From Marsupella aquatica (Eukaryota; Plantae; Marchantiophyta), in assembly GCA_973895155.1 (NCBI GenBank), contig OZ316891.1, forward strand, positions 16,393,551 through 16,457,550: a stretch of 64,000 nt of DNA, given 5' to 3'. Positions 1 to 64,000 of this stretch are shown in pieces; position 1 is the stretch's first letter; each line of letters opens with the position of its first letter. The translations under genes were made by a program, and so were the position numbers. The notes beneath the pieces are model-generated. The model was not told the DNA's origin. It did not search any database and worked only from the letters and a program-made list of their open reading frames with translations.

Positions 1-2822
1 TCCTTACAACCTTAAAGTCGGTCCATCCAATCAGCTTCAGATTTTTGGAGAAGAGGCACGCCCATTCCGATCCAGGGCAGTCTAGTGCCCCAGTAAACCA
101 TTTAGCAAGTAGTGCATCCGAGTGGCTTCTGAACTCCTTTATGCCAAGTCCCCCCTCCCCCTTAAGGCAAGAGATGCGTGCCCAAGATACCAATGGTACT
201 CTTCGGCCCCCTTCACTGTTATAGCCCCACAAAAAATCTCTACATAATGTCGTCAATTTCTTAGCCAGTACGTTTGATGCCTTGAGAAACATTGAGTGAT
301 AGATTGGAATTGCCTGTAAGATGTGTCTTACCAGTAGTGTTCGGCCTGTGAATGTTAGTAGCTTGTTCGCCCAGGATGAGAGCCTTTGACCAATTTTGTC
401 CAAAACATAGTTGTGCAATTGTTCCATCTTTAGATCCATCCCCAGTGGTGCCCCTAGGTATTTTTGCAGCTCACCCCTACCACTAATTACACACCCAGTG
501 TCCCTGAGCCACTACAGCGTAATTGTCATTGCCAGTGGTATCACAGTAGATTTTCGTAAGTTGAGGCGAGCCCTAGATGCCAGCTCATAACATTTTATCA
601 CCTCAGTTACCTGTTGGAAACTGCTCTCCTTTGTAGGGATGAACAGTCCCATATCATCCATGAACAATCGGTAGCAAATAGTCAGTAGCTCCGATATCTG
701 TATTCCCTCAAGTCTGCCTGCAGCCAGCTCCGCATCCATGAAGTCCATTAGTGGTTGCGTTGAGATCACAAAGAGTAGAGGCGACAATGGACAACCCTGT
801 CGAACCCCCCGTTGGAGCCCAGTATCCGTTGACAGCATTCCATTTAGGTGGACCCTTGATGTAGCGTGTTGCATCAGTGCCTACACCAATTTGATGAAAT
901 TGCCACTAATACCAAGCAGGTGCATTGTTTCCCTATTTATATATCCCTGATCTACTCGATCAAATGCCTTCTCGAAGTCCAGCTTGAGAAAGAGTGCCTC
1001 ATAGTTCCTGTTTTTTGCCCAGACAAAAGTCAGCCACGCCAGTGAAATATTTCCCAATATATTCCGGCCAGGTATAAACCCCATCTGCTGCGGACTGATC
1101 AGCCGGGGTAGGATGCGGATCAGTCTAAGTGCCAAGATCTTGGCAATCAGCTTATATATTGTGTTCAACATAGTTAGTGGCCTCCAGTCCTTCAACATCC
1201 TCTTATCCGCCTTCTTAGGAATAAGTTTGATAATCCCTTCTTTTATCCCACTTGCCAGCTTCCCTGTCAACCAAAATTCCTGAATCATTGCCACCAAGTC
1301 TGTTTGCATGAACTCCCAACATGCCTGGTACACTTCCGCAGACAGCCCATCAGGTCCGGGGGCCTTGTCCTTTGGGAGCATCCATAGAACTTCTTTAATT
1401 TCAGAGTTAGTCGGCAGCTTCTCCAGCCTAGTGATTTCAGTTGCGGACAGGGCCGCCTGAGTGTATCCAAGCAGTTGACTTCGTTCATTTAAAGAGACCA
1501 TCCGCCCCTGATGAGAGGGATCCCTAGGGGCATACGACTCCCAACATGTGTTTTCTACTTCCCTCATGATCAATACTGGATCCGTGATCACCCTCCCGTC
1601 TTCCAGCAGCAGGCTCTTCATTGCTTCCCATTCTCTTTTTGCCTTCACAGTCTCAAAGTAAAAATGGGAGGGCTCATCACCCTCTCCCAACCATTTTATC
1701 CTTGCAAGTCGTCTTCCCCTATACGCCCCCTCTAGCTCTGCGGCATGTAGTAAATCTTCTGTATCAACATATTCCTTAAGTTCATTTTTGGAGTAATCTT
1801 CCATTATTGTCGTCTTCAGTACCCGAAGTTGATTCCTCAGCATCATCAATTCTTCCTCTCTTCTCTTAGGTGACCCTTGCTTTTCTATGTACATTTTACG
1901 CATGTTACAGCTCGCCTTATCAAATGCTAGTAGTGGTTTGACACATTCCCCTTTTCCTATAATCCATGCTGCCTGAAGTGCTTCCACTGTGCCTGCAATC
2001 TTTAGCAATGTCGGGTTTGCTTTAAAAAGTGTCATTCTCACCCGAGGTCTCTCCCCCCGCCCACTGTCTGCAAGTCGTAGACTTAGCACAACCGGATCAT
2101 GGTCTGAGAGGGCCGCGCGAGACCCCATCGTGCTCAAGTTTTACTATCTGGTTAATCCATTCCCCGTTAGTGCTACAATAGAATCGGTCCAATCGTGTTT
2201 GCACCAGTATTCCACTCCTACTCCAATGCCAAGTGTATCTGGCCCCCCTGTCAATTCCTTGAAACAGTATAGCATCCACCAGATTGAATCGTACCTTGAG
2301 GAATCTCCAAAATTCAGCCTCTCGTCCTCTGATCAAGGACAAGTCCCCCATAGAGTCCTCTCTTATTTCCGTCATATTGAAGTCCCCACATACTATCCAG
2401 TTGGCTGGGGGCAGTTGCAATTTGAGTTCATTCCATAAGATTGCTCGTCTCCTGGGAGAGTTAGGAGCATATACACTTGCAATTCCAAAATTACATTCCT
2501 CATACACTACCAGTGCCCATGCAGCTCTACCGAGATCCATCACTCCCGAACCCACAATTTTAATCGCAGGATGCAACAATAGTGATGTACCCCCCCGGCC
2601 CTCATCAGGGGCAGATGTTATAATCTGATATGATGGCAGTATCATCCGCATTGCCAGGTCTAGCCTGAACTGGTCCGCCTTGATTTCCTGCAAAGCCAAA
2701 ATATCTATCCGTTCCTTTTTGGATTCAATCCAGTTCTTCGCCGTATTTTTTCTGTTGGGCTCACATAGCCCACACACATTCCAGGAGGCCACCCTTAGCG
2801 CGCACCTCCCCCATAGTGTCAC
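1..2822 (-). pseudogene. LINE ORF2 (APE endonuclease + reverse transcriptase), frameshifted/stopped
   Basis: SWNVCGL, ALQEIK, VYAPN, GDFN, RLDRFY, SDHDPV (endonuclease); KAPGPDG, WRPLTMLN, KLDFEKAFDRV, GVRQGCPLSP, LFMDD (RT). Split over ORFs 2097-2822, 881-2137, 512-874 and continuing to base 1. Confidence 0.92.
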
Positions 2823-2829
2823 CTGGTCT

Positions 2830-4867
2830 CCCCCTTTTGTCAGTCTCAGATCTTAGATACGCACGCGCCCACCAGAAGGCGTACCCAAACCAGCACTCAC
2901 ACTCCTCCGGCAAGCCAGTGTTACTAATCCAATTTCATTTGTCTCCTCCATTTGGTGGTCCACATTTAACTCTGCAGGAGGCTCAGTTCTTCCCCAATCC
3001 TCAGCCCCAGGAGTGTTTGCAATATAACAGTCAATCCCTCTCTCACGTCCGCCGATATAGGCCTGCTCTCTACACCTGCATAGGGACAGACGAGTGTGAG
3101 TGTGAGAATTTTAGTGATCTTTGTTTTTTGGGCTCCTGTAAAACTCTGTCCTTCTTAGCCGCCGGTGGGGTCCTCCTATCAAGCTTCCTGGCTCTTTCCT
3201 TCCCTTTGCTTGAGACATATGATTCATATTCAGACACCTCCACGTCCGTGTCCCCCAGGTATGAAGAGCCATTCCTCTCAGCACTTTCACTAAGTGAATC
3301 CACCAAAGCTATAGTCTCTTTCGTGGCCACTACCACCTCAATAGGTGTAAAACTCTCCTCCCTGGCTAGCATCCAGTGGAGAAGGTGGCAATGCCTCCAT
3401 GGTAGATATCTCAGTGGTCTCCTTCCTCAGTGAAGGCTGCGTCTCCTTATTTGCTACGTTTACTAACACCTCCTGTCTAGAATTTATCAGCCCCGCCTGT
3501 TCAGGTTCAATCCGGGTGGATTCAGCTTCTGCCCTCATCAAGGATTCCACAACAAATAGATCTGCTGTCACCGTATCATCCTCCCTAGGGGCAGTTAGAC
3601 CCACGCCTATTCTAACCCGCAGGTTCATAGCAAGTTGTGTTCTGAGTACCTCCTCTGGGTCCCCTTCAACTACCGCATCTAATTCTTCCGGAGGATCCTC
3701 TATGTCTTCCCCTTGTTTTCCTGGTTTGCTTCCGCCACTACATCTCTTCCTTCCCTACACTCCCGAGCCAAGTGGCCCTTCCTATTGCACTTAAAACAGT
3801 GATATGGTATATTCTTAAATAGTATTGGCTGCCAGATAATAATATCATCTCTATCCTTACCCGAGCACTCTTAGGCACCTTCCGCTTCGTGTCCCAAAGA
3901 ATACAAGCACGGTCATGTGGGTAAGAGCTGTACTCGTCCCCCTGAATGTAGTGCAACAATTTACCCAAGGATTCAACAATCTTAATTCTGCATCCCTCCA
4001 GCACCAGGGCTCGAAAGGGAAGCTCAATCCATACAGGAAGCTTAGTGAACTTTTCAGGCCAAATATCAAATGAAGGATCCCAAGGAAATGTGTACACCAG
4101 CTTACGCTCTAGGAACCATGGGGCAGATGATAGAGCAAGGTCCCGGTGCTCCGCCTTTTCAAACACCACCAAGTAGAAGCTTTTCCCGATAAATTTTATC
4201 TGCAGCACTGGCCAACTCCTGTCTTCAATCATCCATTCTTCAATCCAAGCACGGAAGACAGGTAGCATGGGAGTCCAATCCGTAAAGTAGCATAACAATC
4301 CGCAATTGTAAAGTTGCCTAACATTGGACGCTGCTTCCTCAATGTTCCATTCTACTGGTGTGAAGAGCTTAGTATTCCAATCTCCTTTGAGTTTTTTGCA
4401 ATTTATTTTAAGATGTTGATACATTCCACAGATACGGCTTCCCTTTCCACTTCCTCCGGGCGTTCTCCCAAATCCACCACCATAGTTCTTGGCTCCACAC
4501 TTTCCCTTGGTTGAGCATTCACTCCAGCTCCAGCCAAACCGTGATCCATTGTTGGGGGTGAGTGTATCCCCAAGGAGTTACCCCCCAATCGATGTGACGA
4601 TGCAATATCGTGTCTTGTGCGTCCACTCTCCGTATTTGCAAACAAGTCGAAGGGTGCATGTGCCACCAATTGGGGATGTTTGAATGGGGGGCCGCGACCA
4701 CTGGGGTGAACTGTGCTCCGATGGTCTTGTCTGCTAAATCTCTCATTTGCCTCAATAGCATGAGTACTCAGACCTCCCGTGTTCCCCAAGGGAGGCAATC
4801 CCATTTGGGTGCGTTGTTGATCCCCTTGTTGCTTTTCCATCTCAACCCTACTTCCATTGATTGACAT
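2830..4867 (-). pseudogene. LINE ORF1 (plant LINE gag-like, DUF4283-type region + CCHC knuckle), frameshifted
   Basis: ORF 3738-4424 has APWFLERK..FPWDP..LPVWIELP..IVESLG, typical of plant LINE ORF1. A frameshifted CFKC..GH..EC knuckle lies near 3755-3800, followed by a low-complexity tail. Confidence 0.75.
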
Positions 4868-5763
4868 AGCTTGACTAGTGATTTAGCTCAACAGTATATC
4901 AGAGGAAGAAACACTTCCTTACCTCGCACCCTTGAAGAATTGCTCAATTTGGTGTCTCCCTCTCCGCCGAATCGATATGGCTCTTTGTCTAATTGCTCCT
5001 CTAAGTTTTGCTTGGACACTAGTTTATCCGCGTCTCTACTTCAACCAATTAGATTCAGGTCACGGCTATTCAAGCCCAAAACCCTTCCTTGGTCGAGGCC
5101 AGCACTTCCGAGGTCAAAGCTCCTCAGCCCTAATCCCGCTCCTTTAATCTCTTAAGATCTTGCTATTCTGCTCTTCTCCTCTGTCTTCCTGTTCACCATT
5201 CGCTTCCAGCAGACCAAGAGCACTCCCTCACCGCTGGTCTCTGGCCTTGTTTAGCATGTTGTCTCTCCTAAGATACTTTGTTGTCTCCAATTTGGCCGAT
5301 TCTTCACTCCCTTTGCTTCAGACCGCGTTCCCGCTTACTCCATACACTTGTTCTGTCTATCCCTTCCTTCCTACCTGCCATTCTTGCCTCCCCTACCCTA
5401 TTCTAGCAAAAGTTCTTCTCTTCTTGCCTTCCACTCTCTTTGGTCTTTTTCCTGTTCACCTATTAAGAAGACAACGGTTTTGCCGTCTAACCCTTTACGC
5501 ACCAAAAGCCCTAAACACCCTTCTTCTTGCGCTGAATGCTTCCCTCAACCAAATCCGTTAATGTTAATCACGTAAAGTAAGGAATCACAACCCTCATCCC
5601 TCGCCAGATTCCCCAACTCGCACCTGAATCCCAATCCCAAGAGATGACCCAGCAAAGTACATCCATAGTCTCAAGTCCGTTGTCAAAGTCATCCCCTCCC
5701 TCATTCAGTTCTGGTCTTCGCGTCCGATGTATGTTGTTGAATTCTTTGCTTTGTGGAGTGCAG

Positions 5764-7800
5764 GAATTCGAGCCCAGCAAACACAATATGGACGTCATGC
5801 ACATTGAGAAAAATATTTGCGAGAGCTTGCTGAAGTTCTTGTCGGGTGAGAAAGATACAGGAGCAGTTTGAGTTGATATGCAATAGAAGGGGATTCGCCC
5901 TCACCTTTGGTTGAAGCCCCATGCAAGCATGCAAAATCCCAATGTACTTCTCAAGTTCCAAGCTCCCTATGTGTGCACAAAGGAAGAATGGAAGACATTC
6001 TTGTATAGATTGAGCTATCTGAAAGTGCCCTCTGGCTATGCTGGTGCCTTCAAGAAGCATATTACAAAGAATAAACTTGGCAGTATGAAAACACATGACT
6101 ACCATGTGTTGATGCAGAACATTTTGCCCCTATGCCTCAGAGGTCTCATGCAAAAACCAGTCCGTAATGTCATTCTTTGACTGTGCAATGTATTGTTCCG
6201 TATATGTGTGAAAGTGTGGGATCCCCAAGGATTGGAGCAGTTGAAGCAGGATGCTGCTTATGTCCTCTGTGACTTGGAGATATACTTCCCCCCTGCTTTC
6301 TTTGATATTATGACTCATCTCCTAATCCATGTGGTAGAAGAGCTAGGGCAATATGGGCCAGTCAGTACCAGATGGATGTACCCTATGGAGAAATACATGA
6401 AGTTGTTGAAAGGTCATGTCAGAACATACTATAGGCCAGAGGCTTCCATGGCATTGGGGTACATTAAGGAGGGGGTATTTACAAACGACAGCAAACAGCA
6501 AACAGTAACAGAAAACAGAAACTGGTAACAAGAAAATGAGTGATAATTTTTTTTGAATTTTTTTTGAATTTTTGTTTTGAATTTTTGTTTTGGGAAAAAA
6601 AAAGTTTTTTTTTTCAAAATTTTATTTTATTTGCTAGCGCCCGGCGCTGGTAATGCTAGCGCCCAAAGCTAGCCAAAAAATGTTGTAACTTAGATTTTTT
6701 TTGGAAAATGAGACTTTTTAGAAAATATTTTGACATGGTTATTTTTCCTGGTAACAGTAACTTTTTGCTGGTAACAGGAAAAAATTTCCTGGTACCAGTA
6801 AACCTGTTTCCTGTTTATTGTCACGCGTGCCATACCCAGGAGGATGAGATGTTGGGGTTCCTAACAGAGTACATGGCTGGGTCTGGTGAAGCTATGACAA
6901 GAGTTTGGAAATCTGGTGAAGATGATGGAGTGAGTGGCGAGGTTGTTGAAGGTGTGGGATGTGTTGTGCAGCTGTCTGTTGTAATTTGAGACAAGGCTCA
7001 TTCATATGTGCTGGCGAACACAGAGCCTATGCAACCATGGTGGAGGTGAGTGATTGAATTGACTTGCCTTTGTTGTGATGCTTCTTGTCTATTCCAAGGG
7101 TGATCTTAGGTTGTCATGTGTTGTGACCTAACTATGCCTGTACCTCATATTGCAGGGAATATGATATGCAAAAAGCTGCACACTCTGGGTAGCAGGATCC
7201 CTTCCCACAGTTTGAGCAGTGGATTCAGGTGGCAATTCGAGAGCATAGTAGACATCGTGAACCCAAATATGGAGAAGGATTTGTATCATCTATCTGTGCC
7301 ACCACGATTGTCTATTCTGACCTACAAACGGATGAGAGCTTATGGAAATCATTATCGAGTGAGGGATGAGCAGGGTGACCATTGTGTATCATATGATTGT
7401 GGTTTGATATCTGTGTTTGAGTAGGAAACCTCTGAAGAACATAGGGGTGGATGAAGATGGGTTACGTGGGGGAGTTGACAGACATTTGGGTCTTGAATTA
7501 TGGTAACACAAGTGTCCCTGTAATATTCATGAAGGGAGCATGGGTGAAATCAGAATGGCAGAGGCCAAGGGCCACCATGAAGCGTGATCTTGATGGGTTC
7601 TTGTTGGCCAATTTTAGGTCCAGAGTACCAGAATGGTCTGAGCCTTTTGTTTTCCCTAGCCAAGTTGAACAGGCTTTCTTTCTAGATGTGGAGGGGTCAC
7701 ATGATTGGAGGGTGGTATGCCATAGCTAAGCACGGAGCAGGCGGATGGATGGAAGTAAAGTAGAGTTCAGTTTGGACGACCATACTACATTCGAGCATCC
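5764..7800 (+). pseudogene. CACTA (En/Spm) TnpD-like transposase, C-terminal half, interrupted by a MITE
   Basis: HNMDVMHIEKNICESLL, LGSMKTHDYHVLMQ, YFPPAFFDIMTHLLIH, GPVSTRWMYPMEKYM, RPEASMALGY, EPFVFPSQVEQAFF. Several stop codons; probable intron ~7046-7156. Confidence 0.9.
6472..6837 (-). mobile_element. 366-bp non-autonomous (MITE-like) member of the ParB-MTase Mutator-like family
   Basis: Starts GGGGTATTTACAAACGACAG, the exact reverse complement of the right end of the element at 38107, and ends GTGCCATACCC. Contains CTGGTAACA subterminal repeats and family palindromes. Interrupts the CACTA frame GYIK/DEMLGF; flanked by AGGAG. Confidence 0.88.
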
Positions 7801-8092
7801 TAGTTAGGAAATTGTACTTCCAACTCGGGCAGGGACCGACTACATCCCGTTAACATTGAGAGAGACATATGAACTTGGGGAGATGGAATATGATGAGGTT
7901 GATGATGTGCAATAGGCAACAGCTGGCGATTGACAAGTATGAGGTTGAGGATGACTACTTGCACAGAGTCACAGAACGGGAATTGTTGCCTGGAATGATG
8001 TTTAGGATAGTTGGATATGCATGAAATTGATTGATACTTTGAATTTAGTGTGCTCATTCTCCCTGTTTGGGTGTGGATGCTATGCAGAAGCT

Positions 8093-8940
8093 ATGGGGGA
8101 AGAGGGTGATGACATGGAGATAGACATGGGGCTTGGAGAGTGGGGTGAAGAGGAAAGATTGGATATGGATGGAGACTCAGATGCAGGGGGCTCACAGAAA
8201 AATGCACCTGTGCAAGATGCACAGGGCCCTCATCAAGTGCCTATGCCAGGTAGGTGGGAAGCTAGAGATAAATCACATAATCCATACCCTAGAAGGAGCC
8301 AGAGTTATTGGCAAGGGACGCCTGATGATTAAATATGATGATGACTATGATGGAGCAGAAGATGGATGGGATGAATATGAACACCCAAAGCGTGGTAGAG
8401 ACGGGTACAGAGGGCAATGGAAAGGCGAGGAGGATGATTGGACAAGTAAGTGCCTTGTGCTAGTGATTTTGTGATGGTAGTAGAGATTGTAGCTCAATAT
8501 GGACTTATCTGATGTCTAGCTAGTGCAAAGAGTTTATCTTACAGGTCCATGAGTGTGGCATGTACCTGTTGGTATGCAGACTCTGATTGGGACAATCACA
8601 AAAACAACAAAGGCCATCCATGTTCAGATAGGAGGCAATCATTCACAAGCGGGAGAAACGGCGCTAATTCATCAAGACAAAGCAATTGGACAGGTGGTCC
8701 AGAACCATCTATGGGCCAAGGGAGAGGTAACTTGGTCATTGCAAAATTCCTCTAAAGTCCAGTGTATATTTGGCAGCAAAATTCATGCTTCATACTTACC
8801 TAATGATCCCGTAAATGTGCAGGGACTCCAGGGAGGTTTAAACAATGCAATCCAGGCCGTGGGGGGAGAGTAGGCCGTGGAGGGACCCCAGACCGTGGGG
8901 GGACACCAGGCCGTGGAGGGACACCAGGCCATGAAGGGAC
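8093..8940 (+). pseudogene. Probable 5' exons of the CACTA second (TnpA-like) gene, decayed
   Basis: Acidic/Gly-rich short frames separated by GT-AG-like introns downstream of TnpD; sequence resumes after the CCTAG TSD at 23776. Confidence 0.4.
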
Positions 8941-8943
8941 ACC
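8854..8943 (+). repeat. 18-bp tandem repeat, 5 copies (AGGCCGTGGRGGGACACC)
   Basis: Directly visible; ends at the insertion site of Gypsy A. Confidence 0.85.
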
Positions 8944-9452
8944 TAGTGTGACGGGTACCCCGTCACGGGAAGTCACACATAACTGGTTGCAAAGGCCGAT
9001 ACCTTGTTAATAGTCAATGTAAATAAGCCATTTTTTAATTTTTAGTTAATTCCGTCATTATAGGTTGATGATGCCCCAGGTGACTTTATATTCTTTCTCT
9101 CATAATAGTTCTAAGATTTGCGGCGACCTAAGTGGGCAAATATTTTGGGACCTTGAAACTAGCCAGGACCAGCCCCATAGGACTTACCGTTTTGCTTCAA
9201 GAGCTATTGTTGAGACCCCCATTGCAAAGTCAGGAGAGGGGGGGGTTTTTTTTAAAATAAATCCCTCCTCAGGAGGGCGAGTCCCATTAGTGGCCGTCCG
9301 AGAGAAAGAGGGGCTGCCTCGCGAGCCCATAGGGCTGCGTGCCCGGGCGATTAATGGGGCTCCGCGAGCTGAAGGGGCTGCCTCGCGAGCCCATAGGGCT
9401 GCGTGCCCGGGCAATTAATGAGGCTCCGCGAGCTGAAGGAGCGCAAGCGAGC

Positions 9453-9676
9453 GGGGGGGGGGGGGAGTTAAAGGGCCTCCCGCGAGCTGGGAGGATCACG
9501 CGAGCGGGGGGGAGTTAAAGGGCCTCCCGCGAGCTGGGAGGATCACGCGAGCGGGGGGGAGTTAAAGGGCCTCCCGCGAGCTGGGAGGATCACGCGAGCG
9601 GGGGGGAGTTAAAGGGCCTCCCGCGAGCTGGGAGGATCACGCGAGCGGGGGGGAGTTGAAGGGCCTCCCGCGAGCC
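9453..9676 (+). repeat. GC-rich 47-bp tandem array in LTR A, preceded by a ~55-bp duplication
   Basis: Unit GGGGGGGAGTTAAAGGGCCTCCCGCGAGCTGGGAGGATCACGCGAGC; one unit fewer in the 3' LTR. Confidence 0.9.
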
Positions 9677-10106
9677 GGGAGGAATGGCCGCGCGCCCTGC
9701 ATAGGGCCGCGCGCAGGAGGACGCAAGGGTAAGGCCCGAGAAATGGGCCGGGGCGCATGGCGAAGGCGCCAGGAGTTTTTTCGGTTCTATTTTTTTTTCC
9801 TTCCTTTTTCTTTCCCTCTTCCTTTTGCACGACCCTCTCATTGCCGAAAGCAAAAACGGGGTTCTTCTCTCTCTTGCCGGAAGCTCTCTCCAGATTCTAA
9901 TTATTTTTGAAGCTCTCTCTTTCATGGTGGATTAGTGGGGCTTGCTGGCGTCATTCTTCCAGGCATTAGTGGCGGCCGCACGGAGTAGTGACGGGAAATT
10001 GAGAGAATTTAAGTGATCGGGCTACGGGGGCTGTTTCGGGCCAGGGAATTGACATTGCCACGGGTGACGGGATTGGTGATTGAGAAATTGATTTCGGGAT
10101 GCATGG

Positions 10107-11963
10107 ATGCTAGATCAACCAGAGTTTAGTGCGTCACGCATTCGGAGATACAAGGCTGCTTACCGTGACTACGTGGAGACTCGGATTACACGGGAAAGGG
10201 AAGAGAGAGAAGTTATGATGAGCACGGGATTGGCAGCGGGTTCCTCACCGGTGGGTAGGAAGATTTTTCGTCGAATTTATCCCAAGACCTCCACCAAGGT
10301 GATGGAGGATTGTCGGAACATTTTCCAAGCCACCGGGCTTACAGAATTCATGAAGGTGGAGATTACCATCCCTTCAGGGAAGAGCTGGGACATTGAGGCC
10401 GGGATGGAGTTCCGAACGGAGGGAATCTACTTTGAATGTCTCAAACGTGTAGTGCCCCATGTGGAGTTGGCTAAGCTATTGTTTCTTGAGAATCAGAAAT
10501 TCTCATTCACACCTCGGAATATCAGGGGAGAACTCACGTTGAAAATGGTGGCCACTTGGGTGACCAATCCTACCTCCACCACCGCCATCCCTCTTTCTGC
10601 TGTCAAGGATGTTGAGTATAAGGGCTTCCTGGCCAAGGTGCATCAACGGGTTCTTGGCAACGTGCAATCCGGAGTGCTGAATGAGGAGCATTTCGTGGTA
10701 GCTATGGACATCAAGAACTACCCAGCCCATGTGTACGGATGGTGGTGCTACGGATTGAAGAAGCTATTGGCCGCTGAGCCCGGGAGTGTGAAACCAGGTG
10801 GGGCTGTACATTTGATGGGGTCATTTGTATTGGCCAGGGCAGAAGGGTTGATTGGTTCTCCGGGGCATGAAGACACGGGATCATCTCTCACCACGGAGAT
10901 CCGGAGTATTGCCACTACCGTTTTAGGGAAGCTCACGGAGGAATCATTGTCTGCTGGTGGGGAGGATAATAGAGAAGAAGAGAACCAGGAGGATGATTGC
11001 ACATTGGAGTGGCTTGAATCACTCGTGGGAGATCCGAAACAGCCTCTGGAATACAACATTCCGGATGTTTACTTGGCAGAGCTACGGGATTTCAGAGAGG
11101 GAGTCCACGAGGGACTCAAGCTAGTCCACGCATTGAGGGAGTCTCTCAAGCACGCCACAGTCAAAGTAGAGACGTTAGAGCAGAGCATCCTGTCACTGAA
11201 GGAGGTGATCAAGACCAAGGAGCAGACCATTCATGAGAAGGTCAGGCACATCAATGCAGCTCACGTAGAGATCACCAACTTGAAGGGAGCTTTGTCCACC
11301 AAGGCCAAGGAAGCAGAAGAAGTAGGAGCGTTGAGGCAAGCATTGGCCAAAGAGAAGCAAAATTCTGGAGAAGTGATGGAGTGGAGGAACCAGGTGGGAG
11401 CACTACGGAGTCAGGTGGCAGCCTTTGAGACACGAGCGAAGAGAAGTGAGGCCCTGAGTCTAGGGAAACGGAAGAGTCCCGGCACACCTGGCTCCACACT
11501 TTCCCCGGATGTGATCTCCCAAGCTATCGAGATGGTGGTGAAGGAGGTTAGTGGGAAGTATGGACCCTTGTTGGATGGAGCCAAGAAGAGTCAGGAGAAG
11601 AGTAAGAGCTTGGAGAAGAAGCTCCGGGAGGTACGGAAATCGTTACGGGAGGCTCAGGTCAGTACGGGGATGCCACCCAGGTCTGTCACCCCCGGGACTC
11701 CCATGGCCACGGGGCAAGTTCTACCGTTGGAGTTGCGGTCCGGAGAAGAGGCTACCCTCTGGAAGGACACAATTGGTGAGGGGTACATCAAGGCGTGGCA
11801 GGCCTTGGCTGCTTTGAGGAAGCGCGGGAGCAGCAGCACTAAGAGTACTCCGTCGAAGAAGAAGAAAAGTACGGTGGCACTCACTCCCGTGAGTGATGAG
11901 GAGGAGGACCACTCACGGGGCACAAGTCCGGGCACCGAGAGCGAAGAAGAAGAGGAGGATTAG
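10107..11963 (+). CDS. LTR-encoded accessory protein, 618 aa (possible plant-mobile-domain-like N-terminus, coiled coil, basic/acidic tail)
   Basis: Long open frame wholly inside the LTR; heptad-rich central region; KKKK putative NLS; intact in both LTRs. Confidence 0.8.
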   Translation: MLDQPEFSASRIRRYKAAYRDYVETRITREREEREVMMSTGLAAGSSPVGRKIFRRIYPKTSTKVMEDCRNIFQATGLTEFMKVEITIPSGKSWDIEAGMEFRTEGIYFECLKRVVPHVELAKLLFLENQKFSFTPRNIRGELTLKMVATWVTNPTSTTAIPLSAVKDVEYKGFLAKVHQRVLGNVQSGVLNEEHFVVAMDIKNYPAHVYGWWCYGLKKLLAAEPGSVKPGGAVHLMGSFVLARAEGLIGSPGHEDTGSSLTTEIRSIATTVLGKLTEESLSAGGEDNREEENQEDDCTLEWLESLVGDPKQPLEYNIPDVYLAELRDFREGVHEGLKLVHALRESLKHATVKVETLEQSILSLKEVIKTKEQTIHEKVRHINAAHVEITNLKGALSTKAKEAEEVGALRQALAKEKQNSGEVMEWRNQVGALRSQVAAFETRAKRSEALSLGKRKSPGTPGSTLSPDVISQAIEMVVKEVSGKYGPLLDGAKKSQEKSKSLEKKLREVRKSLREAQVSTGMPPRSVTPGTPMATGQVLPLELRSGEEATLWKDTIGEGYIKAWQALAALRKRGSSSTKSTPSKKKKSTVALTPVSDEEEDHSRGTSPGTESEEEEED

Positions 11964-13094
11964 ATAGGCGTACGGACGTGGGTGTACGGCCTCCAGATTT
12001 CCAACATTTTAGTGGGGGGTCACTCATGGGCTTGTTGGGATGAGCTCGCGGAGCTGATTCCAACAAGAGGCGGCGCTCCTCAAACGGAGCCAGGATGAGC
12101 AAGTTATGGCCTGGAGAACTTATGTTTTTGCGGTACGGAAACGGCCATAACTCAGGCGTCTGAAGTCCGTTGAGGGAGCGACTTAGTGATTCGGAAGCAG
12201 GAAAAGAAGAGCTATCCAGGGGTGAGCTCAGGTGTGCACTTGGAAGGGCACCTAGTTTCGGCCATTTTGGGGTGCCTCTCACTTTCAGGGTTCACGTGTA
12301 CTGTTGGGGCGCCGTCGAAGGCACCGTCGGCCCCCTTGTTTTGGGTTTAGGGTTTTAGCAGCATGTGTGTGCCGCATGCTCCTCTTCAGTTTAAGGATTT
12401 CTCTTAGTGCAAGGTTTTAGCGGCGCCGCTAGGGTAGCCGCCACCGTTGTGACCCTGTGAGGGGTGCTTTGGTGTGATTTTTCAGTATTTAGGGGGATAG
12501 CCCCGAAGTAGTTAGGGGGACTCAGTGTGAAGTTAGCAAGGAGGGATAGAGTGGAGCCTGAGGAGTTTGAAAGCGTGTTCAGAGTAGTGAGGGGGAGCCA
12601 TACTCATTGTCCGGAGAGGCAGGAGTTGAGTAGACGGCAGGAGGCCGGGTTACTCATGCAATGTGTATCGTTTTTCCCAAGAGATATGGATCTGTACATT
12701 TGACTTGATGGGCTTTTGTTGTGTGTTCCTTCTCCCTTTTTCGCTTTCCGAATTGTGTTCTCCCGTTCTATGATTTGAAGAAACTTGCTTGGTTTGAGTC
12801 GGCCTTGTGAGTAGGGGTGGTGACAGCACTCTTTGGGTGACTCCGAGTGAAGGTGTAGTGGGGTAGTCGGCAGGACTTGATCAAAAGCTGTGGGGTGAGG
12901 GTAGTCGGTAGACTTGATCAAAACCTACATTTCCGGGAGCGGAAACCAAAATACTCATCCTGGTGTGAAAAGAATCCAAATAGCGTCCCTCCACGACCCC
13001 GTAATACGATACCAACGGTTTAAGCGAAGAAAAGTGCGGTTTGCACGTATTAACCGTTGGAGAGGCAAGTGACATAAGTGTGGTCTTTTGTTTT

Positions 13095-13112
13095 TGGCGC
13101 CGCTGCCGGGGA
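13095..13112 (+). promoter_or_regulatory. Primer-binding site of element A (tRNA-Asp-like)
   Basis: TGGCGCCGCTGCCGGGGA, one mismatch from the Athila-type TGGCGCCGTTGCCGGGGA. Confidence 0.8.
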
Positions 13113-13329
13113 ATCCTTCTTCTTGTTTGACGACACGAAGGAGGGGAGCTACGTCTATTGGGAGTTCAAACCTATCAACCACAACGCAACTTGCGACGGT
13201 TGATACGTGAGAAGTTTGTTGGTTACTTTGTTATTGTACGTCAACCACAACGCATCGTGCGACGGTTGATGTTTACAAATATTGCTTTCTGAGACATTGG
13301 TGTAAGTTTGGAATGCAGGTCTCAATGGG

Positions 13330-16300
13330 ATGCCGAGAGGGAGAAGGGGAGGTAGAGGAAGTCCCCAACACACACGTACCCCAAGATCAGAGCTAGAAGG
13401 GGGGCCCTCTTGGATTGGGACCAGACGACGAGTTGCTGCCGAAGAACGCTTACGGCTTGCAGAAGAGAGGAGGTTGCCACTGGTGCTGGAAGAACAAGTT
13501 GGTGTGCAACAGGAAGAGGCTCAACGTAATGAGGCCATATGCCCAGACGAAGAGCCAGACATAGATCACGAGCGAGAAGAAGGAGAGCCCTTTGTGTTGG
13601 TGCAGTCTGAGTTACAAAATCTGATCCCAGAGCTCACTGCATTGCCACAAATCATCTCACACCTATCATCGGTGCTGTTACCGGTGGCCCAACAAGCGCC
13701 ATTACCACCTGTGTTGATACAGGCACCGGCTGCACCGATGGCAGCTGCACAACGTACCCGTGTTCAGTACGTACCCTTCAAGGGGAGACCAAAGGATGAT
13801 CCAGACGAATGGATTGAGGAGTTTGAAGGGATTGCCGAAGCTAATGGGGAGTCTGCACATAAGCTCACTATCATTCCTGGAATGATGAGAGGGGAGGCAG
13901 GTCCATGGTTCATTTCGTTGTTGGCCAACGTGAAAGCTGATTGGGCTCTGTTCAAGCAAGCCTTCTTGAAGGAGTTCAGATCCATAGGAGTGGAGGCCAC
14001 CTCACTATTAAAGGTGGGCCAACTCAGGATGAAGAAGAAGGAGTCATTACGGAGGTTTTTGCAAAGGTTCCAAAAGCTGGTACGTCGGATCCAAGCCCGT
14101 ACCGATGATGCTATGCGTCAAGCCTGGTTTGTGGCTGCCCTACCAAGCAAGATGGGGTTCTTTGTACGTCAAGCCAAGCCAACCACATTGGCTGAAGCTA
14201 TTGCAGCAGCGGAGTCATACACCGCAGCTGATGCCACAAGCAAGCGTTGCCGAAGAAAGAAGCTGAAGCCGGTTGACAGTTCCTCCAGTGAGGAGTCGAG
14301 TGGATCTGATTCAGATAGTAGTGATGAATCTGAGGATTCTGAGAGTACTACAGAGTCAGACACTACGGAGTCAGAAGCTGAAAGACGAAGGAGGAAGAAG
14401 AAGAAGTTGTCAAAGAAAGTCAAGAAGTCCTCTCACCGTGAAGTGATACTACCCACGGTGGCCGTTACACCATTGTCTACGGCAAGACGCCTGAAGGAGC
14501 AAGAGGCCAGATATGATGAGCTGACGGAGCAAATGAAAGCGTTGAAAGTACATTTTGCCGGACTCAAACCTGAGAGGAGAAAAGTTCCGGTGGAGAGAGC
14601 CAATGTGTGGTGCACCAAGTGCATGAAGTTTGGTCATGCCCCGAAGGAGTGCCCAGCGGGAGAACCAGCCAAGGTTTTCCAAGTACGGGAGGAGGATGTT
14701 GAGGGGGCAAGCTACTCAAATCCTTCATATGCAGCGGAAGGGCCAATAGAGTACTTCATGGAGGAGCCACCAGAGGCCAACGTGTATAGTGTACAACCTC
14801 TCAACCCGGGACCACGGAGCATTCATGGAGTTTCAACAAACGCCGGAGCACCCGCATACTCCAACTATCCCAATGCTAACCCAGGGAATCGACCACCGTA
14901 CCCTGGAGTGAGGAAGATCCCTATTTGTTACAATTGTAGAGTGGCGGGCCACTACGCTAATGTGTGCCCAGAGCCCACCCGTCAAGGCAATGGAGATTTT
15001 GCCCGGCTGTGTCAACTATGCAAGGGGGAGGGTCATCTTGCACCACACTGCCCAACCTTGGAGGCGTTCAAGGCTCAACCGATTGGGGCACAAGAGAAGA
15101 AGGGGCCGCCACCTCCTCTGAAAGAAGCTAGCGTCAACTTTCTCACCACGGAAGCAGTCGACACCCCTCTAATCACTAGAAGAGAAGAAACCGTAGTGAA
15201 CATTCCCAAGCAAAGGATGACCACCATAACGGAGGAGGTGGTACCGCTAGTCGTTGTAGTATCTCCAGTTGTTGAGATACCGGTGGTTGTTGTTGCAACA
15301 TCTACGGAAGTTGAAGTTGCTAACCCCTCACCCCCAAGTCATGAGTGGACTCATGCTGAGAATCTACCGGAGGAAGACAGCGACGAGGAGAGAAGGCATT
15401 ACTCTTGTTACCGAGTCTCCACTCGATCCGGCAAAAAGAAGGGCAAGTCCGAGCTCAAGCAGAAGTACAAGGAGGTGCATCAAGCTTCCACATCGGGTAC
15501 CTCACACGAACCGGAGGTGCCACCCATGGAGGATAGTGACTTTGATCGGGACAACCCCAAGTTGTTCTATCCGAAGGTGGGAGAAGAGGTACGTAAGCAG
15601 TTGGAGGAGCTAGAAGCACAAGCCATGCAAGCGGCCATTGACAAAGACATGGAGGAGGCAAAGGCCAGAAAGAAAGCGGAGGAGAGGGTTGTTCGTTGGA
15701 AACCGGGAGAAGAGGTCATCCCACCCATACCTCCTGCAACCGCGTACAACATTGCTCAAGACATTCTGGATTGCCCAGTCAGTGCCACAATTGGTCAACT
15801 ATTACGGGATAGCTCCCTATACCGTCGCCAAGTCAAGGAGATTCTCATGAGGAGGAGACGTAGAAGAAGGTTACCCAAAGTTGGGGCTGACCCCATACAA
15901 GTCAACTGGGTCACGGAGGATTTGGGTGCCCCAGAACTCACGGTGGACATCAATGGATGTGCAATACGGTTTGTACCGGTGGACGGGGGCTCGGGAGTCA
16001 ACATCATGACTGAGGAGACGGCAAACCGGTTGGGGTATACAGAGTTAGAACCACCGGCACGTGCCATGAGGTTGGCTGATGGTGCACGGGTGGTGCCGTT
16101 GGGGTGTCTCACCAAGATTCCAACAATGATTGGGGGAAAATCTTTCCCCCTCAACTATTTGGTGATGCGACCCGTTCGGCCGTACAGTTTTCCCATTTTA
16201 ATTGGCAGGCCATGGTTGTATGTGGCCAAGGTCACAAGTGATTGGGGCAAACGGCAGTTTCGGTTTGGTATCCCCACTATCACTATTCCATGGTCAGCGG

Positions 16301-19300
16301 AGTCACCTCACGGGGAGACTACGACTATGGAGGAGGAATATGATTCAGAGGTCACCTCAGATGAAGACGAGGATGAAGTATACATGGTGAAACTGATTTC
16401 TCACCTCACGGAGGAAGATGTTTTTGGCCCCGGAGTTGCTACTCAAGAGCATGCAGTAGAGGAATCAGTTAGCCAAGTGCACGCTGTTCTAGAAGAGATG
16501 GAAGACGAGCGAAGCAAAATTGTGGAGGCTGAACCTCTAGAGATTCATGATAGGGAGGCAGAGGATCACCCCGAGGAGGTGGAAATGCAAGCCCACACGA
16601 TCATGTTTGATGATGAGCAAAGAGAGCAGTTTTTGAATGACATCCTGGATGATGACTTTAGAGAGGAGCTATTGTCACATTACAAAGAATCTGACGTTGA
16701 AGAAATAATGGCCCATGTGACAAAGGATCCACCTCCATCCCGACCAGACCAGGAGGAGAGTGATGCACCGGTGTATGGAGGGATGAGGCTCGCACGGTTG
16801 GAAGAAACCTTTGATGAGGAGACACGCAACAAGTTGGACGTGATCAGGCCGGAGCAGTACACAAAGGTGGAAGTGGGTGAGGGCAAGACACTCAACATTG
16901 GTAGTAAGTTGGATGCTACGGAGCAACGCACGATTCAGGAATTGTTGAAAGAGTACCAAGACGTATTTGCGTGGAGCCACCAAGATTTGAAAGGAGTGCC
17001 ACCTGAGTTTGGTGAGCACAGCATTGACCTGATGTCAGGAGCACGACCTGTGAGGCAACGCCAATACCGCCTCAACCCCAAATACTCACTCATGGTGAAG
17101 GAGGAGATTGACCGTTTGTTGGATGCAGGATTCATTTATCCGGTCATGCATAGTGAGTGGGTGTCACCCATCGTAATCGTGCCCAAGAAAAAGGGGCCAG
17201 ACGGGAAGGTGAAAATACGGGTGTGCCAAGATTTTCGAAAGTTGAATGATGCGACCAAGAAGGATCACTACCCGCTACCGTTCACGGATATCGTGTTGGA
17301 CATGGTAGCAGGTTGGGAGATATACAGCTTCTTGGATGGCTACTCTGGGTACAACCAAATCTGGATACGGGAGGAGGACCAACTCAAGACGGCTTTCACA
17401 ACAGAGTGGGGGATTTTTGCATTCCGGAGAATGCCTTTTGGGTTGTGCAATGCCCCTGGCATGTTCCAACGGCTCATGATGAATATATTTCATGACTTTT
17501 TACGCAGGTTCTTGGAGATCTTTATTGATGACTTTGCTGTCTACGGCAAACGAGTCAAGCATCCGGAACACTTACGGTTGACTTTTCAGCGGTGCCGGGA
17601 GACTTGCCTGAAGCTGCATCCGGAGAAATGTTTCTTTGGAATTGAGGAGGGAATCCTATTGGGCCACAAAGTGTCTGCACGAGGGATTGAAGTTGATCGT
17701 GAGAAGGTCGCCGTGTGGGTAGCAGTCTCATTTCCCAAGAATGTGAAGGAAGTGAGAGGGTTCTTGGGGTGTGTTGGCTACTACCGACGCTTCATCAAAG
17801 ACTTTGCCAAGGTAGCCATGCCACTCACTTCCATGTTGAAAAAAGGAAGTGAGTTTGAACCTACTCCTTCCCGTCAGGCTGCTTTTGATGAATTGAAGAA
17901 ACGATTGCTAGAGGCCCCCGTGCTCATTACGCCCAATTGGAATAAGGAATTCCATGTTTACGTAGACGTATCAGGATTTTGCATCGGTGCCGTTTTGAGT
18001 CAGTTAGATGATGATGGAAGAGACCATCCCATCTACTTTGCCAGTAGGCAGTTGGCCCCGGCAGAGAAAAACTACTCACCCACCGATAGGGAGGCACTTG
18101 GTATCATCTACGCTTGTAAGAAGTATCGTCATTATTTGTTGGGGTACAAGGTTGTGTTCCACACGGATCACAACAGCTTGAAATACATGGTCAACAAGCC
18201 AGATCTGTCCGGGAGAATTGCACGTTGGGTTTTGTTGCTACAAGAGTTCAACTATGAGGTGAGAGTAAGATCGGGGAAGAGTCATAGCAATGCAGACTTC
18301 TTCTCCCGTATTGAGGGAGCATCTGACTCCCAGGAGATTGATGATCGGTTCCCGGATGAGGAAGTGTTCAGCGTGAATACAGAGGCCACTACTTGGTATG
18401 GAGAAATTTTGGAATTTCTCCGCACGGCTAGAGTTCCCTCACGTTTGGGCCCGGAGAGAGCAGCAGTGTTTTTGCGTAAGACAGGTCCCTACTTGCTTGT
18501 GAAGGGAGTACTTCACAAGTACGGCATGGATGGCCGACTTCGTCGTTGTTTGGAGGAAGCGGAGATACGTACAGTCATGGCAGCATTACATGAGGAGGAA
18601 GCTGGTGGCCACTTTGCACGGGAGACCACCGCAAGGAAAATACTAGATGCTGGATATTGGTGGCCAACTCTCTTTCGGGATGTACACCGGTACATCCAGC
18701 GATGTGATCCGTGCCAGCGTCAAGGCAAACCAGGGCCCTCCTCACGACACCCATTGGTGCCCATACTTCCTCTTGCACCCTTTGAGAAGTGGGGGGTGGA
18801 CTTCATTGGCCCTTTCACTCCCATCACACGAAGAGGGAGGAAGCGCTACATCATTCTTGCAACGGACTATGCCACCAAGTGGGTGGAGGCCCGAGCTACT
18901 GCCAAGGATGATGCCAACACCACGGCACGTTTTTTGTATGAGCAGATTTTTACACGATTTGGTCCACCATTGGAGTTGGTAAGTGACAGGGGTACTCACT
19001 TCCTCAATCATACGATTGAACGTTTGACGGAGAACTACTTGATCTCACATAGGAAGACCACTCCGTACCACCCTCGAGCCAACGGGCTCACTGAGAGAGC
19101 CAACGGGATCATGGGCAAGATCCTCAACAAAACGGTATCCGCTCACAAGACCGATTGGGATTTGAAGTTGTTGGCTGCCACTTACGCTTACAACCTGGCT
19201 CACAAGACTACCACGGGCCACAGCCCCTATTTCCTTGTGTTTGGACAACACTCTCTTGTGCCGGTGGAATTTGAGGTTCCAACCATTCGAATCCTAACAC

Positions 19301-19728
19301 GGGAAAGGGAAGGGGCAGAAGAAAGTGTCGCTTCACGGATCCAACAGTTGGAGCAACTCACGGAGACACGAGAAGAGGCTTTGACACATACGGAGCAGGA
19401 GCAAGGCAAACGCAAGTCACATTACGATTCCCGTCTCCGTCGTGTGTCCATTGAGGAGGGAGATTTGGTGCTCCTCTACGATAGCCGCTTCATGCATTTC
19501 CCCGGGAAGTTGCATACACGGTGGATGGGACCCTACGTAGTGGATGCCGTCTACTCCAACGGCTCGGTTCAACTCAAGACATTGGAGGGGCAACTACTCA
19601 ACACACGGATCAATCAAGAGCGCCTAAAGAAGTACTACACGGAGGAAGAGTATGGTGCTCGCGGGGGCGCTTCGCAATTAAGAGAGGAGCTATGTGACGG
19701 GTACCCCGTCACGGGAAGTCACACATAA
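13330..19728 (+). CDS. Gag-Pol polyprotein, 2132 aa
   Basis: Gag capsid (DDPDEWIEEF), three CCHC knuckles, protease VDGGSGVN, RT (LDGYSGY, FIDDF), RNase H (VDVSG, TDH), integrase (H..H..C..C, VDFIGP, SDRGTHF, TERAN), GPY motif. Confidence 0.97.
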   Translation: MPRGRRGGRGSPQHTRTPRSELEGGPSWIGTRRRVAAEERLRLAEERRLPLVLEEQVGVQQEEAQRNEAICPDEEPDIDHEREEGEPFVLVQSELQNLIPELTALPQIISHLSSVLLPVAQQAPLPPVLIQAPAAPMAAAQRTRVQYVPFKGRPKDDPDEWIEEFEGIAEANGESAHKLTIIPGMMRGEAGPWFISLLANVKADWALFKQAFLKEFRSIGVEATSLLKVGQLRMKKKESLRRFLQRFQKLVRRIQARTDDAMRQAWFVAALPSKMGFFVRQAKPTTLAEAIAAAESYTAADATSKRCRRKKLKPVDSSSSEESSGSDSDSSDESEDSESTTESDTTESEAERRRRKKKKLSKKVKKSSHREVILPTVAVTPLSTARRLKEQEARYDELTEQMKALKVHFAGLKPERRKVPVERANVWCTKCMKFGHAPKECPAGEPAKVFQVREEDVEGASYSNPSYAAEGPIEYFMEEPPEANVYSVQPLNPGPRSIHGVSTNAGAPAYSNYPNANPGNRPPYPGVRKIPICYNCRVAGHYANVCPEPTRQGNGDFARLCQLCKGEGHLAPHCPTLEAFKAQPIGAQEKKGPPPPLKEASVNFLTTEAVDTPLITRREETVVNIPKQRMTTITEEVVPLVVVVSPVVEIPVVVVATSTEVEVANPSPPSHEWTHAENLPEEDSDEERRHYSCYRVSTRSGKKKGKSELKQKYKEVHQASTSGTSHEPEVPPMEDSDFDRDNPKLFYPKVGEEVRKQLEELEAQAMQAAIDKDMEEAKARKKAEERVVRWKPGEEVIPPIPPATAYNIAQDILDCPVSATIGQLLRDSSLYRRQVKEILMRRRRRRRLPKVGADPIQVNWVTEDLGAPELTVDINGCAIRFVPVDGGSGVNIMTEETANRLGYTELEPPARAMRLADGARVVPLGCLTKIPTMIGGKSFPLNYLVMRPVRPYSFPILIGRPWLYVAKVTSDWGKRQFRFGIPTITIPWSAESPHGETTTMEEEYDSEVTSDEDEDEVYMVKLISHLTEEDVFGPGVATQEHAVEESVSQVHAVLEEMEDERSKIVEAEPLEIHDREAEDHPEEVEMQAHTIMFDDEQREQFLNDILDDDFREELLSHYKESDVEEIMAHVTKDPPPSRPDQEESDAPVYGGMRLARLEETFDEETRNKLDVIRPEQYTKVEVGEGKTLNIGSKLDATEQRTIQELLKEYQDVFAWSHQDLKGVPPEFGEHSIDLMSGARPVRQRQYRLNPKYSLMVKEEIDRLLDAGFIYPVMHSEWVSPIVIVPKKKGPDGKVKIRVCQDFRKLNDATKKDHYPLPFTDIVLDMVAGWEIYSFLDGYSGYNQIWIREEDQLKTAFTTEWGIFAFRRMPFGLCNAPGMFQRLMMNIFHDFLRRFLEIFIDDFAVYGKRVKHPEHLRLTFQRCRETCLKLHPEKCFFGIEEGILLGHKVSARGIEVDREKVAVWVAVSFPKNVKEVRGFLGCVGYYRRFIKDFAKVAMPLTSMLKKGSEFEPTPSRQAAFDELKKRLLEAPVLITPNWNKEFHVYVDVSGFCIGAVLSQLDDDGRDHPIYFASRQLAPAEKNYSPTDREALGIIYACKKYRHYLLGYKVVFHTDHNSLKYMVNKPDLSGRIARWVLLLQEFNYEVRVRSGKSHSNADFFSRIEGASDSQEIDDRFPDEEVFSVNTEATTWYGEILEFLRTARVPSRLGPERAAVFLRKTGPYLLVKGVLHKYGMDGRLRRCLEEAEIRTVMAALHEEEAGGHFARETTARKILDAGYWWPTLFRDVHRYIQRCDPCQRQGKPGPSSRHPLVPILPLAPFEKWGVDFIGPFTPITRRGRKRYIILATDYATKWVEARATAKDDANTTARFLYEQIFTRFGPPLELVSDRGTHFLNHTIERLTENYLISHRKTTPYHPRANGLTERANGIMGKILNKTVSAHKTDWDLKLLAATYAYNLAHKTTTGHSPYFLVFGQHSLVPVEFEVPTIRILTREREGAEESVASRIQQLEQLTETREEALTHTEQEQGKRKSHYDSRLRRVSIEEGDLVLLYDSRFMHFPGKLHTRWMGPYVVDAVYSNGSVQLKTLEGQLLNTRINQERLKKYYTEEEYGARGGASQLREELCDGYPVTGSHT
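19680..19689 (+). promoter_or_regulatory. Polypurine tract of element A
   Basis: AAGAGAGGAG 3 nt upstream of the 3' LTR. Confidence 0.8.
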
Positions 19729-22700
19729 CTGGTTGCAAAGGCCGATACCTTGTTAATAGTCAATGTAAATAAGCCATTTTTTAATTTTTAGTTAATTCCG
19801 TCATTATAGGTTGATGATGCCCCAGGTGACTTTATATTCTTTCTCTCATAATAGTTCTAAGATTTGCGGCGACCTAAGTGGGCAAATATTTTGGGACCTT
19901 GAAACTAGCCAGGACCAGCCCCATAGGACTTACCGTTTTGCTTCAAGAGCTATTGTTGAGACCCCCATTGCAAAGTCAGGAGAGGGGGGGGTTTTTTTTA
20001 AAATAAATCCCTCCTCAGGAGGGCGAGTCCCATTAGTGGCCGTCCGAGAGAAAGAGGGGCTGCCTCGCGAGCCCATAGGGCTGCGTGCCCGGGCGATTAA
20101 TGGGGCTCCGCGAGCTGAAGGGGCTGCCTCGCGAGCCCATAGGGCTGCGTGCCCGGGCAATTAATGAGGCTCCGCGAGCTGAAGGAGCGCAAGCGAGCGG
20201 GGGGGGGGAGTTAAAGGGCCTCCCGCGAGCTGGGAGGATCACGCGAGCGGGGGGGAGTTAAAGGGCCTCCCGCGAGCTGGGAGGATCACGCGAGCGGGGG
20301 GGAGTTAAAGGGCCTCCCGCGAGCTGGGAGGATCACGCGAGCGGGGGGGAGTTGAAGGGCCTCCCGTGAGCCGGGAGGAATGGCCGCGCGCCCTGCATAG
20401 GGCCGCGCGCAGGAGGACGCAAGGGTAAGGCCCGAGAAATGGGCCGGGGCGCATGGCGAAGGCGCCAGGAGTTTTTTCGGTTCTATTTTTTTTTCCTTCC
20501 TTTTTCTTTCCCTCTTCCTTTTGCACGACCCTCTCATTGCCGAAAGCAAAAACGGGGTTCTTCTCTCTCTTGCCGGAAGCTCTCTCCAGATTCTAATTAT
20601 TTTTGAAGCTCTCTCTTTCATGGTGGATTAGTGGGGCTTGCTGGCGTCATTCTTCCAGGCATTAGTGGCGGCCGCACGGAGTAGTGACGGGAAATTGAGA
20701 GAATTTAAGTGATCGGGCTACGGGGGCTGTTTCGGGCCAGGGAATTGACATTGCCACGGGTGACGGGATTGGTGATTGAGAAATTGATTTCGGGATGCAT
20801 GGATGCTAGATCAACCAGAGTTTAGTGCGTCACGCATTCGGAGATACAAGGCTGCTTACCGTGACTACGTGGAGACTCGGATTACACGGGAAAGGGAAGA
20901 GAGAGAAGTTATGATGAGCACGGGATTGGCAGCGGGTTCCTCACCGGTGGGTAGGAAGATTTTTCATCGAATTTATCCCAAGACCTCCACCAAGGTGATG
21001 GAGGATTGTCGGAACATTTTCCAAGCCACCGGGCTTACAGAATTCATGAAGGTGGAGATTACCATCCCTTCAGGGAAGAGCTGGGACATTGAGGCCGGGA
21101 TGGAGTTCCGAACGGAGGGAATCTACTTTGAATGTCTCAAACGTGTAGTGCCCCATGTGGAGTTGGCTAAGCTATTGTTTCTTGAGAATCAGAAATTCTC
21201 ATTCACACCTCGGAATATCAGGGGAGAACTCACGTTGAAAATGGTGGCCACTTGGGTGACCAATCCTACCTCCACCACCGCCATCCCTCTTTCTGCTGTC
21301 AAGGATGTTGAGTATAAGGGCTTCCTGGCCAAGGTGCATCAACGGGTTCTTGGCAACGTGCAATCCGGAGTGCTGAATGAGGAGCATTTCGTGGTAGCTA
21401 TGGACATCAAGAACTACCCAGCCCATGTGTACGGATGGTGGTGCTACGGATTGAAGAAGCTATTGGCCGCTGAGCCCGGGAGTGTGAAACCAGGTGGGGC
21501 TGTACATTTGATGGGGTCATTTGTATTGGCCAGGGCAGAAGGGTTGATTGGTTCTCCGGGGCATGAAGACACGGGATCATCTCTCACCACGGAGATCCGG
21601 AGTATTGCCACTACCGTTTTAGGGAAGCTCACGGAGGAATCATTGTCTGCTGGTGGGGAGGATAATAGAGAAGAAGAGAACCAGGAGGATGATTGCACAT
21701 TGGAGTGGCTTGAATCACTCGTGGGAGATCCGAAACAGCCTCTGGAATACAACATTCCGGATGTTTACTTGGCAGAGCTACGGGATTTCAGAGAGGGAGT
21801 CCACGAGGGACTCAAGCTAGTCCACGCATTGAGGGAGTCTCTCAAGCACGCCACAGTCAAAGTAGAGACGTTAGAGCAGAGCATCCTGTCACTGAAGGAG
21901 GTGATCAAGACCAAGGAGCAGACCATTCATGAGAAGGTCAGGCACATCAATGCAGCTCACGTAGAGATCACCAACTTGAAGGGAGCTTTGTCCACCAAGG
22001 CCAAGGAAGCAGAAGAAGTAGGAGCGTTGAGGCAAGCATTGGCCAAAGAGAAGCAAAATTCTGGAGAAGTGATGGAGTGGAGGAACCAGGTGGGAGCACT
22101 ACGGAGTCAGGTGGCAGCCTTTGAGACACGAGCGAAGAGAAGTGAGGCCCTGAGTCTAGGGAAACGGAAGAGTCCCGGCACACCTGGCTCCACACTTTCC
22201 CCGGATGTGATCTCCCAAGCTATCGAGATGGTGGTGAAGGAGGTTAGTGGGAAGTATGGACCCTTGTTGGATGGAGCCAAGAAGAGTCAGGAGAAGAGTA
22301 AGAGCTTGGAGAAGAAGCTCCGGGAGGTACGGAAATCGTTACGGGAGGCTCAGGTCAGTACGGGGATGCCACCCAGGTCTGTCACCCCCGGGACTCCCAT
22401 GGCCACGGGGCAAGTTCTACCGTTGGAGTTGCGGTCCGGAGAAGAGGCTACCCTCTGGAAGGACACAATTGGTGAGGGGTACATCAAGGCGTGGCAGGCC
22501 TTGGCTGCTTTGAGGAAGCGCGGGAGCAGCAGCACTAAGAGTACTCCGTCGAAGAAGAAGAAAAGTACGGTGGCACTCACTCCCGTGAGTGATGAGGAGG
22601 AGGACCACTCACGGGGCACAAGTCCGGGCACCGAGAGCGAAGAAGAAGAGGAGGATTAGATAGGCGTACGGACGTGGGTGTACGGCCTCCAGATTTCCAA

Positions 22701-23770
22701 CATTTTAGTGGGGGGTCACTCATGGGCTTGTTGGGATGAGCTCGCGGAGCTGATTCCAACAAGAGGCGGCGCTCCTCAAACGGAGCCAGGATGAGCAAGT
22801 TATGGCCTGGAGAACTTATGTTTTTGCGGTACGGAAACGGCCATAACTCAGGCGTCTGAAGTCCGTTGAGGGAGCGACTTAGTGATTCGGAAGCAGGAAA
22901 AGAAGAGCTATCCAGGGGTGAGCTCAGGTGTGCACTTGGAAGGGCACCTAGTTTCGGCCATTTTGGGGTGCCTCTCACTTTCAGGGTTCACGTGTACTGT
23001 TGGGGCGCCGTCGAAGGCACCGTCGGCCCCCTTGTTTTGGGTTTAGGGTTTTAGCAGCATGTGTGTGCCGCATGCTCCTCTTCAGTTTAAGGATTTCTCT
23101 TAGTGCAAGGTTTTAGCGGCGCCGCTAGGGTAGCCGCCACCGTTGTGACCCTGTGAGGGGTGCTTTGGTGTGATTTTTCAGTATTTAGGGGGATAGCCCC
23201 GAAGTAGTTAGGGGGACTCAGTGTGAAGTTAGCAAGGAGGGATAGAGTGGAGCCTGAGGAGTTTGAAAGCGTGTTCAGAGTAGTGAGGGGGAGCCATACT
23301 CATTGTCCGGAGAGGCAGGAGTTGAGTAGACGGCAGGAGGCCGGGTTACTCATGCAATGTGTATCGTTTTTCCCAAGAGATATGGATCTGTACATTTGAC
23401 TTGATGGGCTTTTGTTGTGTGTTCCTTCTCCCTTTTTCGCTTTCCGAATTGTGTTCTCCCGTTCTATGATTTGAAGAAACTTGCTTGGTTTGAGTCGGCC
23501 TTGTGAGTAGGGGTGGTGACAGCACTCTTTGGGTGACTCCGAGTGAAGGTGTAGTGGGGTAGTCGGCAGGACTTGATCAAAAGCTGTGGGGTGAGGGTAG
23601 TCGGTAGACTTGATCAAAACCTACATTTCCGGGAGCGGAAACCAAAATACTCATCCTGGTGTGAAAAGAATCCAAATAGCGTCCCTCCACGACCCCGTAA
23701 TACGATACCAACGGTTTAAGCGAAGAAAAGTGCGGTTTGCACGTATTAACCGTTGGAGAGGCAAGTGACA
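19693..23770 (+). repeat. 3' LTR of element A (4078 bp)
   Basis: Direct repeat of 8947-13074, followed by the TSD. Confidence 0.96.
20803..22659 (+). CDS. LTR-encoded accessory protein, 618 aa, second copy
   Basis: Same as 10107-11963 except one R>H change (IFRRI vs IFHRI). Confidence 0.8.
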   Translation: MLDQPEFSASRIRRYKAAYRDYVETRITREREEREVMMSTGLAAGSSPVGRKIFHRIYPKTSTKVMEDCRNIFQATGLTEFMKVEITIPSGKSWDIEAGMEFRTEGIYFECLKRVVPHVELAKLLFLENQKFSFTPRNIRGELTLKMVATWVTNPTSTTAIPLSAVKDVEYKGFLAKVHQRVLGNVQSGVLNEEHFVVAMDIKNYPAHVYGWWCYGLKKLLAAEPGSVKPGGAVHLMGSFVLARAEGLIGSPGHEDTGSSLTTEIRSIATTVLGKLTEESLSAGGEDNREEENQEDDCTLEWLESLVGDPKQPLEYNIPDVYLAELRDFREGVHEGLKLVHALRESLKHATVKVETLEQSILSLKEVIKTKEQTIHEKVRHINAAHVEITNLKGALSTKAKEAEEVGALRQALAKEKQNSGEVMEWRNQVGALRSQVAAFETRAKRSEALSLGKRKSPGTPGSTLSPDVISQAIEMVVKEVSGKYGPLLDGAKKSQEKSKSLEKKLREVRKSLREAQVSTGMPPRSVTPGTPMATGQVLPLELRSGEEATLWKDTIGEGYIKAWQALAALRKRGSSSTKSTPSKKKKSTVALTPVSDEEEDHSRGTSPGTESEEEEED

Positions 23771-23775
23771 CCTAG

Positions 23776-24931
23776 TAGCGCTTCAGGGAGTACCAAGGCA
23801 GGAGACAATAACAAATTTGGTAAAGTAGAAGTGACTTTCGATGGTTGGATAACTCCGAACAGTGGAGGCATTGAAGGCGCCTGTTTCTTGTAAGCAGAAG
23901 GGCAAGAAGGTCCCTAAGATTGGTAACCTGCTATGATTCAGTAGTTTACATTTGAAAAGTGCATGGAGTTTTGTGAAGCTTAAGTTGTGAAAGGTAAACT
24001 TTTCTGTACGAACTAGTTGGAAGAACAAAATCTGAAGTGACATCATGATTGATGTATTAGGTGATTCAAAGACAAATAATCAGAAAGATGGGCCCAGTGC
24101 CTCAGTGACCATAGCCAAGGAGGTATCAGGTAAGGTAAGCTTATGCTTTAAATTCCTCTATATGAATGTTGTGAGACAATTCATTAGTTAATAGATTCAA
24201 CCTGAATATTGTGGCTGTTCATAATGGTAAGGTGATAGTGACAACTTTGTGGTTGGTCACATGTACATTTAGTACATGTGATTAGTGATTGACTTATGTT
24301 GGATAATGCACTGAATTGTAGTTGATGCAGACTTGACAGAGTCTCAACCAAGTGGGAGCAAGGTGAAGCGAGGTCGGAACTTGGGAGCAACATTGGATGT
24401 AAGTAAGATTGTAGATGCTTCAATTGAAGCAAGTACAATGTTGGCAGATACTGAGATCATGTCGCAGGGAAATCCCGCTACACAATCGGCAGTGTCAAAT
24501 ATGGATGCAGATTCTTTGAAGAAGAGTGTCCCCAATTCTTGATCACTAGCACAAAACACTCGTGCCAAAGTGATGACTCGCAACCAAGGTATGAACAATG
24601 TCATGTATAAGTCACCCAAAAAAGCCAAGAAAAACAGCCAGGGTAAGGTGGAGGTGATAGCCACAGCAGAGCCAGTCCATAATCTTCTATCATGGGAGGA
24701 TGACTCACAGGTATGTATGGGTACAGGCATTTTGCGACCAGATCATGCTAAATTCCATGGCAAAGTGGTCCCAGATGACCATGTAGTAGTGTTGTTGACT
24801 ACAGTCATTGTATCTAATTGTAATTTGCCATTTCTGAATAGAGCAGATGATCCACCTCATGAAGTAATTGCAAATGAAATTATAGGATCTCTTGTGCTCT
24901 AGCCATCAGAGTGTGTTTGTCTCCCAAAGTG
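23776..24931 (+). pseudogene. 3' exons of the CACTA TnpA-like gene
   Basis: The terminal exon FHGKVVPDDHVVVLLTTV..LPF..IIGSLVL*P resembles the C-terminal domain of En/Spm TNP1-like proteins; GT-AG introns upstream. Confidence 0.55.
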
Positions 24932-27242
24932 ACTGAATGCAAATGTAGATAGAATCATGTGAATTGTGTTACATTTTGATATTGCCTTGGAAAGATCCAA
25001 GAAAGACATGTACCAATTTTGAATTTGGTAAAGAGGATGAAAGAGCCGTTGTCATTATGTGTGACATGTATATTTTTGAATTCTGTGTGTATGTATGAAA
25101 CAAGTGATTGATGTCAAACTATGGCTATATGGTGATTGTCTATGATACTTGAATATGTTTTGTATCATTTATGATTAGTGTGTATGGTATAGAAGAATGC
25201 TTTGTGACCTATCATGCTGGTCTATGATGTTTGAATCTGTCCTTTCATATTAGTGTACATGGTATAGAAGAATTGAAGGCTTTATGAAACTCTATGTGTT
25301 CTAATGTTAACATGGTGAATGGTGAGTTTATAGAGTGAGTATACACAAAATAACATGAATGGAATCATGTGTTATTTGTGCACAAGAATGAGGTAGTATA
25401 GCGGGGACATCACTCATTTCCAGTTGACATTCAGAAAGACTTATACATACCCCACAAAGTATCTCCTTTAGTCGTTTTATGTGATGCCTAGCCAGGAATC
25501 ACTCGGCCAGTTAAGTGGGTAAAGCAGGAGTGCACCCTAGAAACACCTTAGTATAGGGACAAAACAAGGAAAATATAAACAATTAGGGGCGACTATGGAA
25601 CCCGGGCCGAGGCCGGAGGTAAGGACGCTAGGGGTGAAAACAAGATTAGGGTTAGGGCGCGCTAAGCATCGGCAGCTAGGAAGGATCAATGGGAGAAAGG
25701 ACCGGAAGAGGAGAGGGGTAAGGAGCGCTTGCAGGAGATGGTGGCTCATTTGCGAGCACAAACTAGGCAGACGACTACGGGAGGCCAACTACTGTCAGCT
25801 GCTTAGGCAAGCACTCGGGGAGAGAGTAGATACCGACGATCGACCTAAGGAGGGTATGAGCAACGTCAATCAAGCGGCACATTTCTGGGGATGCCTGTTC
25901 AAACGGGCAACTGAGTACATCAAGACTTACGAGGACGAAGAACCAGAAAGGGCAGCTCGAGAACGACAGGAGCTCGCTCGATTGTGGGAGCTGCAGAAGA
26001 CAGCTTTCTTAGGAGGCGAACTCATCAAGGCCGAGTTCTTGTGGACTCCTACTTCCAATCAGCTTGACGATCTTCTGTTTTGCGAAGACAGAATCATCGG
26101 CATTCGAGAGGCCATCAAGAATTGCAACGACATACACTAGGAATTGAAGGGTAGCACGGAAAGGTGGACCCAGGCAACGGTGCTAGGAGAAACCTCCACG
26201 GTAGCCGAGATGAAGAGGAAGGAGCCGTCAACGATGAAGCCACCCCGGCAAAAAGAACAAGGTCGGCGGCACCAAAGAAGCCAGCCGAGCAGCAGAACAG
26301 GAGGCAGGGAGAAGCCGAAGAGGAGGAGGTCGATCCCATCAATGCCATTCCAACCAGGGATGACACCTGGAAGGGCTGGGCGGCAACCCTACCAGCGGAG
26401 GTGCAACTACATTTTGCACGGGAGGAGGATGCATGCTTTACGGCCATGCAGACCAAGAGGTACCAAGGCTTCATGGCCGGATCCGGCTTAGAGGCCTTTG
26501 TAAGATTACCATGGCTGAAGCCGGGTATAGCAGTGGAGACAGGAAACAGGAAACAGTTTTCCTGTTACCAGGTAATTTCTCCTGGTAACAGGAAATTGTT
26601 ATTGTAAAAGTGTACTATTTGGCAAAGTTTTTCTAAAATTCACGTAAGGAACAACCACATACTTAAGCTAAAAATATTCCTACTGGCATAAGACACGATG
26701 TCAGATCTAAGGGAAAAGTGTGCTCACAGTTGCTCGGAGAGGTTCCAATCCATTGTCACTTGCTCAGATTATAGATAAAAAAGGGTTGTCATTCAATTCA
26801 CTGTTGTTTAAATACAACAACATTTCTAAATAGTCCACTTTTAAATGCTTCATTTAGTTCATATACTTCATTAGTGTGGTTAAAAAAAGGCTAACCATAA
26901 TACCCATGGAGGAATGGAGTATGCTCAGGCGAGACCCACCACAAAGCCAGTTGTGGACTGAATTATGTTATCGGAAACATAGGGGTCTGTCAGGCAGAGT
27001 GTGAAACTAGCGCCAGGCGCTAACAAAGGATTAAGTACGCAGAATAATGGGACGATAATAAAAGCTTATGGAACCATCCAATGGCAATAACCACAAAAAA
27101 CAAAATTTTATAAATAAGTTATTGACCAGCGCCCGACGCTAACCAAAACCACATAAAAAACTAAAGTAATATCCGTTGACTAAAGACAAAACAACATAGT
27201 ATCCGTTATGGAATACGATAGTTAAGGATAAATCGTGTCCCT

Positions 27243-30200
27243 CTATAAACCATTTGCGTTGTGCCTCTCCAACACAAGTCTGACTTCTCCAACTGTCAAA
27301 ATCGGCTGGCTACACAGGGTAGACTCCTCTACATGAAACTTGAAGACATTTATGAACACCCAGTACAAATGTTTACAGGGCATATACGGCTTGCCGCGGG
27401 AATGACGACGAAAGAAATCCTCACAGGAACAAGTAGGGAAGATGCACATTTGGACAAAGTAAGTGTTTGGCGATCGAAGGTTCTCGTGAGTCCGTATTCT
27501 GAATTGTTTCCCATAAGCAATTCCACTAATCACATCCCACTCTCCATCCAGAGTCATAGCTTCTTTTCGAGCCGACTCCATTCGTTTACTATGAGCCACA
27601 GTTAGATTAGAGCGAGGTCTGGAGTTCCTCCCATTCCTGCTACGAAGGCGCACGTTGGGCTCCGAAAAATTGATTTTCTCTGGAAATGTGTTAACATTGA
27701 TTCTCAAGTCGAATGCAAATGGTGCAGTTCGAGTTCGAGAGGGCGTAGCTGTTTGGACCATAGAGACTCCCTGTGCTTGAAGGTACTCTATCTCTCCAGG
27801 CGAAAGGTTTGTTCCTTTCACAACTGGCAGGATGTCCGGTACAGGAGGAAGGCGTTCAACACCACGACGCGGGCGGCTCTTGTAGCATGTGCTGTTTGGG
27901 CAGAACCATATCATTTCGGCAATGGGAGTTCCTCTGAAAATCCGATGTCCGTTGACAACAATGCCGACAACACCGGCAGCAGAATGCAACCCTATTTTCT
28001 TGACACAATTTCGACACTCATCTCTGTCAGAATTTCCATGCAAGGTCCCATTACACTGTGGCCCTGCCCCATATTTGGCCGTCCGTCTCAAATGCCAGCT
28101 TCCTCTTGGAACGTCCATTTCCAATGGAGCTAATTCTGCCGGCAAACGTTGAACCACAGCGGGGGCATTGCGTGGTTGTTGAGATGATGTTCTTTCCCTC
28201 GTGGCTTCAGGGGTGTTCGCAAGGGAATCGCTTTCACTTGTTGAAGTGTCACTCCCGCAGAGGTCTACTACAGGATCTACTACATTGGCGGGAATGGAAG
28301 TGAACTCAGTCTTGTTGAAATTCTTCCGTTTGAATCCTCGAGTATTTGGGGTAGTGATGAGAATGGTGTCATGCCGATGGGAGTCTTGTGGCGAGACAAT
28401 CCCAGTTGCAAGTCCCTTCCTCTTAACCGATTTGGTGACAATATCTCCATTCAGAGGAGAATTCCTACCCAGATCAAAATCGGCAGAGTTGGAAAGAATC
28501 ATGTTAGTGGCTTCTTCGAATAACTTGGGTGAACCTGCTTGGTCTGCCGAACGGAATGCCAATTCCCAGATAGTTGGCCCCTTCCCTCTATTGAGTCCTT
28601 TCCGATATGCACTGTAACCTGCAACTTGAGATATAGCCCGATTTTGATCAACTTCGCATGCTTCGAAGAGGCCCACCATTTTTTTGGTTGCCCATGCTTT
28701 CATTGAAGCGTGCCTTGACTCAGAACCTGTACAGTTTGGAATGAGGGCACCTTCTTCTGTGCTTTTGCTCTGCAATGAAGTGGATCCAGACCAACTTTAG
28801 TCAATTTGTTTAAGCAGCGCCAGGCGCTAGCAATGTATATAATATATATTACGGTAATGTTGGTATTATCAAGTGTTCATAAGTCATGAATGTGGCAAAG
28901 TTCTCTGTACAATTTAAAGTAGCGCCAGGCGCTAGCATTGTGTATGATGTAATAATATAATGTTGGCATCTGTACAGTTAAAAGCAGCGCCAGGCGCTAG
29001 TAAAAAACCTGGCGAAGTGACTATTGTAAGCATTGATAAAACTTACCACGCGAATGAAATTCCCCCACTGACGCCATCGAACGACCCACCATGATATCCA
29101 ACTCTGCAACATCATTAGTTTCCCTGGAATACAGTTGCCTGCTTGCCACCATAACACAATCTCCCTAGAAACTCGGTACGCAGCAACGAATGATGGAGCA
29201 TTTTGCAATTTCTCCCACAGTCTTAGATGTTCAGGTTGCCTACCCTCGAGTACTCCCTCGGTGGAATGTCGATGGAAAGACTGGTAAAAGTGGAATGCAT
29301 CAGAGCGTTCACGTTCAGGGTCTGGGTGACCCCCAAAAAAGACATTGCGAACGGCAATCCATCCAGCCTGAGCATTGTCGGCCATAAAACCTTGAATGGT
29401 AACCTCATGTAACCCATTTTCCTTACAAACCTCTATCATAATTCTCCATGCCTTCTCAAAGGACTCTGTGTCTTCAGCTTTTAGTTCGCATGTGAATATT
29501 GTACAAAGAGCTCGAAAGTTGTGATCGTAAACGTGTGCGCTAAAAGTAAACCAGTCGGTTGTCACTCGCTTCATGACATCAAAACTCACCCAAGCCCCTT
29601 CCAGTCTTCCGCCAGGTTGCATCTGACGTAAAAGATCTACACCAGATCCATGACCCTTCACTGACATTTTGAATATGTGGGGACGATCTGCTAAACAACC
29701 CTGACCCGGAAGAAGATACCTTTGGAGAAAAGAAATATTATTTGACCTTTGCATTCGAGCTAGGAAATCTAACTCACCACGACCAGCCTGGTCCATTCGA
29801 ACGCTGCGACAAAGGGACGCAAATTTCTGAGGAGTAGATAGAACCATGAGAGACTTCCAAATTTCGGTTTCTTCAATATCTACGATGTCGTCAACGTTCT
29901 CGCAAAGAGCTTTCACAAGCGAACCAGTCGCCGAATTCAAAATCCCAGCCGGTTTCGCAAGAGGATTAGCTTTGTGATTTCTTTTTATTAAGTCCTCGGC
30001 CATCTTTTCAGCACTCCTCGAGAAAACTTTTCTACTCGGATGATTATGTTCACCTATATGTACCGCGAGCCGAGACATGTGACTACAGGTTGTTGTATCA
30101 AGTAGGACCTGTGGATACATATAGAACAAGCGAGCAGGGCAAGAGTCCACACAAAAAGGAATCTTTTCATAGTAGTGACATACTATACCACCCTCTTCAA

Positions 30201-31035
30201 TGAGCGAACCCACCACATGCTGGCCACTAAGCTTAGGGGTACCAGCCCACGCTTTAGAATTGCATCTCTTCTTTCGCAAAAAATATTCACAAGAATTGTT
30301 CCTGCACTCGACAAACCCAGTACAACTGACTTTACCAAACTCCCAGTGTTTCTTTGGTTGCACGTTTACGGTCGTCGGAAAAATCCTGGTCCAAATGTAA
30401 CAATCTTTGGCACGATCCATGTCACGAAGTCTAGATCCTTTGGACTGCATTCCCACAATGGGAGGCAATTCAAATACAATATTTCCGTTGTACTTGTTTG
30501 GCAAACAAGGAACTTGATCGTGTCTAAAGTCCCCTGCCGACATAAATCTTGACAATTCACTATGGCCGGTGGCCTTGAGTAAGGCGTCCATTGCACTCCG
30601 CCTGTAAACCTTCTGGACATCTGCAGTGGAAGTGGCCACCGGTTCACTCTTAAGGCAACTAGAGCTTGGAGCTTTGTGCTTCTCAGGAGGATTGGGCGCA
30701 ACTTCCTCATCTTCACTCTCAGATATTTCAACAACCTGGGGCGGAATGTCCTGAACAACCGATTGAAGAGGAGTAGGTCTGACATGAAGCGTGTAACGAA
30801 GTCCTACATTCATGTGCCAGAAACATATTCCGTCATCCACATCAAATGCCGCAGCTGGTTCATGTCCTCCACTCGATGACTCCTCAGGAACAATCGACAG
30901 AATGTCATTGATTCTCAAATCGAATCTCCCGCACAGATAGTTCTCGCTTACTTGCCTGTAAGTATCAGAAACCTGCACGGGAACTTTGATGACTTCCCGG
31001 GTACAAGCACGTGTAATAACAATTGAGCGCGACAT
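27243..31035 (-). CDS. Mutator-like transposase, ~1171 aa, 2 exons (31035-29047, 28769-27243)
   Basis: GCM/WRKY-like Zn domain (CTGFVECRNNSC..CPARL..GEHNHP); candidate DDE residues in SFDVMK, MADNAQ, GSESRH; DAFH at the CxxH position; C-terminal SWIM (CSCEDF..CKHL). A phase-0 GT-AG intron joins the two ORFs. Confidence 0.82.
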
Positions 31036-31961
31036 TGTAGACGAAAGAAGTTTAGGGCAGAAGTAATTCATGCAATAGCCCAATCCCAACCGTATTTCTT
31101 GTGCTTATAACACCCCTTCGAGGACCACCGGCCGTTGAAAGAGACGTTTCAATACGACATAGAACACGCACAACTTTGCGTCCGTTGAAATCATAAATGA
31201 TACATTTGTCGTTTTTTCCCGTCAAGTGTGGGTGTCAGGAATATTTATTACATGAATACGACTAGATAGTAGTCTATACAAGTGCGTCCATTTCATTAGC
31301 GTCGGGCGCTACCTAAAAGCCATTGTAATAACAATGACATAATTTGAAAAGTATTATGACTAGCGCCTGGCGCTAGCATAATTACACACGAAATATTTTT
31401 GCAAATATAGTAAAATTTTACTAGCGCCAGGCGCTACTATTGATACAATAAATTTAATCTCATAATATTAAGTAAAATTTGGTTACTACAGGTGAAACAG
31501 GTACATTTAGGAGTTTGTTGACAATATATGTTGCTTAGAAAGAATGTTAATGAAATTATTCAAATGGCTAGCGCCGGGCGCTAGCATTTGTTCACCAATA
31601 AGTTCTTCAATTTGGTAGTCTCTTATTCATTAGCGCCCGGCGCTGGCATTGCATGTTTGTCCGCAAGGTGTTGAGACAACGGTAACTTTTAACGGTAACT
31701 AATGTTCAACATGATTATCACGCAAACATTTTAGCGTAGTTCACATTAATACTTATCGCAATTTCTAAGTTGTCGCTTTCCGTCACTAATAAATTAAATT
31801 GAATCTTGTCGTTCGCAATGAGTAACATCTCTCCAACCGATTACAAAGAGGGGAATAGCGCTCATTGATCGGATATAATACGGACGCAACTGTTAATATG
31901 GTACGGAGAATTGGTAATTAGTTGTGAGGATTCCGTTCGTACACCTTTCATCGTAAAGACG

Positions 31962-34900
31962 ATGGATGCAATCCCCTCCTCGTCGAGGGGGTATAGTGTG
32001 GTTGGGGATCAGGATCGTGGGTATTGCGAGTCTTCTGAGTCTTCATTCTCTGGTTCAGTGTATACACGTCGAGTAACGAGGTCCACCGCATCGCTTGTTC
32101 GAATCTCAAGTATTTCGTTTGCCAAACCAGCGAGAAAGAAGATGGAGAATCTTGACACATTTGCAATTCAAGATGTTTCGTTTTCCGAGACGGATCTTAT
32201 TTCAAAACATGTCATGTCGTTTGGGAAGGATTTCAGAGGGTTTGACAAAGAGCCTCCGCGAATTCCACTATGTCGATTGGTGCATATGGAGGTTGTCCGA
32301 ACTCTACAGAAAGACAGTTCTTCCATCGACAAGCTAAAAGACTCTTTCCGTAGCATGGGATACAATTCTTCGATTGGAATGAGGTTTTACGTTCAGCCTA
32401 CCAATGCTGAGGGAGCGCTTCTCACCTGTACTCAAGAAATTCATGAGAGTTGGGATCCAATATGGACATATGAGAACGAGAAATTCGAGGAAGAATGTGC
32501 TGCCGACCCAGATTTTCTAGTTTTGAAAGACATAATGTTCTCAATTTTTGACGGGAACCATAGGCTTTACTCGTGGACTCTTGTCACTCAAGAGAGTCCC
32601 GAAAACCCAAAGTACCACCCGCGTGTGCTTTGTACTATTTTTAATGGTGACAAGGGTTCTCTGATAGAAATTGAAGCGGCTATGCACACCGTTAACCAGT
32701 AAGATACCCTTTTGTGCAGAACTTCGTGAGTCATTATGAATTGTTCATTCTTTCTAGCATAACTTTTTGAGGCAATTTTTTGCTAGCGCCCGACGCTGCT
32801 TATATGTTCTCATTTCGTTCTTTTATTTCAGGCTAGGACAAGCAGTTGTGGAACCCTCCTGGATCCTAGATGCCGATCGAATTAAGCGGGTCTTGATGCA
32901 CGACCTGGAGTACTATAGTAAGCTCATCGACCCTGCAAATTACAAGAAGTTTGAGCAGATCAAGGTGAAGACGCGAAAAGGATCCTGGTACACAAAGAAG
33001 ATGCCTCAGGAGGCTCTTTTGTACATTCTATGTCAGGATAAGATTAAGTCGTATTCGAATCAGTTCAAGATTGACATGGAGTCCGCTGCGACCCTCGGTA
33101 CCCCTTGGTCGGTCGAGGAGGTTTCCAGAAGGCATGCCGTTATGATGAAGGAAGCAACCAAGGAATGGGCAGTTAAGACCTCAAAAATCACTCCTTTGTT
33201 GAGTCCAGAGTTTGAGGACTTTCTATCTATGTGCGCAGAGATGTATGCTATCACGGAGAGGAATAAGCGAGAGAAGAAACCAGATACCGTGTTGTGTACC
33301 ATGGACCAGGCCAGGCTTTTTACAGCTGTTTCGGCTCTTGACGCCAAGCTACGAAGTACTTTGCTTGTAGCACATTGCAATCCGGAGCTCCGGAGACAAT
33401 TCTTCCATCCGAATAGCGTCAATGATGATCCAGTCAAACAATGGTGTCACACTTGGATTACATGGAATAATGTAGAAGGGATTGCGGTGGGGATGTTGCA
33501 ATGTGCTCTACGAGAGGTCCAACAAACCATTCCCGTGAATCGCTTACAAGATTGGGCATGTGAATCATTCGAATCTCTCATTGAAATAGTTACGAATGAT
33601 TTTAGGAAATACGGTGACTCTGTCAAGGGTAAGTTTTTTAATACAATGTGGCCCTCGAAGTATCCTGACAAAGAGGATTATTCTTTGAAGAACCAGAAGC
33701 GAGCAAAACGGTATCTCTACCGTTTTTACATCCACATGGAGGCTACCAATCCTGATTACTGTTGGGCGTATCCCGCAGCCTTCCTCAAGTGGACTGTCAT
33801 ACCGGAGAGTAATTCTTTACTTGAATTGTATTCTATGTATCCTACCGAGGGAATTTTCCCAGCAAGACCTTTGAGTGAATGGGAGAGAACCCATTGTCCA
33901 TGGTACCTGGATACAGATAGATGGGACTCTCCCTTTGATCACAGAGAAAAGGATGCTTTCCATAAGCTGTCTAAGTCCCAGATTCCAGTCAACGTTGTTT
34001 CTGACATGAAGCAGGGGCTTTTGGATGATGTGGATCAATCCACAACAGAATTGCAAACAATATGCGAGACAACAATTGTTCATGTTGACCGAAGCAGGAA
34101 GCCCCGCGCCAAAGCAAAAGCAGATACTACGGCCCCAAGTGAATCAACAAGATCTGGGAAAAAACGTAAGTATAATTTGTTTCCTTTGGTTAGCGCCCGG
34201 CGCTGCTATGGCAGTCAATATCTATCAATATCATTTGGTTAGCGCCCAGCGCTGCTTATGTCCAAATTTGTTACATTGTTAGCGCCTGGCGCTGTTATGA
34301 GAGTCATTGTTTTAGAAATAGAATTGGTATTTATTACTCGGAAAGATGTATATTTAAGGCCAAGTCTTATGATAGTTTGGCCAGCGCTGGGCGTTAGCAT
34401 TGTCGTTGTCTCTTTATTGACGGATATCACGTCGACATCCATTTGAACAGGAAGAAAGTCGGACGCCGTGGGGAGCGGAGATACAAAGATAGATGCCACC
34501 CCAGAGGCTTCAGAAGCCAATACCGGAGCACCATCCGATCCAATTACTCCCACCAACAAAGGGAAGGCGATCGCTCCAGTGGATGCTACCAGTACAAGGA
34601 AGAAGAGAAAAAGGACCATTGAAGGTGGATCTTCTTCTCGAGAAAGTGCTGCTGCTGTAGGTCTTCAACGCGAAGTCGGGGACTTCAAGAGTAGACTTTC
34701 AAGGCATTGCCTTGTTGAATCTAGCATCTCAGAATTCTATGACTCAACGTTTAACAAAGGGGAGAAGCCTGACAGGGTGAATGGTGTAGAGAAGTGGGGA
34801 AAGGATCTCATGAAGTCTGGCTTTCGAGAGAAGGGCGTTGTGCGTGGTGGAAAGGAGAGATCGTTTGGGGTCCACGCGGGTTTCATTTACCTTCCAACAG

Positions 34901-35810
34901 GACTTAAACCATCTCTGCTAGACAGAAAAGTTCCTAAATGGAATGTCCCTGACCACACTTTGGCCACATCTTTCTTTCGTGGAATGGACCCATTTTTATC
35001 TGATGACGGAATGCTGGCCATTTTACATAACGGGGAATACGATCCGATGTCTCAGGTTATATCGGCTTGTCAAGATTCAAAGAAGTTTCATTGCATCTCG
35101 TCACACAATGTTGTCATGTCAGTTCCAATGTACGCGCCGAAGACTGATTGACAGGTAAATTTCTCATCGTGACATCTGGTTTTCCGTTAAAAAATTGTCT
35201 ACAAATGCATCCATTGACATACCTTGCTTGGGTTATATTACAGATCTTCACGCTGAGGCTGGACGTCTTCTCTCGACTGTCTGAAAAAGGGAAGGTGCCA
35301 AAAGACTCAAGGTTTAGACCTCTGTCTGCCACCGAAGATCCCTCAATAACAAATTTAATTGGACTTCCCTCTCTCAAAGTTGATCCAACACCTGAGATGG
35401 AATTTGCTGGAAATGCCCGATTGTCTGTTGGATTCATGCAATCTATGATTGAGCTCATCACTCGTCCGAGGGATATTTTCATGGATTGGACAGTGGGGTC
35501 GGGCAGCTCTTTTGTAGCTGGAGACTATTCTGGGAGGTTTGTAATTGGAGTGGAGAATAGAAAAGATTTCGTTGAGACTGGTTCCAAGGTGTTCTTAGAT
35601 CTACTTTCTCCAAAGGAAGTCGAAACTTTGCCACCCCCAATTCAGCCACCCGAAAAGAAAAAGAGGGACAAGCTCCGTTCTGTACTCAATTTTGACTCTG
35701 ACGATGAGTCAAGTGGTGGTACAGCAGACGAAGATGAAGATGGCACACCTGAGGGGAAGGGTCAGGAACAATCCGCTGGCCAGAGTGACAGCGATGACTC
35801 TTCCGAGTAA
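31962..35810 (+). pseudogene. ParB/Srx-like domain + amino-(N4C/N6A) DNA methyltransferase-fold fusion; 4 exons, one in-frame TGA at 35149
   Basis: Exons 31962-32698, 32832-34165, 34451-35154 and 35244-35810 splice in frame. FDGNHRL (ParB-like); FLSDDGMLAIL and MIELITRPRDIFMDWTVGSGSS..GRFVIGVE (beta-class MTase motifs VI, X-I-II). Confidence 0.75.
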
Positions 35811-36207
35811 TGTTCTGAAACTCGTAAGCTTCTTTTTCCTTTCCAGTTCCTTCATGGCTTTGTGATATCCATTCATACAATCGGTTGACGAACTTTTGTT
35901 CTCACCCAGGTCCGAATGGAATACGAGAAGACGCTTCAAACTCAGAAGAAAGGTAGCTCGTTTTGAAATTGTCACTCCGGAGAAACCATTTGTGTTACCC
36001 TCTTACGCTGAGAATGCTGCAAGAATGGAAGACAATCAGAGGACTCTTTGTTGGGAAAACAAAGGTCTCCGGCTACGAAGAGGAGTTGATAGGAAATTTG
36101 TCTGAAATCCTTATGTAGACGACGTTTGTAGGAGCAAGTATGTAGATGATGAGGCGGTCTCTACCGAGAGGTCACAGAGCTCCGAATCGGAATCGTCCGA
36201 TTCTTAA
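35810..36207 (+). pseudogene. Small spliced gene 3 of copy 1 (~105 aa, unknown), two stops
   Basis: Homologous to 54043-54457 (SEWN.RRRFKLRRK..PFVLPSYAE..LCWENKGL.LRRGVDRKF); intron 35824-35909. Confidence 0.6.
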
Positions 36208-36623
36208 AGAGTTTTTTTGGCTTACATTTTACCAGCGTCGGGCGCTGTTATCTTAATCCATTTATTTATCATATTACATATGATTTGTTTACATTACATT
36301 GATAATAAAATGGATTAAATTCATTATTTCCCTTACTAGCGTCGGGCGCTCCCCAAACATCTATTTTTCTACTTGCGAATTTTGAATCCTCCGTCCGTTC
36401 CTTGGCCCCTCATATTTTGTCGCTCTCGGAACAGTCGTCTCTTTCTCAACGGTCCTTTTTGCGTTGAACCTTTCTGTGATACGTTTTTTCGGATCTCCGA
36501 ACCTAAACTCTCCATTGGGTCGCTGTTGCAAGGTATTTCGAACACAACCTCTCTCGAAGTCGAGTCTTTTCAACACCACCGGTCTTGTCATTAGCTTCGA
36601 TTGCGTTTACCAGTGCCCACCAG

Positions 36624-37093
36624 ATGGAGAAGAAGGAGATCATGTCTTTGGAGGAGATGCTTGCCTTCTTTGCTCCTTCCAAAGTTCGACCGGACGAGAG
36701 TCACTTTAGCTCCTTCGAGTCCATTCATGGTGACACATCCAGCGAGACCTCGACCTTCCGGAATCGTTTTTCTCTTCCTTATGATGAGGCGATTAGTCCC
36801 GGGGAGAGGAACTTACCTTGGATTAATGACCGGGACACTCCGCTCGCAGTTGTTGATCGTTTTTTGTTTCATTCTCTCGTTCCTGCTGATGGTATTCAGC
36901 CTATTGAGCTATGAGTACAAGAGCGACTGGGACGTGTTGACTTCCTAGATACAAATGTTCCAGACCTCGGGAATCAGAGTTCGGAGTTTCGGCGCCCCTC
37001 GTCTTCTTATGTGCGTCTCAGGGGTCTAGGTTTCAAGCAAAACCACAGACATGCCAGGGCGGGCATCGACGACGACTGCCAGTCGCAGAGCTA
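36624..37093 (+). pseudogene. Gene 4 of copy 1 (~155 aa, unknown), one stop
   Basis: Homologous to 55054-55515 (ESHFSSFES, ETSTFRNR..LPYDEAISPGE.N.PWI, YVRLRGLGFK, DDDC). Confidence 0.65.
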
Positions 37094-40000
37094 AAGTTAA
37101 TCATGATGGAGATGGTTTCAGTGACACAAGCTTCAGTGGCCATAGGCTTTCCATTTAAGCTAGTGCCGAGCGCTGCTTTTGTTCGTCTTAGACCGTGGGA
37201 TTTCTTCTATGGGTGATTCTAAGTTCATGTATTTCCGGCTCCATCTTTGGCCCATTTTGGATCAGCGGCCCTGTTATGTGCGGCTCAGGTCGAGTTAAAG
37301 CACATACGGGCCAGGGCGGGCTACATTTAACATAGCTAGATTTTAGCTAGCGCCGAGCGTTGCTTATGTTCATGTTTTTCCGTGGGTTGATTTGAAGATG
37401 ATCTGCGGATGGTGTAATACCGGTTATATGTTTTGACCAATTTTGGAATTAAGGAATGCACTTTTGGATCGGCTCTCTTGTTCTTTCATGGTCATTCATT
37501 GATTCCTAGATTTGAGCTAGCGCCGAGCGCTGCCTATGGTCATTGTGTTCCTTGTTTAGACGTTGATTTCTTGAGGTCCGACATTTAATGTAGCGGCCAT
37601 CGCTGAAAATATTCAACGTCTGCCATTGCCTCTGTTTGTTGGAAATGCTTCAAATTGAGTTTCCTGTGTTCACTTCTCGATTGATGTGACGGACAATCTC
37701 TTCCACCATACTAGCGCTGGGCGCTGCTAATATCCGCATGTTTTGGCAATGCCTTTTTCTATTGGTCGTTAAGTTTACTGTTCTCTTCTCGATTGACGTT
37801 ACGTAGAATCTCCATCTTTTTCGTTATTTTATGAATACCTAAATTTTGCCCTTCCCTGCCGACATACTACCGTTGTGCGCTGGCCATCACCGGTTTTCGG
37901 CAACACCTTTATTCTAATGGCCCCTACTTTCCTTGACAATTGGATGGTGGTATTGAAAACGACTGAAAATGGGGTTTATTGATGGGTTTTTTTTAACTTA
38001 TTGACCAAATAATGGAGCTCAATCCCATGTTCTTTTTTCCATTTCTCCTGGTAACAGTAACTGTTTGCTGTTACTGTTTCCTGGTTCCTGTCGTTTGTAA
38101 ATACCCCGCTGAAGCCGGAGGTACCGGATTCAGACCTATTAGAATTCGTGGGGTCATGGGAACCCGAGACCAATTGCACGAGGATATATGGGAAGGATTT
38201 CTATCTTACTCCCAAGGTGATTGCCGAAGTGTTTGGCTTGCCGATAGGCAATAAGACCAAAGTTGATACCAGGAAGACCTTGCCTGACAAGGAGTTCCGG
38301 TCGTTCCCCGGGCCATCAACGAAGAATGGCTTCTTCTGGAACACCTGCACCAACCCGCACATAGGAGAGATGATCGACTTCTTGCGGGTGACCATGCATT
38401 GTAACTTGCCGAGGGCAGAGATCGGCAAAGCACAGGTCTATCTGGCAGAGAGGCCAGACCCAAGCCGGGACTACAATGGGTACCTCCTCAACCAATTGAA
38501 GAAGATCTTAAAGGAGGAGCAGCAGGTAATCGGCATGGGGAGCGTGTCGCGGCTTGGCTATCACATGCCGCTGTTGTGCCGGTATGCCAGAGGTCAGACC
38601 TTTGCCCCAGTACTTCCCCTGCAGGTAAGGGCACCCGAGGAAGCTCCAGCACCGAGGCCGGTAGTAGAGAAGCCTCAACCACCTGTTAGCCCTACGATTG
38701 AGCAGGTGTTTAGGCCAAGGAAGGAAGACTTGCAGATGCAGCAACCAAGCATACAGAATCTGCTGAAAATGCTGGAGAAGGAAAAGATGGCACCGGCTTC
38801 GACAGCAACACCAATACAGGACACTGCCCCAGAGATCAACCTAAGCAGAATCAGGCCAGAATCCAAGCCGGGTGTTCGAATGTACATGGGAGTCTCAAGC
38901 TCTGAATCTGAGGTAGAATTGCCTGAAGCTCCTATCGACGAAGAAGAGAGGGAGAAGCCGGAAGTCCAAGAAGTAGAGGAGGCAGTGGAGGACTGCAGCC
39001 ATGATAACTCCGGCTATGGGTCGGACCATCACGTTCCAGGAGTAAGGACCTGTGGCCGGTTTATCCCCACACTTCCAAGGGTAGTACGAGGGGACCCCAA
39101 CCAGTAGAGTAGCCCTGAGTCTCCCCCACCAGATATTGCTCCCCCGAGCTTTGACAGCATAAAACAGACGGCGCAGGAATTTCAGGAGCGAATCAGGCAG
39201 GAAGAGAAGGCAGCCCTGGCTAGGGAAAAGGATTTTCCAGGAGGAGATTGGCCGGAGGACATCAGGCGGCTAGCCGAAAAAGGAAGCAAACCTCTAGCCA
39301 CGATTGAAGAGATCCGCAAGACGGCTTGGGAGCAAAGGCCGCGATGGGCGATGCCGATCACTTCTACTTATTCCACCTACGCTAAGAATAGAGCCATGGA
39401 GTATGGTGAGATGTGTGGGGAACTTGTGCTCGGCATCTTTGGGGAGGAGTTGGAGGTAGGACCCTTTTTCCATAGGGAGCAGTTGGAGAAGCACCAATTA
39501 GAAGAAGCGGTGGCTTTAGAGAGAAGCAAGAAGGACGAGGTCATCCGGCGGCTTAGGAGGATGGAAGCCGAGATTGAAGATCTAAGGGCGACCAAGAAAG
39601 CCCAAGATGAACTGCGGATTAAGCGGCATGAGCTGAACATCATGCAGGGGCAGTTGGACACAGCGCAGGCTGATAATCAGATTATCAAGGATAAACTGAC
39701 TTAGACCCAGGGAGAATTGGCCGACGCAATCAAGGACAGGGAGAAATGGAAGAAGGAGTTGAGAAACGCAGAGGAGGCCCATATAGCAGTCAACAACCGG
39801 GTCACGGCGGAGACTCAAAGAAAGGAATGGGCGTTGAAGGGGGAGCTCGAGAAAATCCACGGAGTCCTTGAGCAGAAGGAGGCCGAGTTAGGGAAATCCT
39901 ATCAAGGGATTATTGCGCTACAGCAGGAACTTGCGTCCCTGACGGCCAGCTTCAAGGCCGACCTGCGGGAGAAGGACGCCCAGCTCGACCAGACTTATGC

Positions 40001-41716
40001 CAAGATGAATAACATGGAGTCTGAGGTCGTAGCGGAGCTCGACAAGGAGCTAAGAGCAACCCAGGAGGAGAGGGCTACCACCAAGAAGGAATTGGAGGAA
40101 GCCCACAAGGAATTGGAGGAAGCCAAAAACGAGCTGGAGGAGGCACGTAAGGACCTGGATGAGACCCAGGAGGAGTTGGAGGAAATCACGAGGAAGATGG
40201 AGAACCTACAGCGGCGGGCCGCCAACCAAACGGAGCGGCTGAAGAAACAAGCCGCAGTATTTAAATGCTTAGCTGCATCAGGTCCATCTCCCGTTGGGGC
40301 AAACTAGTTACCAGGGGTGGTAATTACCGAAGGACCAGCCGTGACACACGGCCCGGTGCCGGACGTTGATGGCAAAGGGAAGGAACAGGCCGTGGAAATA
40401 GTGAAGAAGAAGAAGCGGAAACCTTCGGGGTCCGGAGGTTATTCGACCCCTCAAGCCGTACTCAAACCGGCACCAACCTCCGGCATGAACACGGCAATAG
40501 ATTCCGCTATCACCAAAGGTGGGGATGGCGCGGCCCAAGCCGAACTACTCAGTAATGAGGCCGGTATCCCAGATCCACCTCTTGAGCAGGCCGGGGAGAC
40601 AGTGGCTGAAGCCGAGGCTGAGGCCGTAGCCGAGAATGATTCCCGAGCCGATGCCGAAGGCGAGGGTGGGCCCAGTCAGGCCAATGAAAAGTTGACTCGG
40701 TCAGAGGCAGGTAATCTGTAAGAGGACGGACCAACTGCAGTGGTTGCGGAGGAAGCATTGGGGGCGTCCATTGAGGATCCACCACCGGTGTCATGACGGT
40801 GCAAGAGCGTCGTTCCTTTTAGGAAGGGCGGACGTGGAGGTAGGAGGCGTGAGTGGGCAGGGCGGGCGTTGATCTCCAAGTTTAGGATTAGGATCAGGAC
40901 CAGGAGCGGCCCTGACACTTAGCTTAGTGGGATTGCGGTTCCACTGGTAGGAGCAACACTTGTGCTCCTGCCTTGCTGTACATAGGTAGTTTCGGGCAGG
41001 TAGGTTACTGTTAGGGAGATTAGGCTTATGCTGCAAAGAATTAGGCGGATCCACTACCAGGATAAGTACCTGGGCAGCGGGGAGCTCCGGGCCTCTTCTT
41101 TAGCAAGTTTTTAGTTTGCACCAGCCGGGCTGGGATCAAGTAGTAAGAGAAGCTCTCGGTTAGTCATACCGTGACCTTGTGTATATTCATGTTTCCTCAT
41201 GCCTAAGAGCTGAATAGAGTTGGCCTCACGGCTTAGTTCGCAGAGCTTGTGTATGAGATGTACTGTTTGTATGGCAAGTGCATGGTATGACTCAGTCAGA
41301 AGGAGTCATTTTGCTATTTGTGTGTCGCATTAACTTGTGTGAAGAGTGCCCACATCAACCAGAAGGAAGGAAAGTAAACAAGGGAGTGAGAGTTGGATGT
41401 GTCGAGTTGAGAGAGGTCTTAGCGGCTTAACCAAGCCTATTGGGGATCATTCCGGCGGCGGAATCCAAACATACCTAACCAGAAGGAGAGGAAGACAAGG
41501 GAAGGCCTAGATTAGGTCGGCTACGTATCTCATGACCCGATGAAGGATCTGTCCAGTATATGTGTGTAAAAGGCTAATAGTAATAAGAGGAGGAGGTTAG
41601 CAGCGTCCCATGCCGCTAAGCCGCGGAAACGGCCTCGCCAAGCACGAAACCTGCGGGAATCGGCTTGAGCTGGGGGGTTTCTTGGGTTTAGGGAGCCATG
41701 GGATGCACCACATTTT

Positions 41717-41734
41717 TGGCGCTAGATGGAGGGG
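41717..41734 (+). promoter_or_regulatory. Primer-binding site of element B (tRNA-Asn-like)
   Basis: TGGCGCTAGATGGAGGGG 4 nt after the LTR end; tRNA identity from recall of plant tRNA 3' ends. Confidence 0.7.
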
Positions 41735-44700
41735 GCATTTCTTAAGCCGTGAGATATGAAGTTAGAAAGGAAGCGTAGGTAATGACTGACCTTACGCCGA
41801 GGGAAGAAAGAGTGATTCAACGGGAGAGCTCGACTGCAGCAGCTCGCCGGGTGGCATGATACACAGCGACTGAGAGGGGCAGAAAGAGCTGGTAGCTCCA
41901 AAGCTGGAAGTGGCATCGAAGAAGACATACCAGAAGAAGAGTCGGTAAGGAGAAGTGAGTCTCCAACCAACATGGGGGAACCAGAGGCACGGCCAGACGA
42001 GAGGCCAGGGACCAGACTGAGCCAACGGTCGCGCATTCATTACAAGGCATTTCATGGGAGAGGAGATGAGGATCCGGACGAATGGTTGGATGATTTCGAG
42101 GGAACCGCTGCAGCAAATGGAGAATCGGCCATCAAGATGCAGATTCTTCCCGGCCTGTTCAAGGGTGAGGCTAGGCCTTGGTACAGAGCATTAGATGTGG
42201 AAGATCAAGCCATCTGGGATATCTTCAAAACACTCTTTGTTAAGGAGTTTCGACCCATTGGAACTTCAGAACTAGCAGTGCTGAAGTTGGGACGACTTTG
42301 GTTCAAGGAGAACAAATCCTTCAGGAAGTTCTTGCAACGCTTTCAGAAACTGGTAAGACGTACAAAGACCAATGCATCTGAAGGTATGCAACTTCAATGG
42401 TTGGTGAATGCTTTGCCACAGAAGATGAGTTTTGCAATTAGGAAGGAGAACCCGGAGACCTTGGCCGAGGCAATTAAGGATATTCAATTATACATTAATG
42501 CAGATATCACGAGCCGGAAGAAACAACTTAAGTCAGAGAGTTCCTCATCAGAGGAGGGATCACCCCATAAGAAAAAGGATAAGAAGAAGAAACATTCTAA
42601 GAAGTCAAGAAGTGATAACTCAAGCTCGGATAGTGGAAGTAGCAAGAGTGAGTCATCTTCTAGTTCTAAAGAAGAAAAAACTAGGAAAAGAAAGGCCAGA
42701 AGGAGAGGGAAGACGAAAGTCAAGCTGGAGGCTAAGCCACCAGATAACATCGTAGCCCTTACCGAGCAACTTAAGGCTATAATTGCAGAGGTAAAGCCGA
42801 AGAAGAAGGTAGTAGAGGAGGATAGCTCTGTATGGTGTGCCTTATGTTATAAAACGGACACCATAAAGATGCGTGTCCTAAACTTAATACTAATCATGTT
42901 CGGCATGTGGCCGAGATCAGACCATGTCAGGGAGAAGTAGAGTACTTTTTAGGGGATGCCGCTGATAGTGTTTTCGGCATCAGTGAGACTGGAGCACGAG
43001 ACCTATCCAACAAACCTGCATCCCTGTGGTCAGGATTAAGGAACAATCCAGGAGAGATGTATCCTCGGATTATTCAAAACCCGTCAGTACCTCCTAGGCC
43101 GAATGTGCAAAGATTTGCGGCATGCTATAATTGTGGTCAACCTGGCCATTTTGCTAGAGAGTGCCCGAATGCACGCAAACAGGGTGATGGACAACCAGCT
43201 CAGCTATGTATGGGATGCCGACAGGAAGGTCATATGCTAGGACAATGTCCTACTTGGGTGGCAGGCCTGGCCGCAAATCATAAGCTCTTGCCAGTTAAGG
43301 TCTTACCGCCAGGTACTACCCCCGGAGGAGTTCAAATCAACCACATCAAACTAGGATGGCAAGAGGATGCCGAGGCAGAGTTCGTACCATCCGATGATGA
43401 GGCCGAAGCCCTATCAACCTTCTCAGAAGAGGATTTAGATCATGATTGCTACCGGGTCTCTACTCGATCTACCAGAAGGAAGGAAAGGTGGGATGGGCTG
43501 GCCAAAAATAAAGGGAAGGTCCAGGAAGAAAAGATCGACTCTTCGAAAACATCAACGGAAGGAGAAGGGAGGGCTCCGGCAATCCAGGTAAGCCATGAGC
43601 CCACCAGTGAGCCCAATCCTTCACAAGATAGCGACTTCAATCGAGATCATCCTAAGTTGTTCTACCCCTCTGTTATGGCTAGTGTTAAGGAACAACTGAG
43701 AGAATTAGAAACCCTGGAGAATACCGAAGCCATAGCCAAGGATGTGAAACGAGCAAAAGCATTGTTTGCTTCGGAGGATCCAACAGCTGTGGAGACTAGC
43801 GTGGCAAAACAGGCCGAAGCCCAGAAGGAAACATCACCGGAGGAGAATCCGATTGTTCCCTATGACCTGGCTAAAGATGTGCTAGAATCTAGAGTCTCGG
43901 CAACAGTTGGTCAACTATTGAAAAATAGCCCGTACTTCCGGAAGCAATTAAGGAAGGCTATTCTCGGCAAGCCGAGATTACCCAAGGTAGCAACCAAATC
44001 CGACGTGCTGATGATAGAGGAAGATCAAGGAGCCCCAGCTTTACCATTAATGATTCAAGGAGAAATATTACTACGGGTACCCATTGATGGAGGATCCGGG
44101 GTATGTATCATGATTGATTCAACAGCAAAAGGATGGGGTCTAACACCGGAGATGACTGGAAGAGTGTTGAACATGGCCAATGGATATCAGGTCATTCCCA
44201 CGGGAGTGTTAACCGGCATCAAGACAGAGATAGGAGGTATCTTCTTTAGCATTAACTATGTAGTAATGAAGCCGGTAAACCCTACGTCGTTTCGGCTATT
44301 AATTGGCAGGCCATGGCTGTACCTAGCCGAGGTAATAGAAGATTGGGGTAAAAAGCAGTTCACTTTCGGGACCCCCTCTATCACGGTATCCTGGGACACT
44401 AAGGATGACTGTAGTAAAAGCATAAGGGAAGTAGATGGGTACGACAGTGGACTGGAGTCAGCCGATGAAGTACGTTGGTTAGAATGCCTCGCTGACCAAA
44501 CCGAAGAAAGTGTCTTTGGACCAGAGGTACCCCCCAACGGATTATGGCAAGAACCAATGAAAGGTGACTTGGAAGAAGAAGACGAAGAGGTCGAGGACTG
44601 CTTTACAATAGAATCCACCTTTTTAGCTGCAATTCCGGAGGAAGTAAAGGATGTAGACCAATTGGATGAAATGGCTAAGTGGGGAGCAGTAGCAGGGATA

Positions 44701-45670
44701 GTGGATTTTCTGCAGGCGTTGTGGCAGAGCCGACGGGGTCCACAACGCCATCGATCATCGACAAGGAATTAAATACCAAGGGATCGGCATACAGGCCGAT
44801 TACGAGGGCAGAACAAATTGAGGCCCTATTAGAAGCCGGGAGAGCACAGCGGCCTGACCCTCAGGAGGAAGAGGTGGATGAGATGCACAGACAGAATCCA
44901 GAGTCAAGGCAGGAAAGAAAACCGACTACCAATTCAAAACCGAATAGGCCGGCAAGGGGTATGATAGTCACAATAGAAAACAAAAAACAGAAAACCTGTT
45001 ACCAGGGGTTTATTTTTTGTTAACAGGGAAATTGTACCTGTTACCAATAAGCATGTCCCTATTACCAGTTTTTCCTGAACCATGACGTGCATATCCACCA
45101 CTCTAAGGTGCATATCCACCACTCTAATGGCATAATTTTTTGGGGGGCAATAAAGTTTAAAACAAACAATTATTTTGTGCCATCCGATGGATGAAGTGTA
45201 CTATCAATCCTCCATTGACACAACAATTTATTGTAGAAGATAAAAAAACATGGTATTAGGAGTGTGCCTAAAGAAACATTCATGCAAATCAATCTATTTT
45301 CATCGCCAAATAGTGACCCTTAGAGTGGGACCCACCATAGCACATGTCAATCGTGGAGTCCAAATGAACCCAATCTAAAGGAGTTGATTAAATGGACCTT
45401 GGAACGTCACAAACAAATGACAAATCACATCCTCGAGGCTTTGAAGACAGTAGACAATTTAATCAACTTACACATTTTAAATAAAACAAGAGGTCATTCT
45501 TCCACAACGCACGTACATAATGAAGCAATGAATATCCGGTTTCCTAGAACCAGCGCCCGACGCTAACCAACAAAGTCTCAATAAAACAACTAAAATATCT
45601 GTTGGAAAAAGACAAAATAGGGAATAACCGTTATATTGAACGACGACCTATTGGGCAGTTTCGATCTCTC

Positions 45671-48600
45671 TCATAAGCCATTCAAGTTCTGCCTCTCCAG
45701 CACAAGCCTGACTTTGCCTAAAGTCAAAATAGGTTGGCTACAAAGAGTCGACTCCTCAATCTCAAGTTTGAAAACATTTATGTACACCCAGTATAGATGT
45801 TTGCAAGGCATGTACGACTTGCCACGCGAATGTCGGAGGAAGAAGTCTTCACAAGAGCAAGCGGGGAAGATACAGATTTGGACAAAGTATGTGCTTGGTG
45901 ATCGATGGTTCTCATGGGTTCGAATTCGAAATTGCTTTCCAAAAGCATTTCCGGTCTGAACATTCCATTCCCCATCCAAACTCATCACTTCTTGTCGTGC
46001 AGACTCCATTCGCTTCGTGTGACCCACAGTGAGATTAGACCGAGGCCTTGAGTTCCTCCCATTCTGACTACCAAGTCGGAGATTCGGCTCCAAAAACCTT
46101 ATTGTTTCTGGGAACACGTTAACATTTATCCTGAGGTCAAAAGTAGATGGCGCAGATCGACTCAATCCTGTTGTTCGCGCTAATACAAGTCCTTGCTCTT
46201 CCAAGAATGTAATTTCAGAAGGAGACAGGCTCGTACCCTTCAGAACAGGCAAAATGTCAGGAAAAGGAGGAAGCTTTTGAACACCACGACGCGGATGACT
46301 CTTGTAACACGCTTGGTTCGGGCAAAACCAAATCATTTCGGAGATGGGTTCGCCCCTGAAGAGACGATGGCCCTTCACGACAATTCCGACAACACCTTCA
46401 GACGAATGGAAGCCAACCTTCTTGATACGATTTCGACACTCATCGCGATCCGAACTCCCATTCAGTGTACCATTGCATTGCGGACCTGCTCCATACTTTG
46501 ATGTCCGTCGCAACTGCCACTACCCCGGAGGGACATCCTTCTCTAGTACAATCGTGCGTGGAAGTTGATTCTGAAGTGTTGCTGGGGCACTGAGCGGAGG
46601 TTTTGAGGATCTTGTTGTTCGGGTTGTTTGAGGAGTATAGTCCAGTGAATCAGTATCACTCTCTGATGTGACCATACCTGAGAGATTCACCACCTTTGTG
46701 ACAGGATGATCAGAACTTGAGGGAATAGAAGAAAAGTCAGTTCTGTTCAGGTTCTTCCTTTTCAAACCACGAGTATTTGGTGTGGTTATTAGAACGGTGT
46801 CATGCCGATGGGAATCTTGTGGAGAGACAGTCCCAGTTGCATGTCCCTTCCTCTTCATTGACTTCGTCATTATATCTCCATTCAGGGGAGTACTTCTTTC
46901 CAAATCGAATTCTACTATGTTAGATAGAAGCATATTAGTCGCTTCTTCAAACAATCTTGGCGAACCTGCTTGATTGGCGGAACGGAACGCCAATTCCCAT
47001 ATAGTTGGCCCCTTCCCCCGGTTCAAGCCTTTACGGTATGCAGTGTATCCGGCAACTTGAGACAGAGCACGGTTTTGGTCAACTTTGCAAGCTTCATAAA
47101 GACCGACCTTTTTCTTTGTAGCCGAGGCTTTCATGGACGCATGCCTTGATTCTGACCCTGTACAGTTGGGGATCAAGGCACCTTCCTCAGCGCTTTTGCT
47201 TTGCCATACAAAAATGTCAACCGTAAGTAGTATTCTATTACCAGCGCCCGGCGCTGGCAACATAAATATGTAGAACAGGCCTGAAATACAATTTCAATGT
47301 TTAATACTGAATTCTAACTACATATTGGCTTCAATTTCTTGTACTACTTGTTTTGACGTGTATGGAGAAAATAACCAGCGCCTGGCGCTAATATGAAGTT
47401 GATGAACATTACAGTCTAGATAGATGGATGCCTTACCACTCGAATAAAATTGCCCCACTGGCGCCAGCGAACAACCCACCAAGATATCCAGCTTTGCAGC
47501 ATCTTCAGCTTTCCGGGGACACAGTTTCCTGATTGCCACCACACAACAATCTCTCGGGACACCCGGTATGCTACATTTCTCAGTTTCTCCCAAAGTCTCC
47601 GATGCTCCGATTGACATTCTTCCAGTACTCCTTCCTTGGAATGACGATGAAAATATTGATAAAAGTGAAATGCATCAGAGCGCTCCCTCTCCGGGTCCGG
47701 GTGTCCACCAAAAAAAACATTTCGCACTGCATTCCATCCAGCTTGTGCATTGTCGGCCATAAATCCTTGGATGACAACCTCCTGAAGTTCATTTTCTTTG
47801 CAAACCTCAATCATCACTCTCCATGCCTTTTCGAAGGACTCAGTGTCTTCACCTTTCAACTCGCATGTGAAAATTGTACATAGTGCACGGAAATTGTGGT
47901 CGTAGACGTGTGCGCTGAAAGTAAACCAATCCGTGGTGACACGCTGCATCACATCGAAACTTACCCAGGCTCCTTCGAGTCTTCCACCTGGTTGCATCTG
48001 CCTCAAAAGATCCACACCAGAACCCTGACCTTTCACGGTCATTTTAAAGATGTGAGGCCTATCGTTCTGACATCCCTGACCTGGAAGCAAATACCTCTGG
48101 AGAAACGACACATGAATCCTCCTCTGCATTTGCGAGAGAAAATCTAATTCACCCCGATCTTTTTGGTCTATCCTAACGCTCCGACAAAGAGATGCAAACT
48201 TCTGCGGAGTGGAAAGGACCATCAGAGACTTCCATATTTCAGTTTCTTCGATATCGACCATGTCGTCAACATGTTCGCAGAGAGATTTCACTAAGGACCC
48301 TGTAGCAGAATTCAAGATCCCTGCCGGTTTTGACAGAGGATTGGCTTCATGTTTTTTTTAATTAGATCCTCAGCTATCTTCTCCGCACTCCTATAGAAGG
48401 TTTTTCTACCTGGATGGTTGTGCTCACCTATATGAATTGCAAGGCGGGACATATGACTGCATGTTTCCGCATCAAGTAATACTTGGGGGTACATGTAAAA
48501 CAAACGGGCAGGGCAGTACTTCACACAAAAAGGAATCTGTTCGCAGTAATGACAAACAACACCTCCCTCTTCGATGAAAGATCCCACAGCATACTGACCA

Positions 48601-49406
48601 CTGAGCTTTGGAGTACCCTGCCATGCCTTAGCATTTGCCTTCTTCTTCCTTTGGAAATAGTCACAGGACTTGTTCCTGCATTCAATGAATCCCATACAGG
48701 TAACCTTCCCAAACTGCCAAAGGTTTTTAGGATGAACAGTTGCAGTTGTTGGAAATATGCGTGTCCAAATGAAATAATCTTTGGCACGATCCATGTCCCT
48801 AAGCCTAGAGCCTTTAGAGAGCATCTTATCAATGGGCGGCAACTCAAACACGACGTTACCATTGTACTTAGTTGGCAGACAGGACACTTGTTCATGCCTA
48901 AAATGACCCGCTGATATGAACCGTGACAACTCACTATGACCAGTTGATTTGAGTAACGTATCCATCGCACTACGGCGGTACACGACCTCCAACTGCTTAG
49001 AGCTTCCCGGAGTCTCAACTTTCACGACAGCAAGGAGCGGGCTTTTCTTCTTCGACGGTGGACTTAGAGTACGATCTCCATCCTCACTTGAAGAAATCTC
49101 AACCACATCACATGGAACCGGCGGGAAACTGGACAGTCCTGCATGCTGTCTTAAACGAACCGAGTACGAGATCCCTGCGTAGAGATGCCAAAACCGTTCA
49201 CCGTCATCGACATTGAACGTTGCAGCATCCTCGATATCATCAATGGATTCAAGCTCTCGAACAATGGCCTCAATGTCATTCATCTTCAAATCAAATCTCC
49301 CGCAGAGATACCTCTCCCGGACCTGCTTGTACGTATCTTCCATGGGGATGGGGATAGTCACAATATCTTCAGAACCGAATCGAGAAAGAACGATAGACCG
49401 AGACAT
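45671..49406 (-). pseudogene. Mutator-like transposase of copy 2 (frameshift ~48350, AG>AA acceptor at ~47201, stop at 46520)
   Basis: Collinear with copy 1; same GEHNHP, SFDVM, MADNAQ, SDAFH, GSESRH and SWIM motifs. Confidence 0.85.
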
Positions 49407-50370
49407 GGTGAACAAAAACAAAAACCGAGGGCTATAGCGTTTGAAAGAAGAAAAGTTCATGGTATTGTTCAGCTTATATCTGTCGAACCTGGGAATTTGA
49501 CGTTAACCGATCCGTTTGTATACGACATAAAACATAGATGATGGAGGATCCGTTGGCACCATAAATGATTTTTGTCATTTTTTCCCCGAGAAGTCCGGAT
49601 GTCAGACACGAACATATTGCTAAAAAGATCACCAACCTTACTTAAACAGACCATAAGATATGACAAGGTATTGTCAAATTTTAGTAGCGCCTGGCGCTAA
49701 CTAAAATACGCCACTAAAAATGTGTCTGAAATCTCGACATTCCAAACTAGCGCCCGGCGCTAGTATAGAATAAATTCCCTTAAAATGAACATTATGACCA
49801 CATACCAGGTGGTAATTGGGAATAAATGGTGCCTTCAAAGGATGGGTTTGATTGATTATGGATGATAAATGAACATTTATACTAGCGCCGGGCGCTAGTA
49901 TTACATTTGAGAAATATTTCTCCGCAAACGATGTACTGAAGGATACTTTAATAAAATATGGGGGTGGAAAGGCCGAAATTTATGTCATAGCTCCTTCAAA
50001 AAAGACCTCTAAATTTCTTCCAGTTTATACTAGCGTCGGGCGCTATTATAAGCATACTCTAAATTGTTCACCTTGATGGTCATCATTAATGCTAGCGCCC
50101 GGCGCTAGTATTGATATGATGTTAGGAAATATCTTTAACGGTAACATTCAACGGTAACTTATGACTTCCGTGTGTGTTACGCATCTTCTACCGTTTGATT
50201 TTGGTAATTAAACCTTCCGTATACAGACGTTGGAAACCGCCAAACATCAGAGCTAATGGCTTTCCTCTAGGTTATGTCATCCTCCCGCTAGAATATATTA
50301 CATGTTCAGAGATGATTATAGTTCCATAATTTCATTGTACGATAGGTCGTGCGCTTCTAGAAGGAAGACG

Positions 50371-53300
50371 ATGGAGGTATTCCCCTCTTCTTCCAGAGGG
50401 TATAGTGCGGTTCTTGACCAGGAGCGAGCTTATTCTGAATCTTCGCAGTCTTCATTTACTGGTTCAGTCTATACACGTCGTGTAACTCGTTCCTCAAAGT
50501 TGTTGCCGCTCACTTCTGTCAGCGGTGTTTTGGGTCCAAATCCTTTGCGAAGAAAGATGGACAACGTAGACATAATTGCGATCCAGGATGTTGCGGATTG
50601 CGCGCTTGCTGAGACTGATCTCATTTCGAAGCATGTCATGTCTTTTGGAAAGGATTCTCATGGATTTGACAAGGAGCCGCCTCGAATCCCTCTATGTCGA
50701 TTGGTTCACATGGAGGTGGTTCGTACTCTGCAGAAAGACAGCTCTTCCATCGAGAAGCTGAAAGACTCTTTTCATAGTATGGGTTACAACTCTTCGATAG
50801 GGATGCATTTCTATGTGCAGCCAACGGATGAGAATGGAATTGTTCTGACTTGTACCCAGGACATTCGTGATTCATGGGATCCAATATGGCAATTGGAGAA
50901 TGAGAAGTTTGAGGCTGAATGCGAGGCTGACCCGGATTTTCTCGTCTTGAAGGATAAGATGTTATCTGTATTCGATGGAAATCACAGGCTGTACTCCTGG
51001 ACGCTTGTAACAGAGGAGAACCCGGACAATCCAAAATATCATCCTCGTGTGCTCTGTACAATATTTAAAGTAGACAAGGGATCTCTCATTGAAATTGAGG
51101 CAGCTATGCACACCGTGAATCAGTAAGTTCTCATGATTTCTAGTTCTTTCTTTAAATCTTGCGAGTGTTGTATTTACTAGTGCTCGGCGCTGCTTATACA
51201 TGAATTGTTTTTCATTGACTCTTACTCTCAACGTTTGTTCGTGTAGGCTTGGCCAAGCAGTTGTAGAGCCTTCCTGGATCCTAGATGCGGACAGAATCAA
51301 ACGAATTCTGGCGCATGACCTTGAGTATTACAGTAAACTGATTGACCCAGGTAATTTCAAGAAGTTTGAAAGCATTCGGCTGAAAACTCGGAAGGGGTCA
51401 TGGTATACGAAGAAGATGCCACAAGAAGCACTTGTTTACATTCTTTGTGAGAATAAGATAAAGTCGTACTCGCATCAATTCAAACTCGACATGGAGGCAG
51501 CGGAGGCTCAAGGGAGTCCATGGTCGGCGGACGAGATTTCAAAACGGCATGCGGCCATGATGAAAGACGCAACCAAAGATTGGGCAGTGAAGTCTTCAAA
51601 AATTACGCCCTTATTAAGTCCTGAATTTGAAGATTTCCTCAGTACATGTGCAGAAATGTATGTTGTCACAGAGAGAAACAAGAGAGAGAAGAAGCCTGAC
51701 ACCGTTGTATGTACGATGGACCGCGCACGATTGTTCACCGCTGTTTCTGCTCTAGACCCAAAGTTACGAAGCACTTTACTTGTGGCACATTGCAATCCTG
51801 AGCTGCGGAGACAGTTTTTTCACCCAGCAAGTGTTAACGATGATCCAGTCAAACAGTGGTGCCACACTTGGATCACATGGAATAGTGTGGAGGGAATTGT
51901 TGTTGGCATGTTACATTCATGTCTACGTGAAGTTGAGCAAACCATGCCCGCAAATAGATTGGAAGAGTGGAATTGTAGTTCGTTTGATGATCTAGTTCAG
52001 TTTGTTACAAATGAATTCAAGAGATTTGGTGATTCCGTGAAGAATAAGTTCTTTCACACTATGTGGCCTTCAAAGTACCCTGACAAAGAAGATTACACCC
52101 AGAGAAACCAGAAGCGAGCGAAGAGGTTTGTGTATAGGTTCTACATGCACATGGAGGTAACCAAACCTGATTACTTCTGGGCATATCCTGCAGCTTTTAT
52201 GAAGTGGATTTCGATAAGTGAAGATGATGCCTTGGCTGATTTGTACTCTATGTACCCCACGGAGGGCATATTTCCTCCGAGACCAATGACAGAATGGGAG
52301 AGAACTCACTGCCCCTGGTATCTAGATACAGATAGATGGGATTCTCCTTTTGATCAAAGGGAAAAAAATGCCTTCCATAAGCTTTCAAAGTCTCAGATAC
52401 CAGCAAAACTTGTGTCCGACATGAAGCAGGGTCTACTTGACGATGTAGACAAGTCTACCACAAACTTGCAAACTATCTGTGAAACAACTGTTGTGCATGT
52501 GGACCGGAGTCGCAAACCTCGCGCGAAAGCCAAAGCGGAGCTAGCAGCACCGAGCGAGTCTACTAAATCTGGAAAGAAGAGTAAGTATTGCTATCCATGA
52601 TTTTGCCAGCGCCTGGCGCTGGCAATAAATATTATGTTGAGGGTATTCTCTTTCTTGGTTATTAGGCTTCGGTTGCAACTTAAGTGAATTTCATTTGGTT
52701 AGCGCCAGGCGCTAGCTTCTTTGAATACTTTAAAAGTACTTATTCTAACTACGACCTGGTTATATTTTAGGAGGGAGGAAGTCTAATACGGTGGGAACGG
52801 GAGATACTAAAAAGGATGCTACACCTGAAGTTTCCGAGGCAAACACGGGAGCTCGATCGGACCCCATTACTCCAGTCGACAAAGGGAAGGTTATAGTTCC
52901 TATCGACGCCACGAGTACCAGGAAGAAACGAAAGAGAGCTGTCAAAGGTGGGCAATCTTTAAGGGAGAGTGTTATAGCTTCTGGTTTCCAACGTGAAGTT
53001 GGAAACTTCAAAACAACTGTGGCTCGCCATTGCATGGTTGAGACAAGCCTTTCTGAATTTTTTGACTCAACGTTCAACAAGGAGGAGAAGCCCGAGTGGG
53101 TTAGTGATGTGGAGAAATGGGGAAAAGACCTCGTTAAGTTCGGATTTAAAGAGAAGGGAGTTGTTCGGGGGGGAAAAGTAAGATCGTTTGGAGTGGATGT
53201 CGGCTTCATTTACCTACCAACCGGGTTCAAACCATCTATCATTGATAAGAAGGTTCCTAAATGGAACATTCCAGATCACTCAATGGCGAGATCTTTTTTC

Positions 53301-54043
53301 AAATCCATGGATCCATTTTTATCAGATGATGGGTTCCTTGTAATTCTACACAATGGGGAGTACGATCCCATGTCGCAAGTCATTGCTGCCTGTCAGGAGT
53401 CAAGGAAATTTCAGTGTATATGCTCGCATAATGTTGTGATGTCTGACCCGATGTATGCGGCAAAGACAGACCGAGAGATGTTTACCCTCAGGCTCAACAT
53501 ATTTGGCCGAATTAATGGGAAATGTAAAATTCCCAAAGACCCCAAATTTCGGCCGCTGTCCATCAGTGAGGACCCTTCGGTTACCAATTAGATCGGACTC
53601 TCTTCGCTCAAATCAGATCCATTCCCGCAAATGGAGTTTGCTGGAAATGCTCGTCTGTGGGTTTTATGCAATCTATTATAGAGCTTGTCACACGACTTCG
53701 TGATATTTTTATGGATTGGACTGCTGGGGCTGGAGGCTCTTACATTGTTGGCGACTTCTCTGGATGATTTGTACTCGGGATAGAACACCGGAAATAATTT
53801 ATTGAAACCGCTTCAAAGGTTTTCATGGATTTGTTGTCTCCCAAAGAGATTGCAGTGTTACCTCCACCTGTTCCTACTGCCGACAGAAAAAAGAGAGATA
53901 AGCTTCGGTCGGTTCTCAATTTTGATTCTGATGATGAATCGAGTGAAGGTGGAGAGTAACAAGGTACAAGAAACTCTGAGGAGGAAAAGGGAGAGCGTCG
54001 TGCAGCTGCAGATGAAACCGATAGTGATGACTCTTCTGAGTAA
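50371..54043 (+). pseudogene. ParB-like + DNA MTase-fold fusion of copy 2; 3 exons, C-terminal part decayed
   Basis: Exons 50371-51122, 51247-52580, 52771-54043. FDGNHRL; VDVGFIYLPTG; DIFMDWTAGAGGS after a stop at 53589 and a frameshift near 53655. Confidence 0.75.
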
Positions 54044-54457
54044 TGTTCATAAACTCGTAAGCTTCTTTCTCCATTCCCGTCAATTCATAACATTTCTTTT
54101 GTTGTTTTGGGAAAAGGTGCCTTACAAAATGGACTTTGTTATATCAGGTCAGAGTGGAATGCAAGGAGACGATTCAAACTACGGAGGAAGATCGCGAGAC
54201 ACAACGTAGAAACACCGGAAAAACCGTTTGTTCTTCCCTCCTATGCAGAGAAAGCCGCAAGGAAAGCAGAAAGTGCAAGGACACTTTGCTGGGAAAACAA
54301 AGGTCTTCAGTTACGAAGGGGTGTTGACCGAAAGTTCATTAAACATCCTTATGTTGATGACTTCTCCCGCAGCCAGTACGTAGATGATGAGGCTGTGTCC
54401 ACGGACAGATCCCAGAGTACAGATTCTGGTTCCGACTCAGAATCTTCGGAACCGTGA
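54043..54457 (+). CDS. Small spliced gene 3 of copy 2 (~107 aa, unknown)
   Basis: ATG overlaps the upstream TAA; intron 54057-54147 gives MFINSSEWNARRRF...; conserved with copy 1. Confidence 0.6.
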
Positions 54458-54687
54458 GAAGTAGTGGGTAGTTGAGGCTAAATCTTTTAGCAGCGCCCGG
54501 CGCTTGTAACAAGTGTATTATTTCCCTCTGCTGAGGGTCCTTTGAAATTGTTGATTTCTCTCTACTTGTTGATTACTTTTGACTTTTGTTCTTTACAAGC
54601 GCCTGGCGCTCGCCAAATGGAATCTCTAAATGGCCGTTTAGTCAGTCGTCGGATTGTGTTCTTTAGTCAGTCGTCGGAAAACCATTG

Positions 54688-54905
54688 GGGACCATAGTTT
54701 AGGGACTGGGCGGAAGGGACGACTATAGTTTCCGTTTAGGTTTGTTCGGGACGACGAGAGTTGGGGACGTCGATAGTTGAGGACGACGATAGTTTCGGGA
54801 AGACGATAGAACGGGACGTTAGAGCAGGGCGAGAGAACGGGACGATACCTGTTACCAAGGCGAAGATAGTTTCAGGAGGCAATAGAACAGGACGATGATA
54901 GTTTG
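54688..54905 (+). repeat. Degenerate short tandem repeats (GGACGACGATAGTT-like)
   Basis: About 8-10 imperfect units visible. Confidence 0.65.
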
Positions 54906-55053
54906 ATGGTCGTTTCGGAATGGTAGTGTACGCGGACCTTTATCTGGCGTCTTAGTCTTCGCGGACCTTTCTTTGACCTTTGTCGGCTATAGCACTCGCG
55001 GATGACGTTCTTACGGGAGGAGAGGTTACATATTAGATCGGGATCTTTGGAAC

Positions 55054-55515
55054 ATGGCGAGTCAGTATGAGCCAATGGATTGGGAGGCAGCTTTTTGTCC
55101 TTCTTGTGTGCGTCCGAAAGAGAGCCATTTCAGCTCTTTTGAATCGCGGATGGAGACTGAAGAAACTGAAACTTCCACTTTTCGGAACCGTCATGCTCTC
55201 CCGTATGATGAGGCTATTAGTCCTGGGGAGAAGAACATCCCTTGGATTGTCGATTCCCCTATGCCTCCGTTCTCTAGTCGGTTTTCGTCTCACTTGGGAG
55301 TTCTTGTTGATGGGGTACTCCCAATCGATCGAAGAGTACAAGAAATGTTCGGGCAAGTTGATTTTAAGGACAGTAATATTCCTAATGAACATTTTACGAG
55401 GGCTGTTTGTCGAGGACCTTCAGAGGGATACGTTCGTTTGCGTGGTCTCGGCTTCAAGAAAGATCGGCGGAGAGAAGCAGCAGGAGTGGATGATGATTGC
55501 AACTCAGAAAGCTAG
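55054..55515 (+). CDS. Gene 4 of copy 2, 153 aa, unknown function
   Basis: Open frame conserved at protein level with copy 1. Confidence 0.68.
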   Translation: MASQYEPMDWEAAFCPSCVRPKESHFSSFESRMETEETETSTFRNRHALPYDEAISPGEKNIPWIVDSPMPPFSSRFSSHLGVLVDGVLPIDRRVQEMFGQVDFKDSNIPNEHFTRAVCRGPSEGYVRLRGLGFKKDRRREAAGVDDDCNSES

Positions 55516-58500
55516 ATGGAAATTTCATTTTGCTGATCGCTTTAAGCTAGTGCCGGGCGCTGCTAAAGTTTTCCGGATTTTGTGGCATTGAAGTCGACCT
55601 CAGCTCTGGTGTTAGGGTTTTCCCGGTTGTCTACTATTTAGGTTTTGGCTAGCGCCGGGCGCTATTGAAACGACAACGGATTTTGTGGGAGGGAATGGAT
55701 CTTGACTATGTTGTCTGGGTTTGGACGCATCTTGTCTCCAAGAAACGACTAGTTTTCTAGTTAGTTTTTGGCTAGCGCCGAGCACTGTTCATGTATTAGT
55801 CGAAAACCTCCGACGGTGTCGACCGTGACTTCATGGATGGGATTTTTAGGCCAGATTGTTGATGTTGATAACTGCATTTTGTATCACTTAAGCCGAGCGC
55901 ATTTTCTATTTTGCGATAATATATGCGAATGTTTTTTCCGGCCTTTCTTTTCTACTTGTATTTGTCTTGGATTTTGTGTATCTCAATTGGCAGCCGTCTT
56001 TTATGTTTCAAAAAATTGTTCCTGTGTTGTTCTTTTATTTATCACGAGGGTTTGGTGGTTTTGTTTTCTATTCTTGTACTTTCAAATGGAGATTTTGAGA
56101 CCTTTTTTTAAGATCACTGTTCACGACCATCCAAACACTGTTCACTGGTAACAGCTCCTTTTAACTGGTACCAGAATCTGTTTCCTGTTACTGTTATCTG
56201 TTTGCTGTCGTTTGTAAATTCCCCCCGGCAAGGGGACAGTCTGTGGGCACCAAGGAAGAAACTGATTCGGCTATTACAGCCGAGATTCCAGTTTATGGAG
56301 GTATGAGACTGGAGAGACTGGAAGCCGAGCTGGACCCGAATTTGAAGAAGCAGATTAATATGATCCAAGCGCGGCAATACCGGAAGCTCGACTTAGGAGA
56401 AGGAAGGGAACTAAACTTAGGGAGAGACCTAGCACCTGAGCTTGAGAAAGAGATCAGTGACTTATTGATTGAATTTCAGGATGTGTTTGCATGGAGTCAC
56501 CAAGATCTAAAGGGAGTAGATCCAACATTAGGGGAACATCGAATTGATCTCATGTTAGGAGCCAAATCATTTCGACAACCAATTCGAAGGATGAACCCGA
56601 AGTATTCCTTGTTGGTCAAAACGGAAATCGACAAACTAGTGGAAGCTGGATTCATCACTCCAGTCCTGCATTCAGATTGGGTGTCTCCAATTGTGATAGT
56701 TCCCAAGAAAGCTGGACCCGACGGTAAACCCAAGATCCGGGTTTGTCAAGATTACAGGAAACTGAATGAAGCGACGTTAAAAGACCATTTTCCCTTACCC
56801 TTTACTGATATGGTACTAGACATGGTAGCCAGTCATGAACTATATTCATTCATGGATGGGTACTCTGGTTATAACCAAATCAGGATTCGGCAGGAAGACC
56901 AAATCAAGACGGCCTTCATCACGGAATGGGGGATGTATGTCTTCAATCGTATGCCGTTTGGACTCTGTAACGCACCAGCTATGTTCCAATGATTGATGGT
57001 AAACATTTTTCATGATTACTTGAGAAAGTTCATGGAAATCTTCATTGATGACTTTGCAATATTCGGGAAGGCATCGAAACATGCTAAATACCTCAGGAAA
57101 ACCTTCATGAGATGCAGAGAGGTAGGTCTCAAGTTACACCTAGATAAATGTTTCTTTGCAGTAACCGAGGGGGTGCTACTAGGTCACAAGGTATCAAGGA
57201 AGGGCATTGAGATTGACAAAGGTAAGCTAGCAGTATGGCTAGATATCATGCAACCTAAGAACATAAAGGATGTAAGATCCTTCTTGGGATGCATTGGTTA
57301 CTATCGCCGGTTCATCAAGGATTTTGCCAAACTAGCTTTACCATTAACCAACATGCTCAAGGCAGGAGCAGACTTCGAACCCACACCCGAACGAGTCACA
57401 GCGGTGGTAGAATTGAAGCAGATGTTAGTAGAGGCCCCAGTCATGATAGCACCGGACTGGAACAAAGATTTTCATGTTTTTGTAGATGTCTCGGGCTTCT
57501 GTATCGGCTCAGTACTAAGTCAGTTGGATGAGAAAGGAAGGGACCATCCCATATACTTCGCAAGCCGTCAGCTTGCCGATGCCGAACGGAACTACTCCAC
57601 CACAAAGAGGGAAGCATTAGGAGTCATTTATTCCTGTAAAAAGTTTAGGCATTATTTACTAGGGTACAAGGTAATCTTTCATACCGATCATGAAAGTTTG
57701 AAGTACCTAGTCAATAAGCCGGACCTTACAGGCAGAGTAGCAAGATGGATTTTGCTATTACAGGAGTTTGACTATGAGCTGAGGATCAAGCCGGGAAAGT
57801 TACACTCCAATGCCAACTTCTTTTCAAGAATCACAGGTGAACCTGCCATGGATTGCATCGATGATCGATTCCCCGACGAGGAACTATTCGTTGTGGAAAT
57901 AGCTGATACATGGTACCCTGAGATTTTACATTTTCTCAGCACTTCCAGATTACAGCCAGGGTTAAGCCGAGAACAAGCCGCAGTCTTTTTGCGGAAGGTC
58001 AGACAGTATCAGTACATTAAGGGTGTACTGCACAAGCATGGAATCAACGGCACGATTCAAAGGTGTTTGGAAAAGGGAGAGGTAAAGCGAGTCCTACGGG
58101 CCATGCATGGACATTTTGCCCCAGTAACCACGTCTAAAAAGATATTAAATGCCGGTTACTGGTGGCCCACCTTGCACAAGGATGTCTATCAGTTTAACAA
58201 ACAATGCGATCCTTGTCAACGAGCGGGAGGACCAAGGGCGTCCACCAGACATCCACTGCACCCTATTCTACCTCTGGCACCATTTGAGAAGTGGGGTATT
58301 GATTACATCGGCCCTCTGAAACCACTGACCCACCCTCGATGAAACAAGTACATAATCCTGGCTACGGATTATGCAACTAAATGGGTAGAGGCCAGACCGA
58401 CCACGAAGGATGATGCAATTACTATGGCTAGATTCATGTATGAGCAGATCTTCACCAGGTATGGTGCACCCCTAGAATTAGTTAGTGATAGAGGAACCCA

Positions 58501-59180
58501 TTTTCTGAATGATATAATTAGTCGTTTAAATGAGCAGTATTTAGTTAGACTTAGGCCTACTACCCCCTACCATCCAAAGGCAAATGGGTTGACAAAACAA
58601 GCAAACGGAATTATAGGAAAGATATTGAACAAGAAGTAGCTCAGAACAAACTCGATTGGGATGATAAATTGTTTGCTGCTGTTTTTGCTTACAATCTAGC
58701 CTATAAATCCACTACCGGTCATACACCCTTCTTCTTGACCTTTGGACAAGAAGCCCTGGTACCCATGCAACTTGAGATACCGACATTTCAAGTTACAATT
58801 GAGGAAAGAGCCTCAGCGGAGGAGAGCCTAAAGGAGCGACAATATAGGATAGAAGCTTTAGAGGAGGCGAGAATGATTTCAGCCGAGAGAGTAGAATATA
58901 GACAGAATATCATGAAGCAGCAGTATGATAAAAAGTTGAAAGTAGTTAGTATTCACACCGGTGATCTTGTATTACTTTATGACAGTAAGTATAGTAGGTT
59001 TCCAGTGAAGCTTTACACTCGCTGGTTAGGACCCTTTAGAGTAACCATGAAGTTCTCCAATGGCTCCGTACAATTGGCCAACATTACGGGAGAAGTGTAT
59101 CCAGTTTGCATCCATTATGACCGCCTCAAGAAATACTATATGGACGAAGATGAAGTTGTTCGCGAGGACGCTTCACAATT

Positions 59181-59190
59181 AAGTGGGGAG
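59181..59190 (+). promoter_or_regulatory. Polypurine tract of element B
   Basis: AAGTGGGGAG followed by CTA then the LTR, same layout as element A. Confidence 0.75.
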
Positions 59191-59193
59191 CTA

Positions 59194-60065
59194 TGTGATG
59201 CCTAGCCAGGAATCACTCGGCCAGTTAAGTGGGTAAAGCAGGAGTGCACCCTAGAAACACCTTAGTATAGGGACAAAACAAGGAAAATATAAACAATTAG
59301 GGGCAACCATGGAACCCGGGCCGAGGCCGGAGGTAAGGACGTTGGGGGTGAAAACAAGATTAGGGTTAGGGCGCGCTAAGCATCGGCGGCTAGGAAGGAT
59401 CAACGGGAGAAAGGACCGGAAGAGGAGAGGGGTAAGGAGCGCTTGCAGGGAATGGTGGCTCATTTGTGAGCACGAACTAGGCAGACGACTACGGGAGGCC
59501 AACTACTGTCAGTTGCTTAGGCAAGCACTCGGGGAGAGAGTAGATACCGACGATCGACCTAAGGAGGGTATGAGCAACGTCAATCAAGCGGCACATTTCT
59601 GGGGATGCCTGTTCGAACGGGCAACTGAGTACATCAAGACTTACAAGGACGAAGAACCAGAAAGGGCAGCTCGAGAACGACAGGAGCTCACTCGATTGTG
59701 GGAGCTGCAGAAGACGACTTTCTTAGGAGGCGAACTCATCAAGGCCGAGTTCTTGTGGACTCCTACTTCCAATCAGCTCGACGATCTTCTGTTTTGCGAA
59801 GACAGAATCATCGGCATTCGAGAGACCATCAAGAATTGCAACGACATACACTGGGAATTGAAGGGTAGCACGGAAAGGTGGACCCAGGCAACGGTGCTAG
59901 GAGAAACCTCCACGGCAGCCGATATGAAGAGGAAGGGAGCCGTCAACGATGAAGCCACCCCGGCAAAAAGAACGAGGTCGGCGGCACCAAAGAAGCCAGC
60001 CGAGCAGCAGAGCAGGAGGCAGGGAGAAGCCGAAGAGGAGGAGGTCGATCCCATCAATGCCATTC
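59194..60065 (+). repeat. 3' LTR of element B, first 872 bp, interrupted; contains the start of the LTR ORF at 59309
   Basis: Direct repeat of 25480-26350, breaking at AATGCCATTC|. Confidence 0.92.
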
Positions 60066-63000
60066 TGTGGTGCGTCCCATGGCTCCCTAAACCCAAGAAA
60101 CCCCCCAGCTCAAGCCGATTCCCGCAGGTTTCGTGCTTGGCGAGGCCGTTTCCCGCGGCTTAGCGGCATGGGACGCTGCTAACCTTCTACTACTACTATT
60201 AACATTTTACACACATATACTGGACAGATCCTTCATCGGGTCATGAGATACGTAGCCGGCCTAATATAGGCCTTCCCCTGTCTTCCCCTGTCTTCTTGTT
60301 AGGTATGTTTGGATTCCGCCGCCGAAATGATCCCCAATAGGCTTGGTTAAGCCGCTAAGACCTCTCTCAGCTCGACACATCCAACTCTCACTCCCCTGCT
60401 TACTTTCCTTCCTTCTGTTGATGTGGGCACTCTTCACACAAGTTAATGCGACACACAAATAGCAAAATGACTCATTCTGACTGAGTCATACCATGCACTT
60501 GCCATACAAACAGTACATCTCATACACAAGTTCTGCGAACTAAGCCGTGAGGCCAACTCTATTCAGCTCTTAGGCATGAGGAAACATGAATATACACAAG
60601 GGTCAATGTATGACTAACCGAGAGCTTCTCGTACTACTTGATCCCAGCCCGGCTGGTGCAAACTAAAAACTTGCTAAAGAAGAGGCCCTGAGCTCCCCGC
60701 TGCCCAGGTACTTATCCTGGTAGTGGATCCGCCATTCTTTGCATCGTAAGCCTAATCTACCTGACAGTAATCTACTTGCCCGAATCTACCTATGTACAGC
60801 AAGGCAGGAGCACAAGTGTTGCTCCTACCAGTGGGACCGCAATCCCACTAAGCTAAGTGTCAGGGCCGCTCCTGGTTCTGATCCTAATCCTAAACGTGGA
60901 GATCCGCGCCCGCCCTGCCCACTCACGCCTCCTCCCTCCACGTCCGCCCTCCCTAAAAGGAACGGCGCCCTTGCACCGTCACGACACCGGTGGTGGATCC
61001 TCAATGGACGCCCCCAACACTTCCTCCTCAGCCACTGCCGTTGGCCCGCCTACTGACAGATTACCTGCCCTTGACCGAGTCAACTCTCCATCGGCCTGAC
61101 TGGGTCCACCTTCGGCTTCAGCCTCGACACCGGCCTCGGCAATACCCACGGCTTCGGCCTCAGCCACTCCCTCGGCTTCGGCTTCAGCCACTCCCTCGGC
61201 TTCGGCCTCCCCTTCCCCTAGGGTAGTTGGATCCTTAGCCGTGACCCTGTCTGGGGTCGGTGCTGGGTCTACCTCCTTGATCACCACGGCCTGTGAAGTC
61301 GTATTACTCCTTGACCCTGGAGGTTTCCGCTTCTTCTTCGTTGGTGGCTCGGCAGCTGGTCCCTTCCCCTTCCCACTTACTTCCGGCACTGGTGCAGTTG
61401 ACGCGGCTTGTCCTTCGGCAATTACCACCCCTGGTAACTGGTTTGTCCCAACGGGAGATGGACCTGCTGCAGCTAAGCATTTAAATACTGCGGCTTGTTT
61501 CTTCAGCCGCTCTGTTTGGTTGTCGGCCCGCCGCTGTAGGTTCTCCATCTTCCTCGTGATTTCCTCCAACTCCTCTTGGGTTTCATCCAGGTCCTTACGT
61601 GCCCCCTCCAGCTCGTTTTTGGCCTCCTCCTGCTCCCTGTGGGCTTCCTCCAATTCCTTCTTCAAGGTAGCCCTCTCCTCCTGGGTTGCTCTTAGCTCCT
61701 TGTCGAGCTCTGCAATGATGACAGACTCCATCTGGTTCATCTTGGCGTAAGTCTGTTCGAGCATCTCGTCCTTCTCCCTTAGGTCGGCCTTGAAGCTGGC
61801 CGTCAGGGACGCAAGCTCCTGCTGCAGCGCCATAATCCCTTGATAGGATTTCCCTAACTCGACCTCCTTCTGCTCAAGGGCTCCGCGGATTTTCTCGAGC
61901 TCCCCTTTCAACGCCCATTCCTTTCTTTGGGTCTCCGCCATGGCCCGGCTGTTGGCTGTTATGTGGGCCTCCTCTGTATTCTTCAGCTCTTGCTTCCACT
62001 TCTCCCTCTCTTTGATCGTGTCGGCCAACTCTTCCTGCGTCTGAGTCAGTTTATCCTTGATATTCTGATTATCAGCCTGCGCGGTGTCCAACTGCCCCTG
62101 CATGATGTTCAGCTCATGTCGTTTAATCCGCAGTTCATCTTGGGCTTTCTTGGCCGCCCTTAGATCTTCAATCTCGGCTTCCATCCTCCTAAGCCGCCGA
62201 ATGACCTCGTCCTTCTTGCTTCTCTCTAAAGCCACCGCTTCTTCTAATTGGTGCTTCTCCAACTGCTCCCTATGGAAAAAGGGTCCTACCTCCAACTCCT
62301 CTCCAAAGATGCCGAGCGCAAGTTCCCCACACATCTCACCATACTCCATGGCTCTATTCTTAGCGTAGGTGGAGTAAGTAGAAGTGATCGGCATCGCCCA
62401 TCGTGGCCTCTGCTCCCAAGCCGTCCTGCGGATCTCTTCAATCGTGGCTAGAGGTTTGCTTCCTTTTTCGGCTAGCCGCCTGATGTCCTCCGGCCAATCT
62501 CCTCCTGGTAAATCCTTTTCCTTAGCCAGGGCGGCCTCTTCCTCCTGCTTGATTCGCTCCTGAAATTCCTGCACCGTCTGTTTTATGCCGTCGAAGCTCG
62601 GGGGAGCAACATCTGGTGGGGGAGACTCAGGGCTACTCTGCTGGTTGGGGTCCCCTCGCACTACCCTTGGAAGTGTGGGGACAAACCGGCCACAGGTCCT
62701 TACTCCTGGAACGTGATGGTCCGACCCATAGCCGGAATTATCATGGCTGCAGTCCTCCACTGCCTCCTCTACCTCTTGGACGTCCGGCTTCTCCCTCTCC
62801 TCTTCGTCGGTAGGAGCTTCAGGCAATTCTGCCTCAGATTCGGAGCTTGAGGTTCCCACGTACATTCGAACACCTGGCTTGGATTCCGGCCTGATTCTCT
62901 CCTTGTCTCCAGCAAAGGGGTTTTCTCTTGTGAGCCGGTGTAGGCCTACCTCTGTAGTAGTGTCCTGCATTGTTGCCGTTGCCGTTGTTGTTGCCGATGC

Positions 63001-64000
63001 CGATTTCTTTTCTTTCTCCAGTAGTTTCAGCAGACTCTGCATGCCTGGTTGCTGCATCGGCAAGTCTTCCTTCCTGGGCCTAAACACCTGCTCGATCGTA
63101 GGACTAACAGGTGGTTGAGGCTTCTCAGCCAACGGCCTCGGCGTTGGAGCTTCCTCGGGTGCCCTTACCTGCAGGGGAAGTACCGGGGCAAAAGTCTGAC
63201 CTCTGGCATACCGGCACAACAGCGGCATGTGATAGCCAAGCCGCGACACGCTCCCCATGCCGATTACCTGCTGCTCCTCCTTTAAGATCTTCTTCAATTG
63301 GTTGAGGAGGTACCCGTTGTAGTCCCGGCTTGGGTCTGGCCTTTCTGCCAGATAGACCTGTGCCTTGCCGATCTCTGCCCTCGGCAAGTTACAATGCATG
63401 GTCACCCGCAAGAAGTCGATCATCTCTCCTATGTGCGGGTTGGTGCAGGTGTTCCGGAAGAAGCCATTCTTCGTTGATGGCCCGGGGAACGACCGGAACT
63501 CCTTGTCAGGCAAGGTCTTCCTGGTATCAACTTTGGTCTTATTGCCTATCGGCAAGCCAAACACTTCGGCAATTACCTTGGGAGTAAGATAGAAATCCTT
63601 CCCATATATCCTCGTGCAATTGGTCTCGGGTTCCCATGACCCCACGAATTCTAATAGGTCTGACTCCGGTACCTCCGGCTTCAGCCATGGTAATCTTACA
63701 AAGGCCTCCAAGCCGGATCCGGCCATGAAGCCTTGGTACTTCTTGGTCTGCATGGCCGTAAAGCATGCATCCTCCTCCCGTGCAAAATGTAGTTGCACCT
63801 CCACCGGTAGGGTTGCCGCCCAGCCCTTCCAGGTGTCATCCCTGGTTGGAATGGCCTTGATGGGATCGACCTCCTCCTCTTCGGCTTCTCCCTGCCTCCT
63901 GCTCTGCTGCTCGGCTGGCTTCTTTGGTGCCGCCGACCTCGTTCTTTTTGCCGGGGTGGCTTCATCGTTGACGGCTCCCTTCCTCTTCATCTCTGCTGCC
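60066..64000 (-). mobile_element. Antisense family-B LTR (3' LTR of another element or solo LTR) inserted into B's 3' LTR
   Basis: Begins TGTGGTGCGTCCC, the reverse complement of the LTR-B end; collinear with 38117-41712 and 26200-26522. Confidence 0.92.
60979..64000 (-). CDS. LTR-B-encoded protein, intact, >1003 aa (5' part off window): PMD/Transposase_32-like region + long coiled coil
   Basis: Uninterrupted frame; SGLEAFVRL..LLEFVGSW..IYGKDFYLTPKVIAEVFGLP; E/K-rich heptads over ~280 aa. Confidence 0.82.
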   Translation of the reverse strand, partial: AAEMKRKGAVNDEATPAKRTRSAAPKKPAEQQSRRQGEAEEEEVDPIKAIPTRDDTWKGWAATLPVEVQLHFAREEDACFTAMQTKKYQGFMAGSGLEAFVRLPWLKPEVPESDLLEFVGSWEPETNCTRIYGKDFYLTPKVIAEVFGLPIGNKTKVDTRKTLPDKEFRSFPGPSTKNGFFRNTCTNPHIGEMIDFLRVTMHCNLPRAEIGKAQVYLAERPDPSRDYNGYLLNQLKKILKEEQQVIGMGSVSRLGYHMPLLCRYARGQTFAPVLPLQVRAPEEAPTPRPLAEKPQPPVSPTIEQVFRPRKEDLPMQQPGMQSLLKLLEKEKKSASATTTATATMQDTTTEVGLHRLTRENPFAGDKERIRPESKPGVRMYVGTSSSESEAELPEAPTDEEEREKPDVQEVEEAVEDCSHDNSGYGSDHHVPGVRTCGRFVPTLPRVVRGDPNQQSSPESPPPDVAPPSFDGIKQTVQEFQERIKQEEEAALAKEKDLPGGDWPEDIRRLAEKGSKPLATIEEIRRTAWEQRPRWAMPITSTYSTYAKNRAMEYGEMCGELALGIFGEELEVGPFFHREQLEKHQLEEAVALERSKKDEVIRRLRRMEAEIEDLRAAKKAQDELRIKRHELNIMQGQLDTAQADNQNIKDKLTQTQEELADTIKEREKWKQELKNTEEAHITANSRAMAETQRKEWALKGELEKIRGALEQKEVELGKSYQGIMALQQELASLTASFKADLREKDEMLEQTYAKMNQMESVIIAELDKELRATQEERATLKKELEEAHREQEEAKNELEGARKDLDETQEELEEITRKMENLQRRADNQTERLKKQAAVFKCLAAAGPSPVGTNQLPGVVIAEGQAASTAPVPEVSGKGKGPAAEPPTKKKRKPPGSRSNTTSQAVVIKEVDPAPTPDRVTAKDPTTLGEGEAEAEGVAEAEAEGVAEAEAVGIAEAGVEAEAEGGPSQADGELTRSRAGNLSVGGPTAVAEEEVLGASIEDPPPVS

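Follow-up and report, generated by a model that had tools for sequence, protein, structure and literature searches.

A ParB/methyltransferase-fold accessory protein and a retained palindrome in likely Mutator elements of a liverwort

Introduction

ParB-like genes have been described as passengers of DNA transposons in two groups of algae. In the brown alga Ectocarpus, the element Sola1-1_Ec32 carries, opposite its transposase, an accessory gene with ParB and N4C/N6A methyltransferase (MTase) domains, for which the published passages put forward a hypothesis of self-binding and self-modification (PMC12477816). In red algae (Bostrychia and others), the ParB genes of Plavaka elements, named PAG3, adjoin inverted-repeat arrays, and a comparison with VANDAL elements is made in the sections of the preprint that deal with them (bioRxiv 10.1101/2025.02.11.637652). 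The third relevant system is that of the VANDAL elements of Arabidopsis themselves, where VANC proteins are described as binding family-specific motifs in the non-coding parts and introns (PMC5735166). The original prediction for the locus studied here, a Mutator-like family with a ParB-MTase gene and parS-like palindromes, had considered this combination undescribed, a view that the ParB-MTase gene of Sola1-1_Ec32 and the ParB genes of red-algal Plavaka, as reported in those passages, do not allow. For land plants, no description of such ParB accessory genes was found in the literature searched, whose scope left out most subscription journals and Repbase. Relative to these reports, what is new is the presence in land plants and in a Mutator-like host, together with a candidate site that is sharply defined and a methyltransferase that is likely dead.

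Results

The window, i.e., the whole 64-kb stretch of Marsupella aquatica DNA that was analyzed, contains two DNA transposons of the same layout. The first (E1; 11.6 kb, positions 26523 to 38107) has the ends GGGTAT...ATACCCC and a 9-bp target-site duplication, GCTGAAGCC, found at 26514 to 26522 (+ strand) and again at 38108 to 38116, while the second (E2; 44957 to 56224) is flanked on both sides by the 8-bp duplication CCGGCAAG. A miniature non-autonomous element of 366 bp (6472 to 6837, - strand) has the same ends as E1 and E2 and a duplication of 5 bp. Subterminal short repeats of the ACAGGAAAC / CCTGGTAACAG type, located in E1 at 26538 to 26616 on the left and mirrored at 38041 to 38092, are common to the three elements and differ from the palindrome treated below. 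The target of E1 without the insertion is also present in the window, at ca. 63675 to 63685 (empty site), and the empty junction (26513 to 38108) appeared in contigs of three out of four public runs. E1 and E2 are diverged, independent insertions, with ends shared also by the miniature copy. The original prediction was right in its placement of the element ends, the palindromes, the transposase, the DGNHR domain, and the amino-MTase fold.

The E1 transposase is encoded on the - strand by two exons, with a spliced frame of 1,171 aa that is open. Exon 1 (29047 to 31035) contains a Cys/His-rich N-terminal part, the conserved Asp motifs SFDVM and MADNA, and DAFH, and exon 2 (27243 to 28769) contains GSESRH, with the putative catalytic Glu, and a C-terminal SWIM-like zinc finger (CxC-x15-CxH; Pfam SWIM E value of 0.022, which falls short of the curated cut-off). 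Its E2 counterpart (49406 to 45674, - strand) has one frameshift and one stop. No match to the E1 transposase was found in Pfam, NCBIfam, PDB, or plasmids, and a protein search matched 10 proteins, none of them from Riccia or ferns. Its conserved motifs (D, D, DxxH, and SES) come in the same order as in MULEs, whose transposases also tend to have a C-terminal zinc finger, often of the SWIM kind. The terminal match is only 6 bp plus a 20-bp subterminal inverted repeat, with no long terminal inverted repeats, which is compatible with non-TIR MULEs (e.g., VANDAL), also devoid of them. The duplications of E1 and E2 fit the range of 8 to 11 bp of the Mutator (MULE) superfamily (PMC6446971), that of the miniature copy being shorter. 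On the grounds of motifs and duplication length, with no library match, E1 and E2 likely belong to this superfamily.

The predicted parS-like palindrome is present and confined to the elements. As a 15-mer with at most one mismatch, it gave 20 matches versus 0.03 expected, a number reached in none of 100 shuffles. Its 13-bp core, AGCGCCNGGCGCT, searched with up to two mismatches, gave 38 matches, all inside the elements (21 in E1, 16 in E2, and 1 in the miniature element), and none in the remaining ca. 41 kb of the window. None of the 37 core matches of E1 and E2 fell in coding DNA, although this makes up two thirds of the two elements (P values of 1.7e-10 and 1.4e-8). The E1 cores span positions 27009 to 37725 and are found at 27009, 27128, 28816, 28921, 28986, 31298, 31362, 31423, 31570, 31632, 32785, 34192, 34241, 34281, 34383, 36234, 36338, 37162, 37349, 37519, and 37713. 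The miniature element has a perfect site at 6636 and a decayed second copy at 6658; here, the palindrome comes without any gene, a situation that would equally fit a transposase site.

The seven non-coding intervals of both copies all keep the palindrome (5/5, 3/2, 1/1, 4/2, 2/2, 4/3, and 2/1 sites in E1/E2), in spite of an identity between E1 and E2 of only 0.58 to 0.67, close to that of shuffled controls (0.52 to 0.63) and hence almost random. The extended consensus is RCYAGCGCCNGGCGCTRGY, with a palindrome length of 13 to 19 bp, and at position -3, beyond the search core, a purine was found in all 76 half-sites. The flanks of the sites are unrelated (mean identity of 0.37 over 703 pairs), and no tandem array was found across them, so that the "arrays" originally proposed turned out to be dispersed clusters. 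The palindrome is selectively retained in non-coding DNA.

The accessory gene of E1 consists of five exons on the + strand, with 1,211 codons. Exon 1 (31962 to 32698) encodes the ParB/Srx-fold domain, with the DGNHR motif; exon 2 (32832 to 34165) encodes a conserved domain of ca. 415 aa that belongs to no known family, the candidate DNA-recognition part; exon 3 (34451 to 35154) encodes a linker and the N-terminal half of the amino-MTase fold, with IYLPTG at the position of motif IV; exon 4 (35244 to 35806) encodes the C-terminal half of this fold, where motif I (DWTVGSG) is located, as well as an acidic tail; and exon 5 (35910 to 36207) encodes a YVDDEA motif. The E2 gene has four exons (50371 to 51122, 51247 to 52580, 52771 to 54039, and 54148 to 54457). 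Both genes are broken, that of E1 by two in-frame TGA stops (one at 35149 in exon 3 and one in exon 5) and that of E2 by a 4-nt deletion and stops. Over 1,203 codons, the pN value was 0.135 versus a saturated pS of 0.79, and it was low in every domain (0.145 in the MTase fold). Purifying selection acts on the whole accessory protein, MTase fold included.

Two small genes had been expected, and only one was found. The stretch at 35910 to 36207, the first of the two, is the last accessory exon: its splice acceptor is conserved in E1 as well as in E2, the junction is in frame, and the encoded residues correspond to the C terminus of the Riccia homologues. The remaining one (36624 to 37094, + strand) has ca. 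156 codons and belongs to no family; it contains one TGA in E1 and is open in E2 (55054 to 55515), the two copies agreeing at 49 of 82 residues, and had no match in any search run.

Relatives of the accessory protein occur in a liverwort (Riccia) and in ferns (Adiantum among them), and none of the 21 named matches looked up was algal. Five loci were obtained from a metagenome scan, of which two (L001 and L002) are true family members, both short; the L002 contig stops in the first intron, and no motif was seen in it. A single weak DGNHR match came from the scan of viral genomes and another from that of prokaryotic genomes, and no viral contig had the double-palindrome pattern. When the middle exon was used in a word-seeded search, which is limited in sensitivity, no longer proteins were detected among 4,694 candidates (HMMER later found such proteins). 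The middle domain had no match in Pfam or PDB. It is a candidate reader only, and neither database lends support to an HTH or another DNA-binding fold.

The N-terminal domain gave a model with a pLDDT of 91.9, which Foldseek assigned to ParB with a probability of 1.0 (best E value of 7.6e-3). In a VIA search against 48,161 chains, the 11 matches with a Z of at least 2 were all ParB/Srx-fold proteins. True ParB/Noc/KorB CTPases had Z values of 7.3 to 8.3 (rmsd of 2.3 to 3.5; 91 to 104 residues aligned), with the best match at 8.3 (rmsd of 2.3; 91 aligned) and Srx/SerK/SbnI at 4.3 to 6.2, values of 7 to 8 being rated as middling by the tool itself. Structure comparison bears out the ParB-like fold proposed for the spliced protein, whose N-terminal domain, as modeled, has a ParB/Srx fold like that of the ParB CTPases. 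By sequence search, the domain was not detected in PDB, and among 79 members there was one Pfam match to DndB (E value of 0.028), plus DGQHR in NCBIfam (E value of 0.18). The ParB/Srx fold is also found in enzymes without DNA clamping (Srx and SerK).

Conserved residues among the homologues include R53 (67/72), N185 (65/69), and those of GNHR (in order, 73/79, 78/79, 74/79, and 65/78), which occupies the position of the phosphate-binding motif, GERRxR in ParB. The alignment with KorB ends at model residue 186, equivalent to KorB 147, which would place N185 on KorB N146 (a register taken from the end points only), a residue reported as required for CTP hydrolysis and clamp closure in the relevant part of the KorB study (PMC11790492).

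Regarding the MTase domain, Foldseek matched the model of a Riccia homologue, of low confidence (pLDDT of 50.5), to CcrM with an E value of 8e-7. The domain aligns with CcrM in two collinear stretches and scored 0.95 against PF01555 clusters (Atlas). It has a permuted Rossmann order, with motif IV ahead of motif I, and the SAM-binding motif I (DWTVGSG / DWTAGAG) aligns to DPFMGSG of M1.HpyAVI. From these model and motif comparisons, the C-terminal domain is a beta-class amino-MTase fold, as had been anticipated. At the motif IV position, both window copies have YLPT instead of (D/N/S)PP(Y/F/W). In Riccia, D[LM][PS][ST] was found in the 15 rows (of 18) covering the position, that is, the Asp is kept and the aromatic residue is gone, and two Adiantum proteins have DVPF and DFPI. 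The catalytic site has likely been lost, i.e., the enzyme is likely inactive in the E1/E2 lineage. "Marking" by methylation, as first stated, does not agree with the loss of the Asp in both window copies and of the aromatic residue in all 15 Riccia rows.

In a FastTree phylogeny of 138 ParB domains, L001 was the sister of E1/E2. Its corresponding intron contains no copies of the E1/E2 palindrome, and AGCY-N4-5-RGCT, a pattern chosen by eye from that same intron, occurs there 19 times (0.47 on average in shuffles; maximum of 4 in 500). Generic palindromes with 5-bp arms numbered 52 versus a shuffle mean of 10 (maximum of 21 in 200). These repeats are tandem-like, with a 20-nt period, and could be an inserted element. 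The motif swap refers to one contig, the nearest relative retrieved, which does not reach the transposase; this single case suggests that protein and palindrome may change together between families.

Discussion

The interpretation from which this analysis started was sustained for the ParB/Srx fold, the MTase fold, and the retention of the palindrome and failed for methylation marking and for the undescribed combination. The explanation that we put first, tentatively, is that of a likely Mutator element whose accessory protein, with a ParB fold and a likely inactive MTase, is predicted to bind the palindromes of its own element as a dimer and would shield or activate the copies against silencing. 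We infer the following steps, in order of falling confidence. The palindrome RCYAGCGCCNGGCGCTRGY would be the putative protein-binding site, and the accessory protein would be the binder, probably through its middle domain of 415 aa, as predicted. The ParB domain would bind a nucleoside triphosphate and act as a load-and-spread switch, by which ca. 20 sites along 11 kb would coat the entire element. The MTase fold may still bind SAM and DNA in this lineage, but it would serve to bind or shield rather than to write. The net effect would be anti-silencing, as for VANC, and by analogy a VANC-like role in self-recognition would fit. The site mismatches (21 of 21) are all C>T or G>A and, together with the CGA-type stops in both accessory genes, are what would be expected if the host had methylated the copies, so that any protection would be temporary at best.

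Alternatively, the palindromes could be binding sites of the transposase, involved in end synapsis or transposase-driven activation, with the ParB-MTase protein acting elsewhere or without sequence specificity. Along these lines, the gene-less miniature element retains a perfect site, contigs in which a palindrome is joined directly to the right end (28934 to 38061 and 29007 to 38046) suggest more gene-less derivatives, and the AtMu1 transposase of Arabidopsis is described, in the part of the preprint concerned, as activating cognate copies alone and sequence specifically (bioRxiv 10.64898/2026.08.24.746577). However, we regard this explanation as unlikely, given that the element ends have their own, different subterminal repeats and that palindromes lie as far as 5 kb inside the element, including the introns of both transposase and accessory genes. 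Besides, red-algal elements of another transposase superfamily also pair ParB genes with inverted repeats, according to the sections on them (bioRxiv 10.1101/2025.02.11.637652).

More doubtful still is that the protein binds the palindromes for transposition or self-limitation, either as a bridging or compacting clamp or as a KorB-like repressor of divergent promoters. The densest cluster, with five sites per copy, does lie in the interval from which the transposase and accessory genes diverge, and KorB, which was among the best fold matches, is presented as a repressor that works as a sliding clamp from its palindromic operator (PMC11790492, in the passages on this protein), but the MTase fold and the intronic sites would be explained no better than by the anti-silencing reading.

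We consider it improbable that the protein binds the palindromes as an active 4mC/6mA writer with an atypical motif and marks its own element. The beta-class fold keeps the SAM-binding motif I, purifying selection on the MTase domain is strong, the Asp is conserved throughout the 15 rows of Riccia, and DVPF occurs in one Adiantum homologue; moreover, eukaryotic 4mC writers are known in bdelloids and Marchantia, and self-modification is proposed for the Ectocarpus protein in the passages dealing with it (PMC12477816). Against this, YLPT is found in both window copies, long diverged, the aromatic residue is absent in those same 15 rows, and the change of SPPY to APPA is reported to remove N4CMT activity in the corresponding section of that study (PMC8885841). 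Finally, that the palindromes are host-factor sites or arose neutrally through local duplication, as the one pair with shared flanks (37349/37519, identity of 0.65) might indicate, is very hard to reconcile with their absence from the ca. 41 kb outside the elements, the unrelated flanks of nearly all other pairs, and their retention across saturated divergence.

Returning to anti-silencing by the accessory protein, a bolder version would be that plant transposons turned a ParB-parS system of the phage or plasmid type into a nucleotide-switched sliding clamp for self-recognition, loaded at family-specific palindromes and spreading along the entire element, that, together with a pseudo-methyltransferase serving as shield or reader, blocks host 5mC silencing, with protein and palindrome changing together, and that this is widespread in non-seed land plants; as a whole, we deem it rather unlikely. 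With a methyltransferase that is conserved in spite of its apparent catalytic decay, the hypothesis has shifted. The locus lends itself to testing: selection on its well-defined candidate site is visible, its conserved protein has residues that can be singled out, relatives exist in ferns as well as in a liverwort, and the sister family represented by L001, with another site, is a possible specificity control. The loading and spreading of a ParB-type clamp on plant chromatin, if true, would be a new means of epigenetic control with sequence specificity. Should the bolder version hold, a DNA clamp of the ParB type would act on the chromatin of eukaryotes, and VANC-like anti-silencing would have originated twice, independently.

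Comparison with known systems

As far as its published passages go, Sola1-1_Ec32 resembles E1 and E2 in having a single protein of ca. 1,100 to 1,200 aa with ParB-like and N4C/N6A MTase domains, encoded on the strand opposite to the transposase within a large DNA transposon. Compared by description, it differs in that it is a brown-algal element of the Sola superfamily with a 4-bp target-site duplication, whereas ours are Mutator-like with land-plant relatives; those passages mention neither a cognate palindrome nor catalytic decay. Plavaka (PAG2/PAG3), as described in the relevant sections, shares with E1/E2 a ParB-like gene that lies beside inverted repeats and is accompanied within the element by an N6-MTase (PF01555), and homologues are reported from Mutator elements of Chondrus. 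However, its ParB is fused to a 2OG-oxygenase and its MTase to a SET domain, while E1/E2 have ParB and MTase in one protein, and its repeats form tandem arrays adjacent to PAG3, in contrast to the sites of E1/E2, dispersed over the whole element.

The ParB/KorB/Noc clamps and their sites (parS/OB/NBS) are similar in the N-terminal fold, the conserved Arg, a GxxR-type motif, a putatively equivalent C-terminal Asn, and a palindromic site of comparable length, but the accessory protein has GNHR in place of GERRxR, a long insertion, an MTase fusion, and no ParA. With the beta-class amino-MTases (CcrM, M1.HpyAVI, phage PF01555 proteins, N4CMT, and DN4MT1), it shares the permuted order and the SAM-binding motif I, its motif IV departing from D/N/S-P-P-Y/F/W. 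We discarded Marchantia DN4MT1 and bdelloid N4CMT as the same thing, since their architecture is different by description (N4CMT has a chromodomain, and the term "ParB" appears zero times in the Marchantia preprint).

VANDAL elements, as portrayed in the passages on VANC, are Mutator elements, as E1/E2 likely are, and have in common with them an accessory gene and a dense, family-specific short motif in non-coding parts and introns. VANC motifs are 8 to 9 bp, in the same orientation, and spread in tandem, whereas those of E1/E2 are palindromes of 13 to 19 bp with unrelated flanks. We claim no likeness to the VANC protein itself, the folds of the accessory protein being of prokaryotic type.

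Two insertions of one transposon family

The background of the window consists of nested LTR retrotransposons (gag, zinc-knuckle, and pol-type frames), interrupted by two 11-kb insertions, E1 (26523-38107, flanked by a 9-bp duplication) and E2 (44957-56224, flanked by an 8-bp duplication). The E1 target is also present uninterrupted near 63680 of the window, and E1 was bridged by contigs joining across the insertion in three of four public runs. The two copies are ca. 72 to 76% identical in their genes, and their non-coding DNA is mostly unalignable. Contig pieces from two organisms covered E1 in the thousands and with mixed identity, so it belongs to a multicopy family, whose named relatives come from a liverwort and ferns.

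The transposase frame is open in E1 (two exons, 1,171 aa) and carries a frameshift and a stop in E2. Conserved among ten homologues are an N-terminal part rich in Cys and His, two Asp motifs, and DxFH; exon 2 contributes SES and a finger that is SWIM-like. This motif order (Asp, Asp, DxFH, SES, finger) resembles that of Mutator transposases. The catalytic domain had no match in any library searched. The duplications of 9 and 8 bp fit the range of 8 to 11 bp described for MULEs (PMC6446971). Judged from sequence, E1 and E2 are likely Mutator elements.

A miniature element of 366 bp (6472-6837) has the ends of E1 and E2; its duplication is 5 bp long, shorter than their 9 and 8 bp. Some contigs connect a palindrome directly with the right end (28934-38061, 29007-38046, and 37369-38048), which suggests more non-autonomous derivatives in which the site is kept beside the end. 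The CpG observed/expected ratio, uncorrected for coding content, was 0.84 to 0.85 in E1/E2 versus 0.64 in 7000-26500, a difference that partial shielding from methylation decay could explain. Direct repeats of 4.1 kb (8947-13074 and 19693-23770; 98.7% identical), with tandem repeats of 47 and 64 nt inside, probably represent the LTR pair of a young retroelement.

A dispersed palindrome confined to the elements

The palindromic 15-mer had 20 matches versus 0.03 expected; the feature is genuine and well beyond what chance would produce. Allowing ≤2 mismatches, its 13-bp core occurs 38 times (21 in E1, 16 in E2, and 1 in the miniature element) and nowhere in the rest of the window. The many palindromes noted in both insertions are present, but dispersed and not in tandem, rather than in the arrays that had been described. 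Coding DNA, two thirds of both elements, holds 0 of the 37 core sites in E1 and E2, and all seven non-coding intervals have sites in E1 as in E2; the identity between these intervals (0.58 to 0.67) is barely above that of shuffled sequence (0.52 to 0.63). Position −3, outside the core, is a purine in 76/76 half-sites, and position −1 is a pyrimidine in 72/76, giving the extended consensus RCYAGCGCCNGGCGCTRGY with A+T-rich flanks. Each of the 21 mismatches is a C>T or G>A change, as would arise from decay of methylated cytosines. The pattern is that of a selected protein-binding site, for which the palindrome is a candidate.

The accessory gene

Divergent to the transposase, the accessory gene of E1 has five exons joined by canonical GT-AG splicing (1,211 codons, two TGA stops). 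The E2 copy has a 4-nt deletion, further stops, and no intron 3 (35155-35243 in E1; missing at the 53470 region of E2). At the first E1 stop, contigs of all four runs mostly have C in place of T (at least ca. three quarters of the depth), so this break is atypical of the family. Between E1 and E2, pS was 0.79 (saturated) versus a pN of 0.135 (0.10 to 0.18 per domain).

The first of two "small genes" in the original prediction is in fact exon 5, since its acceptor is conserved in E1 and E2 and Riccia homologues have the same ending. The C terminus has a conserved acidic segment, [FY][IV]DDEA...LSS (36100-36170 and Riccia homologues; eight stored proteins match), which may resemble short chromatin-factor or SUMO-binding motifs. 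Downstream, a third gene of ca. 155 codons is conserved (36624-37094 in E1 and 55054-55515 in E2), without match to any family; its product may be a ParB partner. Degenerate purine-rich repeats of 13 to 16 nt, specific to E2, lie upstream of it (54690-54900).

An exon 1 profile found 240 clusters among 1.84 billion representatives. Among listed matches reaching the profile end, 42 of 75 terminate ≤3 residues from it, as a conserved intron 1 would predict. The 30 matches looked up of 150 listed, chosen and mostly long, comprised 16 from Riccia sorocarpa, 5 from Adiantum, and 9 unnamed. One Riccia protein (P0153; 1,207 aa) has both domains together, and all 26 proteins that matched its MTase part come from Riccia, where they are spread over several chromosomes, an apparent expansion that fits a mobile gene.

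The predicted ParB domain, in exon 1, was borne out at the level of fold. Its model (pLDDT 91.9) matched bacterial ParB, Noc, KorB, PadC, and sulfiredoxin in Foldseek (best E value, 7.6e-3; probability, 1.0), and 11/11 matches in a wide VIA search had the ParB/sulfiredoxin fold. CTPase ParBs (Z, 7.3 to 8.3) ranked above Srx, SerK, and SbnI (Z, 4.3 to 6.2), and phage ParB proteins were the top matches in the viral library. By language-model features, the nearest clusters were fungal DUF3723 (0.95), followed by one with 11% ParB_N (0.91). DUF3723 is cargo of Starship elements, and its proximity to 32142-32699 hints that it is itself a ParB-fold domain; a literature search for DUF3723 together with ParB found no papers. 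R53, GNHR, and N185 are conserved, and N185 falls, by alignment end points only, on KorB N146, required for hydrolysis and clamp closure (PMC11790492). Since the phosphate motif is GNHR, unlike the GERRxR of ParB, and no site-recognition domain was identified, we infer a ParB-type clamp only tentatively.

The amino-MTase fold predicted for the same protein (exons 3 and 4) also held. Exon 4 matched PF01555 (E value, 1.6e-4, below the cut-off), M1.HpyAVI (2.3e-4), NF010253, and methyltransferase families of phages. The Riccia MTase, modelled with low confidence (pLDDT 50.5), matched CcrM (E value, 8e-7), METTL3, and M1.HpyAVI, and in the Atlas this domain adjoins phage PF01555 clusters (0.95). 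Motif I is kept; motif IV is YLPT in both E1 and E2, D[LM][PS][ST] in 15/15 Riccia rows, and DVPF and DFPI in two Adiantum proteins. Because motif IV is altered and is catalytic in the family, N4CMT being killed by APPA replacement (PMC8885841), the MTase of the window/Riccia lineage has likely become a pseudo-enzyme that is retained for binding; fern members may be active.

Probable self-recognition and possible covariation of protein and site

We consider it quite probable that the accessory protein recognizes its own element in some form; a specific anti-silencing role with an inactive MTase has a little less than an even chance. The main rival is that the transposase itself activates cognate copies, as Mutator transposase alone can do according to a 2026 preprint (bioRxiv 10.64898/2026.08.24.746577).

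Recognition by the accessory protein can also be considered in L001, a 1.9-kb metagenome contig with a ParB exon 61% identical to that of the window and sister to E1/E2 in a FastTree phylogeny without support values (138 of 166 sequences). Its intron 1 (336-1152; 817 bp) is placed as in E1/E2. The window core is absent there at <3 mismatches, and the intron holds 19 copies of another palindrome, its exons 0. The palindrome filling this intron takes the forms AAGCC-N4-GGCTT and GAGCT-N4-5-AGCTC, with a period of ca. 20 nt. Such a motif swap would be as predicted by coevolution of protein and site, in one case and with a pattern picked from that very intron; the palindromes are possibly an inserted repeat.

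Comparison with known systems

The combination was originally not known to have been described, but a 1,104-aa ParB + N4C/N6A MTase gene opposite the transposase is already reported in the Ectocarpus transposon Sola1-1_Ec32, where the authors propose self-binding and self-modification (PMC12477816). In a Bostrychia preprint, PAG3 is a ParB + 2OG-oxygenase protein beside tandem inverted repeats and PAG2 an N6-MTase + SET protein; homologues in Chondrus Mutator elements are noted and the VANDAL analogy is drawn (bioRxiv 10.1101/2025.02.11.637652). VANC, the anti-silencing protein of VANDAL elements, binds family-specific non-coding motifs (PMC5735166). Iyer et al. (2016) list chlorophyte MTases of the Dam type, which belong to another class, with a fused ParB-type HTH, as well as ParB-terminase loci of phages (PMC4738411). 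Our literature search found no land-plant description of a ParB-MTase transposon gene. This kind of accessory system has recently been proposed; what is new here is the host lineage and superfamily, the decayed catalytic motif, and a defined site, apparently under selection, that is dispersed in E1 and E2, unlike the tandem inverted repeats of PAG3.
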